Origin: Dehalococcoidia bacterium
Lineage (GTDB): Bacteria > Chloroflexota > Dehalococcoidia > Lucifugimonadales > CATOSD01
Length of the DNA stretch: 64,000 nt
Direction: 5' to 3'
Assembly: GCA_965217565.1 (NCBI GenBank)
Contig: CBDCIS010000009.1
Coordinates: 19,544 to 83,543 of the forward strand
Of the stretch, positions 1-64,000 are shown in pieces (positions within the stretch are counted from its first letter, which is position 1; the number at the start of each line of letters is the position of its first letter). The position numbers and the translations under genes were made by a program. The notes beneath the pieces were generated by a model. That model did not search any database. It had not been told where the DNA came from and was given only the letters and a program-made list of their open reading frames with translations.

Positions 1-2
1 TG

Positions 3-80
3 GCGGCGTTCCCCCCCTACGCAGAGTATCAGAACCGGACGGCACGAAGGATTCCGGTGTTCGTTGCGGAACCGGCGTAA
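3..80 (+). CDS. 3' end of a gene starting upstream of the window (tail ...AAFPPYAEYQNRTARRIPVFVAEPA)
   Basis: Frame open from window edge to TAA at 78-80; too short to classify. Confidence 0.25.
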   Translation, partial: AAFPPYAEYQNRTARRIPVFVAEPA

Positions 81-318
81 TGGGGAACCGACCCGACACC
101 TGCCGTTGACATGCATGCTTCAAGGCGTCAGATCCTAATGATGTGTCGCTTCTTACGCTGGGCCTCGGTGCCATCTCGCAGCGTACTGTTCGCCTTAGCC
201 TGCCTTGCTGTGTTGGTCGCTCTAACGTCAACACAGAGCGCACAAGCGTAGCGCCGGTGAGCCTCTCGGAGGCTAAGAGGGTGTGTGAGAAGTCTTGGAT
301 ATGTATTAGAATGGAGGC

Positions 319-684
319 ATGAAACGCAAAGCATACCCCAGTGACCTGACTGATGAACAGTGGAAGATGCTCGCTCCGCTACTCCCGGCAGCCAAAACTG
401 GGGGAAGGCCACGTACTGTAGACCTGCGGGAAGTCGTCAACGGCATTCTATACGTTCTGCGCAACGGTTGCACGTGGCGAGCCATGCCGCATGACCTCCC
501 GCCTTGGGGTACTGTATGGTGGTATTTTCGGGAGTGGAGAGAGGATGGTACATGGGAACGAGCCAATGACGCTCTCCGAGTCAAGGTCCGGCAGGCCGAG
601 GGGAGGAACCCGACACCTAGCGCTGCTATCATAGACAGCCCCAGTCGGTCAAGACTACGGAAAAAGGGGGCCTCGTGGCTATGA
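319..684 (+). CDS. IS5-family transposase, N-terminal HTH part (orfA)
   Basis: LTDEQW...GRPR...[15 protein letters not shown]...WGTVWWYF motif typical of the DUF4096-type N-terminal domain of IS5-family transposases. Confidence 0.85.
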
Positions 685-1105
685 CGCTGGCAAGAAGGTC
701 AACGGTCGAAAGCGACATATCATTGTAGATACCATGGGGTTGCTGCTGGCGGTGGTGGTGCATCCTGCCAATATCCAGGATAGGGATGGGGCGAAGCTGG
801 TCATCGATAAATTGATAGGGAGGTTTCCCCGCATGAGGTTGGTCTGGGCCGATGCTGGCTATGCTGGAAAGCTGGTCGAGTGGGTCTGGGCCCTGACAGG
901 CTGGGCACTCGAGATTGTCAAGCGCCCCAGGGACAGCCACCGTTTTCAAGTGCTGCCGCGAAGATGGGTGGTCGAACGAACATTCGCGTGGCTCAGCAGG
1001 TGCCGTCGGATGAGCAAGGACTACGAAGCTCTGTCCGATACAACCGAGGCGTGGACCCATATAGCTATGATTCATCTCATGCTCCGACGCTTAGCACCAA
1101 CCTAA
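635..1105 (+). CDS. IS5-family transposase, DDE C-terminal part (orfB; frame open from 635, first ATG 734)
   Basis: ...[26 protein letters not shown]...VWADAGYAG...ERTFAWL... DDE-type motifs; lies in the +1 frame relative to orfA. Confidence 0.8.
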
Positions 1106-1297
1106 TTTGAACTTCTCACACACCCTCTAACAGGTCTCAGGACTGCCCGCCTTCAAAATCCCGCTCTTTCCACCAAGCCTCGCCCATCATTTCGAGCAAC
1201 CTCCCATCCAGTCACCGGTGAATCGGTCGGCCTCCTCTGAAATAGCTGGCTTGAGTTCCTCGAGGTCAACGGTAAGCACGGCGTTCCGCGCACGCTC

Positions 1298-1603
1298 CTA
1301 GATCAGTCGATCAACTCTGGCATGTTCTTCCAGCCACCCCTCTGCCTTCCCTTCTGTGAAGCATCCGCGTTGGTATCTCTCCGCAAATATGATCAGTCCC
1401 TCGACTACCATAACGCCCAACGCGCCCATCACGATAATGAACGGTCCCGCCCGTACCGCGCTCCGTAGTACAAATCCCGTCAGGCCGTCATTTCGGGGAT
1501 GGTTGAACTCATGAAATCCAGCTAGCCCAATTCCGAATGCCAGAACTATTCCAACAGCAATAAGAAATCGTTTCTCAGGCGTTCCTGTCGGTGGCATAGT
1601 CAA
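1298..1603 (-). CDS. small membrane protein, unknown function
   Basis: 101-aa ORF with two hydrophobic helices and a charged tail (AERYQRG..EGKAEGW); architecture resembles 45522-45950. Confidence 0.4.
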   Translation of the reverse strand: MTMPPTGTPEKRFLIAVGIVLAFGIGLAGFHEFNHPRNDGLTGFVLRSAVRAGPFIIVMGALGVMVVEGLIIFAERYQRGCFTEGKAEGWLEEHARVDRLI

Positions 1604-1695
1604 TCAATGGAGGTCCTCCGTACGCGGTGTGCAGATACACATTGACAGTCCAGCATATGGCAAGGTTTGTCAAGTCCAACGAACATTCCTAACGC

Positions 1696-1724
1696 TTGAC
1701 TCGGCCCTCTCGCACGTGTAGACT
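1696..1724 (+). promoter_or_regulatory. candidate sigma70-type promoter (TTGACT-17-TAGACT)
   Basis: Hexamers at 1696-1701 and 1719-1724 with a 17-nt spacer, about 250 nt upstream of the SDR gene. Confidence 0.3.
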
Positions 1725-1976
1725 CCCCCCCTAGAGACCCGCGTTCTCAGTTACAAACTTTGCACAGCGGTGATAGCGGCGGAGCTGTCAAAGGTACACT
1801 GAACGGTACACGGCTCGTCCTAAACGCACCCCATATACCCTATTTTGTAGCTAGCCTGGCACGGGTGCGAAACCCCTCGGTTCCCGCCATTTGCCAGCTA
1901 GACGAGACTGGGCGGCGTTTGCCGTCCATCGCAGACCGGGTAATCGAAAAGCAAAACACACTCGAAAGGAGACTAC

Positions 1977-2897
1977 ATGGCAGACACTTTGACGGGCAAG
2001 GTGGCTATCGTCACGGGCGCCGGCCGAGGCATCGGTCGCGGCATCGCGATGATGATGGCCGCGGAGGGCGCAAGCGTGGTGGTCAACGACATCGGCGGCG
2101 CGGTGGACGGCTCTGGGAACTCCACGAGTCCCGCCGATGAGGTGGTCAACGAGATCAAGGCCGCTGGGGGAACGGCCGTCGCCAGCTACGACTCGGTAGC
2201 CTCGATGGAGGGCGGCGAGACCATCGTCAAGACGGCCCTCGACAACTTTGGCAAGCTGGACATCGTGGTAACGCCCGCTGGAATCCTCCGAGACCGCATG
2301 GTCTTCAACATGACTGAAGAGGAGTGGGACGACGTTATAGCCGTTCATCTCAAGGGCACCTTCTCGGTGGTCAAGTACGCCTGCATCCTGTTCCGGCAGC
2401 AGCGCAGCGGGCGCGTGATAACGTTCAGCTCGGAGTCGGGCCTGGTAGGGAACACGGGGCAGGTGAACTACGGCGCCGCCAAGTCGGGCATCGCCGGCTT
2501 CACCAAGGTGGTGGCGAGAGACATGGGCAGGTACGGCGTTACGGCCAACTCCATCGCGCCGCGCGCCAGCACGCGCATGATTGCGACGATACCCGACATC
2601 GCCCGCCAGATGCAGCCCGACACGCCGGGCATGGGAGACCCGGCAGAGGCGGAGGCGATGGATCCCGACGACATAGCTCCCTTCGTGTGCTACCTGGCGA
2701 GCGACCTCGCGTCCAACATCAACGGGCAGACGTTCCTGGTGTATGGGAGCAACATAACGTTGATGTCCCAGCCGCGGCGAGTCCGCACGATTTTCAAGCA
2801 GGACCGCTGGACGCTGGATGAGATTAGCAAGCTCGCTCCCACAAAGCTGACGCAGGGGCTGGTCAATCCATCGCCGGCTCAGCCTCCCAGGCAGTAG
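1977..2897 (+). CDS. short-chain dehydrogenase/reductase (SDR)
   Basis: VAIVTGAGRGIGRGIA Rossmann motif, NYGAAKSG (YxxxK); GGAG upstream of the ATG. Confidence 0.85.
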   Translation: MADTLTGKVAIVTGAGRGIGRGIAMMMAAEGASVVVNDIGGAVDGSGNSTSPADEVVNEIKAAGGTAVASYDSVASMEGGETIVKTALDNFGKLDIVVTPAGILRDRMVFNMTEEEWDDVIAVHLKGTFSVVKYACILFRQQRSGRVITFSSESGLVGNTGQVNYGAAKSGIAGFTKVVARDMGRYGVTANSIAPRASTRMIATIPDIARQMQPDTPGMGDPAEAEAMDPDDIAPFVCYLASDLASNINGQTFLVYGSNITLMSQPRRVRTIFKQDRWTLDEISKLAPTKLTQGLVNPSPAQPPRQ

Positions 2898-2994
2898 GCG
2901 GGGCCTCGCGCGCTTACGCAGAAAACACAGAACAACAGATTCGAAGGGTAACGGTTCAGCCCCTACCCTATTCGTTTTCAGGAGAGAGTAACAC

Positions 2995-3924
2995 ATGGGC
3001 GACATGCTTAAGGACAAGGTAGCTATCGTGACGGGCTCGGGTCGAGGAATCGGCCGGGGCATCGCGCTGCTATTCGGGCAGGAGGGCGCGAGTGTGGTGG
3101 TCAACGACCTGGGCGCGGCGGTGGACGGTTCCGGTGACGCGGCTGCCCCCGCGGACCAGGTGGTGAGCGAGATCAAGGCCGCCGGCGGCGGCGGCGTCGC
3201 CAACTACGACTCGGTCGCCACCATGGAGGGCGGCGAGAACATCGTCAAGACCGCCATAGACAACTTCGGCAAGCTGGACATCGTGGTAACTCCCGCGGGA
3301 ATCCTGCGAGACCGCATGATATTCAACATGACTGAAGAGGAGTGGGACGCGGTGATAGCCGTGCATCTGAAGGGCACGTTCAGCGTGGCGAAGTTCGCCT
3401 CCATCCTCTTCAGGCAGCAGAGAAGCGGATGCCTGATAACCTTCTCATCGACGTCAGGCCTCTACGGCAACTCCGGGCAGGCCAACTACGGCGCGGCAAA
3501 GGACGGCATAGCCGGTCTGACGCGGTGCTTCGCCCGCGACATGGGACGCTACGGCGCGCGCGCCAACTCGATCTCGCCGGGCGCGGATACGCGCATGACG
3601 GCGACGGTTCCCGACAGCGCGCGGGAGATTCGGGCCGCGAGCGGAATCCAGAGCGCTTCCGGAGCGCAGCCGATTCGCCTACGGAGAGAGGCCGAGGACA
3701 TAGCGCCCATGGTCACCTGGCTGGCGTCGGACGCCGCCAAGGACGTGAACGGCCAGGTGTTCCACGTAACCGGCGGCGAGGTCTCTCTTATGAGCAACCC
3801 CGAACCCGTTCGCTCGCTGCACACGCAGGGGCGCTGGACGGTCGAGGAGATAGCGGCGATGTTCCCGGGAACCATCGGGATGGACCTGGTCAATCCGGCG
3901 CCGATGCAGCCGCCTCGGCAGTAG
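2995..3924 (+). CDS. short-chain dehydrogenase/reductase (SDR), tandem paralog of 1977-2897
   Basis: VAIVTGSGRGIGRGIA, NYGAAKDG; colinear high identity to the upstream SDR. Confidence 0.85.
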   Translation: MGDMLKDKVAIVTGSGRGIGRGIALLFGQEGASVVVNDLGAAVDGSGDAAAPADQVVSEIKAAGGGGVANYDSVATMEGGENIVKTAIDNFGKLDIVVTPAGILRDRMIFNMTEEEWDAVIAVHLKGTFSVAKFASILFRQQRSGCLITFSSTSGLYGNSGQANYGAAKDGIAGLTRCFARDMGRYGARANSISPGADTRMTATVPDSAREIRAASGIQSASGAQPIRLRREAEDIAPMVTWLASDAAKDVNGQVFHVTGGEVSLMSNPEPVRSLHTQGRWTVEEIAAMFPGTIGMDLVNPAPMQPPRQ

Positions 3925-3967
3925 GATCGACAATGGCCGGGGACGAGTTCCCCGCGTAAGGGATGTA

Positions 3968-4002
3968 GATGAAGCCCCGCGAATCTCTCGCGGGGCTTCA
4001 TC
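3968..4002 (+). terminator. perfect 15-bp stem hairpin after the SDR pair
   Basis: GATGAAGCCCCGCGA / loop ATCTC / TCGCGGGGCTTCATC; no clear T-run follows, so it could also be a REP-like element. Confidence 0.45.
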
Positions 4003-4062
4003 GTTAGTCAACTGGGGGCGTTTGTGGTAGATTATGCCTATCGCTTGCCAGGAGGACTGGAT

Positions 4063-6378
4063 ATGCCGGACTATGAGCCGAACGTGGTTCTTTCTACCCA
4101 GGATTATGAGGTGGTAGGCACCAGGCCCATACGCCACGATGGTTACGAGAAGGTGACGGGACGCGCGCGCTACGCCGCCGACACTCAGATGGCGGACCTG
4201 CTGCACGCCCGACTGCTTCGCAGCCCCCACGCCCACGCGCGCATAAAGTCGATCGACGCCAGCCGAGCGCTGGCTCTGCCCGGGGTCAGGGCCGTGGTTA
4301 CCGCCGAGGACCTGCCCGAGATCTCCGCCAACGCGCGCGAAGGCTCGATGCTGAACTACGGCTTCTACAGCCGCAACGTGATGGCGCGGGAGAAGGCGCT
4401 CTACGTGGGCCATGCCGTAGCGGCGGTCGCGGCTGCCACGCCGCATATCGCGGAGGAGGCGCTGTCCCTCATAGACGTGGAGTACGAGGTCCTGCCCGCC
4501 GCGCTCAATGCCTACGACGCCCTGAAGGACGACGCGCCCATTCTACACGAGCGGCTGCTCACCATGTCCAGCCCTGCATCCCGCGCGGGAGGCTACGCCG
4601 ACGCCGATGCCGAGAAGCCCACGAACCTCGCCAACAACTTCGAGTTTCGGATGGGCGACCTCGAAAAGGGATTCGAGGACGCGGACGTAGTGGTGGAGCG
4701 GGAGTTTCACACCAAGGCCGTTCACCAGGGGTACATCGAACCCCACTCCGCGACGGCGTACTGGGGCGACGATGACTACGTGACGGTCTGGACGAGCAGC
4801 CAGGGTCACTTCCCGCTACGTGACCACACCTCGACAATCCTCGGCATACCCGTTTCAAGGGTGAAGCTGGTTCCGATGGAGATCGGCGGGGGGTTCGGAG
4901 GCAAGGGCCAGGGCGGGTGCTACCTGGAGCCTTTGGCTGCCGCTCTCTCACGCAAGACAGGCCACCCAGTGAAGCTCACGATGAGCCGCGTCGAGGTGTT
5001 CCAGGGCACCGGCCCCACGTCGGCCACGCACATTCACGTGAAGATAGGAGCCACCAGCGAGGGCAAGCTGACGGCGGCTGAGGCGCGACTCATGTACGAG
5101 GCGGGCGCGTTTCCAGGGTCGCCGGTGCCGTCGGGTTGCAGGACGATGCTTGCTCCCTACGACATCGAGAACGTCTATATCGAGGGCTACGACGTGGTGG
5201 TGAACACGCAAAAGTCGGCGGCGTATCGCGCGCCCGGCTCCCCCACCGCCGCGTTCGCGGTCGAAACGGTGGTGGACGAGATATGCGAGAAGCTGTCGAT
5301 AGACCCTATCGAGTTTCGCCTGCGAAACGCCTCCAAGGAGGGCACGAGACAGGCCGCCGGCCCCGTCTTCCTGAAGATTGGCAACGTGGAGATGCTGGAG
5401 GCCGCGAGGGAGCATCCGCACTACCAGGACCCGCTCGATGGGCCAAACCGCGGCCGCGGAGTCGCGAGCGGCGCGTGGTTCAATGGGTCGGGTCCGGCGA
5501 GCGCGGTGGCGAGCGTGAACCCCGATGGCACGGTCAGCCTCGTGGAAGGTTCGCCCGACATCGGCGGCAGCCGCGCGGCCATGGCGATGCACGTCGCGGA
5601 GGCGTTGGGGATTCCCGTTGAACTGGTCAAACCCTCGATAGTCGATACAGACTCCATCGGCTATAGCTCCGGCGCCGGGGGCAGCGGCGTAACCTTCAAG
5701 ATGGGCAGAGCGTGCTACGAGGCGGCGCAGGACATCCGGGCGCAGATGGTGGAGCGCGCCGCGCGTATCTGGGACGTGAGCGCGGACGACGTGGAGTACG
5801 AGGACGGCGCGCTGCGTCACAAGGTTGACACCGAGCTTCGAATGACGTTCAAGGAGTTGGCGGCCCAACTCAACGGCACGGGCGGCCCAATCGTGGGGCG
5901 CGCCACGGTCAACCCCGGGGGCGTGGGCAACGCCTTCGCGTTTCACATAGTGGACGTCGAGGTTGACCCTGACACGGGCAAGGTTGACATCCTGCGCTAC
6001 ACCACTGTGCAGGACGTGGGCAAGGCCATTCATCCCAGCTACGTCGAGGGGCAGATGCAAGGGGGAGCGGTTCAGGGAATCGGCTGGGCGCTGAACGAGG
6101 AGTACTACTTCAACGACGCGGGCCAGATGCTCAACTCCAGCTTCCTGGACTACCGGATGCCAACGTCGCTGGACCTTCCGATGATTGACACCGTTATCGT
6201 CGAGGTGGCGAATCCCGGGCATCCCTATGGCGTGAGAGGTGTTGGCGAGGTGTCGATAGTGCCGCCCATGGCAGCGGTAGCGAACGCGATATACGACGCC
6301 GTCGGCGTCCGCATGACGGAGCTGCCGATGTCGCCCGGGCGCGTAGTGGAGGCGCAGCTGAAGAAGGACGCCGTTTGA
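4063..6378 (+). CDS. xanthine dehydrogenase/aldehyde oxidase-family molybdopterin-binding (large) subunit
   Basis: About 770 aa with the PMEIGGGFGGKG motif and typical N-terminal hammerhead region. AGGAGG lies 7 nt upstream of ATG 4063 (the ORF track starts at GTG 4024). Confidence 0.85.
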   Translation: MPDYEPNVVLSTQDYEVVGTRPIRHDGYEKVTGRARYAADTQMADLLHARLLRSPHAHARIKSIDASRALALPGVRAVVTAEDLPEISANAREGSMLNYGFYSRNVMAREKALYVGHAVAAVAAATPHIAEEALSLIDVEYEVLPAALNAYDALKDDAPILHERLLTMSSPASRAGGYADADAEKPTNLANNFEFRMGDLEKGFEDADVVVEREFHTKAVHQGYIEPHSATAYWGDDDYVTVWTSSQGHFPLRDHTSTILGIPVSRVKLVPMEIGGGFGGKGQGGCYLEPLAAALSRKTGHPVKLTMSRVEVFQGTGPTSATHIHVKIGATSEGKLTAAEARLMYEAGAFPGSPVPSGCRTMLAPYDIENVYIEGYDVVVNTQKSAAYRAPGSPTAAFAVETVVDEICEKLSIDPIEFRLRNASKEGTRQAAGPVFLKIGNVEMLEAAREHPHYQDPLDGPNRGRGVASGAWFNGSGPASAVASVNPDGTVSLVEGSPDIGGSRAAMAMHVAEALGIPVELVKPSIVDTDSIGYSSGAGGSGVTFKMGRACYEAAQDIRAQMVERAARIWDVSADDVEYEDGALRHKVDTELRMTFKELAAQLNGTGGPIVGRATVNPGGVGNAFAFHIVDVEVDPDTGKVDILRYTTVQDVGKAIHPSYVEGQMQGGAVQGIGWALNEEYYFNDAGQMLNSSFLDYRMPTSLDLPMIDTVIVEVANPGHPYGVRGVGEVSIVPPMAAVANAIYDAVGVRMTELPMSPGRVVEAQLKKDAV

Positions 6379-6440
6379 ATAGGGGTGCAGGGAATTGGCA
6401 GGATTGGACCGCCGTCCCAACGGCTGATGGCTTGAGGTGA

Positions 6441-7268
6441 ATGATGCAGGTTACGGATCACGTCTATGTCATGCACATCGATGATGGAGGCGTTGCCCAC
6501 CCCGGTGGCAGCAACAACTACTTCGTCGGCGATCCGAACGAGGAGATGACGCTCATCGACACGGGCGAGCACCACAGGGAGTGGACCCAGAATATCCTCG
6601 ACTATTACGAAGGGCTTGGACGCCCGAAGATCAACTCAATACTGGTTACGCATGGACACCAGGACCACGTTGGTGGGGCGGACAGGGTTTACGACGTGAT
6701 GCAGTCCCCCGTGCGCTGCCATCCCAAGCTCGTTGAGCGGCTCGAAAAGATGGTCGGCCAGGGAGCGGTTACCCCCTTGAAGTCGCGGGAGCTAATCCGG
6801 ATGGGCGGAGGAGCCACTCTGCGCGCGCTGTTCACGCCGGGTCATGAGGTGGATCACGTCTGCTACTATCTGAAGGAGGACCGCGCACTGTTCACCGGGG
6901 ACACGATCCTGGGCGCGTCCTCTTCGACTGTGGGCGACCTTGCCAGCTACATGAAGTCTCTCCGGTTTCTAAAGCGATTCAAGCACGACACTATCTGTCC
7001 CGCGCATGGGCCGGTTGTGCCGCCTCCGCGAGGTGGCAAGCTCGTTCAGTGGTACATCGACCACCGCGAGGAGCGGGAGCGGCAGGTGCTCGAGGCGCTT
7101 GGGAAGGGTCTCTCCGAGGTGGAAGAGATAGCCCGCGACATCTACCCGCGCAACCTGAAGAAGGGACTCCGCCACGCCGCGGAACGCAACGTATCCACGC
7201 ACCTGGAGAAGCTGAAGAAAGAGGGCAGAGTCGCTTCGGTCGCGGTGCGGTACAGTCTGAGCGAGTAG
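6441..7268 (+). CDS. MBL-fold metallo-hydrolase
   Basis: THGHQDHVGG (HxHxDH) motif. Confidence 0.8.
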   Translation: MMQVTDHVYVMHIDDGGVAHPGGSNNYFVGDPNEEMTLIDTGEHHREWTQNILDYYEGLGRPKINSILVTHGHQDHVGGADRVYDVMQSPVRCHPKLVERLEKMVGQGAVTPLKSRELIRMGGGATLRALFTPGHEVDHVCYYLKEDRALFTGDTILGASSSTVGDLASYMKSLRFLKRFKHDTICPAHGPVVPPPRGGKLVQWYIDHREERERQVLEALGKGLSEVEEIARDIYPRNLKKGLRHAAERNVSTHLEKLKKEGRVASVAVRYSLSE

Positions 7269-7290
7269 GCGCTGCCTTACAGAGGCAAAC

Positions 7291-7382
7291 CTTGTGGGCC
7301 CATAAGGGAACGCTGGTAGGGGCAGGTCTTGTGCCTGCCCTCTTTCCTATACCTGGGCGCCCACAAGGGAACGCCCCTACCA
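7291..7382. repeat. cluster of three REP-like units (family 1, consensus about GGGCGCCCACAAGGGAACGCCCCTAC)
   Basis: Units at 7296-7319 (+, degenerate), 7316-7340 (inverted) and 7355-7380 (+). Each has a short GC stem. The same unit recurs at 51690-51715. Confidence 0.7.
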
Positions 7383-7425
7383 ACTAAATTGATGCAGGTT
7401 CGCACATAGAGACAGAGGTGGCAGT

Positions 7426-8208
7426 ATGGATCTGATCGAAGCGGCGCCCAATCCCTTTGGTGGAGTGGTCGTGAACCCGGCAGGCCTGGATTATGACGTC
7501 GGCCGGTTTCGCACACGGCTCGCGCATTCGCTGGACGAGTGGGAGAGCGAGGGCTACAAGGTGGTGTGGCTGGAGATACCCATAGACAAGGCCGCGCTGG
7601 TTCCCGTGGCCGTGGAAGCGGGGTTCGCCTACCACCACGCCAAAGAGACCGATGTGCTGCTCACACGCCGGCTGGTCGATGGCGCGTTCATCCCGCCCTT
7701 CGCCACCCACTACGTCGGCGTGGGAGGCGTTGTGGTGAGCGACTCGGACGAAATCCTGGTGGTGTCGGAGAGGTACCGCGAGTGGAACCCGAACCGGCGC
7801 GGGCCAGCCTACAAGCTGCCCGGAGGCGCCCTCCAGCCGGGCGAACACGTGGCTGACGCCGCAGTGCGCGAGGTACTCGAAGAGACGGGCGTCAGAACGC
7901 GGTTCGAGTCGCTGGTCTGCTTCCGGCACTGGCACGGCTACCGCTACGGCAAGTCCGACATTTACTTCGTGTGCCGGCTCTCACCTCTGAGCGAAGAGAT
8001 TACGATGCAGGAAGAGGAGATCGAGGCGTGCCTGTGGATGCCGGTGAATGAATTTCTGGGCGAGGGCACGGTGGGCCAGTTCAGCAAGGACATCGTCCGG
8101 GCCGCCATGGAGAGTCCGGGAATATCCCCTTCACCGATGGACGGCTTTGGGGACGCCGACAGGTACGAGTTCTTCATGCCACCGATGGATGGCCTTTACC
8201 AGCCCTGA
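7426..8208 (+). CDS. Nudix hydrolase
   Basis: Nudix box GGALQPGEHVADAAVREVLEETGV. Confidence 0.8.
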   Translation: MDLIEAAPNPFGGVVVNPAGLDYDVGRFRTRLAHSLDEWESEGYKVVWLEIPIDKAALVPVAVEAGFAYHHAKETDVLLTRRLVDGAFIPPFATHYVGVGGVVVSDSDEILVVSERYREWNPNRRGPAYKLPGGALQPGEHVADAAVREVLEETGVRTRFESLVCFRHWHGYRYGKSDIYFVCRLSPLSEEITMQEEEIEACLWMPVNEFLGEGTVGQFSKDIVRAAMESPGISPSPMDGFGDADRYEFFMPPMDGLYQP

Positions 8209-8223
8209 CGCAAGGAGCTGCCC

Positions 8224-9060
8224 ATGACGGACAGGATAAGCGTAGGCGCCGCCGAGATAGTCTCCGTGCTGGACATGATCCCGCCTCCACGCGAACTCGG
8301 ACAGTTCTTCCCCGACGTTCCGCCAGAGAGTTGGACGCCGTACGGGGATGTCCTGGAAGATGGGCTGCTTCAGCTTTACTACGGCTGCTTCTTCGTGCGC
8401 TCCGATGGCAAGACGATACTCGTGGACACCGGCATGGGGCCGGGTCCTCACCCTGATCGGGGCAATCGCACGGGCGACCTGCTCAACCGGCTGCGCCATG
8501 AGGGCGTCCGGCCCGAGGATGTGGACATCGTGGTTCACACCCACCTGCACGCCGACCACGTGGGCTGGAACCTCGATATTTCGAGCAAGCCGCCAACTCC
8601 CAATTTCCCCGGGGCGCGCTACCTCGCGCCGAGACCGGACTGGGAGCACTTCACGAAGCCCGACGTGCTGGAGTCGGCTCCGCAAGTCAGGAACTACGTG
8701 GTTCCATTGCAGGAGCTTGGTCTGATGGATCTCGTGGACAGCGAGCACGTGGTTACAAACGGGGTTACCACGCTGGCGTCGCCGGGTCATACGCCGGGGC
8801 ACCAGGTGATTCTGATTAGCTCGCAGGGAGAGAAGGCCATGATAGTCGGCGACCTGCTGCATAGCCGCGTGCAGGTGCAGGAGCCCGACTGGTGCGCTGG
8901 CGTCGATACCGACAAGCCGCAGAGCCGCCGCAGCCGCGAGGCCGTGCTGAAGCGGGCGGAGAACGAGGGCTACGTGGTCGCGGCGGGTCACTTCCACCCG
9001 CAAGACCACATCGGCAAAGTCGTGCGGCTGGAGGGACGACGCTACTGGCAGGCGCTCTGA
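8224..9060 (+). CDS. MBL-fold metallo-hydrolase (lactonase-like)
   Basis: HTHLHADHVGWN motif, later SPGHTPGH. Confidence 0.8.
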   Translation: MTDRISVGAAEIVSVLDMIPPPRELGQFFPDVPPESWTPYGDVLEDGLLQLYYGCFFVRSDGKTILVDTGMGPGPHPDRGNRTGDLLNRLRHEGVRPEDVDIVVHTHLHADHVGWNLDISSKPPTPNFPGARYLAPRPDWEHFTKPDVLESAPQVRNYVVPLQELGLMDLVDSEHVVTNGVTTLASPGHTPGHQVILISSQGEKAMIVGDLLHSRVQVQEPDWCAGVDTDKPQSRRSREAVLKRAENEGYVVAAGHFHPQDHIGKVVRLEGRRYWQAL

Positions 9061-9139
9061 GCGCGCCCTGCCCTCCCCAATTGGCGCTGAATTCTGCCGG
9101 AAGTCTTAAGCGAGCGACGGTCCGAGGAGTTACGACACG

Positions 9140-10081
9140 ATGGCAACGATGGTCACGGGCGGGACGGGGTTCATAGGCGCGCGCATCGTGCGCAAGCTCG
9201 TAGAGCGCGGCGAAGAGGTCGTGTGCTTCGACCTCGCGCTACCCCGCGCCAACCTGCAACCCTACTTGGACAGAATCGAAGTCTATCGTGGCGACATTAC
9301 GCGGATTCCACACCTGCTGGAAGCTATCGACACTCACGGCGTTGACAGAGTCGTACACATGGCCGCGCTGCTGCCACCGGACACGGAAGAGCGCCCGCAC
9401 TTCGGGATGGAGGTCAACATCCAGGGAACCAACAATGTCTTCGAGGCGGCGAGGTGGACGGGCGTTCAGCGCGTGGTCTATGCAAGCTCTATCGCGGTGT
9501 ATGGCGTACAGGAGACCTTCGGCGAGCGCCCGCTGACGGAGGAGGACGCCACCGCGCCGGTAAGCGTGTACGGCATGACGAAGATGGTGAACGACTTTTC
9601 GGCGAGCGCGTACAGAGAGCGGTTCGGCATGGACTTGCGCGCCGTGCGAATCGCTACGGTGTTCGGACACGGTCGTGTCACCGGCATGACCGGCATGATA
9701 GGAGGGTTGCTGATGTCCCTGCCCGCCGTCGGCAAGCCGGTCAGCCTGCCCTTCCACCGCGAGGAGAGGTCGGCGATGATTCACTCGGAGGATGCGGCGG
9801 AGATTTTCGTTCGCGTTGCCCTGAGCGATGAGCTTAAGCACCACGTGTATCACAGTGGCGGCCATCACGCCACGCTGGGGGAGATGGTGGATATGGTGCG
9901 CGGCTTCATCCCGGACGCGGAGATCACGACTGGCGACCGCTTCGTGCCGCACGTTTATCTGGTGGACAACAGCCGGATGCTGTCGGACGTGGGCTACGAG
10001 ATGGCGCCGCTGCGAACGCGCGTCCTCGAGCACATCAACGACGCGAGACGGGAAGCGGGGCTGGCGGATATAAGTGGGTGA
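9140..10081 (+). CDS. NAD-dependent epimerase/dehydratase family protein
   Basis: MVTGGTGFIGARIV Rossmann start, VYGMTKMV (YxxxK). Confidence 0.8.
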   Translation: MATMVTGGTGFIGARIVRKLVERGEEVVCFDLALPRANLQPYLDRIEVYRGDITRIPHLLEAIDTHGVDRVVHMAALLPPDTEERPHFGMEVNIQGTNNVFEAARWTGVQRVVYASSIAVYGVQETFGERPLTEEDATAPVSVYGMTKMVNDFSASAYRERFGMDLRAVRIATVFGHGRVTGMTGMIGGLLMSLPAVGKPVSLPFHREERSAMIHSEDAAEIFVRVALSDELKHHVYHSGGHHATLGEMVDMVRGFIPDAEITTGDRFVPHVYLVDNSRMLSDVGYEMAPLRTRVLEHINDARREAGLADISG

Positions 10082-10109
10082 CGGGGAAACTGAGTGAGCG
10101 CAAACGGAG

Positions 10110-10307
10110 ATGGCGCATACTACTATGGTCACTGGAAATTACATAAGGCAAAAGCGGCTCGAACCACTCAAGGAGAGACAGCCCAAAGAGGGACGTGAAC
10201 AGGGGCGTGAAGAGGCTTATAAGGAGTGGGTCGAATGGTTCGAACGGCGTCAGAAAGCGGAAGAGAGTGGCGAGCCGTTGGATGATCCTCGCCCCGACCA
10301 GCGTTGA
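10110..10307 (+). CDS. 65-aa ORF equal to the C-terminal tail of the 45522-45950 family; possibly a gene remnant
   Basis: MVTGNYIRQKRLEPLKE..EGREQGREEA..EW..AEESGEPLDDPRPDQ aligns with the tail of 45522-45950 at protein and DNA level; the membrane part is missing. Confidence 0.35.
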   Translation: MAHTTMVTGNYIRQKRLEPLKERQPKEGREQGREEAYKEWVEWFERRQKAEESGEPLDDPRPDQR

Positions 10308-10325
10308 GCCGTCTTGTGGAAAAAC

Positions 10326-10355
10326 GAAGCGGGCCGCCGATCGGCGGCCCGCTTC
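10326..10355 (-). terminator. intrinsic terminator between convergent genes
   Basis: 13-bp stem GAAGCGGGCCGCC / loop GATC / GGCGGCCCGCTTC; on the minus strand it is followed by GTTTTTCC. Confidence 0.7.
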
Positions 10356-10380
10356 GCGTTTCTGAGGAGTGCGGTCCTGG

Positions 10381-13300
10381 TTACATGGTCAGACGCTTGT
10401 AGAGGTAGAGCAGCCGCTCCGGCAACGTGTAGATGTCGTCTAGCACCTCGTAGCCCATGTCCTGGCACATCGTCTTCAAGTAGTCGTGGCCGTTCTTGTC
10501 CACTGTGAGACAGAAGGCGTTGATCTCCTGACGCTTGGCCTCGTCGAGAGCCATCTTGGTGTCGTGCACCGCGTACTCCTTCTCCACCCCTTCGCGGCTG
10601 TAGCCCCTGTCCTGCGGACGGCCGTCGCTGATTAGAAAGAGCAGCTTCGTGCGGGCGTCCTGCTTGGCGAGCTTGGAGGTGGCGTGGCGAATCGCCGGCC
10701 CCATTCGGGTGGCGTGCAGGGGGGCGATCCGGTCTATGCGCTTCTTGACCCTGTCCGAGAAGTTTTCGTCCAGGTCCTTGATGGTGTAGAACTCCACGTT
10801 CTCGCGCCCGTAGCCTGAGAAGCCGTATATCCCGTAGATGTCGCCGATCGCCTCCAGAGCGTTGATGATTAGAACGACGGCCTCTTTCTCCACGTCGATG
10901 ATACGCTTGTAGGAACGCCTCATCGCCTCGCCTCGCCGCGTTCTGAGCCACACCATGTATTCCACCGGGTCGTCCGGAGCGTCCCAGTCGTCCGGAGCGC
11001 GCTTGGCATCGTCGATGGCCTCCGCGGTGGACGCGCTGGTGTCCATGAGGAAGGCGACGGCGACGTCGCGCTGCACCTTGTTTCGCCGCCAGTAGAACTT
11101 GTCGCTGGGGCTGGAGCCGGTCTTGATGTCAACGATGAACTCGATGAGGTCGTCGATGTCGATATCCTCGCCGTCCTCCAGTTTGCGCACCTTGCGGAAC
11201 ATCTCCGGCACCATCATTTCGAACTGGCGGCGAATCCTGCCGACGAGCGAGCCGTAGTTGGAGAGGGTTGTTCCAAAGTAGGCGGGATCGCCCTCCGGCA
11301 TGAACTTCTGGCGAACGATGCACCAGCGCGGCTTGTAGTCCTCGGCGCGGAAGTCCCACTCGTCGTAAACGAAGGTCTGCGGCTCTGTGGGATCGAGCGA
11401 CGCGCCATCCTCATCGACGTGAACCAGCGGCCCCTGTCCGAACTCCGGTGTCTGCGGCAGGTTGACGCCGGCCTCTTTGAGCAGGTTGTTGGCGAACAGG
11501 CCGCTGGCGTTCTGGATTTCGCCCTCGACGGCCTGGAGGTCGAGTTCTGCGCTGTTCTTGAGCAACTCTTCGAGCATCTCCTGGGTGATTGGCTCGCCGG
11601 AGGCGTCGGCGTTCTGGTCCTGGGGCTGCATCTTGAGCATACTCAGCAGTTGGGAAAGCTCCGGCTTGAAGTCGCCACGGTAGTCCACCTCTTCAACGGA
11701 GTCGTACTCCTCCTCGCCCTCCGGGCGCAATTCCATCTCCATCCCCATAGCCATCTGTTGAACCAACTGCATCATCTCTTCGGAATCTTCATACTGGTCG
11801 TTCTGGTCTTCTTCCTCGATGTCCATGTCCTCCCACTCTTCGGGAGGCACCTCTTCATTGGGAATCTGGGCGATGATGGCGTAGATCCGGAGCGTGGCCT
11901 CGGCGGCGTCCTCTACGCTTGCCTCGGGATGAAGCATACGCCTGGCGATCCTGGCGACTCTTCGGGCTTCGTCCACGCAGTCCTCCGGTATCGACAGGTC
12001 CTTGTACTGCTGGAGGCTGAGTCTTACGAGGAACTCGATCATGGCTTCACGCATGGGCAGCGACTGCATTTCGGGACGCGCGGTGAGTGAGTCGGACTGA
12101 ACCCGGTTATAGGCACGGCGAATCCCCGGATAATCCAGCTTCACGCGAGCGTCGAGACGGCTGTCCTCTATCACGGTAAAGATGTCGAGAGAGAGCTTGC
12201 GGTCTTCGAACAGGTTGAAGAACCTCTGCATGTCTGTGACCCACCCCTGCTCGAGGCTTTCGGTGTCGATTTCCGGCATTTCCTGGCCCCCGGTGACCCT
12301 TCTGATCTTGTTCTTTTCGAGGTCGTGTCGCAGGTCGTCGAAGAGCGTGGTCTCGGCGTCGAACTCGAAGCCGAAGCTGCCGAACTCCAGGTGTGCCACC
12401 TGGTGGGTGGAGACCACTTTGAACCAGGAGAAGTTCTCTTCCTTCGAGGAGTAGCGGTCAACCGCGACGGGGACGAACACGGTTGAACCCTCGGTGGATG
12501 GGGACTCTCCAGACACCCAGCCGATATTCTTCTCGACAAGCTCTTCACTCGCTGACAACTTGACCTCGGCGCCCGCGAGTCCGCGGCAGTACATCTCCAT
12601 GACGTCCTTGATGCGCGTAAACTCCACGCTGGAGGACAACGCCTCCAGAACGGCCTCCGAATGGGCGGACTCTATCTTGAAGTACGCCAGGCCGCCGTCG
12701 GGGTTCTGGGCGAGGATTCGCGCGCCCTCCTCGAACCACTTTTCAAGCTGGCCCATGGTAATGCTTTCCAGAGCGAACGGAGCCGCCTTTATGAACTCCG
12801 GCACCGAAGGTGGGGAAAATTGCAGCAGTGATTCGGCCATAGACAGAACCTGGGAGTGGTCTTGAGTCTCGAGCCGGCTCAACGCCTGGGAGGTGTCCAG
12901 CATGATCGTTGGAATGTTCGACCCGCCGCTCTTCACCAACTGCTCCGCCATTCTAAGGAAGCGAAGTCTCTGGTCGGATTCTATTCTAGGCAAAGCCCTG
13001 GTGCCGGCGTCGAAGAAACTCTTCACCTCTCGCCAGCCGGTCTCAACGAGCGTGGATGCCAGGGAGATGAACGCGAGCTTGTCATCGCCTATCAGCGGGA
13101 ATAGCTGCTGGCCAAGAGTGAGGCACTCGGAGGCGAGGTCGTAGGAACGGTGGGAGAGCGAGTCCAGAAACGCGACGAACTGCTCGAGCTCCTGGAAGCT
13201 CAGGCTCTCCATCAAGGCCGGACTGGAGTCGAAGAACTTGCACGCGAGCGTGCTGGACTTCCAGGTGCCCTTGTAAAGGCTGCGTCCCAGCTTCGACCAG

Positions 13301-13665
13301 GTCTCGATGTGGCGCGACCTCAGCTTGCCCATCGCGCCCGGGCTCGCCACGAAGTAGGACGTGGCGAGTGTGGGCGATTCCTTGCAGAGGGCGCTTCCGC
13401 ACTCGGTCCACTTGACGAAGTAGTTGAAGGGCATGAAGGTGATAACCTGGGGGCTAACCTTGTAATACTGGGCGGCGGCCTCCCAGGAGCGCACGGTCTG
13501 CTGGGCGATTTCCAGGCCGGCCCGCGCCCATTCCAGTCTCTGAACTTCGGTCATGGAGTCGGGCATGGAGAGAGCGGCTTTATCCACCTCTTCCAAGACC
13601 GAGGCCGGAAAGCGGCGCATCTCGTCTTTTATTTCTTCAAGCGTTAGCGTTGTCTTTTCTTCCAC
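10381..13665 (-). CDS. large VWA-domain protein, CbbO/NorD-like partner of a MoxR-type AAA+ ATPase
   Basis: 1094 aa. Has a C-terminal VWA domain with MIDAS-type FLMDTSASTAE, a central highly acidic segment, and a helical N-terminal half as in CbbO/NorD. Confidence 0.75.
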   Translation of the reverse strand: MEEKTTLTLEEIKDEMRRFPASVLEEVDKAALSMPDSMTEVQRLEWARAGLEIAQQTVRSWEAAAQYYKVSPQVITFMPFNYFVKWTECGSALCKESPTLATSYFVASPGAMGKLRSRHIETWSKLGRSLYKGTWKSSTLACKFFDSSPALMESLSFQELEQFVAFLDSLSHRSYDLASECLTLGQQLFPLIGDDKLAFISLASTLVETGWREVKSFFDAGTRALPRIESDQRLRFLRMAEQLVKSGGSNIPTIMLDTSQALSRLETQDHSQVLSMAESLLQFSPPSVPEFIKAAPFALESITMGQLEKWFEEGARILAQNPDGGLAYFKIESAHSEAVLEALSSSVEFTRIKDVMEMYCRGLAGAEVKLSASEELVEKNIGWVSGESPSTEGSTVFVPVAVDRYSSKEENFSWFKVVSTHQVAHLEFGSFGFEFDAETTLFDDLRHDLEKNKIRRVTGGQEMPEIDTESLEQGWVTDMQRFFNLFEDRKLSLDIFTVIEDSRLDARVKLDYPGIRRAYNRVQSDSLTARPEMQSLPMREAMIEFLVRLSLQQYKDLSIPEDCVDEARRVARIARRMLHPEASVEDAAEATLRIYAIIAQIPNEEVPPEEWEDMDIEEEDQNDQYEDSEEMMQLVQQMAMGMEMELRPEGEEEYDSVEEVDYRGDFKPELSQLLSMLKMQPQDQNADASGEPITQEMLEELLKNSAELDLQAVEGEIQNASGLFANNLLKEAGVNLPQTPEFGQGPLVHVDEDGASLDPTEPQTFVYDEWDFRAEDYKPRWCIVRQKFMPEGDPAYFGTTLSNYGSLVGRIRRQFEMMVPEMFRKVRKLEDGEDIDIDDLIEFIVDIKTGSSPSDKFYWRRNKVQRDVAVAFLMDTSASTAEAIDDAKRAPDDWDAPDDPVEYMVWLRTRRGEAMRRSYKRIIDVEKEAVVLIINALEAIGDIYGIYGFSGYGRENVEFYTIKDLDENFSDRVKKRIDRIAPLHATRMGPAIRHATSKLAKQDARTKLLFLISDGRPQDRGYSREGVEKEYAVHDTKMALDEAKRQEINAFCLTVDKNGHDYLKTMCQDMGYEVLDDIYTLPERLLYLYKRLTM

Positions 13666-14249
13666 AGGGCCTCCTTGTCCGGCGCGGCCTGAAGCAGATC
13701 CAGGAAGTGCTTTAGTACCCTCGCGGTCGCTCCAAATACGACGTGACCGTTGTATGCGTAGGCGGGAGAATAGGATAACTCCCCGTCCACGATTCTGACT
13801 TCGTCTCGAAAGTTCTTTTCGTCCAACAGCATGGAGATGGGCACCTCCAGCACCTCGGCCACTTCAGCCTCGAAGGGCTTGAAATCGTAGGGGTACGGAA
13901 TAGTGCCAACGTAGGGGCGCATGAGGAAGTGGCTGCGGGTCGCCATGTCGTCCACCTCTCCGAGCACTTCGATGTCGTCGGGAAGGATTCCCATCTCCTC
14001 GTGAGTCTCTCGGAGGGCGGTATCCCTGAGCGTGTCGTCTCCGGGGTCCTTTCCGCCGCCCGGAAAGGAGATCTCCCCCTTGTGGTGCTCGACCCGGTTG
14101 GAGCGCTTGTTCAGCAGCACGCAGTACTCGCCATCCTTGGGATAGAGGAGAATCATCACGCCGGCGGGCGCCAGGGAGGGGTCGTCAATCGGCTGCTTGC
14201 GATGTTCGTACAAGATGCGCCGCACAACGTCTATCGTTGAGACTCCCAT
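13644..14249 (-). CDS. Nudix hydrolase, CoA pyrophosphatase-like
   Basis: Nudix box FPGGGKDPGDDTLRDTALRETHEEMGI; 22-nt overlap with the downstream VWA gene. Confidence 0.7.
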   Translation of the reverse strand: MGVSTIDVVRRILYEHRKQPIDDPSLAPAGVMILLYPKDGEYCVLLNKRSNRVEHHKGEISFPGGGKDPGDDTLRDTALRETHEEMGILPDDIEVLGEVDDMATRSHFLMRPYVGTIPYPYDFKPFEAEVAEVLEVPISMLLDEKNFRDEVRIVDGELSYSPAYAYNGHVVFGATARVLKHFLDLLQAAPDKEALWKKRQR

Positions 14250-14309
14250 CTAGCCGAACTCGCTTCTAGCGCGAGCTAGTGAACAGTCCATGTGGGTGTC
14301 GGTACGCTC

Positions 14310-15206
14310 CTACTCGAAAATGGACGAAATCAGCTCTTCGATGCTTCTCTGCACCGTCGCGTCGTCTGTCACGGCCCAGTTCACTGCAACCTGGCACGCT
14401 CGGCGGGGGCTTACGCCTTGCGATATCATCTTGCCGGCGTAGATGAGGAGGCGAGTGCTCGCGCCCTCACCCAATCCGTGCTCCTTCAGGTTGCGGACCT
14501 TCTCGCCCAGCCGCGCAAGCTGCAAGGCGGTGGCGGCGTCCACGCCGGACTCGTGACGCACGATCTCGGCTTCGATGTCCCGTGGCGGGTAATCGAACTC
14601 GATCGCGACGAATCGCTGCCTGGTGCTGTGCTTGAGGTCTTTGAGGGCGCTCTGGTAGCCGGGATTGTATGAGAGTATCAGCAGGAAGCCATCGGCCGCC
14701 TCGAGCAGTTCGCCTCGCTTTTCCACCGGAAGCATACGGCGGTGGTCCGTGAGCGGGTGAATCAGGACGGTGGTGTCCTTCCTGGCCTCCACTATCTCGT
14801 CGAGGTAGCAGATGCCGCCGGCCTTGACCGCGCGAGTCAACGGGCCGTCGATCCAGACTGTGCTATCGCCTTCGAGGAGATAGCGGCCCACCAGGTCGCT
14901 TGCGGTTAGGTCTTCGTGGCAGGCGATCGTCACTAGGGGAACGTTCTCGCCGTTGGAGGACACTTCGCCTGTGGCCGGGGCTGCTCTAACCTTGGAGAGC
15001 GGCTGACCCAGCCTCCAGGACATGTACTCGACGAACCGGGTCTTGCCGCAGCCCGTAGGTCCCTTGAAAAGCAAGGGAATTTTTTGCAGATAGGCGGCCT
15101 CGAATAGCTCGATCTCGTCTCCGGTTGCCACGTAGTACGGCTCGTCAACGAGGTGGTACTCTTCGATGATGTAGCTGCGATATAGGGTCCTGGTGGTTGA
15201 AGTCAT
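14310..15206 (-). CDS. CbbQ/NirQ/NorQ-type MoxR AAA+ ATPase
   Basis: 298 aa, Walker A GPTGCGKT, Walker [11 protein letters not shown]. Confidence 0.85.
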
Positions 15207-15208
15207 CT

Positions 15209-15820
15209 CTAGTTGCTGCTCTCCTTGTGGGCTGACGTCCGGCTATTCCACAGTTCTTGTATTTTTTTGCCCAGTTGTTCCACACTACCATCATTCGCTA
15301 TGACAACGTCGGCGTGCCTCACACGTTCCTCCGAGGTCATCTGGGAGTTGATGCGGGCGCGGGCACCCTCTTCGCCCATGTTATTGCGCCCCTTGATTCG
15401 CTCGATCACCTGGTCTTCCGGCGAGGTCGTCACCCAAACCTCGTCCATCAGCGGCGTCCAGTTGGCCTCGATTAGAATGGCTGCCTCGACCACGACGGTA
15501 TCGCGTCCCGCTTCCCGCAAGCCCTCTATCCTCTCCTCTATCATGGCGTACATGCGGGGGTGCATAATGGAGTTGAGCTTCTCGAGGGCCTTGGGGTCGC
15601 TGAACACAATACCACCAAGCTTCCGTCGGTCAATCTCCCCGTTCTCGGCGACCACGTCTCCAAAGGCTGCCACGACCTCTTTCCAGGTATCGGTCTGCGG
15701 TGCGTACGCCTCATGCCCTATCAGGTCGGCATTGATGATGGTAGCGCCCTGCTCTTCCAGCAATTGGGATACCTGCGACTTGCCCGTGCCGATGCCGCCC
15801 GTGAGACCAATAACAAGCAT
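15209..15820 (-). CDS. coaE: dephospho-CoA kinase
   Basis: [16 protein letters not shown]-loop at the N terminus, about 200 aa; 2-nt gap to the next gene. Confidence 0.85.
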
Positions 15821-15935
15821 GAGATGCCCCGCCTTCTGAGAAATTCATCACATTCTAGCAAGAGTGGATATAAGGGTCAATGCTTTGCGCTCAATTCCAC
15901 GCCGGTTCACGGGCTTATCTGGGCCAGTGGTGGGG

Positions 15936-15941
15936 TATAAT
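15936..15941 (+). promoter_or_regulatory. candidate -10 box TATAAT for selA
   Basis: TATAAT overlaps the ATG at 15940, which argues for the downstream start at 15979. Confidence 0.3.
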
Positions 15942-15978
15942 GGATTCATTACTACCCAATGGCGACGCGGAGCAGGCT

Positions 15979-17355
15979 ATGACTTCTCCCTTCAGATCTC
16001 TGCCAAGCATCGACCGAATCATGTCTGACGCTCGCGTGGAGGCGCTGGTGGAGGACTACTCCCGCCAGGCGGCGGTGGAGTTGGCGAGGTCGGAGTTCGT
16101 GGACGCGCGGAAGGCCATCGCGGACGGGGCGGCGGCGCCGACACTCGACGAGTTGGTCCATGGTATGGAGAAGCGGGCGGCGTCCAGATGGGGCGCATGG
16201 CCGAGACACGTCATCAACGCGACAGGCGTTATACTACACACCAACCTGGGCCGCGCGCCACTCAGCGCCGAAGCAACGGAGGCGGTCCGGCGCGCCGCGA
16301 TGGGCTACGGCGACCTGGAGCTCGACCTAGAGAGCGGCAGAAGAGGCTCCCGCCAGGCGCGCGTCGCGCAACTCATCTGCCAGCTTTTCGGCGGCGACTC
16401 CGCCCTGGTGGTGAACAACAACGCCTCCGCCATGCTGCTGGGGCTTGCCGCCGTCACCAGCGGCAAGGAGGTCATTGTCTCGCGGGGAGAGGCCGTCGAG
16501 ATTGGCGGCGGCTTCCGCATTCCCGACGTGCTGAGGCAGAGCGGCGCGACGCTCGTGGAGGTCGGCACCACCAACCGCACCTACGCCCACGACTACGAGG
16601 CCGCGATAACGGAGAACACCGGCGCGCTGCTGCTCGTTCACGCCAGCAACTTCAGGGTGATGGGATTCACGCACTCCCCCGGGATTGGCGAGTTGGTAAG
16701 CATTGGCAACAGGCGCGGCGTTCCGGCGCTTCACGACCTGGGCAGCGGTTGCCTGCTGGATACGTCGCAGTTCGGCCTCGCCCACGAACCAATGCCGCAG
16801 GAGAGCGTGAGGGCCGGGGTGGACCTCTCCTTCTTCTCCGGTGACAAGCTGCTCGGTGGGCCGCAGGCGGGCATCATCGTGGGCAGACGCGACCTGGTCA
16901 ACGCCGTGTCGCGCCATCCCTTCGCTAGGGCGATGCGCATAGACAAGTTGAGCATGGCCGCGCTCACCGCGACGCTTCTGCATTACGTAAGAGACGAGGC
17001 GACGGACAAGATTCCCATCTGGCGAATGATAGCGATGTCCTCCGAGGACGCGAGGTCCACGGCAACGCGATGGCAGGAGAGGCTGGGGGCCGGCGCGTCG
17101 GTAATGGAGGCCCAATCCACCATTGGCGGCGGGAGCCTGCCCGGGGAGACACTGCCCACCTGGGCGGTGTCGATAGCCAGCGACCGCGGCGGCGCGGATG
17201 CTATGGCAAGATTGCTAAGACAAGGCGAACCGCCCGTGGTCGGGCGCATCGAGGACGATAGAGTGCTTCTCGACCCGCGCACCGTTCTGCCAGAAGAGGA
17301 AGAGGCCCTTCTGCGGACCGCGGCGCGAGCCATGGACGCGGCGGGGCAACCTTGA
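15979..17355 (+). CDS. selA: L-seryl-tRNA(Sec) selenium transferase
   Basis: N-terminal RSLPSIDRIM and SFFSGDKLLGGPQAGII (PLP lysine region). GGAG lies 6 nt upstream of ATG 15979 (the ORF track starts at 15880). Confidence 0.85.
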   Translation: MTSPFRSLPSIDRIMSDARVEALVEDYSRQAAVELARSEFVDARKAIADGAAAPTLDELVHGMEKRAASRWGAWPRHVINATGVILHTNLGRAPLSAEATEAVRRAAMGYGDLELDLESGRRGSRQARVAQLICQLFGGDSALVVNNNASAMLLGLAAVTSGKEVIVSRGEAVEIGGGFRIPDVLRQSGATLVEVGTTNRTYAHDYEAAITENTGALLLVHASNFRVMGFTHSPGIGELVSIGNRRGVPALHDLGSGCLLDTSQFGLAHEPMPQESVRAGVDLSFFSGDKLLGGPQAGIIVGRRDLVNAVSRHPFARAMRIDKLSMAALTATLLHYVRDEATDKIPIWRMIAMSSEDARSTATRWQERLGAGASVMEAQSTIGGGSLPGETLPTWAVSIASDRGGADAMARLLRQGEPPVVGRIEDDRVLLDPRTVLPEEEEALLRTAARAMDAAGQP

Positions 17356-17386
17356 ACCTGATACGAAAGGAAAGGAGACGCAGACA

Positions 17387-18076
17387 ATGAGACCCACAAT
17401 AGAGTTCGACCCAAGCTATTCGCTGCTGACGCTGGAGCTTGACTCGGGCGAGGCCATCAAGGCCGAACCAGGGGCCATGGTGGCCCAGCAGGACGTGGAC
17501 ATGAAGACTGGCATGGGAGGAAGCGGTATTTTCGGCGGATTGAAGAGGATGCTGGGCGGCGAGTCCTTCTTCGTGAACACCTTCACGGCGGAGCGCGGCG
17601 GCGGCTGGGTGAGCCTCGCTCCCTCAACCCCGGGGGACATCATGTCATTCAACCTGCGGCCGGGAACCAACCTCTTCATCCAGTCGAGCTCGTTCATGGC
17701 GTGCACTGAGAACGTGCAGACCGATACGGACTTCCAGGGGTTCAAGGGCTTATTTAGCGGCGAGAGCCTGTTCTTCATCAGGGCCTACTCGGAGGGAGGA
17801 GAGGGAGTCGTCTATTCCAACTCATTCGGCGCGATCAAGCAGGTTGGCGTGGAGCCGGGCAAGGAGCTTGTCGTGGATACAGGCCATCTCGTGGCGTTCA
17901 CCGACGACGTGGAATACTCGATAGGCAAAGTGGGCGGCATTCGCTCGCTCATCGCCGGCGGAGAGGGCCTCGTGATGAAGTTCAGAGGCGACGGGCGCGT
18001 GTGGATTCAGACCAGGAACATGTCCTCGCTCGCGGGTAGGCTCATCCCGTTCCTGCCAAAGTCCGGCGGTAACTAG
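17387..18076 (+). CDS. AIM24/TIGR00266 (DUF124) family protein
   Basis: 229 aa, beta-rich; start IEFDPSYSLLTLELDSGEAIKAEPGAMV is typical of the family. Confidence 0.7.
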   Translation: MRPTIEFDPSYSLLTLELDSGEAIKAEPGAMVAQQDVDMKTGMGGSGIFGGLKRMLGGESFFVNTFTAERGGGWVSLAPSTPGDIMSFNLRPGTNLFIQSSSFMACTENVQTDTDFQGFKGLFSGESLFFIRAYSEGGEGVVYSNSFGAIKQVGVEPGKELVVDTGHLVAFTDDVEYSIGKVGGIRSLIAGGEGLVMKFRGDGRVWIQTRNMSSLAGRLIPFLPKSGGN

Positions 18077-18159
18077 GGGAACAGTGCCGCCCGGTGCGGG
18101 CGGAGCCTTCCGTACAGAGTATCGCGTCTCCGTGACCTACTTTCGAAAGGAGCCTGGCA

Positions 18160-18762
18160 GTGCCCATCACGGGAAACGTGGTTGACAGGTCTGGGTTCAA
18201 CCCCTCTCTGCACCTTCCCTACGAACTGAGAGCTATGGACTTCGAGTCGGCAATGCAGGATGTGTACGACTTTTTCTGCGACGTCAACTCGTATCTTGTC
18301 GGCTAGGGACTTGAGCGGCTTGACGACATGCTCCGACCCGCCATTCTCTCTGGTGTCTTGTCCGATATGATTACTGCCAGCCTATCGAAGCATTCGCGGG
18401 TTCTGACAGAGAACCGCTACTTCAACGGGCACCCTGATCTGGTGGTTCAAGGTGTGTACCCGAACAACGCGGTGAAGGCGGGCGACAGAGGCGTGGAGAT
18501 CAAGACTACCAGAAAGCGAGGCGGTGCAGTTGACACACACGGCGCACGCGACCAGTGGATGTGCGTATTCGTCTATGCAGTGGACAACCAAACCGAGCCA
18601 GCCATAGACAGGCAGCCGCTGACCTTTACCGAACTCTATCTGGGGCAAGTGACGGTGGACGACTTCCGGCGGAATGCCAGAGGCGAACTCGGCACTCGAA
18701 CTGCTACGCTCCACAAAGATGGGATAGGGAAACTCCGCGAGAATTGGCTCTACAAGTTGTAG
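18160..18762 (+). pseudogene. PD-(D/E)xK restriction endonuclease with an in-frame amber codon
   Basis: GTG 18160 is preceded by AAGGAG. The frame runs through TAG at 18304-18306 into the ORF at 18328-18762. PD...EXK motif is present: HPDLVV ... GVEIKTT. Confidence 0.6.
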
Positions 18763-18763
18763 G

Positions 18764-19918
18764 CTAGACTTTCTCTCCAGTTTGAAGGCCCGCAAGTTGG
18801 CGGATCGCGTTGGCTGCCATCTCGAAGTAATGTGCGTCCTTCTCGATACCGATAGACTCATAGCCCACGGCTTCAGCGGCGGCCAACGTCGAACCCGCGC
18901 CAGCAAACGGATCGACAACCACGCCCTGCCCAAGCGGAAGTACGCCTCTGACGATATGCCGTAGGAACGCCTGCGGCTTCAGGCTCGGGTGAGGGGCGAT
19001 CCGCCTCTCCCGCTTGCGAGTCGGGGCGGACCTGATGACATCGCCAAATGGCCCGCCAGTCGAGGGCCGTCGGAATCCGCCGGTCTTCCATGTCCTGAGG
19101 TTGTCCTGCACTCGCGCCTCGATCGGTCGTCGGAACGTCCCCCACGGCTCCCACATCGACCGTGGCATGACGCTGACATCCGCGAACTCTTCATGGGCAG
19201 ACTTTGGCCGGTCGCCGCCCCGCATGGTCATCACGAGCCGTACTATTTCCCCTCGCTTTTCCAGCCTGGCATCTGTCAACGCGGTGGAGACGATATGGGA
19301 GAGCAGCGGATTGGACGCTACGATTACGTTGGCGCCGGGCACGAGCTTGGGCAACAGAAGGCATCCCCAGACATAGAAGAACTCCCGCAGATGCGCCCGC
19401 TGCGAGTCGGTCATCGTCGTGAAGCGTGGCACCGGGGAACGCCGGCGGCCGTCAAACGACGGCGGGAGCCTCCACACACCTCCCCTGCCGTTCCGCAGCT
19501 TTGACTGCTCCTGTGGAGAGTACTCGTAAAGGCCGAAAGGAGGGTCGGTTACAATCGCGTGGATAGTGCAATCCGGTTGCGCATCCAGCCAATCAAAACA
19601 GTCTCCATGTATAAGCGTAGCCTTCCCATACCGGAAGGGCGCCTTCCGGTCAGCCGCTTGAGTAAGCTCACCCTGCACGCCATCGTTTCCGTTCACGCCC
19701 CGATTGATGCGGTAAACGCCCCATGCCTCTCTGGTGAAGAGGTTTGGCGTATTCAGGCGCAAATAGGAACGAACCGAGGACTCGGGCGTAGGGCCGTTGA
19801 CCTTCGACACCCGCTCCGCAATCTGCTTTGTCGTCAGACCCTCTGAGGTGTGAGTCAACGCTTGCAGTATGGCGTCACGAACCCGGCCTGGCGCATATCG
19901 TGCAGTTTCTTCTGGCAT
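18764..19918 (-). CDS. DNA methyltransferase (N6-adenine or N4-cytosine, beta class) with N-terminal wHTH
   Basis: Motif IV TDPPFGL precedes motif I VVDPFAGAGSTL. Likely start is ATG 19918 (MPEETARY); the longer ORF to 20056 overlaps the Uma2 gene. Confidence 0.8.
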   Translation of the reverse strand: MPEETARYAPGRVRDAILQALTHTSEGLTTKQIAERVSKVNGPTPESSVRSYLRLNTPNLFTREAWGVYRINRGVNGNDGVQGELTQAADRKAPFRYGKATLIHGDCFDWLDAQPDCTIHAIVTDPPFGLYEYSPQEQSKLRNGRGGVWRLPPSFDGRRRSPVPRFTTMTDSQRAHLREFFYVWGCLLLPKLVPGANVIVASNPLLSHIVSTALTDARLEKRGEIVRLVMTMRGGDRPKSAHEEFADVSVMPRSMWEPWGTFRRPIEARVQDNLRTWKTGGFRRPSTGGPFGDVIRSAPTRKRERRIAPHPSLKPQAFLRHIVRGVLPLGQGVVVDPFAGAGSTLAAAEAVGYESIGIEKDAHYFEMAANAIRQLAGLQTGEKV

Positions 19919-20039
19919 GGAGTGATGATGGACGTCCAGACGTCTTGAGTCAAGGACTGGTTCATGCGGGACAAACCCACTTCGAAGCTGTTTGAATACT
20001 GCTATAATGGCGCAAATCATCTGTCTCCAACCGGAGGTG

Positions 20040-20603
20040 ATGCCAGTGACAACCACAAAGACGAAACTTCTAACTGCCGCAGACCTGCTGCGGCTGTACA
20101 GCGAAGGCGTTCGCGGCGAATTGATCCGGGGGGTGCTTTGCGAGACAATGCCGACAGGAGGAAAACACGGCGAAATCGTAATGAATTTGGGCTATGAGAT
20201 CAAGAATTTCGTCAAGCCAGGGCGATTGGGACGGCTGGCCGGTTCTGATGCCGGCGTTCTGCTCGAACGAGACCCTGACACCGTCCGGGAGCCGGACATT
20301 GTGTACTTTTCGGCAGAAAAGCTCCCTCTGGACGTGGAGGTTTCGGGACACTACGAGGTGATTCCCGACCTCGTGGTCGAAATCAGGTCCCCCGGCGACA
20401 GCCGGCAAGCGGTCAACGACAAGGCGCTCATGTGGCTGAGCTACGGCGTCCGGCTGGTGTGGGTGGTGCATCCCGAGGGCCGCGCCGTGGACGTGCACCC
20501 CAGAGATGGCAGGGTGACGAGGCTCGCCGAGGGCGACACGCTTGACGGAGGCGACTTGCTGCCCGGCTTATCCTGCGAGGTCAAGGACATTTTCGACGCA
20601 TAG
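20040..20603 (+). CDS. Uma2-family (DUF820) endonuclease-like protein
   Basis: GGKHGEIV...EPDIVYF...PDLVVEIRSPGD motifs; GGAGGTG precedes ATG 20040. Confidence 0.75.
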   Translation: MPVTTTKTKLLTAADLLRLYSEGVRGELIRGVLCETMPTGGKHGEIVMNLGYEIKNFVKPGRLGRLAGSDAGVLLERDPDTVREPDIVYFSAEKLPLDVEVSGHYEVIPDLVVEIRSPGDSRQAVNDKALMWLSYGVRLVWVVHPEGRAVDVHPRDGRVTRLAEGDTLDGGDLLPGLSCEVKDIFDA

Positions 20604-20695
20604 CGATTCTGGCGTGAGCTGCGCTGAGGCTGCTCGCGCTCCAATCCTCATCCCAATTGAACACACCTGCCCCAAGCACCTAAAGGACGGAAGGC

Positions 20696-22039
20696 GTGAC
20701 ACTCTTCGAGCACCAGGCGCGGCGCGAGCTTTCCCACAGCGCGCCGCTCGCCGCCAGGATGCGCCCCCGCACGTTCGACGAGTTCGCGGGGCAGCAGCAC
20801 ATAGTGGGCCCCGGCACCGTGCTGCGCAGGAGTATCGAATCCGACCAGTTACCCTCCATCATCCTGTGGGGGCCGCCCGGCACCGGCAAGACCACGCTGG
20901 CGAACCTCATCGCCAACCATACGAAGAGTCACTTCGAGCAGGTTAGCGGCGTCGCGTCCGGCGTGGCCGATCTTAGGCGCGTCGCGTCGGAGGCGCGGGA
21001 ACGGCTGGGCGCGCAGGGGCAGCGCACCGTGCTCTTCGTGGACGAGATTCACCGCTTCAACAAGGCTCAGCAGGACGTGATACTGCCCTATGTCGAGGAC
21101 GGCACTTTCGCGCTCGTTGGCGCGACCACGGAGAACCCTTCATTCGAGGTGGTCTCTCCCCTGCTGTCACGTGCCCGCGTCTTCGCCCTCAAGCCGCTGA
21201 CCGACGACGAGGTTGGCAGCATAGTTCGCTCCGCTATGGCCGACAACGAAAACGGGCTTGGCGATCTGAGTCCTCGCCTGGACGACGACGCATCGAAAGC
21301 CCTGGTGAATCTCGCTAATGGCGACGCGAGGGTCGCGCTGAACGCGCTGGAACTGGCCACGTCCGCAATGCAGCCCGGAGAGGATGGCGCTCGTCACATC
21401 ACGCCCGCTATCATCGAGGATGCCATGCAGCAGAGGTCGCTGCGCCACGACAAGGCGGGCGACCTGCACTACGACACCATCTCGGCGTTCATAAAGTCGG
21501 TGCGCGCCTCCGACCCCGACGCGGCGATATATTGGCTGGCGCGAATGCTGGAGGCCGGCGAAGATCCACTGTTCATAGCCCGGCGACTGGTCATCCTGGC
21601 GGCAGAGGACATCGGCATGGCGGCTCCGATGGCGCTGCCCGTGGCTGTCGCGGCGCAGCAAGCCGTCCACTTCATCGGACTGCCGGAGGGACGCATACCC
21701 CTGGCGGAGGCGACGGTCTATCTGGCTACGGCCCCAAAGAGCAACAGGGCGTACATGGCGCTCAACCGCGCGATGGAGGACGTTCAGAAGACTCGCAACG
21801 ATCCCGTGCCCCTGCACCTGCGCAACGCCGTAACCGGCCTGATGAAGGACATGGACTACGGCAAGGGCTACAGGTATGCCCACGACTACAAAGGCCACTT
21901 CACGCCGACGCAGAATCTGCCAGACAGCCTCGAGGGACGCCGCTACTACCGCGCCAGCGACCAGGGCTACGAGAAAGAGGTGGCCGAGCGCATGAAGCGC
22001 TGGTGGGGCGACGCGGAGGGAACAGCAGGCTGTGCTTGA
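20696..22039 (+). CDS. rarA: replication-associated recombination protein A (MgsA/RarA)
   Basis: Walker A GPPGTGKTTLA, FVDEIHRFNK, conserved C-terminal MgsA domain. Confidence 0.9.
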   Translation: MTLFEHQARRELSHSAPLAARMRPRTFDEFAGQQHIVGPGTVLRRSIESDQLPSIILWGPPGTGKTTLANLIANHTKSHFEQVSGVASGVADLRRVASEARERLGAQGQRTVLFVDEIHRFNKAQQDVILPYVEDGTFALVGATTENPSFEVVSPLLSRARVFALKPLTDDEVGSIVRSAMADNENGLGDLSPRLDDDASKALVNLANGDARVALNALELATSAMQPGEDGARHITPAIIEDAMQQRSLRHDKAGDLHYDTISAFIKSVRASDPDAAIYWLARMLEAGEDPLFIARRLVILAAEDIGMAAPMALPVAVAAQQAVHFIGLPEGRIPLAEATVYLATAPKSNRAYMALNRAMEDVQKTRNDPVPLHLRNAVTGLMKDMDYGKGYRYAHDYKGHFTPTQNLPDSLEGRRYYRASDQGYEKEVAERMKRWWGDAEGTAGCA

Positions 22040-22326
22040 CCTACCCCGCGGATGGCTCAGTCGCAATGTTGACCTGACAAGAAAATGGAACGTTTGATTG
22101 CACAGCGCCTCCGATATACTCTGTGCCGTCCAAGGCCCTCATGCAGAGCTTTGGAGTGGAGATAGCCGAGGTTCCTTTCACAAAATTTGTTGAGGCATTT
22201 GGCAGCTTTGGCGTTAGCTTCGATTGGGATGAAAAGGATTGAACAACATGCCAATCAAAGCAGGTTGGCATTTCTCGCGCTTTGCTTTATCATCTATCCT
22301 AATCACTACGTGGAGGATTGTTTGAC

Positions 22327-22737
22327 ATGGCGAAACAGGGCGTGATACCCGATGAACTTACAAGACCCTTCTGGGAGGCGGCCAACGAGGGACGGCTGGT
22401 CATCCAGAACTGCGGCGCGTGCGACCGCCTGCAAAACCCTCCTCTGCCGACCTGCTCCCAGTGCGGCTCAGCGGATAGCCTGGAGTGGAAGCAGATGAGC
22501 GGCCGGGGCAGAATCTACAATTACTGCGTCGTTTATGACTGCCCGATCGGTATGTTGCAGGAGGACCAGCCGTTCAACCTTGCGGTCATCATGCTGGACG
22601 ACGACCCGGGTATCCAGATGTACTCTCACCTCCCCGGCACACCCGTTGACGACGTACCGGTGGGAGAGGCGGTAGAGGTCATTTTCGAGGCGACCGCGAA
22701 CGGCCAGAAGGCGCCGGAGTGGAGGGTGGTCGGATAG
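22327..22737 (+). CDS. Zn-ribbon/OB-fold protein (DUF35 type)
   Basis: CGACDRLQNPPLPTCSQCGS zinc ribbon followed by an OB-like region; GGAGGA upstream of ATG 22327. Confidence 0.7.
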   Translation: MAKQGVIPDELTRPFWEAANEGRLVIQNCGACDRLQNPPLPTCSQCGSADSLEWKQMSGRGRIYNYCVVYDCPIGMLQEDQPFNLAVIMLDDDPGIQMYSHLPGTPVDDVPVGEAVEVIFEATANGQKAPEWRVVG

Positions 22738-22829
22738 CCGAAACAAACGAGTAAGCGGGCCGGAATAGCCCGTTCCGGATTCCAACAAAAATCGCGGTTT
22801 CATAGATTGCAGACAACAGGGAGCGAGCA

Positions 22830-24161
22830 ATGACAACACAATACGCACCGGAATCTATGTACAGATCGACGGAGGGACTCGGAGTTTGGGAACACAGGGG
22901 CAAGGTAGCCGCTGTCGGAATCGGCCACTCCCCCACCACGCGGCGATGGGACGGCCGAGCGGAAACCACCGTTGGCGCGGGCAGCATCCTCTCGATGCGG
23001 AAGGCAATGGATGACGCTGGCGTCTCCCCGGACCAGGTGGACGGCCTGGTCATCGTGCCGGTCACCACAACAGGGGCGCACTGGCCTGAGGACGTCCCGG
23101 TGCCGCTGGACGTGATCAACGCCTACAACCAGACCAACGACCCGCTGGACGGCCTCGGCCAACTCAGCGCGGAGTGGCTGCTCAAGAACATGCCTGAGCT
23201 CACCAACGTAAAGTACATGGTACACGCGCCGGGCTGCATGTCGGCGGCTATCGTCGTCGCGGCGCAGGCCATCGGAGACGGCCTCGCCAACACCTGCCTA
23301 GTGGTCAAGGGCTGGCACAACCTGGAAGGTCGCTACAACCACGGCGGCCTGAGCGCGGTGGAGGCCGTCTCCGGGAGTGCCGCCATCGGCCCAGGCCGCA
23401 CGCTGTGGGGGCCGCCCGGTTGCTATGGAACGGCATTGCAGTTCGCCGAGTACTGTCGGAAGTACGGCAAGCATCACGACATGATGGCGCCGTTTATGCA
23501 GAACTCGCGCCGCAACGGATTGATGTTCCCGGAGGGCTATTGGGCGCAGCACCGCCCCGAAGAGCTGCCGCCGGAGGACTACCTGAATTCCCGCTGGATC
23601 GCCAAGCCCGCCAACCTGTTCGACAACGACATTCCGATAATGTGCTCGGCGGCGTACCTATTCACCACTGCCGAGCGCGCGCAGGACATGAAGCAGAAGC
23701 CGGTTTACATCCTCGGCCACGCCTCCAGCAGGGGCACGCCCCGCAGTCTCACGCCGTCCCTGGAAGAGGTGGAGACGGAGACAGGCAGCACAGGCCGAAA
23801 GATATTCGAGGCCGCCGGGATCACCGCGGACGATCTGTCGTTCGAGAACATGTACGACGGCTTCACGCAATTCCACCAGTTCCACATCGAGGGGCTTGGG
23901 TATCGCGGCATGGGATTCGGCGACGCCCTGGACTTCTACCAGACGGACATCAGCATCGAGGGCCCAAACCCTATTCTGCCCAGCGGAGGCAACATCGGGG
24001 GCGGCCGCAGCCGCTTCTGGATGCACACCGACAGCATCCAGCAGATACAGGGGCGCGCCGGCGCGCGTCAGGTTACGGGCGTGAAGCCGGAGGTGGCCGT
24101 CTCCGGAGGCCCGATGCCCCTCGGCGGCAACTTCACCGTCTGGAGCGCGACCCCCGACTAG
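22830..24161 (+). CDS. thiolase-like (SCP-x type) protein, usual partner of DUF35
   Basis: 443-aa thiolase-fold-like sequence immediately downstream of the DUF35 gene. Confidence 0.65.
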   Translation: MTTQYAPESMYRSTEGLGVWEHRGKVAAVGIGHSPTTRRWDGRAETTVGAGSILSMRKAMDDAGVSPDQVDGLVIVPVTTTGAHWPEDVPVPLDVINAYNQTNDPLDGLGQLSAEWLLKNMPELTNVKYMVHAPGCMSAAIVVAAQAIGDGLANTCLVVKGWHNLEGRYNHGGLSAVEAVSGSAAIGPGRTLWGPPGCYGTALQFAEYCRKYGKHHDMMAPFMQNSRRNGLMFPEGYWAQHRPEELPPEDYLNSRWIAKPANLFDNDIPIMCSAAYLFTTAERAQDMKQKPVYILGHASSRGTPRSLTPSLEEVETETGSTGRKIFEAAGITADDLSFENMYDGFTQFHQFHIEGLGYRGMGFGDALDFYQTDISIEGPNPILPSGGNIGGGRSRFWMHTDSIQQIQGRAGARQVTGVKPEVAVSGGPMPLGGNFTVWSATPD

Positions 24162-24250
24162 GCAGGGCACACCCTGCACCCACAAGAGACGCGGCCGGGG
24201 TAGCGGCAAGCTGGCCGCGCGCCTCCGGCCACGCCCGAACGACGGCGGAG

Positions 24251-24631
24251 ATGCGCCAAGCAACAGGGGGAAGAGGAATCGACTCGTTGATATTGATTAG
24301 CTACGACATCGACGGCACGCTGGAGGTGGGCGATCCGCCCGGCCCGCTGACCATGGACATGGTCAGAAACAGCAAGGCAAAAGGCTTCCTCATCGGGAGC
24401 TGCTCCGACAGACCCCCCAGTTCGCAGAGCGCCATGTGGGATGAGCACAACATTCAGGTGGACTTCGTGTCCGCCAAGCACATGCTCGCAGAGGTCAAGC
24501 TAAAGTTCAAAGCCGATGCCTACATCCACATCGGTGACAGGGAAGACCTGGACAAGCAGATGGCGCTAAAGGCGGGTTTCGACTTCCTCTGGCCGGACGA
24601 GGCGGCGGAGAAGAACTGGTTCGTGGCATAG
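24251..24631 (+). CDS. small HAD-superfamily hydrolase-like protein
   Basis: ISYDIDGTL motif I. Start uncertain (ATG 24251 or TTG 24287). It is only the 3' end of the misleading 408-aa track ORF. Confidence 0.5.
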   Translation: MRQATGGRGIDSLILISYDIDGTLEVGDPPGPLTMDMVRNSKAKGFLIGSCSDRPPSSQSAMWDEHNIQVDFVSAKHMLAEVKLKFKADAYIHIGDREDLDKQMALKAGFDFLWPDEAAEKNWFVA

Positions 24632-24668
24632 GGCGCGTTCTTTCTGCTGGACGGCTCGTAGCATTGGA

Positions 24669-24691
24669 CTATCCCAGCCTATCCGGGATAG
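24669..24691. terminator. hairpin between convergent genes
   Basis: CTATCCC / 9-nt loop / GGGATAG. Confidence 0.3.
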
Positions 24692-24701
24692 TGAAGGGGC
24701 G

Positions 24702-25085
24702 CTAGCGCGGCACGGCGGCGTTTAGGGCCTGGTCGAAGGTCTTGATTCGGCTTACGCCGCGGCGACGGCAGCTTGCCAGGTGGCAGAGGTCTCGGGCGCC
24801 CAGCGCGGGATGCTGCTCGTGGAGTTGCCGCGCCAGGGTGACATCCTCCTCTTCGAGCGGCCACACCTCCACGCCGGCTCTGCTCACCAGCGACATCGCC
24901 GCGTCCAGCGTGGCAAGCCTGCCCACCGGCAGATAGGCGTGCGCCAACTCCTGCAGGACCTCAGCCGACGTGCACAGCGGCGCGCGACTCCGGTTGGACT
25001 CGATGAAGAACTCGCGAGCGGGAGCGCGCAGCGGATGCGGCGCGCCCACCGCGTACATGAAGACGTTGGTATCGACGAAAATCAC
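24702..25085 (-). CDS. vapC: PIN-domain toxin (VapC-like)
   Basis: MIFVDTNVFMY start, 127 aa, 4-nt overlap with the upstream antitoxin gene. Confidence 0.8.
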   Translation of the reverse strand: MIFVDTNVFMYAVGAPHPLRAPAREFFIESNRSRAPLCTSAEVLQELAHAYLPVGRLATLDAAMSLVSRAGVEVWPLEEEDVTLARQLHEQHPALGARDLCHLASCRRRGVSRIKTFDQALNAAVPR

Positions 25086-25357
25086 GTTCCGGCCGCGCCC
25101 CGCCGGCGCGACTCAGCCATCACGCCCAGGTGCTCGTCCCAGCCGGGTTCGCGTTCAGGGCCTGCCAGGGCGTCGCACGCCTGGAAGAACTCCTCGAGTT
25201 GCGCCGGTGACTGGAAGGGGTCGGAACGCTGCCGGTCTTCGAGGCGGTCGCGCGCGGCGGCCCTCAGCCACGCGCTGAACGTCAGTCCTTCTCTGCGCGC
25301 CTGGTGGACGAACCGGTCGCGATCTTCGTCGGGTATTACCAACTGAACCCTGGCCAT
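25082..25357 (-). CDS. vapB: antitoxin (RHH/VapB-like)
   Basis: 91 aa; ...GLTFSAWLRAAARDRL ribbon-helix-helix-like segment; ATGA overlap with vapC. Confidence 0.7.
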   Translation of the reverse strand: MARVQLVIPDEDRDRFVHQARREGLTFSAWLRAAARDRLEDRQRSDPFQSPAQLEEFFQACDALAGPEREPGWDEHLGVMAESRRRGAAGT

Positions 25358-25418
25358 TGGGCCTGTACATCCAATCTATAAGTATGTGTACATATAATAC
25401 ACACATCAGCCAGGCACG

Positions 25419-25859
25419 TCAACCCAACTCTGAAGCGGGTTCCGTTTGCTTTCGGGGTTTGGGCCATAGGGCCGCTATACTCGCCGAGACGATCAATACC
25501 AGCGCCGCGGGGAGAAAGAACACCCCAATGAAACTGATGTCCAACTCTTCAACGAACCAGATTGGGACCGAACAATACCCCAGGCAAAGCACTCCCAAGC
25601 CCCACTGCGCCAGTTTAGCCCACGCAGACCAGATGCCCCGCGACCAAGCCAGCCAGACTGCCAGGCCAGTTAGCGCCACCGGTATCAGCAGCAGCATTAC
25701 TTCTTCCGGTCCCAAGTATCGCATGAAGGGCCCCGGGGAGTGCCCGAATACAACCCTCACAACGCCGCCCGGGAGCGCGGTTCTGGTGGTCACGGAGTAT
25801 CCCAAGGGCCAAAACACCACTCCGAAAAACGCGGCCCAAGCCAGTGCATGAGCTACCAT
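25419..25859 (-). CDS. hypothetical membrane protein
   Basis: Four hydrophobic helices from MVAHALAWAAFFGVVFW; lower GC by eye; start uncertain (the ORF track runs to 26060). Confidence 0.35.
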   Translation of the reverse strand: MVAHALAWAAFFGVVFWPLGYSVTTRTALPGGVVRVVFGHSPGPFMRYLGPEEVMLLLIPVALTGLAVWLAWSRGIWSAWAKLAQWGLGVLCLGYCSVPIWFVEELDISFIGVFFLPAALVLIVSASIAALWPKPRKQTEPASELG

Positions 25860-26254
25860 AGGCGGCAACCGCAAACGTTTCACCTGGAAGACAGTTCCTT
25901 GATGGGGCTCATCCTCACCTTCCCTGAATGCCCTCGAATATGAGTACCCTTTGTCAGTACTCCCAAAGCAAACGGAACCGGTCTGGGGGATTTTGATGGC
26001 TATGGAGGACGCAGACACGCCGCTCATGCAGGTCAGCCCAAGTGTGGATTTAGCTCGCACTCGGATGGTTGGATGTTATCGCTGGGGGCAAAACTCCTGT
26101 GGGTGTCTCATTTTGATTCATTGTGACTCATTCCTACTTGGGGTCTGTGACGCTGTGAGAGGATTTAGAGGATGTTTCTGAGTTGGAATGTAGTAGGGTT
26201 TGCGGTTGTTGGTATAGGAAATGAGACACTCCCTTCTGTGGGTCTTGCACTGTT

Positions 26255-26399
26255 GTCAGAACCAGGATGTTGAGAGCGGCGAGCCCCTGCGGGGGGTTGT
26301 GAGACTTTGTGAATGGGGATACGGTAGCACGCGCGTTCGCATATGTCAAGGGCATGTCTGTCAGAATCAGGATTGCCGAGCGGCGAGCCCCTACGAGGG
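26255..26399. repeat. two copies of a ~40-nt repeat (GTCAGAAyCAGGAT...GAGCGGCGAGCCCCTrCGrGGG)
   Basis: Copies at 26255-26294 and 26360-26399 in a non-coding stretch. Confidence 0.55.
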
Positions 26400-26601
26400 T
26401 TCGGCAATCGAGGGATTTCCAGGATTCCACTGTCGTTGGGAGAGCTTCGATAATCCGCCTATTCTCACAATCTCAGTATCCTGACGGGTACGACGCAGTA
26501 GGAACAGAGAATTGCGATACTCACGGGCCGTCGATTTGGACACAACCAAGTAATACCAATTTGTGGTGATGCCGCCGTGTTCTCGCCTGCCGCCTTTCTG
26601 G

Positions 26602-26621
26602 ATTCCCGCTTTCGCGGGAAT
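26602..26621. repeat. REP-like palindrome, family 2 (ATTCCCGCTTTCGCGGGAAT)
   Basis: 8-bp stem with TTTC loop. The same core occurs at 37061, 37179, 46077 and, as a variant, 49391. Confidence 0.7.
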
Positions 26622-26862
26622 GACGGTAGGGGTTCTTACGACGCATACGCATTTGGATGATTCGTGGCGCAGTCAAGACGAAATGGTATAAGGTCCAGGC
26701 GGACAGATAGTTGGTTGTGCGAAATCTGCCTCCCCAATGACCGGTTCGATCCCTCTCAGATGGGCCTATTTTGACGATAGACAGAACCATCTTCGAGATG
26801 TGGCTGGTCTTGGTAGGCTCACCTAAGCCCGTTACTGGGCGATCATAACCAGGTCCACCTCA

Positions 26863-27729
26863 TTACCCGCGCGGTCTTGCGACAGCTAGAATACGATCCC
26901 TCAATTCAATCAACTCGGGAAATTCGCAGAGCTTTGCTAACCTGAAACAAAGTGATTCCTTCCGCAGACTGCCTTTAGTCTTCAATCTTAGCAATCGTAT
27001 TACCAAGGGAATCAAGATGTGCTTTCCGGAGATCCAACGAATCCGTTCAGGGTAAGATATTCCAATTCGTTGAATCATATCTTCCAAGAGGTTGTAGAAC
27101 TCTTCAGCGTCGACGGAAGTTTGTTCGCTGGCCACCCGGCCAATGTAATACTGTATCGTTGATGCGTCCGGCAAAATCGGGTCGTTTCCAATGTATTGTT
27201 CGATGGACTGAGGAAAGTGGGTTTCGCGGTCATCCAACTCTTGCAGCAAGGCAGCACACGCGGCTAGGGCGACCGAAGCTTCTACAACCTCGGAAACCCA
27301 CTGATCAAGTTTTAATAAGCCCTTGAATTCAGCTATGCTTGAGTTGGGGGACTGCTCTTGCGCGACCGTGCAGATTGCTGTTTCCTCAACCAAGTAACTT
27401 TCAATATCGTAACGTCGTAACCGATAAAAGAATGGGCTATCAGAGTATGGTTTACTGATGAGTTCGTCGAAATCTCCATCTACCACATAGAATTCTGGTT
27501 TTGCCAAGGAACCATCGCCCTGTATGGCCATTCTTGCAAGAACTTTATTCTTCCCCCCAACGCCTAGAACTCGTGTTATTGTCAGGTCCTCTTGAAATAG
27601 GCGTCTAAAGACCTCCGTGTAAAAGTACTCTTTGTCGGCGTCCTCAACAATAATGGTTATATCGTTGTAGGGACCAAAAAAGGTGGGCCTCGCCGAAAGC
27701 CCCCGGTCACTATATCTAAGCATCGGCAT
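26863..27729 (-). CDS. DUF4435-like (Toprim-type, AriB-like) protein
   Basis: 288 aa; N-terminal acidic strand DITIIVEDADKEYFY; 14-nt overlap with the end of the upstream ABC-ATPase gene. Family call is from memory of the motif pattern and gene context. Confidence 0.5.
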   Translation of the reverse strand: MPMLRYSDRGLSARPTFFGPYNDITIIVEDADKEYFYTEVFRRLFQEDLTITRVLGVGGKNKVLARMAIQGDGSLAKPEFYVVDGDFDELISKPYSDSPFFYRLRRYDIESYLVEETAICTVAQEQSPNSSIAEFKGLLKLDQWVSEVVEASVALAACAALLQELDDRETHFPQSIEQYIGNDPILPDASTIQYYIGRVASEQTSVDAEEFYNLLEDMIQRIGISYPERIRWISGKHILIPLVIRLLRLKTKGSLRKESLCFRLAKLCEFPELIELRDRILAVARPRG

Positions 27730-28275
27730 TGACCTTAGCGCTGATGTCTATGATTGCTTCCTGGGCCGCACCAGCTATCTCGGGAGAATGGGTAGCAATA
27801 ATGAACTGTGCGTTCGGGTTGGCCTCTGTGATGCTGTTAACGTAACGGTTTTGCCAAGCGACATGCAGGGACAACTCCGGCTCATCCACAAACACGGCAA
27901 ACTCTTGCTCGGTGTCGAACTGGAAACATAGGAACGTGAACAATACAAGCAGTTGGAGTTCTCCTGAAGACAAGAGGTGGCTACTGATACGCTGGCCATT
28001 GGGGAGGTCAACCATAAGCTCGAACCCACGCACTAGCCTCAGCCGCTTCCTGTTGTCACTGAGAAAGCTGTTGACCGACTCCAAAAACTTGTTGGATCGA
28101 CGGATTACCTTGGACCGATCCGATTCATACTTCTGTATCATCGGGATCAACCGCTCGATACGGGAAGCTATAGAGGATGCATCAAATATCCAATCTAACC
28201 ACTTGCTGGCATTGGGGTCTTCAGCGAAATTCTCCGGAATCGTCTGACCTCCTAACTGGTCGACGACATCTCTAA
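27716..28275 (-). pseudogene. ABC-type ATPase (AriA-like), fragment 4 of 4 (C-terminal)
   Basis: Frame open up to the IS junction. Contains signature LSSGELQ, Walker B FVDEPELSLH, H-loop IATHSPE. Confidence 0.8.
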
Positions 28276-29126
28276 GAGGGTGTGTGAGAAGTTCAAATTA
28301 GGTTGGTGCTAAGCGTCGGAGCATGAGATGAATCATAGCTATATGGGTCCACGCCTCGGTTGTATCGGACAGAGCTTCGTAGTCCTTGCTCATCCGACGG
28401 CACCTGCTGAGCCACGCGAATGTTCGTTCGACCACCCATCTTCGCGGCAGCACTTGAAAACGGTGGCTGTCCCTGGGGCGCTTGACAATCTCGAGTGCCC
28501 AGCCTGTCAGGGCCCAGACCCACTCGACCAGCTTTCCAGCATAGCCAGCATCGGCCCAGACCAACCTCATGCGGGGAAACCTCCCTATCAATTTATCGAT
28601 GACCAGCTTCGCCCCATCCCTATCCTGGATATTGGCAGGATGCACCACCACCGCCAGCAGCAACCCCATGGTATCTACAATGATATGTCGCTTTCGACCG
28701 TTGACCTTCTTGCCAGCGTCATAGCCACGAGGCCCCCTTTTTCCGTAGTCTTGACCGACTGGGGCTGTCTATGATAGCAGCGCTAGGTGTCGGGTTCCTC
28801 CCCTCGGCCTGCCGGACCTTGACTCGGAGAGCGTCATTGGCTCGTTCCCATGTACCATCCTCTCTCCACTCCCGAAAATACCACCATACAGTACCCCAAG
28901 GCGGGAGGTCATGCGGCATGGCTCGCCACGTGCAACCGTTGCGCAGAACGTATAGAATGCCGTTGACGACTTCCCGCAGGTCTACAGTACGTGGCCTTCC
29001 CCCAGTTTTGGCTGCCGGGAGTAGCGGAGCGAGCATCTTCCACTGTTCATCAGTCAGGTCACTGGGGTATGCTTTGCGTTTCATGCCTCCATTCTAATAC
29101 ATATCCAAGACTTCTCACACACCCTC
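28276..29126 (-). mobile_element. IS5-A, copy 2, inverted relative to copy 1
   Basis: Same 17-bp inverted repeats and identical ORF translations (orfA 28719-29084, orfB 28298-28768). Flanks are TAA (28273-28275) and TTA (29127-29129). Confidence 0.9.
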
Positions 29127-29538
29127 TTAGGCGACGAAAGTAATCCTCACTGAGGTTCCGAGCATTACTTAACCCCAAGTTTCCTAACGCCGTTCCGACT
29201 CTAGTGCGCCGCTCTTCGAGCTCTGATCGAGTCCAAACTCGTGAGGCAAGTTCTGATCCTTCTTGTTCGAACAACGAGGCAAAAATATTATTGCGCAATT
29301 CATCGTTTAAAGACGACACTTCGAATTGTTCCTGGCGAAACACACGTTCCGCCAAAGTCAACACTTGTGATATCGGTAGATATCCTGCCGCAGTCGAACG
29401 CCTAGAACGTTGACGGTAACGAGATTCTCGGTCTTCCGTCCATCGGCGGTTTAAGGGTAAGTACAGAGGGCCGGGCAACTCGCTCAAATGGCGAAGTACG
29501 GTATTATTTCTTCGGTCCTCCAAGAACCTTGAAACTAA
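29127..29538 (-). pseudogene. ABC-type ATPase (AriA-like), fragment 3 of 4
   Basis: VSRFLEDRRNN...SEDYFRRL, lying between the IS630-family and IS5-A insertions. Confidence 0.7.
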
Positions 29539-30705
29539 TACCATTTCATGTTGACGAGGCCGCATAGTGTGCCGGAAGACTTCGCGTTGTGTGTTCGATC
29601 CAACTCCACGCCGTGAGCGACCGCACCCGACCCGGATCAGATTCAAGCTCACTCAGGTAGGCGTCAACCGCCTTCATCTTCTCCTCTATGCTCCCGTATA
29701 TCCTGCCCTCCACCCACCTGCGGACCTCTTGGAAGACCCGCTCAGCGGGATTCAGCTCAGGACTATATGCAGGCTGCACGATCGTTGCCACTCCAACAGT
29801 CCGTACTATCTCACCCCGGTGACCACGCGCTCCATCCCACACCAGGGCCTCGATGTCCGAGTGATGCTTCAGGCCATCGACTGCCACCGCTATAGCCGCA
29901 GACTTCATCGAATCGATCCAACCCCACAACAGCTTGCCCCTCCGAACGTCTACCACCAGGAACAGGTACATCCACTTGTAGACCATCTGCACTCGCTGAT
30001 GCACCTTCACTCCACGACGACCCCACACCCTACGCACCATCCCCCGCAGGCCCACTCGCATCTCATCGGCAAAGCCAAAGGCCGTCTCAGAACTCACGCC
30101 CGCTTCGGCAAGGCAACAACCAAGCCCCCCTTTTTCCACGACTCCTGCGCAGCTACGTCTGCCTTCTCATGACGGCCCCTCGGGACCTTCGGGCTGCATC
30201 CCAACCTCTCAAGCAGACCATAGACGCTGCCCGACTTGTAGCTCACCCCATACTCGGACTCTATCCAGTCCCTGATCTCTCCCGCCGTTCTGAACCGTCC
30301 CGTCGACACCTCCTCGGTCAACTCCTGCTCTTCATCTGTGCTCAGAAAGCGCGGTTTGCCCATGCCTCCCATCTTGTGGGACAACACTCCTTCCACACCT
30401 CCCTCTCTATACCAGCCCACCCACGTCTGTACCGTCCGGTAGTGGACTCCCACCGCTCTTGCCGCCTCACCGAACTGCCATCCCGACCGCACCAGCCACA
30501 GTCCATGGAGTCGAGTACGAAGGCTAGTGTCACGTTCTGCCCGGTAGGCCGCCTTCAGCGCCTCCGGTGTATCCTCCCCATGCCAATCTATTCGAAGCGG
30601 TCGTCCGATCATCTGATACCCTCCAACACTGTATGTCGGCTAGAGCATGGATGAACTATTAGGACATCGCTAGATACTTCCAGGTCTTGTTATCATCAAA
30701 TGGTA
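29539..30705 (-). mobile_element. IS630-family element (IS630-A), 1167 bp
   Basis: Ends are TACCATTTCATG (29539-) and CATCAAATGGTA (-30705). Direct TAA at 29536-29538 and 30706-30708. orfA (30094-30612) is an HTH part; orfB (29546-30139) is a DDE part with LNPAERVF. orfB lies in the -1 frame at an A5G6 run (30125-30135). Confidence 0.85.
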
Positions 30706-31020
30706 TAAGTCGGATGGTTCCTCAACGACACGGGCCGCACTAAAGTGGGTCAGTTCCGGCCTGCTTACGATAGGTATTTCCAATGGGTCATCTATGCCTT
30801 TGACTCTTATCGTTACGGCGTCCTCAGCGCGCTTCGCCGTGACTCTTTGAAATTTTCGCTCCCCAGAGTTGGTATACGCGATGTTGATTTCATCGAACTC
30901 GATACCAGAAAGGAGGTAGGCTGCTGGGATTCCGTCCTGCACGGATGCCGGTGACAGCGCCCAAGCCATCGCATTCAGGATAGATGTCTTACCTGAACCG
31001 TTCACCCCGATGAGGATGTT
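30706..31020 (-). pseudogene. ABC-type ATPase (AriA-like), fragment 2 of 4 (Walker A)
   Basis: NILIGVNGSGKTSILNAMAWAL...EEPSDL; bounded by the IS3 left end and the IS630-A right end. Confidence 0.8.
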
Positions 31021-32348
31021 TGAGGTGGACCCAGAAAACTGGACAGGTGGCTAAGTGAGAGTCCTGCTCCTAAACTAAGGGCAGCTGTTGCTGTCTGGAA
31101 GGAGAAGGACATGGCGCAAGGAAGAAGGAAGCACAGCCCGGCCTTCAAGGCCAGGGTGGCCCTGGATGCGGTGAAGGGGGAGGAGACAGTGGCCCAGTTG
31201 GCCGCCCGGTACGAAGTCCACCCGGGCCAGATTCAAGCCTGGAAGAAGGTCCTGACCGGGGGTGCCGCCGGTGTGTTCGGTAACGGTCAGGACCACAAGG
31301 CCAAGAGGACGCTGCCTTGGTCGCCCGGTTGTACCAGGAGATCGGCCAGTTGAAGGTGGAGCGGGATTTCTTGGCGGAGAGGTCCGGTCCATGAACCCGG
31401 CCCGGCGGCGGGAGATGGTGGACCGGGAGCATCCCTCGTTGCCGATAGTGGGACAATGCGCCCTGCTGGGGGTGAGCCGCTCCAGCATATACTACCGTCC
31501 CAAGGGGGCTTCGGAAGAGGAGCTGTCGCTGATGCGGGAGATAGACCGGCAGTAGAAGGCGACCCCCTTCTATGGGTCGCGGCGGATGAAGGTCTGGCTG
31601 GAGCGGCAGGGTATAGTGGTGAGCCGGAAGCGGGTGCAGCGGCTGATGCGTGTCATGGGACTGCGGGCCATCTACCGGCGACCTCGTACCAGCCAACCGG
31701 CGCCGGGAGTGCGGGTCTATCCCTATCTGTTGGGGAAGGCCGAAATCACCAGACCCAACCAGGTGTGGGCCTCAGACATCACCTACCTGCCCATGGCCCG
31801 GGGATTCCTCTACCTGGTGGCCGTCATGGACTGGCACAGCCGGTATGTCCTGTCCTGGCGCCTGTCCAACACTCTGGAGGCAGGCTTTTGCGCCGAGGCC
31901 CTGACAGAGGCGCTGGAGAGGGGAAGGCCGGAGGTGTTCAACACTGACCAGGGGAGCCAGTTCACCAGTCAGGAATTCACCCAGGTCCTTCAGGACCGCG
32001 GTGTGAAGATCAGCATGGACGGGAAGGGAGGTACCAAGACAACATCTTCGTCGAGCGGCTGTGGCGCACGGTGAAGTACGAGGAGGTGTACCTGAAAGCC
32101 TACGCCAGCGCGGGGGAGGCCCGGAGGGAACTGGGAGCTTACTTCCGGTTCTACAATGACCAGAGGCCCCATCAGGCCTTGGGATACAAGACACCCGGGG
32201 AAGTGTTCTCTGAAGACACGGCGCCCCAAAATGAAGAGTCAGCAGCTGAGAGGTGGTCGCCGGAAGCAGACGTGGTATCTTATGCGGGAGCTGCGGGACC
32301 CTCACTTAGCTCCACCTTAATTCTGTCCAACTAGTCGGGTCCACCTCA
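31021..32348 (+). mobile_element. IS3-family element, copy A (degenerate)
   Basis: TGAGGTGGACCC...GGGTCCACCTCA ends. Relative to copy B it has single-nt deletions near 31076, 31306 and 32037 that break orfA and orfB. It shares the in-frame TAG at 31553-31555. Confidence 0.85.
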
Positions 32349-32684
32349 CACCACGCGGGTGCTCTTGCGCCGCAGCATGGACTTGAAGGCGACGGCGTGC
32401 TCGCGCTTTCTGGTGAAGCGGCTGAACTTCCAGACGAGAATCACGTCGAAGGGAGCCTTCGGCTTGCTGCCCTCCTCGATCATCTCCCTGAACTGGGGCC
32501 TGTCGGCGACGCGGCCGCTCTCGGCCTCGTCCACGTACTCGCGGGCCACGGAATAGCCGTTGGCCCTGGCGTAGTCCTTGAGCGCCCGCAACTGGGCGGA
32601 CACGGACAGGTCCACGTCCTGCCGGTCGCTGGACACCCTAGCGTTGAGAGCCGCCTGGGTAAGGGGTTGTACGTGCTTCTTCAT
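32349..32684 (-). pseudogene. serine recombinase, N-terminal resolvase-domain stub cut by IS3 copy A
   Basis: ALNARVSSDRQ catalytic-serine motif; the ORF stop is supplied by the IS terminus. Confidence 0.7.
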
Positions 32685-32725
32685 ATCTTTCTCCCTTGCG
32701 ATGGTTTGTACTGGTGCGGGCTGCT

Positions 32726-33052
32726 CTACTCTTGGGTGGAATAGGCGACGGGGTGGACTTGGAGCCGGAAGCCCAGCACACGCAGCACCCTGAGCACGGT
32801 GTTGAACTCTGGGCTGGCGCCGGCTCGCATAGATTTATAGAGGCTCTCGCGGCCCAGGCCGGTCTCGTGGGCCACCCGTCTCATGCGGTGCGCGCGGGTC
32901 ATTCCCCCCAGGGTGCCCATGATGCGGTTCAGATCGCCCGCTTCCAGGGCCATGTTCAAGGCAGTGGTCATGTCCTCTGCGGTCGCCGGGTATGTCGCTG
33001 GTGTTTCTTTGCTGTCCATCGCCGATTTCACACCGTCGTGAGTTTCGCCCAT
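32726..33052 (-). CDS. HigA-type addiction-module antidote (HTH) protein, no adjacent toxin gene
   Basis: ...MTRAHRMRRVAHETGLGRESLYKSMRAGASPEFNTVLRVLRVLGFRLQV matches the pattern of the antidote family normally found downstream of a RelE/HigB-type killer gene. Confidence 0.6.
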   Translation of the reverse strand: MGETHDGVKSAMDSKETPATYPATAEDMTTALNMALEAGDLNRIMGTLGGMTRAHRMRRVAHETGLGRESLYKSMRAGASPEFNTVLRVLRVLGFRLQVHPVAYSTQE

Positions 33053-33377
33053 ACCCAGCTATAGTATCTGGTTGGATACCTAGTACGTAAGGGGCAACTG
33101 CCAGTCTGAAGCGGAGGGACGAATACTGTGAAAGAACCTCTGTAACACAACCCAACTAGGTGATTGCAAAGATTCAGCGGGAACCTTACCATATGACACA
33201 CAGGCACAGTTCACAGGAACACAGGAGGGGCTTCCTTTCATTCTCGGGCGATTGCGGACCAGTGGGATACAGGGACCACCGCTGTCCGCCAACATAGTCC
33301 GCCCCAAGAAAAACAACCGGCGAGCGATGAGTACAAGGGGAAGCGTTATACCGAAGGCATTACTCAATCACTCTTGT

Positions 33378-33386
33378 TGATATAAT
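33378..33386 (+). promoter_or_regulatory. extended -10 element TGATATAAT
   Basis: TGnTATAAT 31 nt upstream of GTG 33417. Confidence 0.35.
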
Positions 33387-33416
33387 TCGCTCTTCGATTG
33401 CACTAAGGAAGAACAG

Positions 33417-34574
33417 GTGAACGCTATGCATGAAATAAGACGGGTCGGGATAGATGGATTCAGGCGACTACGCGATGTTTCAATTGATATGCGACCGATG
33501 ATGGTAATGGTCGGGGCTAATGGTTGTGGCAAAACATCGTTCATGGACGCTTTGTCGTTACTTGCCTCCTCTGCAGAAGGGGGATTAAATCGACGGCTCA
33601 ATGACATGGGAGGTGCTTCCGAGGCTACTACCCGGGGGCGACACCAGGATATGTCGTTCAGCGCTGATATGGAAGTTCCAGACCATAATCCGCTCAAGTA
33701 CAGTATGAGTATCGCCGCGCAGGGCCATACTTATTCTGTGTCACAAGAATCGCTCACGCAAACCAGACCTGGCTATTCGCAGCCGTTCAAACACATCGAA
33801 TCTACTTATCGAGATATTCGGTACTTCGACACTGAAGAGGGACGTCTCCTCAGACCAAATTGGCAGTTCAATTACTTCGAGTCCTCTCTCTCGCAAGTCC
33901 CAAAGCTGTTCAGGGAAGCGGAGGAATTGAGACGCTCCCTCAGTGCGGTCACCCAGTACCATGTTCTCGACGTGGGAATACGTGCCCCAGTAAAACTACC
34001 TCAGCAATTGCGACCGGTTGATCTCCCAGGTGAAAACGGCGAGAACTTGGTGTCGTTCCTCTTTAATATTCGTGAAACAAACTCCGATAAATACGAGGCA
34101 ATAGAGGATACTTTACGCGTAGCTTATCCAGGCTTTGATTCCCTCAATTTTCCGATAGCGGCCGCTGGGATGATGTCAATGACCTGGAAAGAAAAGGCAT
34201 TTCGGAGTCCCATTTACATTCATCAACTTTCAGAAGGGACGTTACGGTTTCTCTGGTTGATTTCTCTTCTACAGAGTCCAGGCCTTACAACAGTTACTAT
34301 GATAGATGAGCCAGAGGTAAGCCTACATCCCGAATTGCTGGCGATACTCGCAGAGCTAATGCGTGAAGCGTCGCGCAAAACCCAGATAATTGTGGCTACA
34401 CACTCTGACCGCCTAATCCGCTTCCTTGAGACGAAAGAAGTGGTTGTCATGGACATAAAGGAAGATGGAGAGACATCCATGACTTGGGCCGACACGTTGG
34501 ATCTGGATGCGTGGTTGGCAGACTACACCCTGGACGAGGTATGGCAGATGGGAAGAATGGGAGCCAGGGCATGA
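33417..34574 (+). CDS. ABC-type (AAA_15/AAA_21-like) ATPase
   Basis: Walker A GANGCGKTS, LSEGTLR signature-like motif, Walker B MIDEPEVSLHP, VATHSD H-loop. Confidence 0.8.
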   Translation: MNAMHEIRRVGIDGFRRLRDVSIDMRPMMVMVGANGCGKTSFMDALSLLASSAEGGLNRRLNDMGGASEATTRGRHQDMSFSADMEVPDHNPLKYSMSIAAQGHTYSVSQESLTQTRPGYSQPFKHIESTYRDIRYFDTEEGRLLRPNWQFNYFESSLSQVPKLFREAEELRRSLSAVTQYHVLDVGIRAPVKLPQQLRPVDLPGENGENLVSFLFNIRETNSDKYEAIEDTLRVAYPGFDSLNFPIAAAGMMSMTWKEKAFRSPIYIHQLSEGTLRFLWLISLLQSPGLTTVTMIDEPEVSLHPELLAILAELMREASRKTQIIVATHSDRLIRFLETKEVVVMDIKEDGETSMTWADTLDLDAWLADYTLDEVWQMGRMGARA

Positions 34575-35185
34575 AGATAACCTTGATGGTTGAGGGTAAG
34601 ACCGAGAGGGCTTTCCTCCCGCACTTGAGAAATCACCTCCAGCAACAACTGGCTGGAAGGATGCCCAACCTGGACCCGGCCCCGTATCATGGACGAATCC
34701 CTACAGGCGAAAAGCTCGCGAGGACGGTACAGAGATTATTGTCGGGTCGCTACGCTTCAGACCACGTAATAGCTCTGACCGATGTTTACACTGGGATGAC
34801 TCCCGGCGACTTTCTTGATGCAGCGGACGCCAAATCTAAGGTGCGTCAATGGGTTGGTAACGAACCGAGATTCCATCCTCATGCAGCTCAGTACGATTTT
34901 GAAGCGTGGCTACTTCCATATTGGTCTCGAATCCAACAACTAGCAGGTCACAACCGAACAAGACCTAGTGGCTCCCCTGAACAAGTTAACCACACTAACC
35001 CTCCTTCTTATCACATCAGACAAATCTTCCGAAACGGCAGTTGCCGCGACGACTATGTAAAACCCAGAGACGCTGGTCGTATTTTGCGAGAGCAAGACTT
35101 ATCATTAGCAATAAACCAGTGTAGTGAACTAAAAGCCTTAATTGACTCAATCCTGAGAGTTTGCAATGGTATAGCGACACCCTGA
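34571..35185 (+). CDS. DUF4276-like (Toprim-like) protein
   Basis: 204 aa, N terminus MKITLMVEGKTERAFL; ATGA start/stop overlap with the ATPase gene. Family call is from motif pattern, size and the recurrent ATPase neighbourhood. Confidence 0.5.
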   Translation: MKITLMVEGKTERAFLPHLRNHLQQQLAGRMPNLDPAPYHGRIPTGEKLARTVQRLLSGRYASDHVIALTDVYTGMTPGDFLDAADAKSKVRQWVGNEPRFHPHAAQYDFEAWLLPYWSRIQQLAGHNRTRPSGSPEQVNHTNPPSYHIRQIFRNGSCRDDYVKPRDAGRILREQDLSLAINQCSELKALIDSILRVCNGIATP

Positions 35186-35515
35186 GTGGGTTCCGTTTGC
35201 TCACTGCTGGTGGCCATTTTAGGCCCATTCTTGGTAAATCCAATCGGCCCACATCTTCTAAGCGGGCCCCTCAAGGTTAGTGTACCCTCGATGCCCTGAG
35301 AAGGCTAACAGGCTGCCCGGTCGCCCCTCAAAGATGGTTCTGCCTCCGTCCCGACGCGTCACGCTACGGGAATCGCGAGTCCTCGGTGTGTTGACAGGCT
35401 GCCCAGCCACAGCTCGAAGATGGTGGAATCTACCGTACGCGGTGGTGGGCTTATGGGGTAGCACACACATGAGCGCCCCTATGGGAACCTGCTGGATTGT
35501 AAAGGGCGGAGTGAT

Positions 35516-36846
35516 TGAGGTGGACCGAGAAAACTGGACAGGTGGCTAAGTGAGAGTCCTGCTCCTAAACTTAAGGGCAGCTGTTGCTGTCTGGAAGGAG
35601 AAGGACATGGCGCAAGGAAGAAGGAAGCACAGCCCGGCCTTCAAGGCCAGGGTGGCCCTGGATGCGGTGAAGGGGGAGGAGACAGTGGCCCAGCTGGCCG
35701 CCCGGTACGAAGTCCACCCGGGCCAGATTCAAGCCTGGAAGAAGGTCCTGACCGGGGGTGCCGCCGGTGTGTTCGGTAATGGTCAGGACCACAAGGCCAA
35801 GAGCGACGCTGCCTTGGTCGCCCGGTTGTACCAGGAGATCGGCCAGTTGAAGGTGGAGCTGGATTTCTTGGCGGAGAGGTCCGGTCCATGAACCCGGCCC
35901 GGCGGCGGGAGATGGTGGACCGGGAGCATCCCTCGTTGCCGATAGTGGGGCAATGCGCCCTGTTGGGGGTGAGCCGCTCCAGCATATACTACCGTCCCAA
36001 GGGGGCTTCGGAAGAGGAGCTGTCGCTGATGCGGGAGATAGACCGGCAGTAGAAGGCGACCCCCTTCTATGGGTCGCGGCGGATGAAGGTCTGGCTGGAG
36101 CGGCAGGGTATAGTGGTGAGCCGGAAGCGGGTGCAGCGGCTGATGCGTGTCATGGGACTGCGGGCCATCTACCGGCGACCTCGTACCAGCCAACCGGCGC
36201 CGGGAGTGCGGGTCTATCCCTATCTGTTGGGGAAGGCCGAAATCACCAGACCCAACCAGGTGTGGGCCGCCGACATCACCTACCTGCCCATGGCCCGGGG
36301 ATTCCTCTACCTGGTGGCCGTCATGGACTGGCACAGCCGGTATGTCCTGTCCTGGCGCCTGTCCAACACTCTGGAGGCAGGCTTTTGCGCCGAGGCTCTG
36401 ACGGAGGCGCTGGAGAGGGGAAGGCCGGAGGTGTTCAACACTGACCAGGGGAGCCAGTTCACCAGTCAGGAATTCACCCAGGTCCTTCAGGACCGCGGTG
36501 TGAAGATCAGCATGGACGGGAAGGGGAGGTACCAAGACAACATCTTCGTCGAGCGGCTGTGGCGCACGGTGAAGTACGAGGAGGTGTACCTGAAAGCCTA
36601 CGCCAGCGCGGGGGAGGCCCGGAGGGAACTGGGAGCTTACTTCCGGTTCTACAATGACCAGAGGCCCCATCAGGCCTTGGGATACAAGACACCCGGGGAA
36701 GTGTTCTCTGAAGGCACGGCGCCCCAAAATGAAGGGTCAGCAGCTGAGAGGTGGTCGCCGGAAGCAGACGTGGTATCTTATGCGGGAGCTGCGGGACCCT
36801 CACTTAGCTCCACCTTAATTCTGTCCAACTAGTCGGGTCCACCTCA
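35516..36846 (+). mobile_element. IS3-family element, copy B
   Basis: TGAGGTGGACCG...GGGTCCACCTCA ends. orfA is 35607-35891. orfB is in the -1 frame from ATG 35888 to 36832 but carries an in-frame TAG at 36050-36052. Confidence 0.85.
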
Positions 36847-36924
36847 GTTTACACCTGGACGGAAGGATAACTTCAGGTCCAAATACCCATGTAGTTTCTT
36901 GAAATGTGCGGTTCGAATTATCAT
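36847..36924 (-). pseudogene. ABC-type ATPase (AriA-like), fragment 1 of 4 (start codon and first 26 codons)
   Basis: ATG at 36924; MIIRTAHFKKLHGYLDLKLSFRPGVN continues directly into NILIGVNGSGKT at 31020 once the composite unit is removed. Confidence 0.75.
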
Positions 36925-37007
36925 ATATTCACTGTCCTGTTAGCTGTGTTGCCCTCGATTATTTACGAGTTAGAGTTGTATCGCAACATGGCCACTAAAT
37001 TGCCGAA

Positions 37008-37128
37008 CTAGTACCATTTCCAGATGTATTTGATAATATCTCGGCTGCCTTCCACACTGGATTCCCGCTTTCGCGGGAAAGACGGATAGTATTCGATGCC
37101 TGTCATCTTCAAGTAGAAACGGTACTAG
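37008..37128. mobile_element. MITE copy a (~121 bp)
   Basis: Terminal inverted repeats CTAGTACCATTTCCAG / ...GAAACGGTACTAG; internal family-2 REP palindrome at 37061-37080. Confidence 0.7.
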
Positions 37129-37245
37129 TACCGTTTCCAGCTAGTTTTGACAATAATCGAGGCTGTCCTCGACTCTGGATTCCCGCTTTCGCGGGAATGA
37201 CGGTCACTGTTCAGTATTTGTCACTTTCAAGTGGAAACGGTACTA
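37125..37245. mobile_element. MITE copy b, abutting copy a
   Basis: CTAGTACCGTTTCCAG...GGAAACGGTACTA; shares the CTAG at 37125-37128 with copy a; its distal CTAG is split by IS630-B. Confidence 0.7.
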
Positions 37246-38480
37246 GTGGTTCAACTTTTTTGTATTGATGGGTAGAGTGACTTTAGCTTGATGCGCGCAT
37301 CCTCGGTAGTGAAGCGCCAATCCACTCGTATAACATCCCGGTTGCGTTGATTCTGCCAAGCATTGACCTCGCCGCGCAGGATGTCTTGATTGGCAATCCG
37401 TCGGTCCAGGCACTGTCGAGCCAGCACACCGATCTCTATCTCCGCCATATTCAACCAACTCCCGTGTTTGGGAGTGTAGTGTATCTCCAGTCGCTCAGCT
37501 ATACGCCTCGCCTCAGCAGGCTCGAATGCCTCGTATAGCGAGGACAGCTTGTGAGTGTTGAGATTGTCCATTACCAGCACGATCCGGTCTCTGTCAGGGT
37601 AGTCCTCGTCGACCAGTTTCTTTATCACATGCGCCCAGTCCACCTTCGTGCGGCGCTCTCTGAGCTCGACTCGGCGCCATCCGTCCAACGGTGCAAACAG
37701 CATGAACAGGCTGCTCACTCCATTGCGCTCGTATTCGTAGTCGTATGCCGCCGATAAGCCGGGCGCTGTGGGACGCGGCACTCGCGTCTCCTTGACTTGC
37801 TGTTTGCTCGTCTCATCCATGCACACCAGAACCTCATTCCCATCGTACGGCCGTTGGTAGACCTCCAGTACGTCTTCCATCGCGCACACAAACTCCGCGC
37901 TCTGACCGGGCGGGATGCACCAACTCTGCTTCAGCCACGGCTTCAGCTCGTTTTTTTAAGCGCCTGGCGAACCGTCTCGGCGCTAATGGTCTCGACTATC
38001 TCACACTCGACCAACTCGTCAGCCAACAGCTTCAGGGTCCAACTGGCACGCCCCTCCGGCGGTTCCCTGCAGGCCATCGCTATCAACCGTGCTTCACCTT
38101 CGCCGTCCAGTCTCTTTTGACGCCGACGCAGTTGCTTTTTGCGATTCAGCGCAGACTCGACCCCCTCCTCCACACAGCGCTTGCGTATTCGCTCGACCGT
38201 TGACTGTCCCACACCGAGCGCGCTGGTGATGTCCGCGTCCTTCATTCCCCCGTCCGAGCGTGACTCATCGCTCATCAGCAGAATGCGCGCATGGGTCTGT
38301 TTGTACGCCGCAGACCGACCGCGTGAGACCAAGCCGTTGAGTTCCTGTTGTTCGTCGGTAGTCAGTCTGATACGGTACTTCTTGGTAGACATCATGGTTC
38401 CTCCTCGGTTCAACGTTACGATTGAACCCCCAAGAGCAACAATGACTATCATGGTCTTCATTTCAATGATGTTGGACCAC
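37246..38480 (-). mobile_element. IS630-family element (IS630-B), 1235 bp
   Basis: Inverted repeats GTGGTTCAAC / GTTGGACCAC. TA duplication inside a CTAG target (37244-37245, 38481-38482). orfA is 37943-38461; orfB is 37251-37889 in the -1 frame at A AAA AAA (T7 at 37951-37957). Confidence 0.85.
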
Positions 38481-38918
38481 TAGTTTAATCTTTCCAACTG
38501 CTATCACATGGGCATCCGCCGCCTTACTTCCAGCACAGGATCAAGTGGGTCCCACTCCACCAAATGTATCCGCTTCACCTAGTCAGCTCCCTATTGGCCT
38601 CCAGCACGTCATCCTGCAGTGGCTGAATATGGGCATCCATCCTCATACCGTTCAGGGTTTACATTTCCAGGGGCAGTGTCAGTAGAAATCCCGTAGCAAT
38701 TCTACTTTCAACTCCCAGCGACGCAACCTTGCCCAAGCCCGGTGAAGCCCGGCCCCCCGGATTCCTTCTCGGCCCCCGACCTCCGCTACTAGTGTACCAG
38801 TGCCGCCGGTCCGAAGGCGTGTCTTGGGTCGAGCTTTTCCTCCAGGGTAACAACTTGGCAGCCATATCGGCTGAAGCAGCACCCGAAAGGGGTGCCGCGA
38901 ACACTCCGACAACTACCA

Positions 38919-39206
38919 CTAGGAACCTATCCAACCCCCGTTGCATCCAAGTCGACTACCCATGAGAACCGTACTTTTTCGTGTTGATTGAAAGACAGAG
39001 AACTCAGTCTCGAACCAAACCAGCGTCGGGAAGTCGATCCGGTCGAGGCCGGTGTGCACCAGCCTGGGGTGGCAGATGAGCATGTCGATGCCCTGCTTCA
39101 CGCTGTCCGCCACCCACGCCTCCCGCCGTTCGGGGGCCACCGCCTCGGCCTTCATCACCGCCACTGTGGTGCTCTGATTGTCTATGATGTGTGGGGGTGC
39201 CAGCAT
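38919..39206 (-). pseudogene. remnant of a helicase C-terminal domain
   Basis: ...VDMLICHPRLVHTGLDRIDFPTLVWFETEFSVF resembles helicase motif V/VI regions. It lacks an N-terminal part, and the downstream continuation (RFSW) is in another frame. Confidence 0.35.
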
Positions 39207-39269
39207 GGGGATATGCCTCCGGGAGTGCTCTTCAGCGCATTTCCGCTTGGACTAGGTGTAGTCCCTCCC

Positions 39270-40307
39270 CTACTCTTGCGACGGGATCGCGAGCACCGGC
39301 TCGCCGGACGTGCGGATTAGCGCCTCGGTTACGCTGCCCAGCACCCACCGCGTGAGACCGGAGCGCCCGTGCGTAGCCAGCACGATGATGTCGTTGGATA
39401 GCTGGCGGGACAGGTCCGTTATGGCAACGGCGGGCGAGCCGTTTACCACCTTGTGGTCGACCTCGATGCCCTTCGTCGCCAGGTTTGCCGCTACGCCCGC
39501 GAGATAGTCTCCCGCCTCCGTCTCGACCTCTACCTGGATTTCGGCGTCGATCGCGTAGGACATGCCTTCGATGTATGCCGAGGAGTTCGCCGCCAGTTTG
39601 AGCGCCTTGACCAGCGTCACCTCGAGGGCCATTTTTGCGGCGAGAGCCTCGACGAATGGCAGGGCGCTCTCTGCCAGGTCGGAGCCGTCCAGGGGCGCGA
39701 GCAGGCTGGTGAGTGTCGCACCCGGTTCCTGGTGGTACTTCCCGGCGCGCTCCGGCGTGATGGTCAGCACGGGAATGTTGACCGAATGCATGACCTTGTC
39801 GGTCACGCTGCCCAGCAGCCCGCGGCCGATCAGGTTCCTGCCGTGTGTGGACATGGCGATCAGGTCGCAGCCCTCGCGTTCGGCGGCTTCCGCGATCTGC
39901 TCGGCCGCCGCGCCGATGGTTACCATTGCGCTCGCTTTCACCCCCTGGGCCTCGAGCCTGTCGGCGACTTCCCTCAAACGCTGCAACGCCCTCTGTTCCT
40001 GGCTCTCGATCACCTGGGTCAGGTAGGAGCCGCCCTGCTCGTGGGCGTAGGTGCGGGCCCGTTCCCTATCCGCGGGTGAGACCTCGTCGGACGACGTAGC
40101 GCCCATCATGCGCCGCGGCAGCTCCAGCGCGTCGGGATCGATCGCCGACATGAGAGTTATCGGAATGTCCATTCCCCTGGCTATCTGCACGACGTAGGAA
40201 AGGATTCCTTCAGCCATCTCAGAGCCGTCCAGCGGAACCAGTATCTTCGTGAATATGTTGCTGGCCTCCTGATTAAGGGCACGACTTTGGTGATACATCC
40301 GAATCAC
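39270..40307 (-). CDS. universal stress protein with two tandem UspA domains
   Basis: Two repeats ending in ...HGRxxLxxxxLGSVTxxVxxxxxxPVL. Confidence 0.8.
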   Translation of the reverse strand: MIRMYHQSRALNQEASNIFTKILVPLDGSEMAEGILSYVVQIARGMDIPITLMSAIDPDALELPRRMMGATSSDEVSPADRERARTYAHEQGGSYLTQVIESQEQRALQRLREVADRLEAQGVKASAMVTIGAAAEQIAEAAEREGCDLIAMSTHGRNLIGRGLLGSVTDKVMHSVNIPVLTITPERAGKYHQEPGATLTSLLAPLDGSDLAESALPFVEALAAKMALEVTLVKALKLAANSSAYIEGMSYAIDAEIQVEVETEAGDYLAGVAANLATKGIEVDHKVVNGSPAVAITDLSRQLSNDIIVLATHGRSGLTRWVLGSVTEALIRTSGEPVLAIPSQE

Positions 40308-40347
40308 AGAGTCTTCTCGCTAAAGGTAGAGTCCCTACTCTTGGTTG

Positions 40348-41592
40348 TCAATCGCCATGAGCCAACCCCTGCTCATTTGGTTCGGTCGTCTCCTCCAGGG
40401 ACCCGCCGTAGAGACGCAGGACGCGGCGCGCCAGGCGCAGGCCGTTGACGAGCAGCACCCCACCGCCAAAGGCTATCGCCACCGGCGCGCCCAGCACGGC
40501 GGCCAATGCTCCCATGTGGAAGCCCGATGAGCCGGTGACGCCCCAGGTGAACGTCTGGAAGCTCAGCACGCGGCCCCGCATCTCGTTGGGCACGGTGGTC
40601 TGCAACAGCGTGGATATGGCCGTTTCATAGAGGACTCCAACCGAGTAGGCCGCCGCGATGAGCGCAAGCGACAGAAGGAACCAGGGCGACATGGCAAACA
40701 GGGCCAGGCACAACCCGAACCCCAGGTAACCAACCACCAGCAGCCGCCCCATGTTGCGTCCTGTCCCGATGGCCGACAGGGTTAACGAGGAGACCAGCGC
40801 GCCCGCGCTACCGGCGGAAATCAGGTAGCCCAATCCCTCTGGACCGACGTCCAGAACCTTGCCCGCCATCACCGGGAGCATGGTCTCGTGCGCCCAGCCG
40901 AAAGCCTCGGACGACAGAACCATGAGTATGAGCATCCTTATCGAGGGAGTGGTGAATACAAATCTCACGCCCTCTTTGAGGTCGTTCAACGGCGACGTGG
41001 GACTCTTCCGGGCGAGCGGCTCGACTCCCCGGAGGAGGAGGAGGAGCGCGTCCGAAGCCGCAAAGGCGCAGCCCATCCCGACGTAAACCCAGCCGATACC
41101 GAACGAGCTTACGACCTGTCCGGCCGCAAGTGGCATCGTTATGCCAGCCGTAGTCATAGCCACGAACGTGGCGGCGTTGGCCTTGAGCATGTTCTCCCGG
41201 CCGGCCACGTCCAGGACGAGGGCCATGCGCGCGGGTATCTTGATGGACATCAGCGCGCCGTCCACGAACGCCACCAGCAGCACCTGCCAAAGCTGCACCT
41301 GCTCGGCGAATATGAGCGCCGCCATCGTCGCTACGAGGGCCGCCTGCGCCACCTGGGTTGCCAGTACCAACGTCCTGCGATTCATGCGGTCCACCATGAC
41401 GCCTGACAGCGCGCTGAAGAGCATCAGGCCGACGCCGCTCATGCCGGCCGTCGCTCCGACCCAGAAGGCGGAGTCGGTGACGGAAAGCGCGAGCCACCCG
41501 TGCGCCAGGATGTACATGGAGATGCTCATGTCGCTGAATAGGCCGCCAAGCCAGAGCAGCCTGAACCTGGGGTTGTGAATCAAAAGCAGCAT
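40348..41592 (-). CDS. MFS transporter
   Basis: 414 aa, about 12 hydrophobic helices, MVDRMNRR loop motif. Confidence 0.8.
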   Translation of the reverse strand: MLLLIHNPRFRLLWLGGLFSDMSISMYILAHGWLALSVTDSAFWVGATAGMSGVGLMLFSALSGVMVDRMNRRTLVLATQVAQAALVATMAALIFAEQVQLWQVLLVAFVDGALMSIKIPARMALVLDVAGRENMLKANAATFVAMTTAGITMPLAAGQVVSSFGIGWVYVGMGCAFAASDALLLLLRGVEPLARKSPTSPLNDLKEGVRFVFTTPSIRMLILMVLSSEAFGWAHETMLPVMAGKVLDVGPEGLGYLISAGSAGALVSSLTLSAIGTGRNMGRLLVVGYLGFGLCLALFAMSPWFLLSLALIAAAYSVGVLYETAISTLLQTTVPNEMRGRVLSFQTFTWGVTGSSGFHMGALAAVLGAPVAIAFGGGVLLVNGLRLARRVLRLYGGSLEETTEPNEQGLAHGD

Positions 41593-41815
41593 GGTTCCAT
41601 ACGGGGGTCAGGTTGTGGGGTGAATGGCGCAGAAAGCGACAGGCAGGTTGAGGAGCGCAATCCGCCCGAAAAGGGTTTTCTTGAACTCCGACGGTTCAAG
41701 AAACTAGAGCAGGCGCTCAATGGACAATAGAGAGCCAAAGTGCGCTGCGGGATTGAAATCAAGCAGGCCCGGACTGAACGTCGTCGTGTGTGCGTGGTCA
41801 GAGCTACCAGGTTCG

Positions 41816-42259
41816 CTAAGCCAGCGCGGCCGGCTCCCCTATCCACTGCACGTTTCCCAGCGCGGGGCCGGCCACCCTGTAGAACCTCTCATACGCAGTC
41901 CACAATTCGCATTGGAGAGTCTCCGCCGAGGCGAGGTAGTGCGAGTCATAGACTGCTCCCTGTCGGAGTTGCGCGGCCAACTCCAACGCCCTGCCGTGAA
42001 GGTCTGGCGTCGCCACGAACATGACGTCCATATCCATCAGGTCACCAACGAGTTCCGAAGCGAATTCTATAGTGAATTCGCTTCGTGCCACTCGCTGATA
42101 GATGGCGTTGGTCACCTCGACAGGCATGAGGTGCGGAGCCGTGATTTTCACTTCCTGCTCTTGCCACTGTTGGAGGAGTTCGAGGGCCCGGTCAGAATCA
42201 TGTTCGGTCATCAACCACTTGACCACGATGCTCGCGTCCACGACGACGTGGCCGTTCAC
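41816..42259 (-). CDS. PIN-domain toxin (VapC-like)
   Basis: GTG 42259 overlaps the antitoxin stop (GTGA); starts NGHVVVDASIVVKW. Confidence 0.7.
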   Translation of the reverse strand: MNGHVVVDASIVVKWLMTEHDSDRALELLQQWQEQEVKITAPHLMPVEVTNAIYQRVARSEFTIEFASELVGDLMDMDVMFVATPDLHGRALELAAQLRQGAVYDSHYLASAETLQCELWTAYERFYRVAGPALGNVQWIGEPAALA

Positions 42260-42543
42260 GATATTGTTCTGGACTGGCGAGCCTCGCGAATGAAATCCAC
42301 GGAGTCGCCGGGAAGAATCGTGTCCCCAAAGCGTTCCTTTTGCAGTGCCTTGAGACGGTCGGCGAGATTCCCGGAATAGGCTTTGGACCGGGGATTTCGC
42401 TCCTCGTCCTTCGTTAGTTCCTTGTCTATGGCGTTCCGGCAATACTGGCTCATGCTCATGCCCTTTAGCTCAGCAGCCGCCTTCAAACGCCGTTGAATGG
42501 GAGCGTCCAACTCCAGAGTGAGCCGTTTCTTCTCAACCTTCAT
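42256..42543 (-). CDS. antitoxin (RHH-like) of the second PIN pair
   Basis: MKVEKKRLTLELDAPIQRRLKAAAELKGMSMSQY; GGAGG upstream of ATG 42543. Confidence 0.65.
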   Translation of the reverse strand: MKVEKKRLTLELDAPIQRRLKAAAELKGMSMSQYCRNAIDKELTKDEERNPRSKAYSGNLADRLKALQKERFGDTILPGDSVDFIREARQSRTIS

Positions 42544-42578
42544 ACCTCCAACTCCATGGCAGTAGCCGCTTTCGGGTT

Positions 42579-43649
42579 TTACGCCTTCGCGTACTCCCTG
42601 AAGGTCGAATCGACGACGTCCAGCGCGTAGTCGATGTCGTCGGAGGTTATCCCGTAGTGCGTGACGAAACGCCATCGGCGCTCGGGGGAGCCGCCCTTGA
42701 CTCCGCGCTCGTTGATCTTGCGGGCCAGCTCGGCCGGGTCGCCCTGGGTTATCTCGAAGAAGACCAGGTTGGTGGGCAGTTCGTCCGGCTGGATGGATAT
42801 GCCCGGCACCTGGGCGAGCCCCTGCGCCAGCTTGCGGGCGTTGGTGTGGTCTTCAGCCATCCGCTCCACCATGCTTTCGAGCGCGACGATTCCCGCAGCC
42901 GCTATGACGCCCACCTGCCTCATGCCGCCGCCCACCATCTTGCGCCAGCGTCTGGCGCGCTCGATGAACTCGTTGCCTCCGCATACTACCGACCCTATCG
43001 GCACGCTCAGCCCCTTGGACAGGCAGAAGGTGATACTGTCGGCGTCCTTGGCGAGCTCGGACGCGGGCGTCTCCAGGTAAACGGCGGCGTTGAATATGCG
43101 GGCGCCGTCGATGTGCAGAGGAATCTCGTTGCGATGAGCGACCTCGGCTATGACCCTGGTATCCTCCGGGGTCAGCGTGGAGCCGCCGCATGCGTTGTGT
43201 GTGTTCTCCAGCGCAATCATGGCGGTGCGCGGAAAGTGAACATTGTTGGGACGAATCGCCCTCTCGACCTCGTCGGGGTCGAGCATACCGCGCTCGTCGT
43301 TGCGGATCGTGTGGTAGGACACGCCGCCGAGGGCCGACGCTCCGCCCGCCTCGCTGCGGAAGATGTGGGACTTGTCGCCGATGATGATGTCGTCGCCCCG
43401 CTGCGCGTGGGTGAGGATCGAGACGAGGTTGCCCATGGTGCCGCTGGCGACGAACATCGCCGCCTCTTTGCCGAGCCGTTCGGCGGCCATCGCCTCCAGC
43501 CTGTTCAGAGTGGGGTCTTCCCCATAAACGTCGTCCCCCACCTCGGCGTCCGCCATGGCCCGCCGCATCTCAGGCGTAGGCTCCGTTACCGTGTCGCTGC
43601 GAAGATCGACTATTCGCACGATTCCTCCTTCTCTGCCGTAGCCTTGCAA
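42579..43649 (-). CDS. ltaE: low-specificity L-threonine aldolase family PLP enzyme
   Basis: VDLRSDTVTEPTPEMRRAMADAEVGDDVYGEDPT N-terminal signature. Confidence 0.8.
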   Translation of the reverse strand: MQGYGREGGIVRIVDLRSDTVTEPTPEMRRAMADAEVGDDVYGEDPTLNRLEAMAAERLGKEAAMFVASGTMGNLVSILTHAQRGDDIIIGDKSHIFRSEAGGASALGGVSYHTIRNDERGMLDPDEVERAIRPNNVHFPRTAMIALENTHNACGGSTLTPEDTRVIAEVAHRNEIPLHIDGARIFNAAVYLETPASELAKDADSITFCLSKGLSVPIGSVVCGGNEFIERARRWRKMVGGGMRQVGVIAAAGIVALESMVERMAEDHTNARKLAQGLAQVPGISIQPDELPTNLVFFEITQGDPAELARKINERGVKGGSPERRWRFVTHYGITSDDIDYALDVVDSTFREYAKA

Positions 43650-43814
43650 CGGGGCCTATGACATCCTGTGCGATTCAAACCCCGCGCTCTTGTTGAAAGC
43701 CGCCCATCCAGCGCGTCAGGTAGGCAAACCTCCAGAACGATTCTAACAACATTGCTTGCCAAAAGCCATAGCGTCGCCTAACATGAAGCGGTTGCGAAAC
43801 AGCGCGAGAGACAC

Positions 43815-44471
43815 ATGACCAACAGCCAGCAAGCCATAACATTCGACAGCGGGGACATTGCCCTCGAGGGTGCGCTGCATCTACCCGGCGGCGACGGAAA
43901 GTTCGCCGGCGTCGTTATCTGCCACCCTCATCCGCGCTACGGCGGGAACATGAGCAACGGCGTGGTGAGCGCGCTCACGAAGAGCATCGTGGCGTCGGGC
44001 ATGGCGGCGTTGAGGTTTAACTTTCGCGGCGTCGGCGCGAGCGAGGGGGAGTTCAGCCAGGGCGCGGGTGAGCTCGAGGATGCCATCGAGGCGGTGGACT
44101 ACCTCGCACTGCACGAACGTATCGAGGCCACTCGCGTGGGAATCGCTGGCTATTCGTTCGGTGCGTGGATCGCGTTGGAGGCGAGCGCAAGCAGCAATAC
44201 CGTCCAGGCGGTCGCCTCCATCGCCTGCCCGATGCGCCCCTACACCTCGCTGGGCGTTGACGAACTGTTGCAGCCCAAGCTGCTCGTTTGCGGGGAGTTC
44301 GACCACGACTTTCCGATCGAGCATTTCAGGTTTCTCTCCAAGAGGTTCGTGGAGCCGAAGCAGGTCGAGGTGAAGTATGGCGCGGACCACTTCTTCGGGG
44401 GCCACGAGGAGGAGATTGGCGAGATGGCGGCCGGGTTCTTCTCCAACTGGCTTGGAGAGCGTTCGAGGTAG
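43815..44471 (+). CDS. alpha/beta hydrolase (COG2945-like)
   Basis: CHPHPRYGGNM, nucleophile elbow GYSFGA. Confidence 0.7.
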   Translation: MTNSQQAITFDSGDIALEGALHLPGGDGKFAGVVICHPHPRYGGNMSNGVVSALTKSIVASGMAALRFNFRGVGASEGEFSQGAGELEDAIEAVDYLALHERIEATRVGIAGYSFGAWIALEASASSNTVQAVASIACPMRPYTSLGVDELLQPKLLVCGEFDHDFPIEHFRFLSKRFVEPKQVEVKYGADHFFGGHEEEIGEMAAGFFSNWLGERSR

Positions 44472-44474
44472 TCA

Positions 44475-45158
44475 GTGAGCGTTTACGCGCAATCGCTCGG
44501 GAGAGACATGCGACAGACGGCGATAGGATTCGAGAGCAAGAAACTCAAGCTGGAGGGCGTGCTAACGCTTCCGCAGGGCCTCGCGGGGCCGTTCCCGTCG
44601 CTGGTGGTTTGCCACCCGCATCCGGTGCTCGGCGGCGACATGGAGAACCCGGTGGTGATGGCGATATGCCGCGCAGCGGACAGGCGGGGGCTGGCTACGC
44701 TCCGATTCAACTTCCGCGGCGTGGGCGACAGCGAGGGAGAGTTCAGCAACGGCGCCGGCGAGCGGCAGGACCTCGAGGCGGCGCTCAAGGTGGTGAGAAG
44801 ATGGCCGGGGCTGGACCGCAGGCGAATCGCGCTGGCCGGCTACTCCTTCGGCGCGTCGGTCGCGCTGGGCGGACTGCGCCGCTGCGGGGCCGCGTGCAGC
44901 CTGGCTTTCGTCGCGCCGCCAATAGCGTCGGTGCGCGAATCGCGCATAGCCAACGACAAGAGACCCAAGCTGTTCGTAGTGGGCCAGAACGACCGCATCG
45001 CCCCGCCCGTCAGCCTCCAGAGCGCGCTAGACGACGTGCGGCAGCCCCTGCGCTTCGCCGAGGTGCCGGCCGCGGACCACAGCCTGCAAGGCCACGAGCG
45101 CGAGGTAGGCGAGCTGGTGGCAGGGTTCGCGGCGGACACGCTGGGGGTGGCGGGTTAG
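44475..45158 (+). CDS. alpha/beta hydrolase, tandem paralog
   Basis: CHPHPVLGGDM, GYSFGA. Confidence 0.7.
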   Translation: MSVYAQSLGRDMRQTAIGFESKKLKLEGVLTLPQGLAGPFPSLVVCHPHPVLGGDMENPVVMAICRAADRRGLATLRFNFRGVGDSEGEFSNGAGERQDLEAALKVVRRWPGLDRRRIALAGYSFGASVALGGLRRCGAACSLAFVAPPIASVRESRIANDKRPKLFVVGQNDRIAPPVSLQSALDDVRQPLRFAEVPAADHSLQGHEREVGELVAGFAADTLGVAG

Positions 45159-45192
45159 TAGGACGCCAGGGCCGGCATTTCTTGGTTTGCGC

Positions 45193-45507
45193 CTACGTTG
45201 GGCGGAAGTAGTTTGAGTCCTCCAAGCGTTGTCGCGCAACGCCTATTTCTTCGTCAGTAAAGAGAGGGCGCCACCGACATTCCAGAACAATGGCCTCCAT
45301 CGTAATGTCGAGACGTCCGCATTCCCAAAGTTTGACAAAGCCTGTGGAGAGGTCGATCGAGCGGAGCAACTGTCTGGCGGCTGCCAAGCCACCTCTCTCC
45401 CTAACGATTTCAAGAAAGCGCACAGCGTTGTAGCCGCACTCAGATTTGGCTCTTCGGTACACGCCTAGCATAGCCTCATGGAAAGCCGACTCCAAGTTGG
45501 CGGTCAT
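45193..45507 (-). CDS. conserved hypothetical helical protein
   Basis: 104 aa; GFVKLWECGRLDITMEAIVL...LFTDEEIGVARQRL motif. Confidence 0.45.
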   Translation of the reverse strand: MTANLESAFHEAMLGVYRRAKSECGYNAVRFLEIVRERGGLAAARQLLRSIDLSTGFVKLWECGRLDITMEAIVLECRWRPLFTDEEIGVARQRLEDSNYFRPT

Positions 45508-45521
45508 GGGGTTCTATGTCC

Positions 45522-45950
45522 TCAACTTTGGTCAGGCGCAGGCTCATCAAAGGGTTCGCCGTTGGCTTCGGCTTTCAAGCGACGCTGATTCCATGCGCTC
45601 CACTCAGCATTGGCCTTTTCCTCGCCTTGCTTTCGGCCCTCCTCACGCTGACTCTCTTTAAGGGGTTCGAGAAACTTCTGCCTGATGTAATTTCCTGTAA
45701 CCATAGCGAAATACAAGACCTCCACAATCGAGACTATGGTAATAGCTATTGCTACGCCAGCGACCGCAACTCTTTCGGCGATAGCGGAGAACACCTGTAA
45801 GGGGGTGGCAACTTCCCTGTTGGCGATCTCGTCCGCGGCTATAACGCAGGTCGCGGCCAAATTCGAGATACCGAACGCGGCGAAATATGCGGTTCTCCAT
45901 CCAAGTGGTATGCTCCAGATGGACTCCCAATTTCTTTCCGGTGAGTTCAT
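45522..45950 (-). CDS. membrane protein with charged C-terminal tail (MVTGNYIRQK family)
   Basis: 142 aa, hydrophobic N-terminal half, tail homologous to 10110-10307. Confidence 0.45.
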   Translation of the reverse strand: MNSPERNWESIWSIPLGWRTAYFAAFGISNLAATCVIAADEIANREVATPLQVFSAIAERVAVAGVAIAITIVSIVEVLYFAMVTGNYIRQKFLEPLKESQREEGRKQGEEKANAEWSAWNQRRLKAEANGEPFDEPAPDQS

Positions 45951-46022
45951 GCATGGAGCATAATAACACGGTCGTCAAGCGTATATGCTTCCTCTCGCGT
46001 GGGTCAGATGTGCGTCAGAACT

Positions 46023-46144
46023 CTAGTACTGCTTCCAGCTAGTTTTGACAATAATTGAGGCTGTCCTCGATACTGGATTCCCGCTTTCGCGGGAATGACG
46101 ATCACTGTTCGGTGCTTGTCAGTTTTAAGTGGAAGCGGTACTAG
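46023..46144. mobile_element. MITE copy c
   Basis: CTAGTACTGCTTCCAG...TGGAAGCGGTACTAG; internal palindrome at 46077-46096; its distal CTAG is also the target of the adjacent IS. Confidence 0.7.
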
Positions 46145-46955
46145 GGCCTGTTCACACTAACGCAACGCATCGAAGATGAGCGCAAACAGGATGAACCCAA
46201 GGAAGAGAGCGTCCAGCTTCTCAAAGCGAGAGAAGATGCGCCGAAAGCCCTTCAACCGTCGAAACAACCGCTCGATTTCGTTCCGACGCTTGTACATCTC
46301 CCGGTCGTACTGCCAAGGGTCAACCCTCGTGCTCAGGGGCGGAACTATCGGGGTGAACCCCAGGGCCAACGCCAGTTGGCGGGTCTCATTCCCCTCGTAT
46401 GCCCGGTCCATTAACAGGAACGGGTTCTGGTCCTGTGTTCCGAGGCGCTTTAGCAGCTTTCGCCCCTCCAGCGCATCGTGGGCCTGTCCGGGAGAAAGGG
46501 AGAACGTCACGGCTGTTCTAGCATCCGCGGCAACCATATGAATCTTGGTGGTCCAGCCGCCACGGGACTTGCCGATGGACTGGGGTCCGTTTTTTTAACG
46601 CACCGGTTCCATCGGGATGGACCTTGACTATGGTACTGTCCATGGAAACCGCTTCTATCTTGATACGCACTATGTGCTCTCGTTGAAGATACTCGAAAAC
46701 CCGGTCGAGCACACCGTTCTTGGACCACCGGTTCATCCGGGTGTAGACGGTGTGCCAGTTGCCAAATCGAGGCGGCAATCCCCGCCATTTGCAGCCTTGC
46801 TCGGCGACATAGAGGATAGCGTTGAGTACTTGCAGGTTCGACAGGCTGACGTTGCCACGCTGAACGGGAAGGATCGGCGCAATTCGTTGGTACTGAACTT
46901 CGGTGATTTCCATTCTCGGATTGTAACATAATTTGGCTATTAGTGTGAACAGACC
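46145..46955 (-). mobile_element. IS5-family insertion sequence, second type (IS5-B), copy 1, 811 bp
   Basis: Inverted repeats GGCCTGTTCACACTAA / TTAGTGTGAACAGACC between CTAG repeats (46141-46144, 46956-46959). orfA is 46518-46913, orfB is 46157-46537. A7 tract (T7 at 46590-46596) puts orfB in the +1 frame. Confidence 0.85.
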
Positions 46956-47037
46956 CTAGTCCAGACTGGAGGCCTGCTAAGTGTTACGCTCAAGGGTGCA
47001 CCCACACGTTGATATGAGGCTGTCCTCAACTGAGGCC

Positions 47038-47556
47038 TTACACAAGCTCCTTGTTGAATTGAGTTACAGGCGCGGTAGGTAGATGACGCCCTTGTGACTT
47101 GGTGTAGAGTTTGGTTCGCTCATCCCTTGACACTGTGCCACGGGCAAGTAGTCCACCAAGCACAGAATAGGTAAGGTAATCCTGTTGGCGCCCCTTAAAG
47201 GATGACCGAAGGTTCAGGAATTCGGCAATCTCTGAATTCCTCAGACCCTGTGTATTGAGCTCCAGGAGTGCTAGTATCGCGTCCTCCAATTGCCTCAGTC
47301 CTGTTTGCGCGAGGTGCAATTCATGTACGCCACCACTTGCTGTTGTGAAAATCTTTGTTTCCGCGTCCCATGCTACCCTACCCTGTGCCAAAAGCCCACC
47401 CAACACTGAGTACGTGAGATAATCCTTTTGACGCCCCCGAAAACCTGACCGCAGGTCAAGAAGTTCGGCAACCTCCGAATTGCGAAGACCCTCGGGATGT
47501 GCCGATAGCAAGACCATTATCGCATCCTCGATTAGACGTAGGCCCACCTGAGCCAT
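47038..47556 (-). CDS. protein made of two tandem winged-helix-like repeats
   Basis: Two ~75-aa repeats (L..LEDAI..LL....GLRNSE(V/I)AE(L/F)L(D/N)LRS.F.GRQ.DYLTYSVLGGLLA.G.V). Likely start is ATG 47556. Confidence 0.5.
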   Translation of the reverse strand: MAQVGLRLIEDAIMVLLSAHPEGLRNSEVAELLDLRSGFRGRQKDYLTYSVLGGLLAQGRVAWDAETKIFTTASGGVHELHLAQTGLRQLEDAILALLELNTQGLRNSEIAEFLNLRSSFKGRQQDYLTYSVLGGLLARGTVSRDERTKLYTKSQGRHLPTAPVTQFNKELV

Positions 47557-47582
47557 ATCACGGGCTGCTCTGTCGTCATTCG

Positions 47583-47807
47583 TCAAACGTCCACCTCCAG
47601 TGTTCCCGGGTGATACGCCTGGAGATGGGCGTCCACGCACATAAAACACGTAATAATGTCGCAGTGGAAGTCCACTTGGCAGGCCTGGCTGTCGTAGTCG
47701 CAGGTTTCGCGCGTGCAACTCATGCACGAGTAGTCGTACTGCGGGTCCAGAGGCCTGTTGCAGTAGTAGCAGACGCCTATCGGATTGTTGTCAGTGTCTT
47801 TTGGCAT
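47583..47807 (-). CDS. 74-aa cysteine-rich protein
   Basis: 11 Cys and 3 His, including CYYC, CMSC and CFMC pairs; 26 nt upstream of the wHTH-repeat gene. Confidence 0.4.
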   Translation of the reverse strand: MPKDTDNNPIGVCYYCNRPLDPQYDYSCMSCTRETCDYDSQACQVDFHCDIITCFMCVDAHLQAYHPGTLEVDV

Positions 47808-47919
47808 TGCGCGTTCCCAGTCCAGCGTGCCCCATCTTATGGTATATTCTTATCGTAGCCTGGCGCAAATGTTCAGAATCATCTGATACAGCCTCAAATC
47901 AATCTTACAGGAGCGAGAC

Positions 47920-49347
47920 GTGGCGCAAGAGCAGCAGTTCAGAAAAGAGCGGGACTCGATGGGGGAGTTCGACGTGCCGGCGGACGCATATTACGGGGCG
48001 AACACCATGCGCGCCGTGCTCAACTTTCCCATAAGCGACCTCCGATTTCCCAGGGCGTTCGTCATGGCGCTGGGCCAGATAAAGCTTGCGGCGGCGCAGG
48101 TCAACCGGGAGCTCGAGCTCCTCGACGGCGGGCTGTCCGACGCCATCGCGCAGGCGGCCCAGGAGGTCGTGGACGGCAGGTTCGACGACCAGTTCGTGGT
48201 GGACATCTTCCAGACGGGTTCGGGAACATCCACCAACATGAACGCCAACGAGGTCATATCCAACCGCGCCATCGAAATTCTCGGCGGCGTGATTGGCTCC
48301 CGCAGCCCAGTGCATCCCAACGACCACGTAAACATCGGGCAGTCCTCCAACGACGTCATACCCACCGCCATCCACATATCGGGGCTGAGGGCGATACACG
48401 ACGACCTGGCTCCCGCGCTCGCAAGGCTCCAGCAGGAACTCGAGGAGAAGGCCGAGGAGTTCATGCCCATCATCAAGACGGGCAGAACCCACCTGCAGGA
48501 CGCCACACCCGTCCGGCTGGGCCAGGAGTTCCAGGGCTACGCGGCCCAGATAGAGCGCGCGATAGAGCGGCTGGAATTCGCCCAGGCGGAGCTGTCGGAG
48601 GTCGCGCTTGGCGGCACCGCGGTGGGAACCGGCGTCAACACGCATCCTGAGTTCGCCGAGAGGGTCTGCGAGAGGCTCACAGAGATGCTCGGTGTTCCCG
48701 TTGAGGAGACCGACGCCAAGGGCCACTTCCAGGCGCAGAGCACACTTGACGGCGTAGTGGCGGCAAGCGGCGCGCTGAAGACGGTCGCGGTGAGCCTGAT
48801 GAAGATTTGCAACGACATCCGCTGGCTTGGCTCCGGGCCGCGAGGCGGCATAGGCGAAATCGAACTGCCCGAGGTTCAGCCGGGAAGCTCGATTATGCCG
48901 GGGAAGGTGAACCCGGTGATACCGGAGTCGGTGTGCCAGGTCGCGGCGCAGGTCATCGGCAACGATGCCGCCATCGCGATCGCGGGACAGTCGGGCAACT
49001 TCGAGATAAACGTGATGATGCCAGTTGCCGGCTACAACCTGTTGCAGTCGATAGACCTGCTGGCGGCAGCGGCGAACAACCTGGCCGAACAGTGCGTGAG
49101 CGGGTTGAAGGCCACGCGGAAAGGGCCGGAGATGGTGGAGAGAGGCCTGGCGATTGTCACTTCGCTGGTTCCGCACATCGGCTACGACGCGTCGGCGACC
49201 ATCGCCAAGGAGGCACAGGCGACCGGCAGGACGGTGAAGGAGGTGGCGATTGCCAGCACCGACTTCACGAGCGAGGAGCTGGACGAGATTCTGGACCCCA
49301 GCTCGATGACGGAGCCTGGGCTGTCAGGCGGCGTTTCGGTGGGGTGA
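47920..49347 (+). CDS. fumC: class II fumarate hydratase
   Basis: GSSIMPGKVNP signature; AGGAG upstream of GTG 47920. Confidence 0.9.
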   Translation: MAQEQQFRKERDSMGEFDVPADAYYGANTMRAVLNFPISDLRFPRAFVMALGQIKLAAAQVNRELELLDGGLSDAIAQAAQEVVDGRFDDQFVVDIFQTGSGTSTNMNANEVISNRAIEILGGVIGSRSPVHPNDHVNIGQSSNDVIPTAIHISGLRAIHDDLAPALARLQQELEEKAEEFMPIIKTGRTHLQDATPVRLGQEFQGYAAQIERAIERLEFAQAELSEVALGGTAVGTGVNTHPEFAERVCERLTEMLGVPVEETDAKGHFQAQSTLDGVVAASGALKTVAVSLMKICNDIRWLGSGPRGGIGEIELPEVQPGSSIMPGKVNPVIPESVCQVAAQVIGNDAAIAIAGQSGNFEINVMMPVAGYNLLQSIDLLAAAANNLAEQCVSGLKATRKGPEMVERGLAIVTSLVPHIGYDASATIAKEAQATGRTVKEVAIASTDFTSEELDEILDPSSMTEPGLSGGVSVG

Positions 49348-49390
49348 GAGATTGCGGCGCGCCGAGCGGCCACCACTCCTCTGCCCTTGG

Positions 49391-49410
49391 GTTCCCGCTT
49401 TCGCGGGAAC
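49391..49410. repeat. REP-like palindrome, family 2 variant (GTTCCCGCTTTCGCGGGAAC)
   Basis: Between convergent fumC and the nucleotidyltransferase gene. Confidence 0.6.
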
Positions 49411-49492
49411 GACGGCGGAGCGCATGACCGGCTGTTGGCTGAACAATGGCGTAGGCGGGGAGACGCAGGGACGGGCGAACGGCTGACCGCCT

Positions 49493-50746
49493 CTATATGT
49501 GGGCGCGGGCGAACCCTATCTCGTCCGAGCGTGTTTTCAGCAGGCCGTCCATCCTGGCAATCCTTATGCTCCTTAGCAGTTCGCCGACTGCCGGGCCTTC
49601 CGTCGCTCCAAGTGAGATGAGGTCGTTGCCGTCCAGCGCGGGGGTTACGTGGCGCAGCTCCGACAGGTAGAGCCGCAGGCGCGACGATACCAGCGGCTCG
49701 CTCGCGACAAGGGAGCAGGCACGGATGGCGTCCGGGTCGTATGTGTGGAGTAGTTCGTAGATTTGGCTGGGCTTCATGCCAGGGCCGCTTAAGCGAGTTA
49801 GAGCGTCTCTCAGCGCGGCGGTGTGCCGGACCACTCTTGCCCATCTCGAATCCATGTTGAGCCGCCGGGCCAGTTCGCGGCTTGCGCCGGACGGCGCGGC
49901 GTAGGTCAGCAGCGAAAGCATGACCATCCGACTGGCGGGGGCGGACCGCTGTGGGAGTTCGTCGATTCGCGCCAGCGTGCTGTCGTCGATTTCGAGGCTC
50001 GAGTGTATAGCCCCGAGAACGGAGGTGTCGCGCATCAGCCGAAGAACCGGCGCGGCGCGCGGCTCGTCGAAAACACGCTCTAGCTCGTGGCGCAGTCGGT
50101 CGCCCTTGATGGTGTCCAGGCGGGACAGGTCTCGCGCCAATAGCCGCCGAGTCCAGTCCTCGACCTTGAAATCGAGGCGCCCCGCGTATCGAATCGCCCT
50201 GACGACGCGGGTGGCGTCGTCCACGAAGCTGTTGTGGTGGAGGACACGGATGAGGCCGCGCTCCAGGTCAGCGCGCCCGTCGAAATGGTCGAGCAGGTCT
50301 CCCCATGCGCTGCCGCCCAAGGCGATAGCCATGGAGTTGATGGAGAAGTCTCTCCTGGCAATATCCTCGTCGATGCTCCCCGGCGCGACGTCGGGCAACG
50401 CGCCAGGCTCTGCGTACCTCTCGGTGCGGGCCATGGCGAGGTCGATGATGGTATCGCCTACCCGCAGCTTGAAGGTGCCGAACTGCGATGAGGCCACGAC
50501 ACTCCCGCCGAGGCCGCTTGCCAGAACGGACGCAAAGGCGGGGTCCGCGCTGACAATCGACAGGTCCAGGTCGATGGCGGGCAGACCCAACAGCATGTCG
50601 CGGACCGCGCCGCCCACCAGGTAAAGCTCGATGCCCTGCCCTGAGCACACCTCTGACGCCCGCTCCAGGAGGCGAGCCTGGGTTCCCGTTAGTCTCTCAT
50701 CCAGAGTAGCTGCGACGTTCGGCACAGGGAAACCCTCGTGACTCAC
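49493..50746 (-). CDS. CCA-adding enzyme / poly(A) polymerase family tRNA nucleotidyltransferase
   Basis: LYLVGGAVRDMLLG...DLDL head-domain motifs. Confidence 0.75.
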   Translation of the reverse strand: MSHEGFPVPNVAATLDERLTGTQARLLERASEVCSGQGIELYLVGGAVRDMLLGLPAIDLDLSIVSADPAFASVLASGLGGSVVASSQFGTFKLRVGDTIIDLAMARTERYAEPGALPDVAPGSIDEDIARRDFSINSMAIALGGSAWGDLLDHFDGRADLERGLIRVLHHNSFVDDATRVVRAIRYAGRLDFKVEDWTRRLLARDLSRLDTIKGDRLRHELERVFDEPRAAPVLRLMRDTSVLGAIHSSLEIDDSTLARIDELPQRSAPASRMVMLSLLTYAAPSGASRELARRLNMDSRWARVVRHTAALRDALTRLSGPGMKPSQIYELLHTYDPDAIRACSLVASEPLVSSRLRLYLSELRHVTPALDGNDLISLGATEGPAVGELLRSIRIARMDGLLKTRSDEIGFARAHI

Positions 50747-50812
50747 CCTCGCTGCGGGCCAATCTCATGCTCCGTGCTCGGAGCTGCCACGCGCGACTAA
50801 TCGTGAACATTA

Positions 50813-51571
50813 CTACTTTGAGGCCGCCTCGACCTTGCTGAGAAATCCCTGCGCGCCTGCGGTGAGCCAGGCGGGCCAGCCCGTCATCAGGAAGCGGACG
50901 CCCTTCCCTATGTAGTCCTCCACCGTGGCGTCACTGACCACCGTGCCCGCCGTTTTGCCGGCGGCGGTTATCTGCCGGATGGCGGCGTCGATGGTCGATT
51001 GCACCTCCGGGTGGCCGATCTGCCCCAGATGGCCCATGCTCTGTGCGAGGTCGCTGGGCGCGACGAAGAAGACGTCGATGTTGTCCACGGCGACGATTTC
51101 GGCGAGATTGTTCACGGCGACAATGTCCTCGATGAGCACTACCAGCAGGGTCTCGTCGTTTGCCCTGTCCAGGTAGTCGGGAACACCGAAACCCTGCCTG
51201 CTGGTGAACATTCCCCTTGCGCCGAGAGGATGAAACTTCCCGGCCTCCACGACGGCCCTGGCTTCGCCCGCCGTGTTCACGTGCGGGATTACTACGCCCT
51301 GCGCTCCGACGTCGAGCGTCCTGTAGATAACGCTGGGGACGTTCGCGTGGACGCGCACGACCGAGGTCTTGTTCCAGAGGTCGCAGGCCCTCGTCAGGTC
51401 GGGGATGTCGGCAAAGTCTATGGGGCCGTGTTCGCCCTCGATCCAAACGCCGTCGAATCCGAACTGCCCCAGAAAGTCGATGACGTCGGTGGAGTTGTGA
51501 CCGCTCACTATCGTGGCGACCTCTCCCCGCTCCAGCTTGTGCTTCACGATGTTCCGTCGTATCTGCGCCAT
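50813..51571 (-). CDS. HpcH/HpaI-family aldolase
   Basis: 253 aa from ATG 51571 (AAGGAG upstream); typical ...WIEGEHGP... and ...FVAPSDLAQSMG motifs. Confidence 0.75.
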   Translation of the reverse strand: MAQIRRNIVKHKLERGEVATIVSGHNSTDVIDFLGQFGFDGVWIEGEHGPIDFADIPDLTRACDLWNKTSVVRVHANVPSVIYRTLDVGAQGVVIPHVNTAGEARAVVEAGKFHPLGARGMFTSRQGFGVPDYLDRANDETLLVVLIEDIVAVNNLAEIVAVDNIDVFFVAPSDLAQSMGHLGQIGHPEVQSTIDAAIRQITAAGKTAGTVVSDATVEDYIGKGVRFLMTGWPAWLTAGAQGFLSKVEAASK

Positions 51572-51689
51572 TCCAGTCTCCTTTGGGGAATAAGGGCAGC
51601 CCTGCAACGTGCCGCCGCCGAGGGCTTCGCCGCCATTATAGGGCTGCCGCGGGAGAGCGTCAATTTCGGCGGGCGGACTCCGCCCTCAT

Positions 51690-51715
51690 GTCCGCCCACA
51701 AGGGAACGCCCCTAC
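51690..51715. repeat. REP-like unit, family 1
   Basis: GTCCGCCCACAAGGGAACGCCCCTAC, near-identical to 7355-7380. Confidence 0.65.
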
Positions 51716-51753
51716 CAGCTAAACTGGTACAGCATCATCCCCGCTGCCCGTCC

Positions 51754-51782
51754 TTGACACGGACGAACGCCCGTGCTACTAT
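51754..51782 (+). promoter_or_regulatory. candidate sigma70-type promoter (TTGACA-17-TACTAT)
   Basis: Consensus -35, 17-nt spacer, good -10; about 200 nt upstream of the VOC gene. Confidence 0.45.
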
Positions 51783-51887
51783 GGCTTCGTCCAAAGCGAG
51801 AGACGGCTTCCCATAGTCCCTGCCCCGCGAAAACGGGGATGCGGTGAAACCCTGTCGCTCATACAGAACCGCAGCCTTCAGCTATGA

Positions 51888-51917
51888 AATGACACAGAAT
51901 GACCCAAAATGACCCAG
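51888..51917 (+). repeat. three tandem 10-bp direct repeats AATGACmCAr
   Basis: AATGACACAG AATGACCCAA AATGACCCAG with an exact 10-bp period, followed by GGAACG-G-CGTTCC (51925-51937) and TAAGAT. Confidence 0.5.
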
Positions 51918-51989
51918 TTTTCACGGAACGGCGTTCCCTGTTAAGATAGTCGCGCCCGCCCCACTTTCGCACAACCAAAGGAGATTCGG

Positions 51990-52385
51990 ATGACTACACC
52001 GGAGGACGCCATCAGGCTAAAGAGTGTCAACCACCTTACGTACAACGTCAGCGACAAGCGGCGCGCGCTGAGATTTTGGGAGGACACGCTGGGGGTGAAG
52101 CAAATACCCAGCCAGGTGAATCGAGACCACATCATCTGGCTGCAATTGCCGAGCGGCGCAATGGTGCACCTGGTGGAGACCCCGGACGCGCCATCCGCTC
52201 CCTCGCACCACGGCGCTTTCGAGGTGGACGACATCGACGCTGCGGCGAAGGCGCTGCAAGCCAGGGGCCTGGAAACCACGGAGATTACCACGCGCAACGA
52301 TGGTCAGCGCAACTTCTTCATCAATGACCCGGACGGCAACCGCATCGAAATATGCACGAAGTCCGGGTTCGGCGTCCTGGTGTAG
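51990..52385 (+). CDS. VOC (glyoxalase/bleomycin-resistance/dioxygenase) family protein
   Basis: 131 aa; VNHLTYNV...HHGAFEV...NDPDGNRIE metal-site pattern; AAGGAG upstream. Confidence 0.75.
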   Translation: MTTPEDAIRLKSVNHLTYNVSDKRRALRFWEDTLGVKQIPSQVNRDHIIWLQLPSGAMVHLVETPDAPSAPSHHGAFEVDDIDAAAKALQARGLETTEITTRNDGQRNFFINDPDGNRIEICTKSGFGVLV

Positions 52386-52446
52386 CAACAAGATTCCCCC
52401 GCCCTTGACGGGAGGGGGTCAGGGGGCGGGTGGCCGTCATTCCCCG

Positions 52447-53499
52447 CTAGGCGAACGTCAGGATACGGGCCGGGTTCTCCACCGTGATGTCCCGGATCTC
52501 CTGCTCGCTGAAGCCCCTGCCGCGCATTCTGGGAACGATGCGCTCCAGGATGTAGCCGTACCCGTGGCCGCCGTACTTGACCAGGCGGTGCTTGGTGCAG
52601 ATGTCGTGGGCGATGACGATATTCTCACCGAACCCCTCGTCGATTAGTTGCTTTATCGTGTCCATGCGATGCGCGTCGTTGGGCATGTCGATGCTCGAAA
52701 GCGGGTAGTAGGACGACTCGATGCCAAACAGGTCCCACTCCATGTAGCAGCCGCTTCCTGCCAGCTCCAGCAGGGCGTCGAAGTCGAACACGGTCCTGTC
52801 CAGGTGGCCCATGATGGTGCGGCCGATGTCCGCGCCCGCCTCCGCGAGCACGTCCAGAATCTCCCAGGGCGCCTGCTCGTCGCGGCCGGGGTGAATCAGG
52901 ATGGGCGCGCCGGTCTCGCTCTGCGCGGTGGCGGCTGCCCTCAATACCTTGCGCTCGTTGCGGGTCAGGGGCCAGGTGCAGCCTATCTCTCCAATGATGC
53001 CCGCCCTTACCCCGCTGTTTCCAACACCAACCCTGATGTCATCGACAATCTGGCGGGCGATGTCGGATTCGGCCTTGTCGTCCATGTCATCCGGGTGAAC
53101 GACGTCCACGTAGTAGCCTGCGCCCATAACGATGTTGAGTCCCGTGGCGCGGGCGATTCGAGCCAGGGCGAGCGGGTCGCGCCCGATGCCGATGGTCGTG
53201 GCGTCAACGATCGTGCCGCCTCCCAGCTTCCCGTAGAGCGCGGCTTCCGAAATTGCGGTGTCCTCGTCCATCAGCAGCAGGTTGTCCCGGTAGCCGTAGT
53301 AGTCGTGCCGAACACGCCCCAGGTTCTCCATACTTATCGGCTCGTGCGCTCGCGCCCACTCCGTGGCCTCATCGGGCGGATGGAACATGCACAGGAAGTT
53401 GATGAGCAGGTGCTCGTGCGTCATGGTTGGCCCCAGGTCATTGGGCGACACCGGACCGAGGACAGTCTGCGCCATCCCGCTCAACTCGCTCATCGACAT
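52447..53499 (-). CDS. phosphotriesterase-related (PTE/Php) amidohydrolase
   Basis: TMTHEHLLINF (HxH) and conserved later His/Asp positions. Confidence 0.8.
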   Translation of the reverse strand: MSMSELSGMAQTVLGPVSPNDLGPTMTHEHLLINFLCMFHPPDEATEWARAHEPISMENLGRVRHDYYGYRDNLLLMDEDTAISEAALYGKLGGGTIVDATTIGIGRDPLALARIARATGLNIVMGAGYYVDVVHPDDMDDKAESDIARQIVDDIRVGVGNSGVRAGIIGEIGCTWPLTRNERKVLRAAATAQSETGAPILIHPGRDEQAPWEILDVLAEAGADIGRTIMGHLDRTVFDFDALLELAGSGCYMEWDLFGIESSYYPLSSIDMPNDAHRMDTIKQLIDEGFGENIVIAHDICTKHRLVKYGGHGYGYILERIVPRMRGRGFSEQEIRDITVENPARILTFA

Positions 53500-54077
53500 T
53501 GGATTCCTCCTTCCGACCGGTGGCCTTCCTCTTCGACGATTGCCGCGAATCGCTCCAGTTGTTCTATCTGTGGGGGCATGACGTGGATGAAGGGGCGGAC
53601 CTTCCTTATCAAGCCAATCGCATCGTCGAGCGAGTACCCTTTGCTGATGAAGTACGCCACCGCCATCGTCGGCGCTCTGCCAATGCCGCCGCCGCAGTGG
53701 ATGTACACCTTCCCGCCACGCTCGACGGCCCGTTCCACGAAGGCAATGCCGCGGCGAAGATGTTCGAGCGTTGGCGCGGCGTCGTCAACAGTGGGCAGGT
53801 GGCAATAGTGGTCGAGAGCGAGGTCTTGCTCCGCGTCATCGAACTCGATTCGCATGTTCACGCTGTGGTGAATTCCCAGCCGCTTTAGCCTGCGTTTACC
53901 GCTGTGTCGGTATTGCGGCCCGACGTAGATTTGGGGCGTTACGCGGCTGTACTTCACCATCGGAACCCCGGTGAGCGCGGGTATGCCACGCCCGTAGAGC
54001 CAGACCATCGTGGTCCGAAAGCCCTGCGTCCTCAGCCGCCGAACCAGGACGCTGGGCAAATTGGTAAGGAAACCCAT
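53490..54077 (-). CDS. dual-specificity protein phosphatase
   Basis: P-loop VYIHCGGGIGRAPT (HCxxGxxR). Confidence 0.75.
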   Translation of the reverse strand: MGFLTNLPSVLVRRLRTQGFRTTMVWLYGRGIPALTGVPMVKYSRVTPQIYVGPQYRHSGKRRLKRLGIHHSVNMRIEFDDAEQDLALDHYCHLPTVDDAAPTLEHLRRGIAFVERAVERGGKVYIHCGGGIGRAPTMAVAYFISKGYSLDDAIGLIRKVRPFIHVMPPQIEQLERFAAIVEEEGHRSEGGIQCR

Positions 54078-54346
54078 TACGACGCGGACCCGGTTTCCTC
54101 TTCCATCATTCGCATCTGCTCACCATAGGCCGTGCGAATCCGCGATATACGCAACTCCGCCGAGGTCAGCATCTCGTTGCAGACGCGCGCGAGCTTCATC
54201 CCGTCCTCGTATAGCCGCGTGGCCTCTGCCAGGTCGAACCCGCCCGCTTCCAGCGCCTGCACGGTCTCGTCCAGGCGGCCAAGCGCCTGCTCGAACGAAA
54301 GGTCGCTAAAATCGGATTCGCCGTCAACGTTCGGCTTCATCATCAC
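54077..54346 (-). CDS. xseB: exodeoxyribonuclease VII small subunit
   Basis: SFEQALGRLDETVQALEAG...L..A..LYE.G helical hairpin; overlaps xseA. Confidence 0.85.
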   Translation of the reverse strand: MMMKPNVDGESDFSDLSFEQALGRLDETVQALEAGGFDLAEATRLYEDGMKLARVCNEMLTSAELRISRIRTAYGEQMRMMEEETGSAS

Positions 54347-55541
54347 CTTCCAGGCGCACAGAGGTTACTTCCGTCTCGACCGCTCCCCGGCTGAGCGTGA
54401 TCTCCAGCGAGTGTCCCACGTCCACCTGTGCGGCGTCGCTCACGATTTTACCATTTTCGGACGCCCTCACAATCGAGTAACCTCTACGGAGTATGTCGTG
54501 GGGATTGAGCGACTCGAGTCGCGACGTAAGCCCCTCCAGTCGTTCCGCCCTGACCACCAGGCCGTGCTTGACGTGCGTTGACGCGCTCCTGAGCATGTCG
54601 TCGATTCGCATACGCAGGGTGTCGATGTCGGGGCGAGTGCGCCGCAGCCGGGCGTCCAGTTGTCTCACCGACTCCGACCGCATCGACACGTGCCCCGAAA
54701 TGCCGGCGTACATGCTCTGCGAAGCCGCTGCCAGTTGAACGGCAAGCTCCGCCCTGTCGGGCACCACCATCTCAGCCGCGGCCGATGGCGTCGGAGCGCG
54801 CTGGTCGGCGACCAGGTCGGAGATGGTGACGTCGGTCTCGTGCCCGATTGCGCTGATGACCGGCGCGCGGCAGGAATAGACGGCCCTGGCGACGCTTTCC
54901 TCGTTGAAGGGCCACAGGTCTTCGAGGGAGCCTCCCCCTCTCGCCAGGATGACCACGTCCGCGGGCTGAGCGTCGTTGACTGCGTCGAACGCCTCCACTA
55001 TGCGCGGCGCGGCGTCGCTGCCCTGAACGAGCGTGGGAGCCAGCGAGAGCTCGACGAGGGGGTATCGCCGCTCGATTACCGTTCGGATGTCGTGCCAGAC
55101 CGCGCCGGTGGGCGAGGTGATGACCCCGATTCGCGTCGGAAAGACCGGCAGGCTTCGCTTGCGGGATGGCTCGAACAGACCCTCGCGCTCCAGCTTCAGT
55201 TTGAGCTGCTCCAGCCTGAGTTGCAGTTCGCCGACGCCCTCCGGCTGCACGATGTCGGCAATAAGCTGGAGGTCGCCGCGCGCCGCGTAGAGCGATACGC
55301 GACCGTGGGCGATTATCGCCGCTCCTCCCTCGAGGTGTTCGATTCCACGCGAACGTTGGCGGAACATCACGCAGCGCAATGACCCCTTGTCGTCCCTGAG
55401 CGTGAAGTAGGCGTGCCCGGACCCCGCCCTCGTCAGGTTCGCTACCTCGCCGCTCACCCAGATGTCGCCAAGAAGCTCGTCCCGCGCGAGAAGCTCATTG
55501 AGGTAGGAAGTGACCTGCGATACCGGGTAGATTGGCATCAC
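54324..55541 (-). CDS. xseA: exodeoxyribonuclease VII large subunit
   Basis: N-terminal OB (VSQVTSYLNELL...GDIWVSGEVAN) and catalytic domain, 405 aa. Confidence 0.85.
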   Translation of the reverse strand: MMPIYPVSQVTSYLNELLARDELLGDIWVSGEVANLTRAGSGHAYFTLRDDKGSLRCVMFRQRSRGIEHLEGGAAIIAHGRVSLYAARGDLQLIADIVQPEGVGELQLRLEQLKLKLEREGLFEPSRKRSLPVFPTRIGVITSPTGAVWHDIRTVIERRYPLVELSLAPTLVQGSDAAPRIVEAFDAVNDAQPADVVILARGGGSLEDLWPFNEESVARAVYSCRAPVISAIGHETDVTISDLVADQRAPTPSAAAEMVVPDRAELAVQLAAASQSMYAGISGHVSMRSESVRQLDARLRRTRPDIDTLRMRIDDMLRSASTHVKHGLVVRAERLEGLTSRLESLNPHDILRRGYSIVRASENGKIVSDAAQVDVGHSLEITLSRGAVETEVTSVRLEGDDEAER

Positions 55542-55635
55542 GCACCGGTATGGGCTGGCCGCGAGAGGATTGCGTCAACGGCGCGGCCCTCAACGACCGT
55601 CGCCAGCGAGCCGGCGCGCGCAAGATACTCCGGCA

Positions 55636-56199
55636 TCACGCCCTCGAAAGGTATTGGCTCGTCCTGGTGTCCACCTTGATCTTCTCGCCCTGGCTCACGA
55701 ACAGGGGCACGTTGACGACGAGACCGGTCTCGAGCGTCGCCGGCTTGGTTCCGCCCTGCGCGGTGTCACCCTTGAAGCCGGGGGTGGTCTCTGCCACCTC
55801 CAGCTCCACGGTTATGGGCATCTCGATGGCGACGGGGTTTTCGCGGAAGAGCACCAGGTCCACGGTGATCTGCTCGATGAGATACTGAAGGTCGTTCTTG
55901 ATTTGTTCCTCTGACAGCGGGAACTGCTCGTAGTTTTCCGTATCCATGAAGTAGTAGAAGTTGTCGTCGTTGTAGATGTACTGCGCGCTGCGACGCTCCA
56001 CCGCCGCCAGCTTGAAATCGACGTCATACCCTGAAAAGGTGCGCTCCGTAAGCCGACCACTGAGCAGGTCGCGGAACCTGATGCGCATGACCGGCGCGCG
56101 CTGCTGCATCTTGCTGCGCTCGTAATCGACGACGACAAAAGGCTCCCCGTCCAGTTCGACGGCCATGCCCTTCCGCAACTCTCCATAGCTAACGGTCAT
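55636..56199 (-). CDS. efp: elongation factor P
   Basis: 187 aa; ...KMQQRAPVMRIRFRDLLSG...GDTAQGGTKPATLETG. Confidence 0.9.
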   Translation of the reverse strand: MTVSYGELRKGMAVELDGEPFVVVDYERSKMQQRAPVMRIRFRDLLSGRLTERTFSGYDVDFKLAAVERRSAQYIYNDDNFYYFMDTENYEQFPLSEEQIKNDLQYLIEQITVDLVLFRENPVAIEMPITVELEVAETTPGFKGDTAQGGTKPATLETGLVVNVPLFVSQGEKIKVDTRTSQYLSRA

Positions 56200-56223
56200 T
56201 CGCGAGCCTCCTGTGTCAGCCGC

Positions 56224-57306
56224 CTATCTTGCGCTCTCCCGCTTGTGGGACCCGGTTATGATACGGGCGCGGCCATTCTGAAGAACTACGTTGTCCTCGA
56301 TTCGCACGCCGCCCCAACCGGACAGGTAGATGCCCGGCTCTATGGTGAACACCATGCCATCTTCCAACACCTGTTCGGAGATCGCGCTCAGGCGAGGCTC
56401 CTCGTGCACTACCAGCCCTATGCCATGGCCCAGGCTGTGGCCGAAGGCCTCTCCATAGCCTGCCTCGGTTATGATGTCTCGAGCGATTGCGTCCACCTCT
56501 TTGCCCGTCATTCCCGCCCTGACCCTGTCCTCTGCCTCCAGCTGAGCGCGGAGCACCGTGTCATAGACCCTGCGGAAGGTCTCGTCGGCCTCGCCAACCA
56601 CGATGGTGCGGGTCATGTCGCCGGTGTAGCCCTCATAGACCGCGCCCATGTCGATGACTATGGCGTCGCCGTTCTGAACGACCGTATCGTCCGCGCGATG
56701 ATGCGGAAGCGCGCCATTCGGGCCGGCCGCGACGATGATGTCGTAGCCCAACTTCTCCGCGCCTCGCTCGCGCATGGCCTTCTCGAGCTCCCAGGCTATC
56801 TCCTTTTCGGTGACGCCGGGTTCGATCGTGGGAGCGACCATCTCGAACGCCTCGTCGCCAATCCGAATGGCGCGGGTGAGCAGCTCGAGCTCGTCAGCGT
56901 CCTTGATGGCCCTCAGCCCTTCGACGATCCCGCTAGTGGAGACCAGCTCAGGCTCTTCGGAGCCTTCCGCCTCTTCTATTGCCTTCAGAAAGGCCGCGTT
57001 GGTAGCGCAGGTCATCTCGCTGGCCTCGAATCCCACTCGCCGGACGCCGAGCTCCGAGGTCAGTTCCGGCAACCAACCGAGTCCGATGTTCGTCCTGTGT
57101 ACCCTGAAGTCAGGCGATTGCCTTCCCGCCTGCTCCACGTATCGGAAGTCCGTGGCGAGCACAGCGTCGTTCTGCGAGACCAGCAGATAGCCCGCCGAGC
57201 CGCTAAAGCCGGACATGTACCGCCTGTTCTCCGGCGTCGAAATCAGTATCGCGTCTAGCTCCTTTTCCTGGAGCGCGCCGCGCAGCTTCCCAAGTCGGCT
57301 GTTCAT
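56224..57306 (-). CDS. M24-family Xaa-Pro aminopeptidase/dipeptidase
   Basis: Creatinase-like N domain plus pita-bread fold with HSLGHGIGLVVHE and FTIEPG. Confidence 0.85.
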   Translation of the reverse strand: MNSRLGKLRGALQEKELDAILISTPENRRYMSGFSGSAGYLLVSQNDAVLATDFRYVEQAGRQSPDFRVHRTNIGLGWLPELTSELGVRRVGFEASEMTCATNAAFLKAIEEAEGSEEPELVSTSGIVEGLRAIKDADELELLTRAIRIGDEAFEMVAPTIEPGVTEKEIAWELEKAMRERGAEKLGYDIIVAAGPNGALPHHRADDTVVQNGDAIVIDMGAVYEGYTGDMTRTIVVGEADETFRRVYDTVLRAQLEAEDRVRAGMTGKEVDAIARDIITEAGYGEAFGHSLGHGIGLVVHEEPRLSAISEQVLEDGMVFTIEPGIYLSGWGGVRIEDNVVLQNGRARIITGSHKRESAR

Positions 57307-57313
57307 CGTTGAC

Positions 57314-57754
57314 TTACCTTCCCTGTTTGATCTGATTTGCGAGAAACTCCAACGCGAAGAGGTATCCCCGCCAGCCCAGCCCCACCACCTGGCCGACGGC
57401 GATGGGCGCGATGACCGAGTGATGCCTGAACTCCTCTCGGGCGTGTATGTTGGAGAGATGCACTTCCACTATGGGCAGCCGCGAGTCCGTCAGCGTGTCC
57501 CGCAGGGACAGCCCGTAGTGGGTGAGCGCGCCCGCGTTGATGACCACCCCCGCCGCGTCGGGCGCGTTGGCTTGCAAGTAGTCGATAAGCGCTCCCTCGT
57601 GATTGGACTGGAAGAAGTCAACGTCCACGTCGCAATCGAGCGCCTTCTCCTGAATCGCCTCGACGATGCCGTCGAGAGTCTTGACGCCGTAGTAGGAAGG
57701 CTCACGCGAACCCAGCATGTTGAGGTTAGGGCCGTTGACGACGAGAATCTTCAT
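57314..57754 (-). CDS. aroQ: type II 3-dehydroquinate dehydratase
   Basis: MKILVVNGPNLNMLGSREP; real start is ATG 57754 (the ORF track starts at 57865). Confidence 0.85.
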   Translation of the reverse strand: MKILVVNGPNLNMLGSREPSYYGVKTLDGIVEAIQEKALDCDVDVDFFQSNHEGALIDYLQANAPDAAGVVINAGALTHYGLSLRDTLTDSRLPIVEVHLSNIHAREEFRHHSVIAPIAVGQVVGLGWRGYLFALEFLANQIKQGR

Positions 57755-57767
57755 ACTCTGACGCGCT

Positions 57768-59213
57768 TCAGGACGCCCGGGCCTGCTCCGCGAGCGTGTC
57801 CAGGGCCGCGATTTCCGGCGAGTCGGCGTCGGCGCGCCCCCATCGCGACCTGACCTCGTTGACACCCGCGAGCGCGGCCTCGGCCTGGCCCGTGTTCGCC
57901 TGCGTGTCGCTCAGCCAAAGGGTGTCGCGCACGGAGGTGCGCTGGCTCAGGCGCGTCCGCAGCATGTCCTCGGCCTTGTCATACTGCTCCGACCTCATGT
58001 AGGCCGCCAGCAGCGTGTCCTCGAACACCTCTCTCTGCGCGTGGCTGCCGCCGAGCCGCACGAACTGGCTGTGGATAGGCGCCAGCAGCCGCGCCGTCTT
58101 CGCGTAGTCCCCCTGGGCGAACGCGCGAATGCCCTTGACCAGCGGCAGCGTAACGTCGGACGCGAGCGCGTTTCCATCGGCTCCCGCTTCCCTGATCCCA
58201 CCTATCATGCGCTCCAAGGCGTCATCGTCTCCGCTGGCGACGCAGGCAAACGCGGCGTGGGCAACTCCGAATCCCGGCCCCTTGCCGGTCAGGCTGGGTT
58301 CTATCTGCTCTCGAACCTCCTGCCAGGGCATTGGCGGTGGGCTGCCGCCGTAGAGCTGCATCCGCCACATCAGTGAGCAGCTGTCCGCGATGGAGATGGG
58401 ACTCTTCGCTACCACGGAGGGACGAATGGCATCCCCGTAAAGCCCAAGCGCGCGCTCGTAGCGCCCTTGGGCCAACTCGAAGAGCGCCTCATGCCAGGAG
58501 AGGTGCACGAAGAAGGGCGCGCGGCTGTCGTAGCTCTCTATCCAGTTGCCCAGGAAGTCCTGTCCCGTGGCGTGGTCGCCGCGCTCGAAGAAGACGTGCG
58601 CGACGGAGTGGGAGGCGTTGGCGTTGTCCGCGCGCTGCTCCAGGGAACGCTCCGCTATCCGAAGGGCGTCGTCCAGCAGGCCGGATTCGTGATGCGCGAA
58701 GGCGTAGCTTCCAAGGAAGCCCCACTCATCGCAATACTCTGGCTCCACGCTCTTGAGCAGGGCGAGCAACTCCGGCGGGAAGTTCGGCACGCCGGCCGCG
58801 CCGCACCCCTGGACCAACAGGCGGTGCGCAAGTTGCAGCGCCATAGCGTCCCGCGGGAACTCCTGCAGGTGCTCTCGAACCCGCGCGTACGCCTTCGGTC
58901 CCTCGCCGCCCACGTACAGTGCGACAGACTCCGCATAGCCCTGCACGCGGCGGGAAGCCGACAACGCGAGCGAACGGGCGCGCTCTGCGGCCGCCCTGGC
59001 CTCCGCTGCCTGGCCCCTGTACAGCAGCATCACGGCCTTCGAAGCGTAGGCGACGGCGAACCCCTCGTCCGCCTCGATAGCCTTGTCAAACGCCTGCTCT
59101 GAACCGTAGTTCCGGGAGAGCATCAGGTCAACGCCCTCGACGTAGCACTCTGCCGCAACGGTCGAAGTCGTACACATATCCATTCCAAAGCGGTCTTCTA
59201 TTCCTTGCTGCAT
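57768..59213 (-). CDS. tetratricopeptide-repeat protein
   Basis: 481 aa, helical repeat pattern throughout. Confidence 0.6.
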   Translation of the reverse strand: MQQGIEDRFGMDMCTTSTVAAECYVEGVDLMLSRNYGSEQAFDKAIEADEGFAVAYASKAVMLLYRGQAAEARAAAERARSLALSASRRVQGYAESVALYVGGEGPKAYARVREHLQEFPRDAMALQLAHRLLVQGCGAAGVPNFPPELLALLKSVEPEYCDEWGFLGSYAFAHHESGLLDDALRIAERSLEQRADNANASHSVAHVFFERGDHATGQDFLGNWIESYDSRAPFFVHLSWHEALFELAQGRYERALGLYGDAIRPSVVAKSPISIADSCSLMWRMQLYGGSPPPMPWQEVREQIEPSLTGKGPGFGVAHAAFACVASGDDDALERMIGGIREAGADGNALASDVTLPLVKGIRAFAQGDYAKTARLLAPIHSQFVRLGGSHAQREVFEDTLLAAYMRSEQYDKAEDMLRTRLSQRTSVRDTLWLSDTQANTGQAEAALAGVNEVRSRWGRADADSPEIAALDTLAEQARAS

Positions 59214-59422
59214 ATTCTACACCTCGATTGTGTCTGTTAGCGTTGCCAAAGAGTGGCCGTCCTGCCTGGTGAGAACTTCAGCCCGTGAACGTTCACAGCC
59301 ATATAGTACACAATAATGCGCCGAGAGTCAGCATTTTGGGAAGGGATTCGGCGAGATGGGACGAAGCAGAGCGGGGGCGTTTGTCAGAGTCAGGATGCTG
59401 TATTCTGCAAGGAGGACAGCGC

Positions 59423-60346
59423 CTACCGGGATTCCGGTGTTGCCGTCGACCGCGGGTGAGACGCGAGGTACACCCTTCTCGCCTCCGCGCCGGTGACGTG
59501 GGTGTAAATCTGGGTGGTTGCCGGGGTCGAGTGTCCCAGCAGTTCCTGCACCACTCGCAGGTCCGCGCCGCCCTCGAGCATGTGGGTGGCGAACGAATGG
59601 CGCAGCGTGTGCGGATGCACCCAGGAGCCGAGACCTGCCTGGGAGGCATACCTCCGCACCTTTTCCTGGATGCTGCGCTGGCTGAGCCTAGCGCCGAATC
59701 GGTTCAGGAACAGCGCGCCGTCGCTGCCTTCGTTCACAAGGCCAGGGCGGGCTTCCTGCAGGTAGAGGGATAGCGCGTCCCTCGCCACCTCGCCAATGAG
59801 GACGACGCGCTCTTTTGAGCCTTTGCCCACCACGCGAAGCTCCCTGGTTTGCAGGTTGAGCTGATCAACGTCCAGGTCGCGCGCCTCGCTCACCCGCAGA
59901 CCCGCGCCGTAGATAAGCTCCATCAGCGCGCGGTCGCGCAGCTTGTTCAGGTCCGAGGTCTCCGGCGCCTGTACCAGCCTGGCGGCCTCATCCTGTGACA
60001 GGAAGCGAGGCAATCGGGAATCCAGCTTCATCACGCCGCGCCGCGGCAGCGGGTCCGCGTCGATGAGCTTGTGCCTCACCAGCCACTTCAGAAAACTCCT
60101 GAGCGTGCTGGCCTTCCTGGCGACGCTGCGCCTGACGTACCCCAATTCGATCAACCATGCCAGGTAGCCGCGAAGCGCGGCCTTGTCCAGCGCCTTCAGG
60201 CTGGGGAGGTTCTTGCGCTGCATGTAGTCGTACAGCGGCTCCAGGTCGGTCTTGTAGTTGCGCACAGTGAGGGCCGCGAGGCCCCGCTCAACCTTGAGAT
60301 GCTCCTCGAACCGCTCCATAAGCGCACGCCACTCATGCTCTTCCAT
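59423..60346 (-). CDS. tyrosine recombinase XerC/XerD family
   Basis: HTLRHSFATHMLEGGADLRVVQELLGHSTPATTQIYTHV catalytic region. Confidence 0.85.
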   Translation of the reverse strand: MEEHEWRALMERFEEHLKVERGLAALTVRNYKTDLEPLYDYMQRKNLPSLKALDKAALRGYLAWLIELGYVRRSVARKASTLRSFLKWLVRHKLIDADPLPRRGVMKLDSRLPRFLSQDEAARLVQAPETSDLNKLRDRALMELIYGAGLRVSEARDLDVDQLNLQTRELRVVGKGSKERVVLIGEVARDALSLYLQEARPGLVNEGSDGALFLNRFGARLSQRSIQEKVRRYASQAGLGSWVHPHTLRHSFATHMLEGGADLRVVQELLGHSTPATTQIYTHVTGAEARRVYLASHPRSTATPESR

Positions 60347-60514
60347 GCCTGACAGCCTAACGAGTTTGGGGAGAGATGCTCTAGCGAAAGAAGGAGCGGT
60401 TTGGGGGCTTTTGAGAGGTTGCGGCGCGGAGATGACGGTAGTATCTTTGCGCTGTCGGAAAAGTCGCCATCACACCAACGGCTGCAATCACGATCAACAT
60501 AGGAGAATCGAACT

Positions 60515-61117
60515 ATGCAAGAAACCAAAGACGACGACGGCGAAAAACGACCTGAAGAAGGCAGGGAGGAAAAAGCTGAGGATAGCGGCGAAGACCAAGC
60601 CGGGGAAGACAGCCGACGACGTAGATTCGGCTGGGCACCCGATAGTGTACCCGACCGGATGCGCAAATGGGTAGAAGAGCGACTTGAAGAGGTATCCGAA
60701 GAGGTCTTTGAAAGAGTAACCAAAACCGTCGACGTCTTGACGGGGGAGGACATTCGCAGGTTCAATGAGTTCGTCGATGCGACGACGACTGTAGTCGTCG
60801 GCCTGCACCGCGACCAGGAGGAGCTGAGTGCGAGATTGTCCAGCGAGGCTAACGCTGTCGGCGAGTTGAGCAAAAGTTCATCCACCGTCCAGCAGGCCAT
60901 CGCCGAGTTGCGTGAGGCCCACACCAAGCTGGCAGACGGATTGAGGGGCGCGGAGGGTGCAATCGCGCTCTTGCAAAAAGTTCTGGCGGACATGAACAAG
61001 AGTGCGGATGACGCGGAAAGGTCGGCTGCCATTGGGCGGCGTTGGCTCATAGGTGTTGGCGGGATGTCTGGCGTTGCGCTGGTTACAAGCGTAGTTGCCA
61101 TTGTGGGAGGTCTCTGA
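60515..61117 (+). CDS. hypothetical protein: acidic disordered N terminus, coiled coil, C-terminal TM anchor
   Basis: 200 aa; stop TGA overlaps the next start (TGATGA). Confidence 0.5.
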   Translation: MQETKDDDGEKRPEEGREEKAEDSGEDQAGEDSRRRRFGWAPDSVPDRMRKWVEERLEEVSEEVFERVTKTVDVLTGEDIRRFNEFVDATTTVVVGLHRDQEELSARLSSEANAVGELSKSSSTVQQAIAELREAHTKLADGLRGAEGAIALLQKVLADMNKSADDAERSAAIGRRWLIGVGGMSGVALVTSVVAIVGGL

Positions 61118-62070
61118 TGACACACCACGAGGACTTAACCACTCTGGCCGATTCGTATCCGCCAGGCGCACGGGATTCTCTGCTTGCGCTTGCGCAAGCG
61201 TATCGCGAGGGGGAAGAACGCGCGCTTTTGGACCTGGCCGGAACCGCCGCCGAAGTTTCGGCCGAGAACAGGTTGAGCAACATACTGGAGCCGGATGCGA
61301 ATCCTAGGCTCCTCGAAGCGTTTGAACTCCAGTTCCCGAACGTCTCACCGGAGTCTCTTCGTGGAATGTCCGAGGACGATCTGGAGGGTTACGTCAGTGG
61401 CCTAAAGGGCAAATTCTTCGAGGTGCTGGTCAGGGACAGACTGAATGACGGAGAAAGCGTCGGGGAAATCACGCTGCAGGCAAGGCAGCGTGCCTTGCTT
61501 GCCGATTCTCCAACGCAACCTGGATGGGACCTTAAAATCGTGGATCAGGGCGGGGAAACGGTCGAGGCTCTCCAGCTCAAGGCGACCGAGAACATTTACT
61601 ACATCAAAGAGCATCTCGAGAGGTATCCGGACATCAGGGTCGTCACGCCGAAGGAGATCGACGGCCTCCCCGAGGAAATTCTCCAAACGAATATTTTGCA
61701 CGATGAGCTAGCAGAGGGCGCTCGGGAGCACCTCGAGGAACTGGGCGAGTCCGGCTGGGAGAACTTGGTCGAAACGGGCGCCGCCAGTGCGCTGGACTTC
61801 CTCCCGGTGTTGTCGGTGGTCGTGGTTCTGGCAACCGAAGGTCACGCGATGCTAATGGGGCGCACGACACTTGAGCAGACACTGCGACGGGGTGGACAGA
61901 GGCTTGCGATGGCAGGGGCTTACAGCGTGGTCGTAAGCGTAGCAGGCCACGCCGCACCGTTAGTGTTGCCGCTGAGGTTCGTTGAAGGAAGGATCACGGC
62001 TCGGGTCACCCTCAGCAGACTGTTGGAATCGAAAATTGAGGAGCTAAAATTGATCGCGGAGAGGGCGTAG
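61117..62070 (+). CDS. hypothetical protein with possible Mrr-like PD-(D/E)xK core and two C-terminal TM helices
   Basis: GGGAGG upstream of ATG 61117. FFEVLVRDRL ... GWDLKIVD ... VEALQLKAT pattern, then hydrophobic segments. Confidence 0.45.
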   Translation: MTHHEDLTTLADSYPPGARDSLLALAQAYREGEERALLDLAGTAAEVSAENRLSNILEPDANPRLLEAFELQFPNVSPESLRGMSEDDLEGYVSGLKGKFFEVLVRDRLNDGESVGEITLQARQRALLADSPTQPGWDLKIVDQGGETVEALQLKATENIYYIKEHLERYPDIRVVTPKEIDGLPEEILQTNILHDELAEGAREHLEELGESGWENLVETGAASALDFLPVLSVVVVLATEGHAMLMGRTTLEQTLRRGGQRLAMAGAYSVVVSVAGHAAPLVLPLRFVEGRITARVTLSRLLESKIEELKLIAERA

Positions 62071-62091
62071 GGAAAGACTCCTCGGAACAAC

Positions 62092-63498
62092 TCATCTGGC
62101 GACCGACTCCAAGAATTCCCTGGTCATTTCCACACGTTCATCGGCGGCAAGCCAAAGCTCTTCTGCGAATGTCCAATTGCCTCTACTATTTACCTTTGGG
62201 TCATGAAAGAGCCAAACCGCAACTCCCTCTTGCTTAGCCACCTCGATAGCTGGAAGGAAGTCGCTGTCGCCTGCAACAAGAGCTACATGAGTGACCTGGT
62301 TCTTCCCACTCAGAATCGCAAAGTCAAGTCCAAGCATTAGGTCAGTGCGCTTCTGCTGGAAAATTGGTTTGCCTAGGGCCTGTTCACACTAACGCAACGC
62401 ATCGAAGATGAGCGCAAACAGGATGAACCCAAGGAAGAGAGCGTCCAGCTTCTCAAAGCGAGAGAAGATGCGCCGAAAGCCCTTCAACCGTCGAAACAAC
62501 CGCTCGATTTCGTTCCGACGCTTGTACATCTCCCGGTCGTACTGCCAAGGGTCAACCCTCGTGCTCAGGGGCGGAACTATCGGGGTGAACCCCAGGGCCA
62601 ACGCCAGTTGGCGGGTCTCATTCCCCTCGTATGCCCGGTCCATTAACAGGAACGGGTTCTGGTCCTGTGTTCCGAGGCGCTTTAGCAGCTTTCGCCCCTC
62701 CGGCGCATCGTGGGCCTGTCCGGGAGAAAGGGAGAACGTCACGGCTGTTCTAGCATCCGCGGCAACCATATGAATCTTGGTGGTCCAGCCGCCACGGGAC
62801 TTGCCGATGGACTGGGGTCCGTTTTTTTTAACGCACCGGTTCCATCGGGATGGACCTTGACTATGGTACTGTCCATGGAAACCGCTTCTATCTTGATACG
62901 CACTATGTGCTCTCGTTGAAGATACTCGAAAACCCGGTCGAGCACACCGTTCTTGGACCACCGGTTCATCCGGGTGTAGACGGTGTGCCAGTTGCCAAAT
63001 CGAGGCGGCAATCCCCGCCATTTGCAGCCTTGCTCGGCGACATAGAGGATAGCGTTGAGTACTTGCAGGTTCGACAGGCTGACGTTGCCACGCTGAACGG
63101 GAAGGATCGGCGCAATTCGTTGGTACTGAACTTCGGTGATTTCCATTCTCGGATTGTAACATAATTTGGCTATTAGTGTGAACAGACCCTAGTCTATCGT
63201 GCCCCCTGAAGGCTAGCCGCCCTTCCCGCACCGTGAAACGGTCGCGCATTTGCAAAGCATCCAAGAAACGGCGTGAATTGGCAAAGCGCCTCTTTTCGTC
63301 ATCGGTGGGCGGGTTACTTTGATATGGCAGGCAGTGATAACAGTAGCTCCGCAACAAATCAAGCGGAGTCGGTGTCTTGTTCGCAACAGTAGCTAGAACT
63401 TCGTGGGCGAAACGAGAATAATCAACTCGAATCCCAAAGTCGTCGCGCGCTATAGCGTCGATGTACCCACCGTCAATATAGATAGCCAAACGTGCCAC
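62092..63498 (-). pseudogene. NYN/LabA-like (DUF88) gene interrupted by IS5-B copy 2
   Basis: N part (63498-63193) starts MARLAIYIDGGYID. C part (62376-62092) reads ...QQKRTDLMLGLDFAIL...LVAGDSDFLPAIE. Removing 816 nt restores one 196-codon frame. Confidence 0.8.
62377..63188 (-). mobile_element. IS5-B, copy 2, 812 bp
   Basis: Same ends as copy 1, CTAG at 62373-62376 and 63189-63192. A8 tract (T8 at 62822-62829) places orfB in the canonical -1 frame. Confidence 0.85.
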
Positions 63499-63525
63499 GA
63501 TAATCCTTCTTCATGGGCAAAAATA

Positions 63526-63553
63526 GAGCCGAAGAAGAATCCTTCTTCGGCTC
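63526..63553 (-). terminator. intrinsic terminator downstream of the topoisomerase gene
   Basis: 12-bp stem GAGCCGAAGAAG / loop AATC / CTTCTTCGGCTC; on the minus strand it is followed by TATTTTTGCC. Confidence 0.6.
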
Positions 63554-63767
63554 ATGTGCGAGTATCACACACCTGACATGCCATCTCGTATGTTAGCTCC
63601 GTCTTTTGTCGGCGCAACGCCTACGGTTGGAGAACGGCTTCACAAGTGGGACGCCAGGGGACATTCCATATGCAATGAAAACATGAGTGGGCTGACTTGT
63701 CAACCCCTAATTTTCTATTACAAGTCGGGAAAGTTCGGCCAAAGCCTCTGTGCCAGTGCTCTTCCCC

Positions 63768-64000
63768 CTACACGCCCACCTCCAGCGGCTCGCTTTCGGG
63801 GATTGGGCCTTTGAAGCCGCACGCTGGGCAGCGGGCGTTCGCGCGGCCCGACGCGAGCAGCAGCTTGCTGCACTCCGGGCACGGCTGTGGCAGCGGGCGT
63901 TGGTTCACCGCGAAGTCGCAGGCCGGGTAGTTCGAACAGCCGTAGAAGCGGCGGCCTCCGCGTCCCTTCTGCTTGCGCTCCACCAGGTCGCTGCCGCACT
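63768..64000 (-). CDS. topA: DNA topoisomerase I, C-terminal zinc-ribbon region (partial, continues beyond the window)
   Basis: GRRFYGCSNYPACDF and CPEC...CPAC zinc-ribbon motifs; frame open to the window edge. Confidence 0.55.
   Translation of the reverse strand, partial: CGSDLVERKQKGRGGRRFYGCSNYPACDFAVNQRPLPQPCPECSKLLLASGRANARCPACGFKGPIPESEPLEVGV

What the first reader, a model, noticed from the sequence alone, without database searches (positions are those of the whole stretch)
26863..36924. PARIS-like ABC-ATPase + DUF4435-like pair: the ATPase gene is split four ways by three independent insertions yet rebuilds exactly
There are four minus-strand pieces. They are 36924-36847 (MIIRTAHFKKLHGYLDLKLSFRPGVN), 31020-30706 (ILIGVNGSGKTSIL...EEPSDL), 29538-29127 (VSRFLEDRR...EDYFRRL) and 28272-27716 (RDVVDQLGG...LSSGELQ...FVDEPELSLH...IATHSPE). 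They join into a single 451-codon ORF after three removals: the IS3 composite plus one GTT (5829 nt), IS630-A plus one TAA (1170 nt), and IS5-A plus one 3-nt flank (854 nt). The frame offsets between the present-day pieces (0, 0 and 2 mod 3) are exactly those predicted by these lengths. The downstream gene 26863-27729 overlaps the ATPase stop by 14 nt, is intact, and begins with an acidic Toprim-like strand (IIVEDADKEYFY). An ABC ATPase (AAA_15/21 type) followed by a DUF4435 Toprim protein is the AriA/AriB architecture of the PARIS anti-phage system. Three hits in one 1.35-kb gene, while the effector-like partner stays intact, suggests either an insertion hotspot or selection for loss of the ATPase.
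Basis: partly seen in the sequence, partly recalled or inferred. Interest (0 to 1): 0.8.

Follow-up and report, generated by a model that had tools for sequence, protein, structure and literature searches.

The report
IS-shattered PARIS-like defence operon
A two-gene anti-phage operon of the PARIS type has had its ATPase gene cut into four pieces by three recent mobile-element insertions, which is an ordinary though unusually tidy case of a defence system being killed by jumping genes.

Summary
Removing 5829, 1170 and 854 nt joins the four minus-strand pieces into a 1356-nt ORF (451 aa plus stop). Uninterrupted 451-aa homologues exist at 95, 91 and 86% identity, with no indel at any junction. 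A 94%-identical intact locus carries all three empty sites.

The PARIS assignment holds:
- The rebuilt ATPase hits PADLOC AriA best. Its AlphaFold model's first 14 PDB matches are all AriA chains.
- The downstream gene is DUF4435 / PADLOC AriB. Its model's top two PDB matches are AriB.

The locus is more damaged than reported. Two MITEs and a second IS630 sit in one CTAG about 86 nt upstream of the start codon, and another MITE lies downstream of ariB. The IS3 composite carries an intact HEC-01-like ABC-ATPase + DUF4276 pair.

I found no evidence for a specific hotspot or for selection to keep the effector:
- dN/dS is 0.16 for ariA and 0.32 for ariB, so the damage is recent.
- The operon is AT-rich, with 2-4 times more target motifs than its surroundings.
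- ariB escaping three hits has P of about 0.23.

Related Chloroflexota loci show many independent ariA disruptions, but also damaged ariB.

Verdict: a pseudogenised new member of a known family; modest interest.

The parts
36847..36924 (-). ariA piece 1, codons 1-26 (start ATG at 36924-36922). 36847-36849 is the right-hand GTT duplication.
31021..36846 (+). IS3-family composite transposon, 5826 nt, inserted between ariA codons 26 and 27. The 3-nt duplication GTT lies at 31018-31020 and 36847-36849.
   Evidence: The relative L002 has the single site GTAAAC|ATCC. The inner flanks (CAC, GAT) differ from the outer duplication.
31021..32348 (+). IS3 copy 1, 1328 nt, degenerate. It has three 1-nt deletions and 12 substitutions relative to copy 2, and both of its ORFs are broken.
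32346..32684 (-). Cargo: 5' fragment (112 aa) of a serine recombinase gene, cut off by the right end of IS3 copy 1.
   Evidence: Resolvase, 1.3e-19, profile positions 4-97 of 145.
32726..33052 (-). Cargo: HigA-type antidote gene (108 aa). No intact toxin ORF lies upstream of it.
   Evidence: dnstrm_HI1420, 4.9e-22.
33417..34574 (+). Cargo: intact ABC ATPase (385 aa), HEC-01A-like.
   Evidence: AAA_21, 5e-35, full length; HEC-01A, 1.8e-70.
34574..35185 (+). Cargo: intact DUF4276 Toprim-like protein (203 aa), HEC-01B-like. Its start shares one base with the ATPase stop codon.
   Evidence: DUF4276, 5.1e-27; HEC-01B, 3.8e-11.
35516..36846 (+). IS3 copy 2, 1331 nt, with intact orfA (35550-35891) and orfB (36083-36832).
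30706..31020 (-). ariA piece 2, codons 27-130, including the Walker A motif GSGKT. 31018-31020 is the second GTT copy.
29539..30705 (-). IS630-A, 1167 nt, with two overlapping ORFs (HTH, then DDE_3). It sits between ariA codons 130 and 131. The duplication is TAA, or TA with one more base assigned to the element.
29127..29538 (-). ariA piece 3, codons 131-266. 29536-29538 is the second TAA copy.
28276..29126 (-). IS5-A, 851 nt (DUF4096 + DDE_Tnp_1 ORFs), inserted at ariA codon 266/267. Its flanks are TAA (28273-28275) and TTA (29127-29129). It is 100% identical to the copy at 277-1127.
27716..28275 (-). ariA piece 4, codons 267-451 plus stop. It holds the signature LSSGE, Walker B VDEPE and H-loop ATHSP.
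26863..27729 (-). ariB-like gene, 288 aa, DUF4435 Toprim, intact. Homologues start at its third codon (27723).
37012..38478 (-). Three tandem insertions, each flanked by CTAG, about 86 nt upstream of the ariA start codon: MITE 37012-37127, MITE 37130-37245, and IS630-B 37248-38478.
   Evidence: L002 has a single CTAG at this place.
26556..26688 (.). MITE (133 nt) with IS630-A-like ends and a TAA duplication, about 170 nt downstream of the ariB stop codon.
38479..38768 (-). Remainder of the original upstream intergenic region. It is colinear with the intact relatives (75-87% identity).

Best explanation
This is a horizontally acquired PARIS-type abortive-infection operon, probably in a Chloroflexota genome. 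It consists of ariA, encoding an ABC ATPase that acts as sensor and scaffold, followed by ariB, encoding a DUF4435 Toprim nuclease that acts as effector. Serial mobile-element insertion has recently inactivated it.

Shown here:
- An IS3 composite transposon, an IS630 and an IS5-family element sit at ariA codons 26/27, 130/131 and 266/267.
- Two MITEs and a second IS630 sit in one CTAG about 86 nt upstream of the start codon.
- No full-length AriA can be made.

Inferred from E. coli PARIS: AriB must first be loaded onto the AriA hexamer, and alone it gives no defence. The intact ariB here is therefore an inert, probably poorly expressed orphan, and the system is dead.

Inferred cause of the pile-up:
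- The AT-rich operon offers several times more TA/TNA/CTAG targets than the GC-rich chromosome around it.
- It is dispensable.
- After the first hit, all further insertions are neutral.

ariB is intact because the damage is recent and ariB is the smaller target, not because it is being preserved.
For: Rebuild and empty sites.

PARIS identity.
- The ATPase motifs align to E. coli AriA: K36 to K39, and E397 to E393.
- The Toprim E29 and D84-G-D86 are invariant or nearly so across the AriB family.

Recent damage:
- dN/dS against the intact L002 is 0.16 for ariA and 0.32 for ariB, with dS about 0.15 for both.
- IS5-A is 100% identical to a second copy.

Composition:
- GC is 48.9% in the operon against 61.3% outside.
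- TAA/TTA: 24.4 against 6.7 per kb.
- CTAA/TTAG: 5.4 against 1.6 per kb.

Surroundings: the rest of the window is mostly housekeeping genes, with about four other mobile-element copies.

Probabilities.

Decay in relatives takes many forms:
- Different ISs or MITEs at ariA codons of about 175, 249, 275, 341 and 375.
- A clean deletion of codons 25-429.
- Frameshifts.
- Damaged ariB.

Literature:
- AriB alone gives no defence, and its toxicity depends on prior association with AriA (PMC11464382).
- IS insertions are known to inactivate CRISPR-Cas (PMC10359306).
Against: - Under a uniform model, three hits in 1.36 kb is unlikely (P about 0.002-0.003). The neutral explanation needs target enrichment and tolerance to insertion, which I estimated only roughly.
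- Every mobile-element insertion I saw in relatives was in ariA and none in ariB (at least 8 sites). Those loci were mostly picked because ariA was truncated.
- Deep et al. report that overexpressed AriB is toxic and call AriA an antitoxin (PMC10802264). If that holds here, losing ariA should be costly unless ariB is silenced.
- No expression or function data exist for this organism.
Confidence: 0.8

Rival explanations
1. Loss of ariA is adaptive while ariB is kept. Either the cell gains by switching off a costly or self-triggering PARIS sensor, or it retains orphan AriB for another role. IS hits in ariA would then be selected rather than merely tolerated.
For: - ariA is disrupted independently in the window, L006, L007, L008/L009 and L013, and is deleted in L010. 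In each case ariB is still full length.
- All mobile-element insertions I saw were in ariA (at least 8 sites; 0.61^8 is about 0.02 if unbiased).
Against: - Ascertainment is biased: those loci were chosen because ariA was truncated.
- Once the first hit per locus is discounted, only 3-4 events remain (P about 0.14-0.23).
- Truncated gene calls occur at a similar rate, roughly 8%, in both protein lists.
- L004 and L012 have damaged ariB with intact ariA, and L015 has both genes damaged.
- AriB alone gives no defence in E. coli.
- dN/dS gives no sign of post-loss constraint.
Confidence: 0.12
2. ariA contains a specific insertion hotspot, either a sequence or a structure, that attracts transposases.
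For: - Three CDS hits plus three promoter hits lie within about 1.45 kb.
- The CTAG upstream was used three times.
- The deletion breakpoint in L010 lies within about 6 nt of the IS3 insertion site.
Against: - The three CDS sites are 312 and 408 nt apart. They were used by three unrelated transposase families with different targets (GTT, TA/TAA, TNA).
- Insertion sites in relatives are all different.
- Re-use of the CTAG follows from IS630-type elements regenerating CTAG on both sides of each insertion.
- General AT-richness accounts for the higher target density.
Confidence: 0.08
3. The pair is not PARIS but another ABC-ATPase + Toprim module, such as an OLD, Gabija, Septu or HEC-01 type, with a different mechanism.
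For: - Identity to the E. coli B185 proteins is only 16-18%.
- The AriB family profile does not find E. coli AriB by sequence.
- Many PtuA models also score.
Against: - AriA is the best PADLOC, PDB-sequence and Foldseek match. TM is 0.57-0.74, against 0.34-0.46 for PtuA.
- The two significant Foldseek hits of the ariB model are AriB; OLD and GajA are far weaker.
- The Pfam family is DUF4435, not DUF4276 and not the OLD Toprim family.
Confidence: 0.05
4. The split is an assembly artefact, or a minority variant in a mixed population.
For: The window probably comes from a metagenome assembly, as its relatives do. IS copies are a common cause of misjoins.
Against: Each insertion has both junctions, terminal inverted repeats, a target duplication, and flanks that rejoin exactly into a known 451-aa protein. 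Misassembly would not produce this three times.
Confidence: 0.03

Closest known systems
PARIS (AriA/AriB) of E. coli B185; PDB 8UX9, 8V45-8V49
   Same: - Two-gene operon in the order ATPase then DUF4435 Toprim gene, with the genes overlapping.
- Similar sizes: 451 against 464 aa, and 288 against about 305 aa.
- Walker A, signature, Walker B and H-loop motifs align.
- The full-length predicted folds match AriA and AriB best.
- The model has a low-confidence, arginine-rich loop at residues 158-181, roughly where E. coli has its radial-pore arginines R168 and R172. This is a lead only.
   Different: - Only 16-18% sequence identity.
- Chloroflexota host, and chromosomal rather than on a P4 or P2 satellite or phage hotspot. 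No relatives were found in IMG/VR.
- ariA is interrupted here, so the system cannot work.
- Trigger and RNA target are unknown.
IS-mediated inactivation of CRISPR-Cas (Nat Commun 2023, PMC10359306)
   Same: Natural IS transposition into immune genes switches off a defence system.
   Different: A different defence family. Here the same gene took several nested or serial hits, and one inserted element carries another candidate defence module.
HEC-01 candidate system (ABC ATPase + DUF4276 Toprim; bioRxiv 10.1101/2024.01.29.577857)
   Same: The cargo genes 33417-34574 and 34574-35185 match HEC-01A and HEC-01B profiles over their full lengths.
   Different: - Here the pair sits between two IS3 copies, not embedded in an Hma system.
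- HEC-01 gave no protection in the published assay, so a defence role is unproven.

Membership tests
PARIS (AriA/AriB) | AriA is an ABC ATPase of the AAA_15/AAA_21 type, with Walker A, signature, Walker B and H-loop motifs. | tested here: met
   - AAA_21 1.2e-19 and AAA_15 6.1e-17.
- GSGKT, LSSGE, VDEPE and ATHSP are invariant in the family.
- The motifs align to E. coli AriA K39 and E393.
PARIS (AriA/AriB) | AriA-specific profile and full-length AriA fold, as opposed to PtuA, Rad50 or SMC. | tested here: met
   - PADLOC AriA PDLC04164 is the top hit, 1.7e-35.
- The best PDB sequence hit is AriA, 1.6e-20.
- Foldseek ranks 1-14 are all AriA, TM 0.57-0.74; PtuA gives 0.34-0.46. The model has pLDDT 82.
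PARIS (AriA/AriB) | AriB is a DUF4435 protein. | tested here: met
   - Pfam DUF4435 7.7e-21, 75 bits against a cut-off of 27, covering profile positions 2-230 of 238.
- PADLOC AriB 3.2e-21.
PARIS (AriA/AriB) | AriB has a Toprim fold with the conserved Glu and DxD metal-binding residues. | tested here: met
   - The model has pLDDT 90.9.
- Its top Foldseek hits are AriB 8v46_D and 8ux9_A: probability 1.0, E 2-4e-4, TM about 0.5.
- E29 and D30 are invariant, and D84-G-D86 is invariant or nearly so.
- I did not establish residue-by-residue equivalence to E. coli E26, D30, D88, E90 and E122.
PARIS (AriA/AriB) | ariA lies immediately upstream of its partner ariB in one operon. | tested here: met
   - The genes overlap by 14 nt (or 8 nt) after the rebuild.
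- The intact relatives L001, L002 and L014 have the same arrangement.
PARIS (AriA/AriB) | Both genes are intact, so the system can function. | tested here: not met
   ariA is split by three insertions and its upstream region by three more. This is a pseudogenised member of the family.
PARIS (AriA/AriB) | An AriA6-AriB3 complex forms, a trigger releases AriB, tRNA is cleaved, and the system protects against phage. | not testable with these tools
   Known only for the E. coli system.
IS3 composite transposon | Two IS copies bracket the cargo, the target duplication is at the outer ends only, and a relative has the site in single copy. | tested here: met
   - The copies are direct and 98.9% identical.
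- The outer flanks are GTT/GTT and the inner flanks are CAC and GAT.
- The empty site is present in L002.
- Integration by recombination into a resident IS3 copy is not excluded.
IS630 and IS5 family insertions | The family's transposase domains, terminal inverted repeats, and the family-typical TA or TNA duplication. | tested here: met
   - DDE_3 + HTH, and DUF4096 + DDE_Tnp_1.
- Inverted repeats and duplications are present.
- The second IS5 copy has a perfect TAA/TAA duplication. The ariA copy has TAA/TTA.
HEC-01 (cargo) | An ABC ATPase adjacent to a DUF4276 Toprim protein. | tested here: met
   HEC-01A 1.8e-70, HEC-01B 3.8e-11 and DUF4276 5.1e-27. Defence activity is unproven.

The most novel reading that the evidence does not exclude
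In this Chloroflexota lineage, mobile elements preferentially knock out the sensor/scaffold gene ariA and leave the nuclease gene ariB whole. That would be natural evidence that AriB is harmless without AriA, favouring a loading/activating-chaperone role for AriA over a classical antitoxin role. It would also mean that IS insertion is a recurrent off-switch for this abortive-infection system. In this window the switch-off is coupled to the arrival of a replacement ABC-ATPase/Toprim module on the inserting composite transposon.
Probability: 0.12. Interest if true: 0.55.

Novelty: new member of a known kind. Interest (0 to 1): 0.33.

Why it matters
It extends PARIS to a distant, environmentally abundant phylum, with a family of 451-aa AriA and roughly 285-aa AriB proteins that could be tested.

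It also gives a clean, base-exact example of how defence operons decay in IS-rich genomes. This includes a composite transposon that carries one candidate ABC-ATPase/Toprim module into the ATPase gene of another.

The repeated loss of ariA with ariB retained bears on the open question of whether AriA is an antitoxin or an activating chaperone, but the present sample is biased. For genome annotation, the locus shows that defence-system counts miss systems that can be rebuilt by removing insertions.

Tried and rejected
- **Alternative IS5 duplication.** A 2-nt TA duplication would mean removing 855 or 856 nt. This breaks the frame and does not fit the flanks of the second IS5 copy, so I rejected it. 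The 3-nt TNA model fits both copies and the relative's empty site.
- **Alternative IS630 boundary.** TA against TAA gives the same empty site, so the choice does not matter.
- **ariB against PDB by sequence.** Neither the single sequence nor the family profile found AriB. The link needed Pfam, PADLOC and fold comparison.
- **Public-collection scans.**
  - The genome-contig scan with ariB alone found nothing.
  - With the AriA alignment it found only three Chloroflexota MAG loci.
  - JGI metagenomes gave one short locus.
  - IMG/VR gave none.
  - A broad unbiased survey was therefore not possible.
- **Exact-sequence look-ups.** The window's HEC-01A-like protein, P0121 and P0132 were not on record.
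- **Pairing by contig length.** Pairing AriA and AriB hits this way to infer disrupted partners proved unreliable. P0146 had no listed partner, yet its locus is intact.
- **Promoter and terminator scan** around IS5-A and ariB: at or below the shuffle expectation, so uninformative.
- **HigB-type toxin** next to the cargo's antidote gene: no intact ORF found.

Full report
**1. The observation**

I dropped one copy of each 3-nt duplication and joined 36924-36847, 31017-30706, 29535-29127 and 28272-27716. This gives 1356 nt, i.e. 451 aa plus a stop, with no internal stop. The removed lengths are 5829, 1170 and 854 nt (0, 0 and 2 mod 3), which match the frame offsets of the pieces.

- Two IS3 copies with HTH_Tnp_1 + rve ORFs and TG...CA ends.
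- An IS630 with HTH + DDE_3.
- An IS5-family element with DUF4096 + DDE_Tnp_1.

**2. External proof of the rebuild**

A search of 5.8 billion proteins found uninterrupted homologues of exactly 451 aa. They have 95, 91 and 86% identity or lower, and cover 100% of the rebuilt protein. The alignment has no gap at "RPGVN|ILIG", "EEPSDL|VSRF" or "YFRRL|RDVV".

Two metagenomic contigs, L001 and L002, carry the intact operon. They are colinear with the window pieces at 90-94% nucleotide identity. L002 shows the three empty sites, each in single copy: GTAAAC|ATCC, CGAC-TTA-GTT and CGCC-TAA-GAA.

One small blemish is that the IS5 duplication is TAA on one side and TTA on the other. Either copy gives Leu. 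The second, 100%-identical IS5 copy at 277-1127 has a perfect TAA/TAA duplication, which fixes the 3-nt TNA model and rules out a 2-nt model.

**3.

The comparison with L002 reveals a further 1467-nt insertion at a CTAG about 86 nt upstream of the ariA start codon. It consists of three tandem IS630-type elements, each flanked by CTAG:
- Two 116-nt MITEs at 37012-37127 and 37130-37245.
- IS630-B at 37248-38478.

A related 133-nt MITE with a TAA duplication lies about 170 nt downstream of ariB. More copies of this MITE occur at 46033-46143, and its core occurs at 49392-49415.

The IS3 element is a composite of two direct copies:
- Copy 1 has three 1-nt deletions and 12 substitutions relative to copy 2, and its ORFs are broken.
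- The inner flanks (CAC, GAT) differ from the outer GTT duplication, so the unit arrived as a whole.

Its 3.2-kb cargo holds:
- A 5' fragment of a serine recombinase gene.
- A HigA-type antidote gene.
- An intact ABC ATPase + DUF4276 pair that matches the PADLOC HEC-01A and HEC-01B profiles (1.8e-70 and 3.8e-11).

HEC-01 is an ABC-ATPase/Toprim candidate system that gave no protection in its published test.

**4. Identity of the pair**

*The rebuilt ATPase.*
- It scores AAA_21, AAA_15 and SMC_N in Pfam.
- In PADLOC its best hit is an AriA model (1.7e-35), ahead of many PtuA models.
- A profile of the family finds E. coli AriA as the best PDB sequence (1.6e-20). The Walker A lysine and Walker B glutamate align with K39 and E393.
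- An AlphaFold2 model (pLDDT 82) has AriA chains as its first 14 Foldseek hits. These have E about 1e-17 and TM 0.57-0.74 over roughly 460 columns. PtuA follows at TM 0.34-0.46.

*The downstream 288-aa protein.*
- It is DUF4435 (7.7e-21) and PADLOC AriB (3.2e-21).
- Sequence searches do not reach E. coli AriB.
- Its model (pLDDT 90.9) has AriB as its two significant PDB matches: probability 1.0, TM about 0.5, 16% identity. OLD and GajA Toprim regions are far weaker.
- It retains every invariant residue of its family, including E29/D30 and D84-G-D86.

The pair is therefore a distant but real PARIS-type module. Related loci come from Dehalococcoidia and other Chloroflexota MAGs.

**5. How it works, or worked**

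The following comes from the E. coli work, not from tests here. AriA forms a hexamer that holds up to three AriB monomers. A phage trigger such as Ocr, together with ATP, releases AriB. Free AriB dimerises and cleaves tRNA, which stops translation.

AriB alone gives no defence, and its toxicity depends on prior association with AriA (PMC11464382). Another group describes AriA as both antitoxin and chaperone (PMC10802264).

In the window no full-length AriA can be made, so the system is off. I infer that ariB is an inert orphan, cut off from its promoter by more than 9 kb of inserted DNA. Read-through from IS5-A, which points the same way, cannot be excluded.

**6. Hotspot or selection?**

*Timing.*
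- dN/dS against the intact L002 is 0.16 for ariA and 0.32 for ariB, with dS about 0.15 for both. Neither gene shows decay, so the insertions are recent.
- IS5-A is identical to its second copy.

*Composition.*
- The operon has 48.9% GC against 61.3% in the rest of the window.
- It carries 2-4 times more TA, CTAG, CTAA/TTAG and TAA/TTA motifs per kb.

*Surroundings.* The rest of the window is mostly housekeeping genes with about four other mobile-element copies.

*Probabilities.*
- Three or more hits in ariA has P about 0.002-0.003 under a uniform model.
- This rises to 0.015-0.08 with 2-3.6-fold target enrichment.
- It rises to 0.05-0.28 if only 15-30% of the DNA tolerates insertion.
- Given three hits in the operon, ariB escapes with P about 0.23.

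The three sites are far apart and were used by unrelated transposases, so there is no single hotspot. The triple use of the upstream CTAG follows from IS630-type elements regenerating CTAG on both sides of each insertion.

**7. Relatives**

Truncated AriA calls on long contigs led to further loci.

| Locus | State of ariA | State of ariB |
|---|---|---|
| L006 | About 2-kb DDE_Tnp_1 element at codon ~249 | Full length |
| L007 | IS630 at codon ~275; two tandem IS5-type copies at codon 375 | Full length |
| L008 / L009 | MITE at a CTAG, codon ~175 | Full length |
| L013 | IS1595 at codon ~341 | Full length |
| L010 | Clean deletion of codons ~25-429 | Full length |

These loci were chosen because ariA looked broken, so the sample is biased. 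Other loci give a more mixed picture:
- L004 has a degraded ariB with an intact ariA.
- L012 has a frameshifted ariB with an intact ariA, at 5x coverage.
- L015 has both genes damaged.
- L001, L002, L003, L005 and L014 are intact.

Truncated gene calls make up roughly 8% of both protein lists. The operon is clearly decaying often in this clade. A preference for ariA is suggested but not demonstrated.

**8. Verdict**

The idea of a hotspot or of selection to spare the effector is not supported by what could be tested.

This is a pseudogenised new member of a known defence family, killed by mobile elements. That process is already documented for CRISPR-Cas (PMC10359306). The features worth recording are:
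- The exactness of the rebuild.
- The number of independent hits.
- The HEC-01-like cargo.
- The recurrent ariA damage in relatives.

Noticed in passing
window 33417-35185: An intact ABC ATPase (385 aa) + DUF4276 (203 aa) pair matches PADLOC HEC-01A and HEC-01B. It is carried as cargo between two IS3 copies. So a second ATPase/Toprim candidate defence module has been delivered into the ATPase gene of the first.
   Followed up: partly
window 32726-33052 and 33053-33420: A HigA-type antidote gene (dnstrm_HI1420) has no intact toxin ORF upstream in any frame, so it appears to be an orphan antitoxin within the cargo.
   Followed up: partly
window 32346-32684: The N-terminal 112 aa of a serine recombinase is cut off by the right end of IS3 copy 1. 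The stop codon is supplied by the IS end.
   Followed up: partly
window 26556-26688, 37012-37127, 37130-37245, 46033-46143, 49392-49415: A MITE family of 116-133 nt shares the hairpin core CTGGATTCCCGCTTTCGCGGGAATGACGG. Its ends (TACCATTT / TACCGTTTCC) resemble the IS630-A inverted repeats, and its duplications are TA or TAA. It is probably mobilised by the IS630 transposase.
   Followed up: partly
window 37008-38482: Three IS630-type elements have inserted one after another into the same CTAG. Each insertion regenerates CTAG on both sides, so the site is re-targeted.
   Followed up: yes
window 28273-28275 and 29127-29129: The IS5-A target duplication is imperfect (TAA against TTA, differing at the middle base). 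The identical copy at 277-1127 has a perfect TAA/TAA. The cause could be a point mutation or a feature of the mechanism; it is unknown.
   Followed up: partly
window 31021-32348 against 35516-36846: IS3 copy 1 carries three single-base deletions and 12 substitutions relative to copy 2, and both of its ORFs are broken. Only copy 2 looks able to supply transposase.
   Followed up: yes
L010 9865-10005: An orthologous locus has ariA reduced to codons 1-24 fused to codons 430-451. The 5' breakpoint of this deletion lies within about 6 nt of the site where the IS3 composite sits in the window.
   Followed up: partly
window 38769-39270 against L001/L002: The large serine recombinase gene that lies divergently upstream of ariA in L001 and L002 is absent from the window. 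Homology stops at 38768, and a 95-aa ORF fragment (38919-39206) follows.
   Followed up: no
window 35308-35450, 26774-26807; L001 11359-11466: Another short repeated element is shared between the end of the cargo, the region just downstream of ariB, and a relative's contig (88% identity over 108 nt). Its nature is unknown.
   Followed up: no
window 24702-25357: A PIN-domain (VapC-like) gene at 24702-25085 has a small overlapping upstream ORF at 25082-25357. This is probably a toxin-antitoxin pair bordering the low-GC island.
   Followed up: no
window 62389-63498: A further DDE_Tnp_1 transposase gene (369 aa). It is one of the few mobile elements in the window outside the PARIS locus.
   Followed up: no
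window 15880-17355 and 18764-20056: A selenocysteine synthase gene (SelA) and a 430-aa protein with an N6_N4 DNA methylase domain lie among the housekeeping genes.
   Followed up: no
rebuilt AriA residues 158-181: An arginine-rich loop (NRRWTEDRESRYRQRSRRST) is predicted with low confidence. It lies roughly where E. coli AriA has the radial-pore arginines R168 and R172, which are implicated in trigger sensing. This could be a conserved trigger-binding feature.
   Followed up: no

Follow-up and report, generated by a model that had tools for sequence, protein, structure and literature searches.

An IS3-flanked 5.8-kb block carrying a candidate ATPase/TOPRIM gene pair lies within the ariA gene of a PARIS locus in an uncultured Dehalococcoidia bacterium

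The window analysed here, a 64-kb stretch of a contig from an uncultured Dehalococcoidia bacterium, contains a PARIS locus whose ATPase gene, ariA, is divided into four fragments. Within this gene lies a block of 5,826 bp (31021-36846), in which two copies of one IS3-family element, referred to here as copies A and B, enclose 3,167 bp of cargo (Table 1). The initial annotation of this DNA had described the cargo as the stub of a serine recombinase gene, a solitary HigA-like gene and an intact pair of genes for an ABC ATPase and a DUF4276 protein, and Pfam and PADLOC searches bear this description out.

Table 1. Features of the disrupted PARIS locus and of the IS3-flanked block, in order of position in the window.
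Feature	Position	Strand	Evidence or remark
AriB, DUF4435 TOPRIM nuclease, intact	26863-27729	-	Pfam DUF4435 7.7e-21; PADLOC AriB 3.2e-21; aligned with AriB of L004
AriA fragment 4 (Walker B / C-terminal ATPase half)	27716-28276	-	
IS5-family (IS427-like) element within AriA	28277-29124	-	
AriA fragment 3	29125-29538	-	
IS630-family element within AriA	29539-30705	-	TAA duplication at flanks
AriA fragment 2, holds Walker A GVNGSGKT	30706-31020	-	
Target-site duplication GTT (3 bp), left copy	31018-31020		Single GTT at the L004 empty site
IS3-family copy A	31021-32348	+	1,328 bp; 1-bp deletions relative to copy B and outgroups in orfA (~31307) and orfB (~32025)
Large serine recombinase, N-terminal 112 codons	32346-32684	-	Pfam Resolvase 1.3e-19; cut by right end of copy A
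HigA-type HTH gene (PF21716), no partner toxin	32726-33052	-	Solitary arrangement native in L003 and L002
ABC ATPase, HEC-01A-like, intact	33417-34574	+	PADLOC HEC-01A 1.8e-70, full length; Pfam AAA_21 5e-35
DUF4276 protein, HEC-01B-like, TOPRIM fold, intact	34571-35185	+	Pfam DUF4276 5e-27; PADLOC HEC-01B 2.4e-11
Cargo right end, non-coding	35186-35515		35186-35288 common to L001 and L003; 35289-35515 not
IS3-family copy B	35516-36846	+	1,331 bp; orfA intact; orfB intact except TAG at 36050
Target-site duplication GTT (3 bp), right copy	36847-36849		Adjoins outer end of copy B
AriA fragment 1 (start codon to codon 25)	36850-36924	-	
Second IS630-family element	37013-38478	-	~90 bp upstream of AriA start codon

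After excision of the inserted elements, ariA forms a gap-free open reading frame of 1,356 nt that encodes 451 aa, 429 of which are identical in AriA of the related contig L004. The reconstructed protein can be aligned with E. coli AriA (464 aa; PDB 8UX9) straight through the junction, and the AriA structures 8UX9 and 8V45 are its best PDB matches in the N- and C-terminal halves alike. The PADLOC model for AriA, an AriA-type ABC ATPase, is matched by the reconstructed gene only (1.9e-35). Together with the AriB match, these results identify the insertion target, previously annotated as a PARIS-like gene, as the ariA gene of a PARIS locus. The locus resembles other PARIS systems in that both PADLOC models are matched and the AriA and AriB genes overlap as in relatives; it differs from them in that ariA is broken by three mobile elements, with AriB left intact.

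Given that these elements leave ariA in four pieces, the PARIS system is presumably dead. The initial annotation had attributed this loss to the IS3 block. The block did land in ariA, but it may or may not be the insertion that inactivated the gene, since IS5-family and IS630-family insertions also lie inside the gene and a fourth IS sits upstream. Four insertions from three IS families thus fall within ~2.7 kb of ancestral sequence at ariA. The IS5-family element has an inverted twin at 279-1126, 27 kb away, to which it is 100% identical, and ariA is otherwise free of stop codons and frameshifts. On the strength of these three observations, and taking the four insertions to be independent, it might be argued that PARIS was silenced under recent, repeated selection and not by chance decay, for example if it blocks incoming mobile elements, and that the IS3 composite simultaneously brought in a functional ATPase/TOPRIM replacement; we consider this quite unlikely.

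Copies A and B are direct repeats that are 98.9% identical and share both ends, starting with TGAGGTGGACC and finishing with GGGTCCACCTCA. They are the only two copies of this IS3 in the 64-kb window, where none would be expected by chance. The terminal inverted repeats are imperfect and of the TG...CA type (TGAGGTGGACC...GGTCCACCTCA). The orfA product matches Pfam HTH_Tnp_1 (8.7e-8) and the orfB product matches rve (2.5e-23) as well as HTH_21 and rve_3. orfB occupies the -1 frame relative to orfA, and this frame is already open before the orfA stop is reached, such that the two frames overlap; no A6G-type slippery heptamer was obvious by eye in this overlap. The element accordingly combines the features by which the IS3 family is recognised, namely an orfA with a helix-turn-helix domain, an orfB with an rve (DDE) domain, TG...CA ends and a target duplication of 3-5 bp. 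Related elements abound in Dehalococcoidia genomes, many to a genome, and a perfect 3-bp duplication flanks 36 of the 72 distinct homologous copies found there, against a chance expectation of 1/64. The exact 41-mer of the left end had no match in GTDB representative genomes.

As assembled, neither copy encodes the intact OrfAB that an autonomous element would require. Both carry the same TAG in orfB, at a codon that specifies Tyr in all 16 readable homologues (18 copies inspected), and copy A has two further frameshifts. Unlike the shared TAG, the 1-bp indels could be sequencing errors. With no complete OrfAB in either copy, transposition would need transposase in trans.

The junctions of the block point to a single event at the target. 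GTT borders the block on both outer sides, whereas the inner flanks are unrelated (CAC at 32349 and GAT at 35513-35515), the inner junctions reading ...CCTCA/CACCACGCGG and ...GGAGTGAT/TGAGG. In-silico deletion of 31021-36849, that is, the block and one GTT, produces the continuous minus-strand reading frame MIIRTAHFKKLHGYLDLKLSFRPGVNILIGVNGSGKTSIL... The corresponding empty site is present in the related metagenome contigs L004 and L005, which are 93% identical at the nucleotide level and read ...ATGAGGATGTTTACACCTGG... with one GTT, and the intact AriA homologue P0134 has the same sequence across the junction. The same IS on both sides, a duplication on the outside only, an empty site and exact restoration on excision are the marks of a composite transposon, and all of them are found here. 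Several proposals of the initial annotation are thereby corroborated: a single insertion with a 3-bp duplication by the paired GTT, the two empty sites and the restored frame; an IS3-cargo-IS3 layout by two direct copies with the same ends and differing inner flanks; and the joining of the outer flanks into one N terminus by a gap-free alignment with intact AriA homologues and E. coli AriA.

The source of the cargo can be traced to a type of island. The cargo is colinear with positions 8926-11863 of contig L003 (96.5% nucleotide identity), and represents one unbroken piece of a serine-recombinase island that is intact in relatives such as L003. The recombinase homologue of L003 is full length (553 aa) and runs beyond the point of the cut, and the stop codon of the stub in our window sits inside the IS3 end. 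Relatives hold the cargo at other loci and not at this one, which answers the earlier concern that it might be native at the ariA site. The HigA-like gene is likely a regulator of the serine-recombinase island; no HigB toxin remnant was found upstream of it. Within the cargo a scan for sigma-70 promoters returned no site, and Rfam gave no match over 26000-39500. A dispersed 22-nt motif occurs near AriB and in the cargo right end (35403-35424). We considered it as a recombinase attachment site linking the islands and rejected this idea, as the motif also turns up at Dehalococcoidia loci that are unrelated, and identity between the two recombinases is only 24-31%.

The intact part of the cargo is the ATPase/DUF4276 pair. 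Gene callers place the start of the ATPase at ATG 33426, and the first 4 nt of the DUF4276 gene overlap the end of the ATPase gene. Exact look-ups of the ATPase protein with two alternative starts gave no match. Homologues of the ATPase were found at 97% identity, and a protein scan of GTDB genomes was uninformative, yielding only relatives at 61-67%; dN/dS is 0.27 for the ATPase relative to L003 and 0.24-0.27 across the cargo genes. The ATPase fits the profile of HEC-01A (PADLOC 'Hma-embedded candidate 01') over its full length and is adjacent to an HEC-01B TOPRIM-like protein, which is the arrangement that defines HEC-01. The literature places both DUF4276 and HEC-01B in the TOPRIM superfamily. 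In agreement with this, the best fold match of an AF2 model of the DUF4276 protein (pLDDT 87) is the C-terminal region of the OLD nuclease (6NK8; E 7.7e-5, TM 0.55), and residues E8, D71 and E111 are conserved. OLD-family proteins combine ATPase and TOPRIM nuclease in one polypeptide, whereas the cargo encodes them in two separate, overlapping genes and shares with this family the fold and the pairing only. Split OLD-like ATPase/TOPRIM pairs such as Mad3/Mad4 of MADS stand with HEC-01 among the nearest known systems, the DUF4276 protein of the cargo having an OLD-like TOPRIM fold and its gene a 4-nt overlap with that of the ATPase. The two cargo genes form a split OLD/PARIS-like ATPase-nuclease pair, in which the ATPase probably serves as a sensor and thereby controls a metal-dependent nuclease.

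The designation of the cargo as defence-type can be kept in part. The HEC-01 match speaks for it, but HEC-01 is itself only a candidate system, and in the only published assay its representative gave protection against none of the phages tested. The pair might therefore defend against phage and is best regarded as a candidate. In L001, L003 and L090 it lies within a methylase/helicase neighbourhood, surroundings from which it has been removed here.

We propose, with moderate confidence, that 31021-36846 is an IS3-family composite transposon that inserted into ariA as a unit. Two copies of one IS3 element would have come to lie on either side of 3.2 kb of a serine-recombinase island, one of them truncating the recombinase gene at codon 112. 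Transposase of the IS3 type, presumably supplied in trans by another IS3 copy, would then have acted on the two outermost ends, which belong to copy A on the left and to copy B on the right, in what would be one transposition event. Movement of the unit may have followed the copy-out/paste-in route of the IS3 family, via a circular intermediate, and would have ended at codon 26 of ariA with duplication of the target GTT.

A two-step origin is possible, if somewhat unlikely. A solo IS3 would first have entered ariA, creating the GTT duplication, and a circle of IS3 plus cargo would later have recombined into this resident copy; the circle could have been excised from the donor island if two IS3 copies on either side of the cargo recombined there. 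Such a route yields exactly the structure seen, with the original duplication on the outside, and it requires no transposase to mobilise 5.8 kb as a unit, in keeping with transposase genes that look defective. The abundance of IS3 relatives in each Dehalococcoidia genome would make substrates for recombination plentiful. Moreover, neither the composite nor its inner junctions were found a second time: JGI metagenomes gave no match for the IS/recombinase junction 24-mer, nor for the empty-site 33-mer, and the junction-spanning recombinase stub protein and OrfB fragment had no exact match in the protein collection. We thus infer movement as a unit from one event. However, the two-step route needs three IS copies and two recombinations, more events than direct transposition, and the only other ariA alleles found are empty, with no solo-IS3 allele among them. 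The differences between copies A and B show no pattern that would separate transposition from recombination, and none is expected.

The initial annotation had also raised the prospect that the IS3 copies were collapsed or misjoined during assembly, in which case a single IS3 would reside in ariA and the cargo element, located elsewhere, would have been threaded in by traversing the repeat twice. The window does come from a metagenome-assembled contig, and related contigs, named in the manner of ctg..._4x_l, resemble low-coverage long-read assemblies. Homopolymer-length error is common in long-read assemblies, and two of the three indels that distinguish the copies are homopolymer lengths (TT versus T and GGGG versus GGG), which indicates that per-base accuracy may be limited. 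Nevertheless, the 15 differing positions, scattered along the full length of the element, include 12 substitutions next to the three one-base indels, and comparison with outgroup copies shows that each copy has derived variants of its own, such as a C>G change at position 12 of the inner inverted repeat in copy B. This would be unexpected for one repeat traversed twice and argues for two physical copies. An erroneous path would, in addition, have had to leave ariA and rejoin precisely the other half of the same gene, and other repeats were resolved on this contig, including the 100% identical IS5 pair. We therefore regard an assembly artefact as very unlikely.

As a proposed composite transposon, the block can be compared with classical IS-flanked composites, of which Tn6330 (ISApl1-mcr-1-ISApl1; PMC5821093) is an example. 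The two have in common a pair of direct IS copies, captured cargo, one outer duplication, unrelated inner flanks and decay of the IS after capture. In contrast to Tn6330, the present block is built from an IS3-family element, made a 3-bp duplication and resides in an uncultured Dehalococcoidia; it carries a candidate defence pair and a recombinase stub instead of a resistance gene, is known from one insertion and has, as assembled, no intact transposase gene. The IS element itself conforms to its family in its length of ~1.33 kb, orfA and orfB in -1 register, TG...CA ends and 3-bp duplication, and departs from it in the nonsense codon that both copies share.

The locus reveals no new mechanism, since both the insertion of IS elements into defence genes and the flanking of cargo by IS copies are established phenomena. 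Transposition of IS elements into cas genes and other defence systems has been documented (PMC10359306); in contrast to those cases, one insertion here also imports another candidate immune module. What the locus offers, in an IS-rich lineage of uncultured Dehalococcoidia, is a textbook-clean natural case in which IS elements both destroy and import candidate immune genes at one site, and for which an empty site serves as control and the donor type of island can be identified. The IS3 block in ariA thereby illustrates the turnover of defence islands, and the HEC-01 cassette that it carries moves among at least five contexts.

Relative to the ancestral ariA gene, the block at 31021-36846 (5,826 bp) certainly represents a single insertion bounded by IS3 copies. 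Its two IS3-family copies are direct repeats, which start with TGAGGTGGACC, end with GGGTCCACCTCA and differ by 12 substitutions and three one-base indels; both end sequences are present at only these two places in the window (chance expectation, 0). Both outer ends are directly flanked by GTT, the inner ends by CAC and GAT. In coordinates, orientation and flanking trinucleotides, the window sequence matches the initial annotation. A 3-bp duplication is normal for this element: of 72 distinct homologous IS copies retrieved from genomes of Dehalococcoidia, 36 have a perfect one. When 31021-36849 is deleted in silico, the minus-strand codons join as MIIRTAHFKKLHGYLDLKLSFRPGVNILIGVNGSGKTSIL..., leading into the Walker A motif, in the continuous string that had been predicted. 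A search with the reconstructed protein identified P0134, an uninterrupted 451-aa homologue that matches the window without a difference over the junction and is carried on two contigs from ENA metagenome assemblies (L004 and L005). These contigs are colinear with the window in five blocks at 93-94% nucleotide identity and contain the empty site sought among related contigs, reading ...ATGAGGATGTTTACACCTGG... with a single GTT. Excision of all three elements inside ariA, each with one copy of its duplication, restores a 1,356-nt ORF showing no gap, stop or frameshift against L004 ariA (69 nucleotide differences; 429 of 451 residues shared). Alignment to E. coli AriA (PDB 8UX9) covers both ends of the reconstructed protein and is ungapped over the junction, which, together with the identity to P0134, confirms that the joined outer flanks form one continuous N terminus.

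Features of the PARIS locus, the IS3 block and its cargo (window positions)
Feature	Position	Strand	Details
AriB gene	26863-27729		DUF4435; Pfam 7.7e-21; PADLOC 3.2e-21
IS5-family element	28277-29124		inside ariA
IS630-family element	29539-30705		inside ariA; TAA duplication
IS3 block	31021-36846		inside ariA
IS3 copy A	31021-32348		1,328 bp
Serine recombinase, first 112 codons	32346-32684	-	Resolvase domain 1.3e-19
HigA-type HTH protein	32726-33052	-	PF21716
ABC ATPase	33417-34574	+	AAA_21 5e-35; PADLOC HEC-01A 1.8e-70 over full profile
DUF4276 protein	34571-35185	+	DUF4276 5e-27; HEC-01B 2.4e-11
IS3 copy B	35516-36846		1,331 bp
Second IS630-family element	37013-38478		~90 bp upstream of ariA start codon
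L004/L005 colinear block 1	26771-28276
L004/L005 colinear block 2	29125-29538
L004/L005 colinear block 3	30706-31021
L004/L005 colinear block 4	36847-37012
L004/L005 colinear block 5	38479-38768

The interrupted gene matches AriA in PADLOC (1.9e-35) and is overlapped at its downstream side by an intact AriB gene; the target, earlier called PARIS-like, is therefore a PARIS immunity locus. Four insertions, the IS3 block among them, have hit this locus, a point missed in the initial annotation. An inverted twin of the IS5-family (IS427-like) element, 27 kb away at 279-1126, is 100% identical over 848 bp, which argues that this element moved very recently and is evidently active; the inverted pair could also invert the intervening segment. 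Given that ariA carries no other damage, all insertions are probably recent. Landing of the block in ariA was correctly described. The sequence does not record the order of the insertions, and the IS3 block is therefore one candidate for the inactivating event rather than its established cause. Between 26771 and 38768, about 2.7 kb of ancestral sequence received four independent insertions from three IS families, with ariA free of stops and frameshifts after excision. This pattern suggests recent clustered hits, for which AT-rich targets, selection, or neutrality once the first element had landed are possible causes. The G+C content of the PARIS locus is 42-53% compared to 60% for the window, which marks the locus as foreign DNA and may favour TA-type targets. 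Intact PARIS in the relatives adjoins a divergently transcribed large serine recombinase gene (L004 2856-4340, L005 8031-9656), and PARIS itself is therefore probably island cargo; homology of the window to these relatives ends at 38768, close to the expected start of that recombinase gene.

All four cargo genes reported initially, i.e. a recombinase stub, a HigA-type gene and an intact ATPase/DUF4276 pair, were recovered. The segment 32348-35288 is present on a 4.3-Mb metagenome contig (L003) at 96.5% nucleotide identity, where the recombinase comprises 553 aa and runs past the exact point of copy A's cut; in L002 the genes are arranged in the same order, at about 85% identity. The cargo is thus one contiguous piece of a serine-recombinase island, with its truncation due to the IS. 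Relatives that carry the cassette do not share the final 227 bp ahead of copy B (35289-35515). Divergence from L003, compared for 32349-32684 and 32726-35288, is ~12% in the recombinase stub (dS 0.44) versus ~2% in the HigA-like, ATPase, and DUF4276 genes (dS 0.04-0.08), which points to a putative recombination breakpoint that separates the recombinase from the other island genes. L003 contains two large serine recombinase ORFs of 643 and 553 aa (6117-8048, plus strand; 7601-9262, minus strand; 56% identical), which converge with an overlap of ~450 bp; this arrangement is odd and the gene caller dropped one of them. The HigA-type gene is solitary as claimed, given that no toxin partner was found in relatives and no toxin remnant in the window; we infer that a role as HTH regulator of the island is more likely than that of an orphaned antitoxin.

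The ATPase and DUF4276 genes are both intact and conserved (dN/dS against L003 of 0.27 and 0.24, respectively), and residues E8, D71, and E111 are invariant in 49 DUF4276 homologues. In the PDB, the best match of the DUF4276 protein, modelled with AlphaFold2 (pLDDT 87, pTM 0.84), is the TOPRIM nuclease region at the C terminus of Burkholderia OLD (6NK8; E 7.7e-5, TM 0.55), followed by Xanthomonas OLD. This agrees with the assignment of DUF4276 to the Toprim superfamily (PMC12065111) and with the definition of HEC-01 as an ABC ATPase plus a TOPRIM protein, a pair that protected against none of the phages tested (bioRxiv 10.1101/2024.01.29.577857). The label "defence-like" is therefore right, whereas "defence" would overstate the case for what is a candidate pair. 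By analogy to OLD and PARIS, the ATPase is likely to be a sensor controlling a metal-dependent nuclease, its DUF4276 partner. The cassette alone (about 33155/33335 to 35274/35288) occurs in at least four other contexts at 97% identity and appears to move on its own. Its boundaries are recurrent across at least five different neighbourhoods including the window (seen in L001, L003, L089, and L090), it often lies beside type IIG/ISP methylase-nucleases and helicases, and in L089 an IS66 element splits its ATPase.

Composite transposition using the two outer ends is, in our judgement, the most likely route of insertion and reasonably probable. Pfam domains of the transposase genes are HTH_Tnp_1 in orfA, and HTH_21, rve, and rve_3 in orfB. 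At one region of orfB, 16 of 18 inspected homologous IS copies (the 16 translating through it) read DRQYL(A/E/D/S)TPF(Y/F)GSR, and copies A and B both read DRQ*KATPFYGSRR, owing to three adjacent base changes (TAC YTG to TAG AAG). The TAG AAG lies at 36050-36055 and 31553-31558, where relatives carry TAC CTG or TAC TTG; compared with the closest copy (L006, TAC TTG), every altered base complements the one it replaces (CTT to GAA), as a result of either an uncommon change of several adjacent nucleotides or a systematic error in base calling. With outgroups as reference, copy A has derived 1-bp deletions in orfA (~31307) and orfB (~32025, GGGG to GGG), and in copy B one base is inserted in the 5' leader and position 12 of the inner inverted repeat (window 35527) shows a private C>G. 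The latter is missing from copy A and four aligned close relatives, and L010 has A there; if real, it could weaken the inner end of copy B, favouring outer-end use. In their assembled form the two copies are unable to make OrfAB, and any movement would therefore have needed transposase from another copy. Since the related contigs resemble low-coverage long-read assemblies, the 1-bp indels may be sequencing errors, which is less likely for the TAG common to both copies.

Integration of a circle of IS plus cargo, by homologous recombination, into a solo IS3 resident in ariA is possible, yet clearly less probable than transposition; the copies' 15 differences are distributed over the full length of the element and do not discriminate between the two routes. 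Searches of JGI metagenomes for the junctions, and of the protein collection for the stub and OrfB fragment, revealed no further copy of the unit or its inner junctions. Mis-assembly as the source of the structure is very improbable, given that each IS3 copy has private derived variants and that the assembly path re-enters ariA precisely at its other half.

All components are of known kinds: an IS3-family element, which is common in Dehalococcoidia MAGs, a composite transposon, a PARIS locus, and a HEC-01 candidate pair. The composite architecture is like that of Tn6330 (PMC5821093), and IS insertion into defence genes has been systematically documented (PMC10359306). The locus is a good illustrative case rather than a surprise, its value lying in the completeness of the evidence (target duplication, empty site, exact target restoration, and donor-type island) and in the nesting of one ATPase/TOPRIM pair, an incoming candidate module, within another, the resident system.

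Immediately downstream of AriB (26786-26807, minus strand) and at the cargo's right end (35403-35424, plus strand) lies a 22-nt motif that is partly palindromic, ACCATCTTCGAGNTGTGGCTGG; it is also present at L004 7137-7158 and 11487-11508 and in L025, L056, and L082. The motif is a dispersed repeat recurring in unrelated Dehalococcoidia loci, and Rfam had no match in 26000-39500. Further 100% identical repeats, probably from another IS, pair 46141-46889 with 62373-63122. A tandem unit of 118-122 nt, located in the end of the IS630-family element (37007-37246), recurs at 46 kb (46023-46144). Overall, the window is dense in IS elements.

Follow-up and report, generated by a model that had tools for sequence, protein, structure and literature searches.

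The locus considered here, a pair of adjacent genes in a 64,000-nucleotide stretch of DNA from a Dehalococcoidia bacterium (hereafter the window, meaning the whole of the DNA that was analysed), raises the question of whether an ABC ATPase and a separate small Toprim-like protein work together as a defence system, as the initial annotation had suggested. Both genes are present and intact on the forward strand: the first (33417..34574; hereafter gene A) is an open reading frame of 385 aa, and the second (34571..35185; hereafter gene B) is an open reading frame of 204 aa. The junction between them reads GC-ATG-A, with the stop codon of A and the start codon of B sharing four nucleotides (34571..34574, + strand), and an ATGA overlap of this kind, read from the sequence, points to translational coupling of A and B. 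The GTG at 33417, which had been taken as the start of A, is a possible start codon; however, the family-conserved ATG at 33426 appears at least as likely, because most homologues are 382-383 aa in length and begin with MHE. Homologues of the pair number in the thousands (approximately 3,700), dN/dS was 0.04-0.18 for A and 0.06-0.33 for B, and both genes are under purifying selection. These data, along with the Pfam matches given below, demonstrate that A and B are genuine genes and not chance open reading frames. An Rfam scan of positions 32300-35600 detected no RNA families.

Gene A (+ strand; 385 aa from the GTG or 382 aa from the ATG) encodes, in the 385-aa numbering, a Walker A motif GANGCGKTS at aa 33-41 (33513-33539), a signature motif LSEGTLR (LSEGT) at aa 271-277 (34227-34247), a Walker B/D-loop MIDEPEVSLHP at aa 295-305 (34299-34331), and an H-loop VATHSD at aa 326-331 (34392-34409), all read on the + strand and each as quoted in the initial annotation; a Q-loop region (33888-33902, + strand) was located by motif position and conserved columns. 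The protein matched Pfam AAA_21 (5e-35) and AAA_15 (7e-23), and the best of its 164 PADLOC hits was the HEC-01A model PDLC04175 (1.8e-70, 235.8 bits; residues 5-384 against profile positions 4-361 of 363), with weaker matches to AriA (6e-33), mad3 (5e-28), AbiLi (4e-25) and PtuA. The AF2 model of A (pLDDT 88) had PtuA, Rad50, SMC heads and Ts OLD as its nearest folds by Foldseek, and no long coiled coil was present in the predicted secondary structure. Weak matches to RecF and SMC_N were seen at the N-terminus, and for RecF the P-loop region alone matched (30.7 bits against a cut-off of 172). Motifs, profiles and predicted fold thus agree in identifying A as an ABC/SMC-type ATPase with every catalytic motif intact, as had been proposed.

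The product of gene B begins with MKITLMVEGKTERAFL and matched Pfam DUF4276 (PF14103) at 5.2e-27 (95.8 bits against a cut-off of 30.2) in a full-length alignment (residues 7-194 against profile positions 1-191 of 192), which bears out the assignment made earlier, and its best PADLOC match was the HEC-01B model PDLC04188 (2.4e-11; residues 2-196 against positions 14-225 of 230). Of the profiles put forward with the initial annotation, DUF4276, AAA_15 and AAA_21 thus returned matches. The AF2 model of B (pLDDT 90.1, pTM 0.87) has a beta-alpha unit repeated four times, with strands at residues 2-8, 33-39, 65-71 and 101-106 and helices at residues 9-27, 46-57, 84-95 and 110-125, followed by a helical C-terminal part. 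The top Foldseek matches of this model were the C-terminal regions of OLD proteins (6NJX and 6NK8; probability 1.0, TM 0.47-0.54), in agreement with the Toprim-like fold suggested earlier, and GajA was found at rank 6. A PDB sequence search with the B profile gave nothing significant (best E-value 0.62), so the link between B and OLD is drawn solely from comparison of folds; the match of B to Pfam OLD-like_TOPRIM (PF20469) was below threshold (14.2 bits against a cut-off of 23.2). The four-stranded parallel beta-alpha core of a Toprim domain and the conserved glutamate that ends its first strand (E8) are both present in B. Catalytic-type residues of A and B are invariant in the family alignments, and the invariant residues of B include E8, T70, D71, H104, D109, E111, K164 and R166, with E12 nearly invariant (conserved in at least 90% of sequences). 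Strand 3 is followed by an invariant T70-D71-x-Y73-x-G75 with a single aspartate, the literal canonical Toprim DxD being absent, and D109 and E111 supply further invariant acidic positions after strand 4. Altogether, profile and model identify B as a DUF4276 protein with a predicted OLD-like Toprim fold, presumably a nuclease effector.

Because both profiles were matched over their full length, the two genes are adjacent, and the predicted folds are those published for the family (ABC ATPase and TOPRIM), the pair is assigned by sequence to PADLOC HEC-01, a catalogued family of candidate anti-phage systems that spans at least ten A models and five B models and has this same architecture of an ABC ATPase with a separate TOPRIM protein. 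HEC-01 (Hma-embedded candidate 01) was described by Payne, Hughes, Fineran & Jackson (bioRxiv 2024, 10.1101/2024.01.29.577857) as an ABC ATPase plus a TOPRIM protein that was found embedded in Hma systems and also occurs outside of them, and that was predicted to resemble the OLD metal site; most of the shortlisted candidates from which the HECs were drawn were not enriched near defence systems in that work. The representative tested there gave no protection against the BASEL and classic coliphages (10.1101/2024.01.29.577857), while a later report (PMC12881386) describes a HEC-01 representative as protecting E. coli B from one or more of the phages T4, T5 and T7; that report carries no quantitative detail for HEC-01, and it ranks the family within the top 12 candidate defence types by abundance in cold-seep microbial genomes. 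In the literature, DUF4276 likewise already figures as a Toprim family and as the Mad4 homologue. The family, its folds and its candidate defence role are therefore known already, and this copy is a correct but largely ordinary find of routine annotation. The description of the pair as a poorly characterised defence candidate holds in that the mechanism of HEC-01 is not established; however, the family had already been catalogued, and its two phage challenges disagree (10.1101/2024.01.29.577857; PMC12881386).

Conservation of the pair was assessed across genomes, and the clade to which it belongs shows 55-70% identity over more than a dozen phyla, with protein lengths of 382 and 204 aa and a mean column identity of 74-76% over the whole length of the A and B alignments. 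Among 1.84 billion proteins, B is represented by 369 clusters at 50% identity. In all 80 fetched loci the gene immediately upstream of B is a homologue of A, and the two genes overlap by 4 nt in 71 of the 75 full-length homologous pairs and by 1 nt in a further 3; the split ATPase/Toprim layout is thus strictly conserved, as expected from the earlier reading. The identities of A and B are correlated across pairs at only 0.46, and no A-B fusion was found in the best 150 of the 369 representatives, the longest of which was 290 aa. A conserved third gene was rejected, since clustering of 840 flanking open reading frames from the 80 loci gave generic families alone, such as kinases, ABC transporters and GGT. 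In qualitative terms, as the scan counted families and not individual neighbours, the immediate neighbours of the pair in the 80 genomes are mostly housekeeping genes, and a minority of copies lies within BREX loci or adjoins other defence genes: in two loci (L020 and L034) pglZ, a BREX gene, follows immediately on the pair, in one (L080) the pair adjoins an SspH/mad8-like protein, and in another (L162) a PDC-S37/Hhe-like helicase-nuclease. The distribution of the pair is patchy and driven by horizontal transfer. No carriers were found among IMG/VR viral contigs, as searched with two peptide patterns, nor among PLSDB plasmids or GenBank phages, all of these being collections biased to cultured hosts. 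In at least four loci from this B-anchored sample (L024, L066, L073 and L163), A is truncated or frameshifted and the B open reading frame is intact with its conserved acidic residues. From these natural variants, B alone seems not to be toxic, and an intact B beside a broken A fits a gated effector.

In the window, the pair is cargo of foreign origin, low in GC, within a serine-recombinase element that has decayed. A 2.1-kb cassette (33155..35274, + strand), made up of a 5' leader, both genes and an 89-nt tail, shares 96.8% nucleotide identity with a metagenomic contig in which the context is different (tyrosine integrase, AlpA and IS4 transposase), and its GC content is 0.50 against 0.61-0.62 in the flanking genome, with a GC3 of 0.47-0.51 against 0.82 for the host rarA. 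Divergent from the pair lies an orphan gene for an HI1420-type (HigA-like HTH) antitoxin (32726..33052, - strand; Pfam dnstrm_HI1420, 4.9e-22), a possible regulator of the pair, and beyond it the N-terminal 112 aa of a large serine recombinase (32346..32684, - strand; Pfam Resolvase, 1.3e-19), which is cut off by the right end of an IS3-family element. In four related serine-recombinase elements (L164-L167), a full 487-aa recombinase occupies the position of this remnant and the order of recombinase, HI1420 antitoxin and pair is the same, with 80% DNA identity between 32350-33113 of the window and 5907-6671 of L164. Two IS3 copies in the same orientation bracket the remnant, the antitoxin gene and the pair: copy 1 (31018..32351, + strand), in which orfB is split, was delimited by direct repeats D1-D3 and D5, the terminal inverted repeat I2 and open reading frames, and copy 2 (35512..36846, + strand) by repeats and by Pfam rve, rve_3 and HTH_21 matches on orfB. 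Their direct repeats are 94-99% identical, with small indels between them. Target-site duplications were absent at the IS3 copies, singly and jointly; a clean composite transposon was therefore rejected, and the present arrangement is put down to IS-mediated rearrangement. With ARAGORN, the window gave no tRNA gene as a possible mark of an integration site. Near the pair are a PARIS-like system destroyed by insertion sequences, toxin-antitoxin genes and PIN genes, and no methyltransferase, BREX, Hma or mad6-8 genes were found in open reading frames within a few kb. Of the earlier description of mobile cargo in a defence island, the mobile cargo is well founded in composition, flanking IS3 copies and shared synteny; the defence island, however, comes down to a single other defence system, the wrecked PARIS-like pair, plus toxin-antitoxin genes.

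The promoter-like element that had been reported upstream of the pair was also examined. The sequence TGATATAAT (33378-33386, + strand) is present, 31 nt before the GTG of A, as a pattern match to an extended -10 element, and the window holds two matches to the pattern TGNTATAAT, where 0.25 would be expected. However, a sigma-70 two-hexamer consensus scan (-35/-10) found no promoter, and an upstream TGnTAnAAT was matched in just 3 of 75 homologous loci, as was a plain TATAAT. A conserved promoter was rejected because the element is not conserved in the other loci, and its reading as a local promoter candidate is weak.

Several characterised systems share the two-part logic of this pair. The same domain content is seen in Mad3-Mad4 of MADS from Pseudomonas aeruginosa, which pairs an AAA_15/21 ABC ATPase with a DUF4276 Toprim protein and in which mad3 and mad4 are each required for defence and mad5 can be deleted solely together with mad2 or mad3. 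However, A scores far under the MAD3 equivalog cut-off (NF047739; 89.9 against 420 bits), B has no mad4 match, and the pair stands alone, with the other mad genes (methyltransferase, mad6-8) absent from its vicinity. PARIS is likewise a split ATPase/Toprim system of two genes, with the ATPase controlling when a Toprim nuclease is released (PMC11464382), and A matches its AriA model. Dissimilar from PARIS, B is a DUF4276 protein and AriB is a DUF4435 Toprim tRNase, hhalign of the B profile against the AriB-like DUF4435 protein of the window was not significant (probability 0.3, with the first-strand motif alone aligned), A is just 382 aa with no long coiled coil, and no phage, satellite or plasmid copies of the pair were found in the collections searched. 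Septu/retron I-A and AbiL (AbiLi-AbiLii) are also two-gene systems of an ATPase and a small nuclease, the PtuA ATPases being the nearest solved folds to A and AbiLi a far weaker match than HEC-01A; however, PtuB is an HNH nuclease and AbiLii an RloB-type Toprim protein, and B resembles neither. As for the different small partner to which the initial annotation pointed in its parallel with PARIS and AbiL, Pfam and PADLOC profiles gave no DUF4435, AriB, RloB or AbiLii match for B. In the OLD family (Class 1, P2 and Vibrio OLD; Class 2, Gabija GajA), a common logic of ABC ATPase sensor and Toprim effector is seen, the Toprim regions are the best fold matches of B, and the Ts OLD ATPase resembles A, but these are single polypeptides, whereas the window holds two separate genes. 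The substrate of P2 OLD is tRNA, and substrates vary between members of the family; DNA nicking has reportedly been described in a study of Vibrio OLD.

On balance, it is somewhat probable that the two genes by themselves make up a horizontally mobile system that acts as a split version of an OLD nuclease. By analogy to PARIS, P2 OLD, Gabija, Septu and Mad3-Mad4, the pair is likely to operate as a Toprim nuclease gated by its ATPase: A would assemble in an ATP-dependent manner into head-to-head dimers, or into higher oligomers, and so keep B inactive, and a cue derived from a phage or mobile element (a protein or an aberrant nucleic-acid structure) would shift the state of the ATPase and free or activate B. 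The acidic Toprim site of B (E8, E12, D71 and D109/E111, with K164) would then carry out metal-dependent phosphodiester cleavage and halt phage propagation. Both DNA and tRNA are precedented as substrates in the OLD/PARIS superfamily, and we lean slightly towards DNA for B because its closest folds are OLD C-terminal regions and because of the genetics of MADS. A role in defence is favoured by the copies in BREX loci, the SspH/mad8-like and PDC-S37/Hhe-like neighbours, the adjoining PARIS-like system and one positive HEC-01 test. Counting against the split OLD reading as a whole are one negative phage test, mostly housekeeping neighbours, the lack of a literal DxD after strand 3 of B, and a high, whole-length, cross-phylum conservation that is atypical of a sensor engaged in an arms race against phage proteins.

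Some of these same features would suit a selfish addiction or stabilisation module, in which B is a toxin, A its controller, and protection from phage incidental to retention of the module or its carrier. The pair is a solitary, self-contained cassette, mostly among housekeeping genes, it has spread horizontally over many phyla at 55-70% identity, it rides integrative elements and adjoins antitoxin-type and PIN genes, and one HEC-01 failed a test of phage defence. However, at least four loci hold a broken A beside an intact B, which is difficult to square with a constitutively toxic B for which A is the essential antidote (the loss of translational coupling at these loci may silence B), the BREX-embedded copies and the positive plaque assay of one HEC-01 point to immunity, and no relatives were found on PLSDB plasmids, so that an addiction module is considered unlikely. 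The pair could instead be an effector module that has become separated from a larger, methylation-based system of the MADS, BREX or Hma type; it would then need a partner methyltransferase or sensor and would be inert alone in this genome. This is suggested by Mad3-Mad4, the same domain pair working solely within the eight-gene MADS, by the mad3 match of A, by the two homologues directly upstream of pglZ, and by the discovery of HEC-01 within Hma systems; the distance of A from the MAD3 cut-off, the lack of a mad4 match for B, the absence of methyltransferase, BREX or Hma genes from the few kb around the pair here and from beside most of the 80 loci, and the purifying selection that still acts on stand-alone copies make it quite unlikely.

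A housekeeping pair for DNA repair, akin to RecF (ABC-like ATPase) with RecR (Toprim) or to SbcCD, would account for the Rad50-/SMC-head-like fold of A, the weak N-terminal RecF and SMC_N matches, the high conservation and the mostly housekeeping neighbours. Such a role is very improbable given the patchy distribution driven by horizontal transfer, the foreign composition of this copy, carriage by integrative elements with flanking insertion sequences, gene decay in several genomes, and the restriction of the RecF match to the P-loop region. A more speculative version of the split OLD reading, which we regard as doubtful, is that this clade is a split "OLD-sentinel", in which the ATPase would respond to a nucleic-acid structure of universal occurrence and not to fast-evolving phage proteins, with B as a gated enzyme, either a tRNase or a DNA nickase. 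Replication hairpins, DNA ends and nucleotide depletion are examples of such cues, and the clade is uniform in length (382/204 aa), counts 369 representatives, is mostly solitary among housekeeping genes, and had no phage or plasmid copies in the collections searched. If true, sensing of a universal structure would explain how the pair functions and is retained in very different hosts, and within the HEC-01/DUF4276 branch it would be a novel mode of sensing.

This copy differs from the Hma-embedded HEC-01 in lying outside Hma, as cargo in a Dehalococcoidia genome, and the window provides it as an intact, well-delimited cassette from a tightly conserved clade of HEC-01. The pair is a reasonable substrate for deciding between DNA and tRNA cleavage by DUF4276 Toprim effectors and for defining the cue of the ATPase, and the residues marked out for mutation are K39 (Walker A) and E299 (Walker B) of A, in the 385-aa numbering, and E8, D71 and K164 of B.

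A, the product of the ATPase gene, was matched best in PADLOC-DB by HEC-01A (1.8e-70, full length), with AriA (6e-33), mad3 (5e-28), AbiLi (4e-25) and PtuA all ranking far behind; B, the product of the downstream gene, matched HEC-01B models only (best 2.4e-11). HEC-01 (Hma-embedded candidate 01) goes back to Payne et al., who found an ABC ATPase with a TOPRIM partner embedded in Hma systems, predicted an OLD-like metal site and saw no protection by their representative in challenges with coliphages (bioRxiv 10.1101/2024.01.29.577857). A later study of a cold-seep dataset, in which HEC-01 was one of the 12 most abundant system types, reports that a randomly picked HEC-01 was protective in E. 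coli B against at least one of T4, T5 and T7 (PMC12881386). The module is already catalogued as HEC-01, its folds are published, and its two prior tests are in conflict. The present analysis adds the uniformity of the clade across phyla and its strict 4-nt coupling, the cassette-like movement of the pair among integrative elements, natural variants in which A is lost and B intact, and the decayed serine-recombinase setting of the window copy.

The initial annotation had read the locus as an ABC ATPase paired with a small DUF4276-like, Toprim-like protein in a split-OLD layout, and both this observation and its core interpretation were correct. ORF calls and the sequence confirmed the plus-strand genes A (33417..34574, 385 aa) and B (34571..35185, 204 aa; N-terminus MKITLMVEGKTERAFL) and the ATGA overlap at their junction, and every motif quoted for A was found, namely Walker A (GANGCGKTS, residues 33-41 in the 385-aa numbering), the signature-like motif (LSEGTLR, 271-277), Walker B/D-loop (MIDEPEVSLHP, 295-305) and the H-loop (VATHSD, 326-331). 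Across the family there is little or no variation at the Walker A, Q-loop, signature, Walker B and H-loop positions, and all are intact in the window copy. Because the majority of the best 120 A homologues are 382-383 aa long and begin MHE..., ATG 33426 is no less plausible as the start codon than GTG 33417. Upstream of A, TGATATAAT is located at 33378-33386, and the pattern TGNTATAAT occurs twice in the 64 kb versus 0.25 occurrences expected; a two-hexamer sigma-70 scan found no promoter at 33378-33386, and the element is not conserved, with a match in 3 of 75 homologous loci. It is a weak candidate for a local promoter.

A matched the Pfam families AAA_21 (5e-35), AAA_15 (7e-23) and SMC_N (2e-12), and the nearest solved folds to its AlphaFold2 model (pLDDT 88, 109 homologues in the alignment) were the PtuA ATPases of Septu and retron I-A, Rad50 and SMC heads, and the Thermus OLD nuclease; these matches and folds indicate that A is a predicted compact ABC/SMC-type ATPase. 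No long coiled coil was seen in the secondary structure of the model. The suggestions that B belongs to DUF4276 and adopts a Toprim fold were likewise borne out. B matched Pfam DUF4276 over the entire domain (5.2e-27, 95.8 bits, cut-off 30.2), and its confident AlphaFold2 model (pLDDT 90.1, pTM 0.87) has a core of four beta-alpha units, with helices making up the C-terminal part; the top Foldseek matches in the PDB were OLD nucleases of Xanthomonas and Burkholderia, matched in their C-terminal Toprim regions (6NJX, 6NK8 and 6NJW; probability 0.98-1.0, TM 0.45-0.54), with Gabija GajA at rank 6. Residues without variation in the B family are E8 (closing strand 1), T70-D71 (closing strand 3), H104, D109 and E111 (after strand 4), and K164 and R166 (helical part); E12 varies very little, and a literal DxD motif is not present in B. 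This conserved set appears to resemble the acidic two-metal site and lysine of OLD nucleases. Taken together, sequence and model point to B being an OLD-like Toprim protein.

A collection of 5.8 billion proteins held 3,691 homologues of B and at least 3,453 of A, with nearly invariant lengths for both. Scanning 1.84 billion representatives (one per 50%-identity cluster) exhaustively with phmmer recovered only 369 relatives of B, which form one tight clade; the longest of the best 150 of these 369 is 290 aa, so none of those 150 is fused to an ATPase. Eighty loci were fetched from one-genome-per-species contigs, and these, 55-70% identical, represent over a dozen phyla (among them Chloroflexota, Nitrospirota, Acidobacteriota, Desulfobacterota, Planctomycetota, Cyanobacteriota, Omnitrophota, Synergistota, Spirochaetota, Myxococcota, Nitrospinota, Fibrobacterota and Latescibacterota). 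An A homologue lies directly upstream of B in all 80, and a 4-nt overlap of A stop and B start is present in 71 of 75 full-length pairs; these data demonstrate that A and B are obligately paired and translationally coupled. Furthermore, against relatives at three distances A had dN/dS values of 0.04-0.18 and B values of 0.06-0.33, showing that both are under purifying selection. In five homologous loci (L024, L066, L073, L163 and L014), A is truncated, internally deleted or frameshifted, whereas the B ORF is unbroken and keeps the conserved acidic residues, which argues that B is probably tolerated without A. Searches of IMG/VR contigs (with two peptide patterns), PLSDB plasmids and GenBank phages, collections biased towards cultured hosts, yielded no relatives.

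No conserved third gene was found beside the pair among the flanking ORFs of the 80 loci. The 245 nearest neighbours were mainly of housekeeping families (tRNA synthetases, SecA, IMPDH, GGT, kinases and transporters), and defence genes were a minority. In an Omnitrophota MAG (L020, 10695-13229) and a Desulfomonilaceae MAG (L034, 10599-13211), BREX pglZ (PADLOC PglZ, E = 0) is the next gene downstream of the pair, which therefore seems to be part of BREX loci; a gene of ~1,370 aa precedes the pair in both and is also present in a third locus, L012. Elsewhere the pair adjoins an SspH/mad8-like protein (L080) or a PDC-S37/Hhe-like helicase-nuclease (L162), and isolated BrxL and type I methyltransferase matches also occur among the neighbours. 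The 83%-identical L162 pair has a defence-island-like setting (8762-16099), in which the helicase-nuclease (PADLOC PDC-S37, Hhe-like) is a 1,795-aa DUF4011/AAA_11/AAA_12/MTES_1575 protein and is accompanied by a HEPN_LA2681 protein.

The host belongs to the Dehalococcoidia; its rarA gene (20696-22036) reaches 82% identity to genes of Dehalococcoidia MAGs. The pair (GC 50%, GC3 0.47-0.51) lies inside a low-GC, IS-ridden island at ~25.4-38.5 kb; the flanking genome has a GC of 61-62%, and rarA a GC3 of 0.82. Two 99% identical IS3-family copies in direct orientation (31018-32351 and 35512-36846) bracket a 3.2-kb segment. Besides the HEC-01 pair, it contains two minus-strand features, a large serine recombinase of which the N-terminal 112 aa are left (32346-32684) and an orphan HI1420-type HTH antitoxin gene (32726-33052). 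Since the IS3 copies lack target-site duplications, the segment is a rearranged remnant rather than a composite transposon that moved recently. The order recombinase, antitoxin, A, B recurs in four metagenomic contigs (L164-L167) with a full 487-aa recombinase and an 81%-identical B, and DNA homology to them covers 32350-33113 and 33412-35164. For the closest relative (96-97% protein identity), the shared stretch is limited to 33155-35274 (96.8% identical DNA), and its neighbours there are an IS4 transposase, AlpA and a tyrosine integrase. These data demonstrate that the cassette is mobile, moving as 2.1 kb between different carrier elements. The HI1420-type gene, which is divergent from the pair, has no space for a partner toxin gene and is syntenic with the pair in L164-L167 (6285-6662), may regulate the pair or the element.

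Published work presents DUF4276 both as a new Toprim family and as the Mad4 homologue (PMC12065111), and MADS3-4 is classed with the ABC-ATPase/TOPRIM systems (PMC11464382). In MADS, the methylation-associated defence system, loss of mad3 or mad4 lowers defence, and mad5 is deletable only along with mad2 or mad3, which the authors read as lethality of losing mad5 alone; this co-deletion pattern hints that Mad3 participates in an activity damaging to the cell itself. The pair in the window is not a MADS module, because A scored 89.9 bits against a MAD3 cut-off of 420, B lacks a mad4 match and the ORFs within a few kb on either side include no other mad genes. These failed membership tests, together with the stand-alone copies under selection, make it improbable that the pair is a detached effector of a methylation-based system. 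That it is an addiction module is slightly less improbable, although still unlikely given the loci with A lost and B intact and the apparent embedding of the pair in BREX loci. A RecF/RecR-like repair pair is very unlikely, in view of horizontal transfer, foreign composition, carriage by mobile elements and gene decay.

For the pair as a HEC-01 module, analogy suggests that the ATPase A would gate the nuclease B. In Septu and Gabija, the nuclease is gated by nucleotide state; Gabija cleaves DNA, and PARIS AriB cuts tRNA. In PARIS, AriA sequesters AriB and frees it once triggered (PMC11464382); in P2 OLD, which cuts tRNA, ssDNA hairpins act as triggers and the Toprim site becomes open when the tetramer is destabilised (bioRxiv 10.64898/2026.07.10.737580). 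A Vibrio class 1 OLD is reported to nick DNA (PMC12392090). MADS genetics hint at a DNA-directed activity and, together with the OLD C-terminal regions as the nearest folds of B, slightly favour DNA as its putative substrate. The conservation of A is near-uniform across phyla, inserts included, which argues against a sensor tracking fast-evolving phage proteins; we speculate that A may instead sense a conserved nucleic-acid or nucleotide cue.

Immediately upstream of the segment, a PARIS-like system lies in ruins on the minus strand (26863-31017), comprising an intact AriB/DUF4435 ORF (26863-27729, 288 aa) and C-terminal (27716-28150; PADLOC AriA 4e-27), possible middle (29059-29652, no family match) and Walker A-bearing N-terminal (30670-31017) pieces of AriA. 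An IS5-like element (28298-29084) and a more degraded IS630-like copy (29546-30612) split these pieces, and IS3 copy 1 cuts the AriA 5' end. The left border of the island holds a PIN-domain (VapC-like) toxin gene (24702-25085, minus strand; Pfam PIN 2e-18) and a small upstream ORF (25082-25357, minus strand) overlapping it by 4 nt, a probable VapBC pair, followed by metabolic genes; at the right edge are an IS630-family element (37251-38461, minus strand; HTH ORF 37943-38461, DDE_3 ORF 37251-37889) and the bordering Usp and MFS genes. A repeat with the palindromic core GGATTCCCGCTTTCGCGGGAA occurs as a 31-nt copy adjoining the AriB gene (26597-26627) and as two tandem 92-nt copies, 79% identical, just past IS3 copy 2 (37038-37129 and 37156-37247), and could be a REP/MITE-like hairpin repeat flanking the island core on both sides. 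A 34-nt inverted repeat (26774-26807 and 35403-35436; 82% complementary, 8.6 kb apart), spanning AriB to HEC-01, could be fortuitous or mark the termini of an older element.
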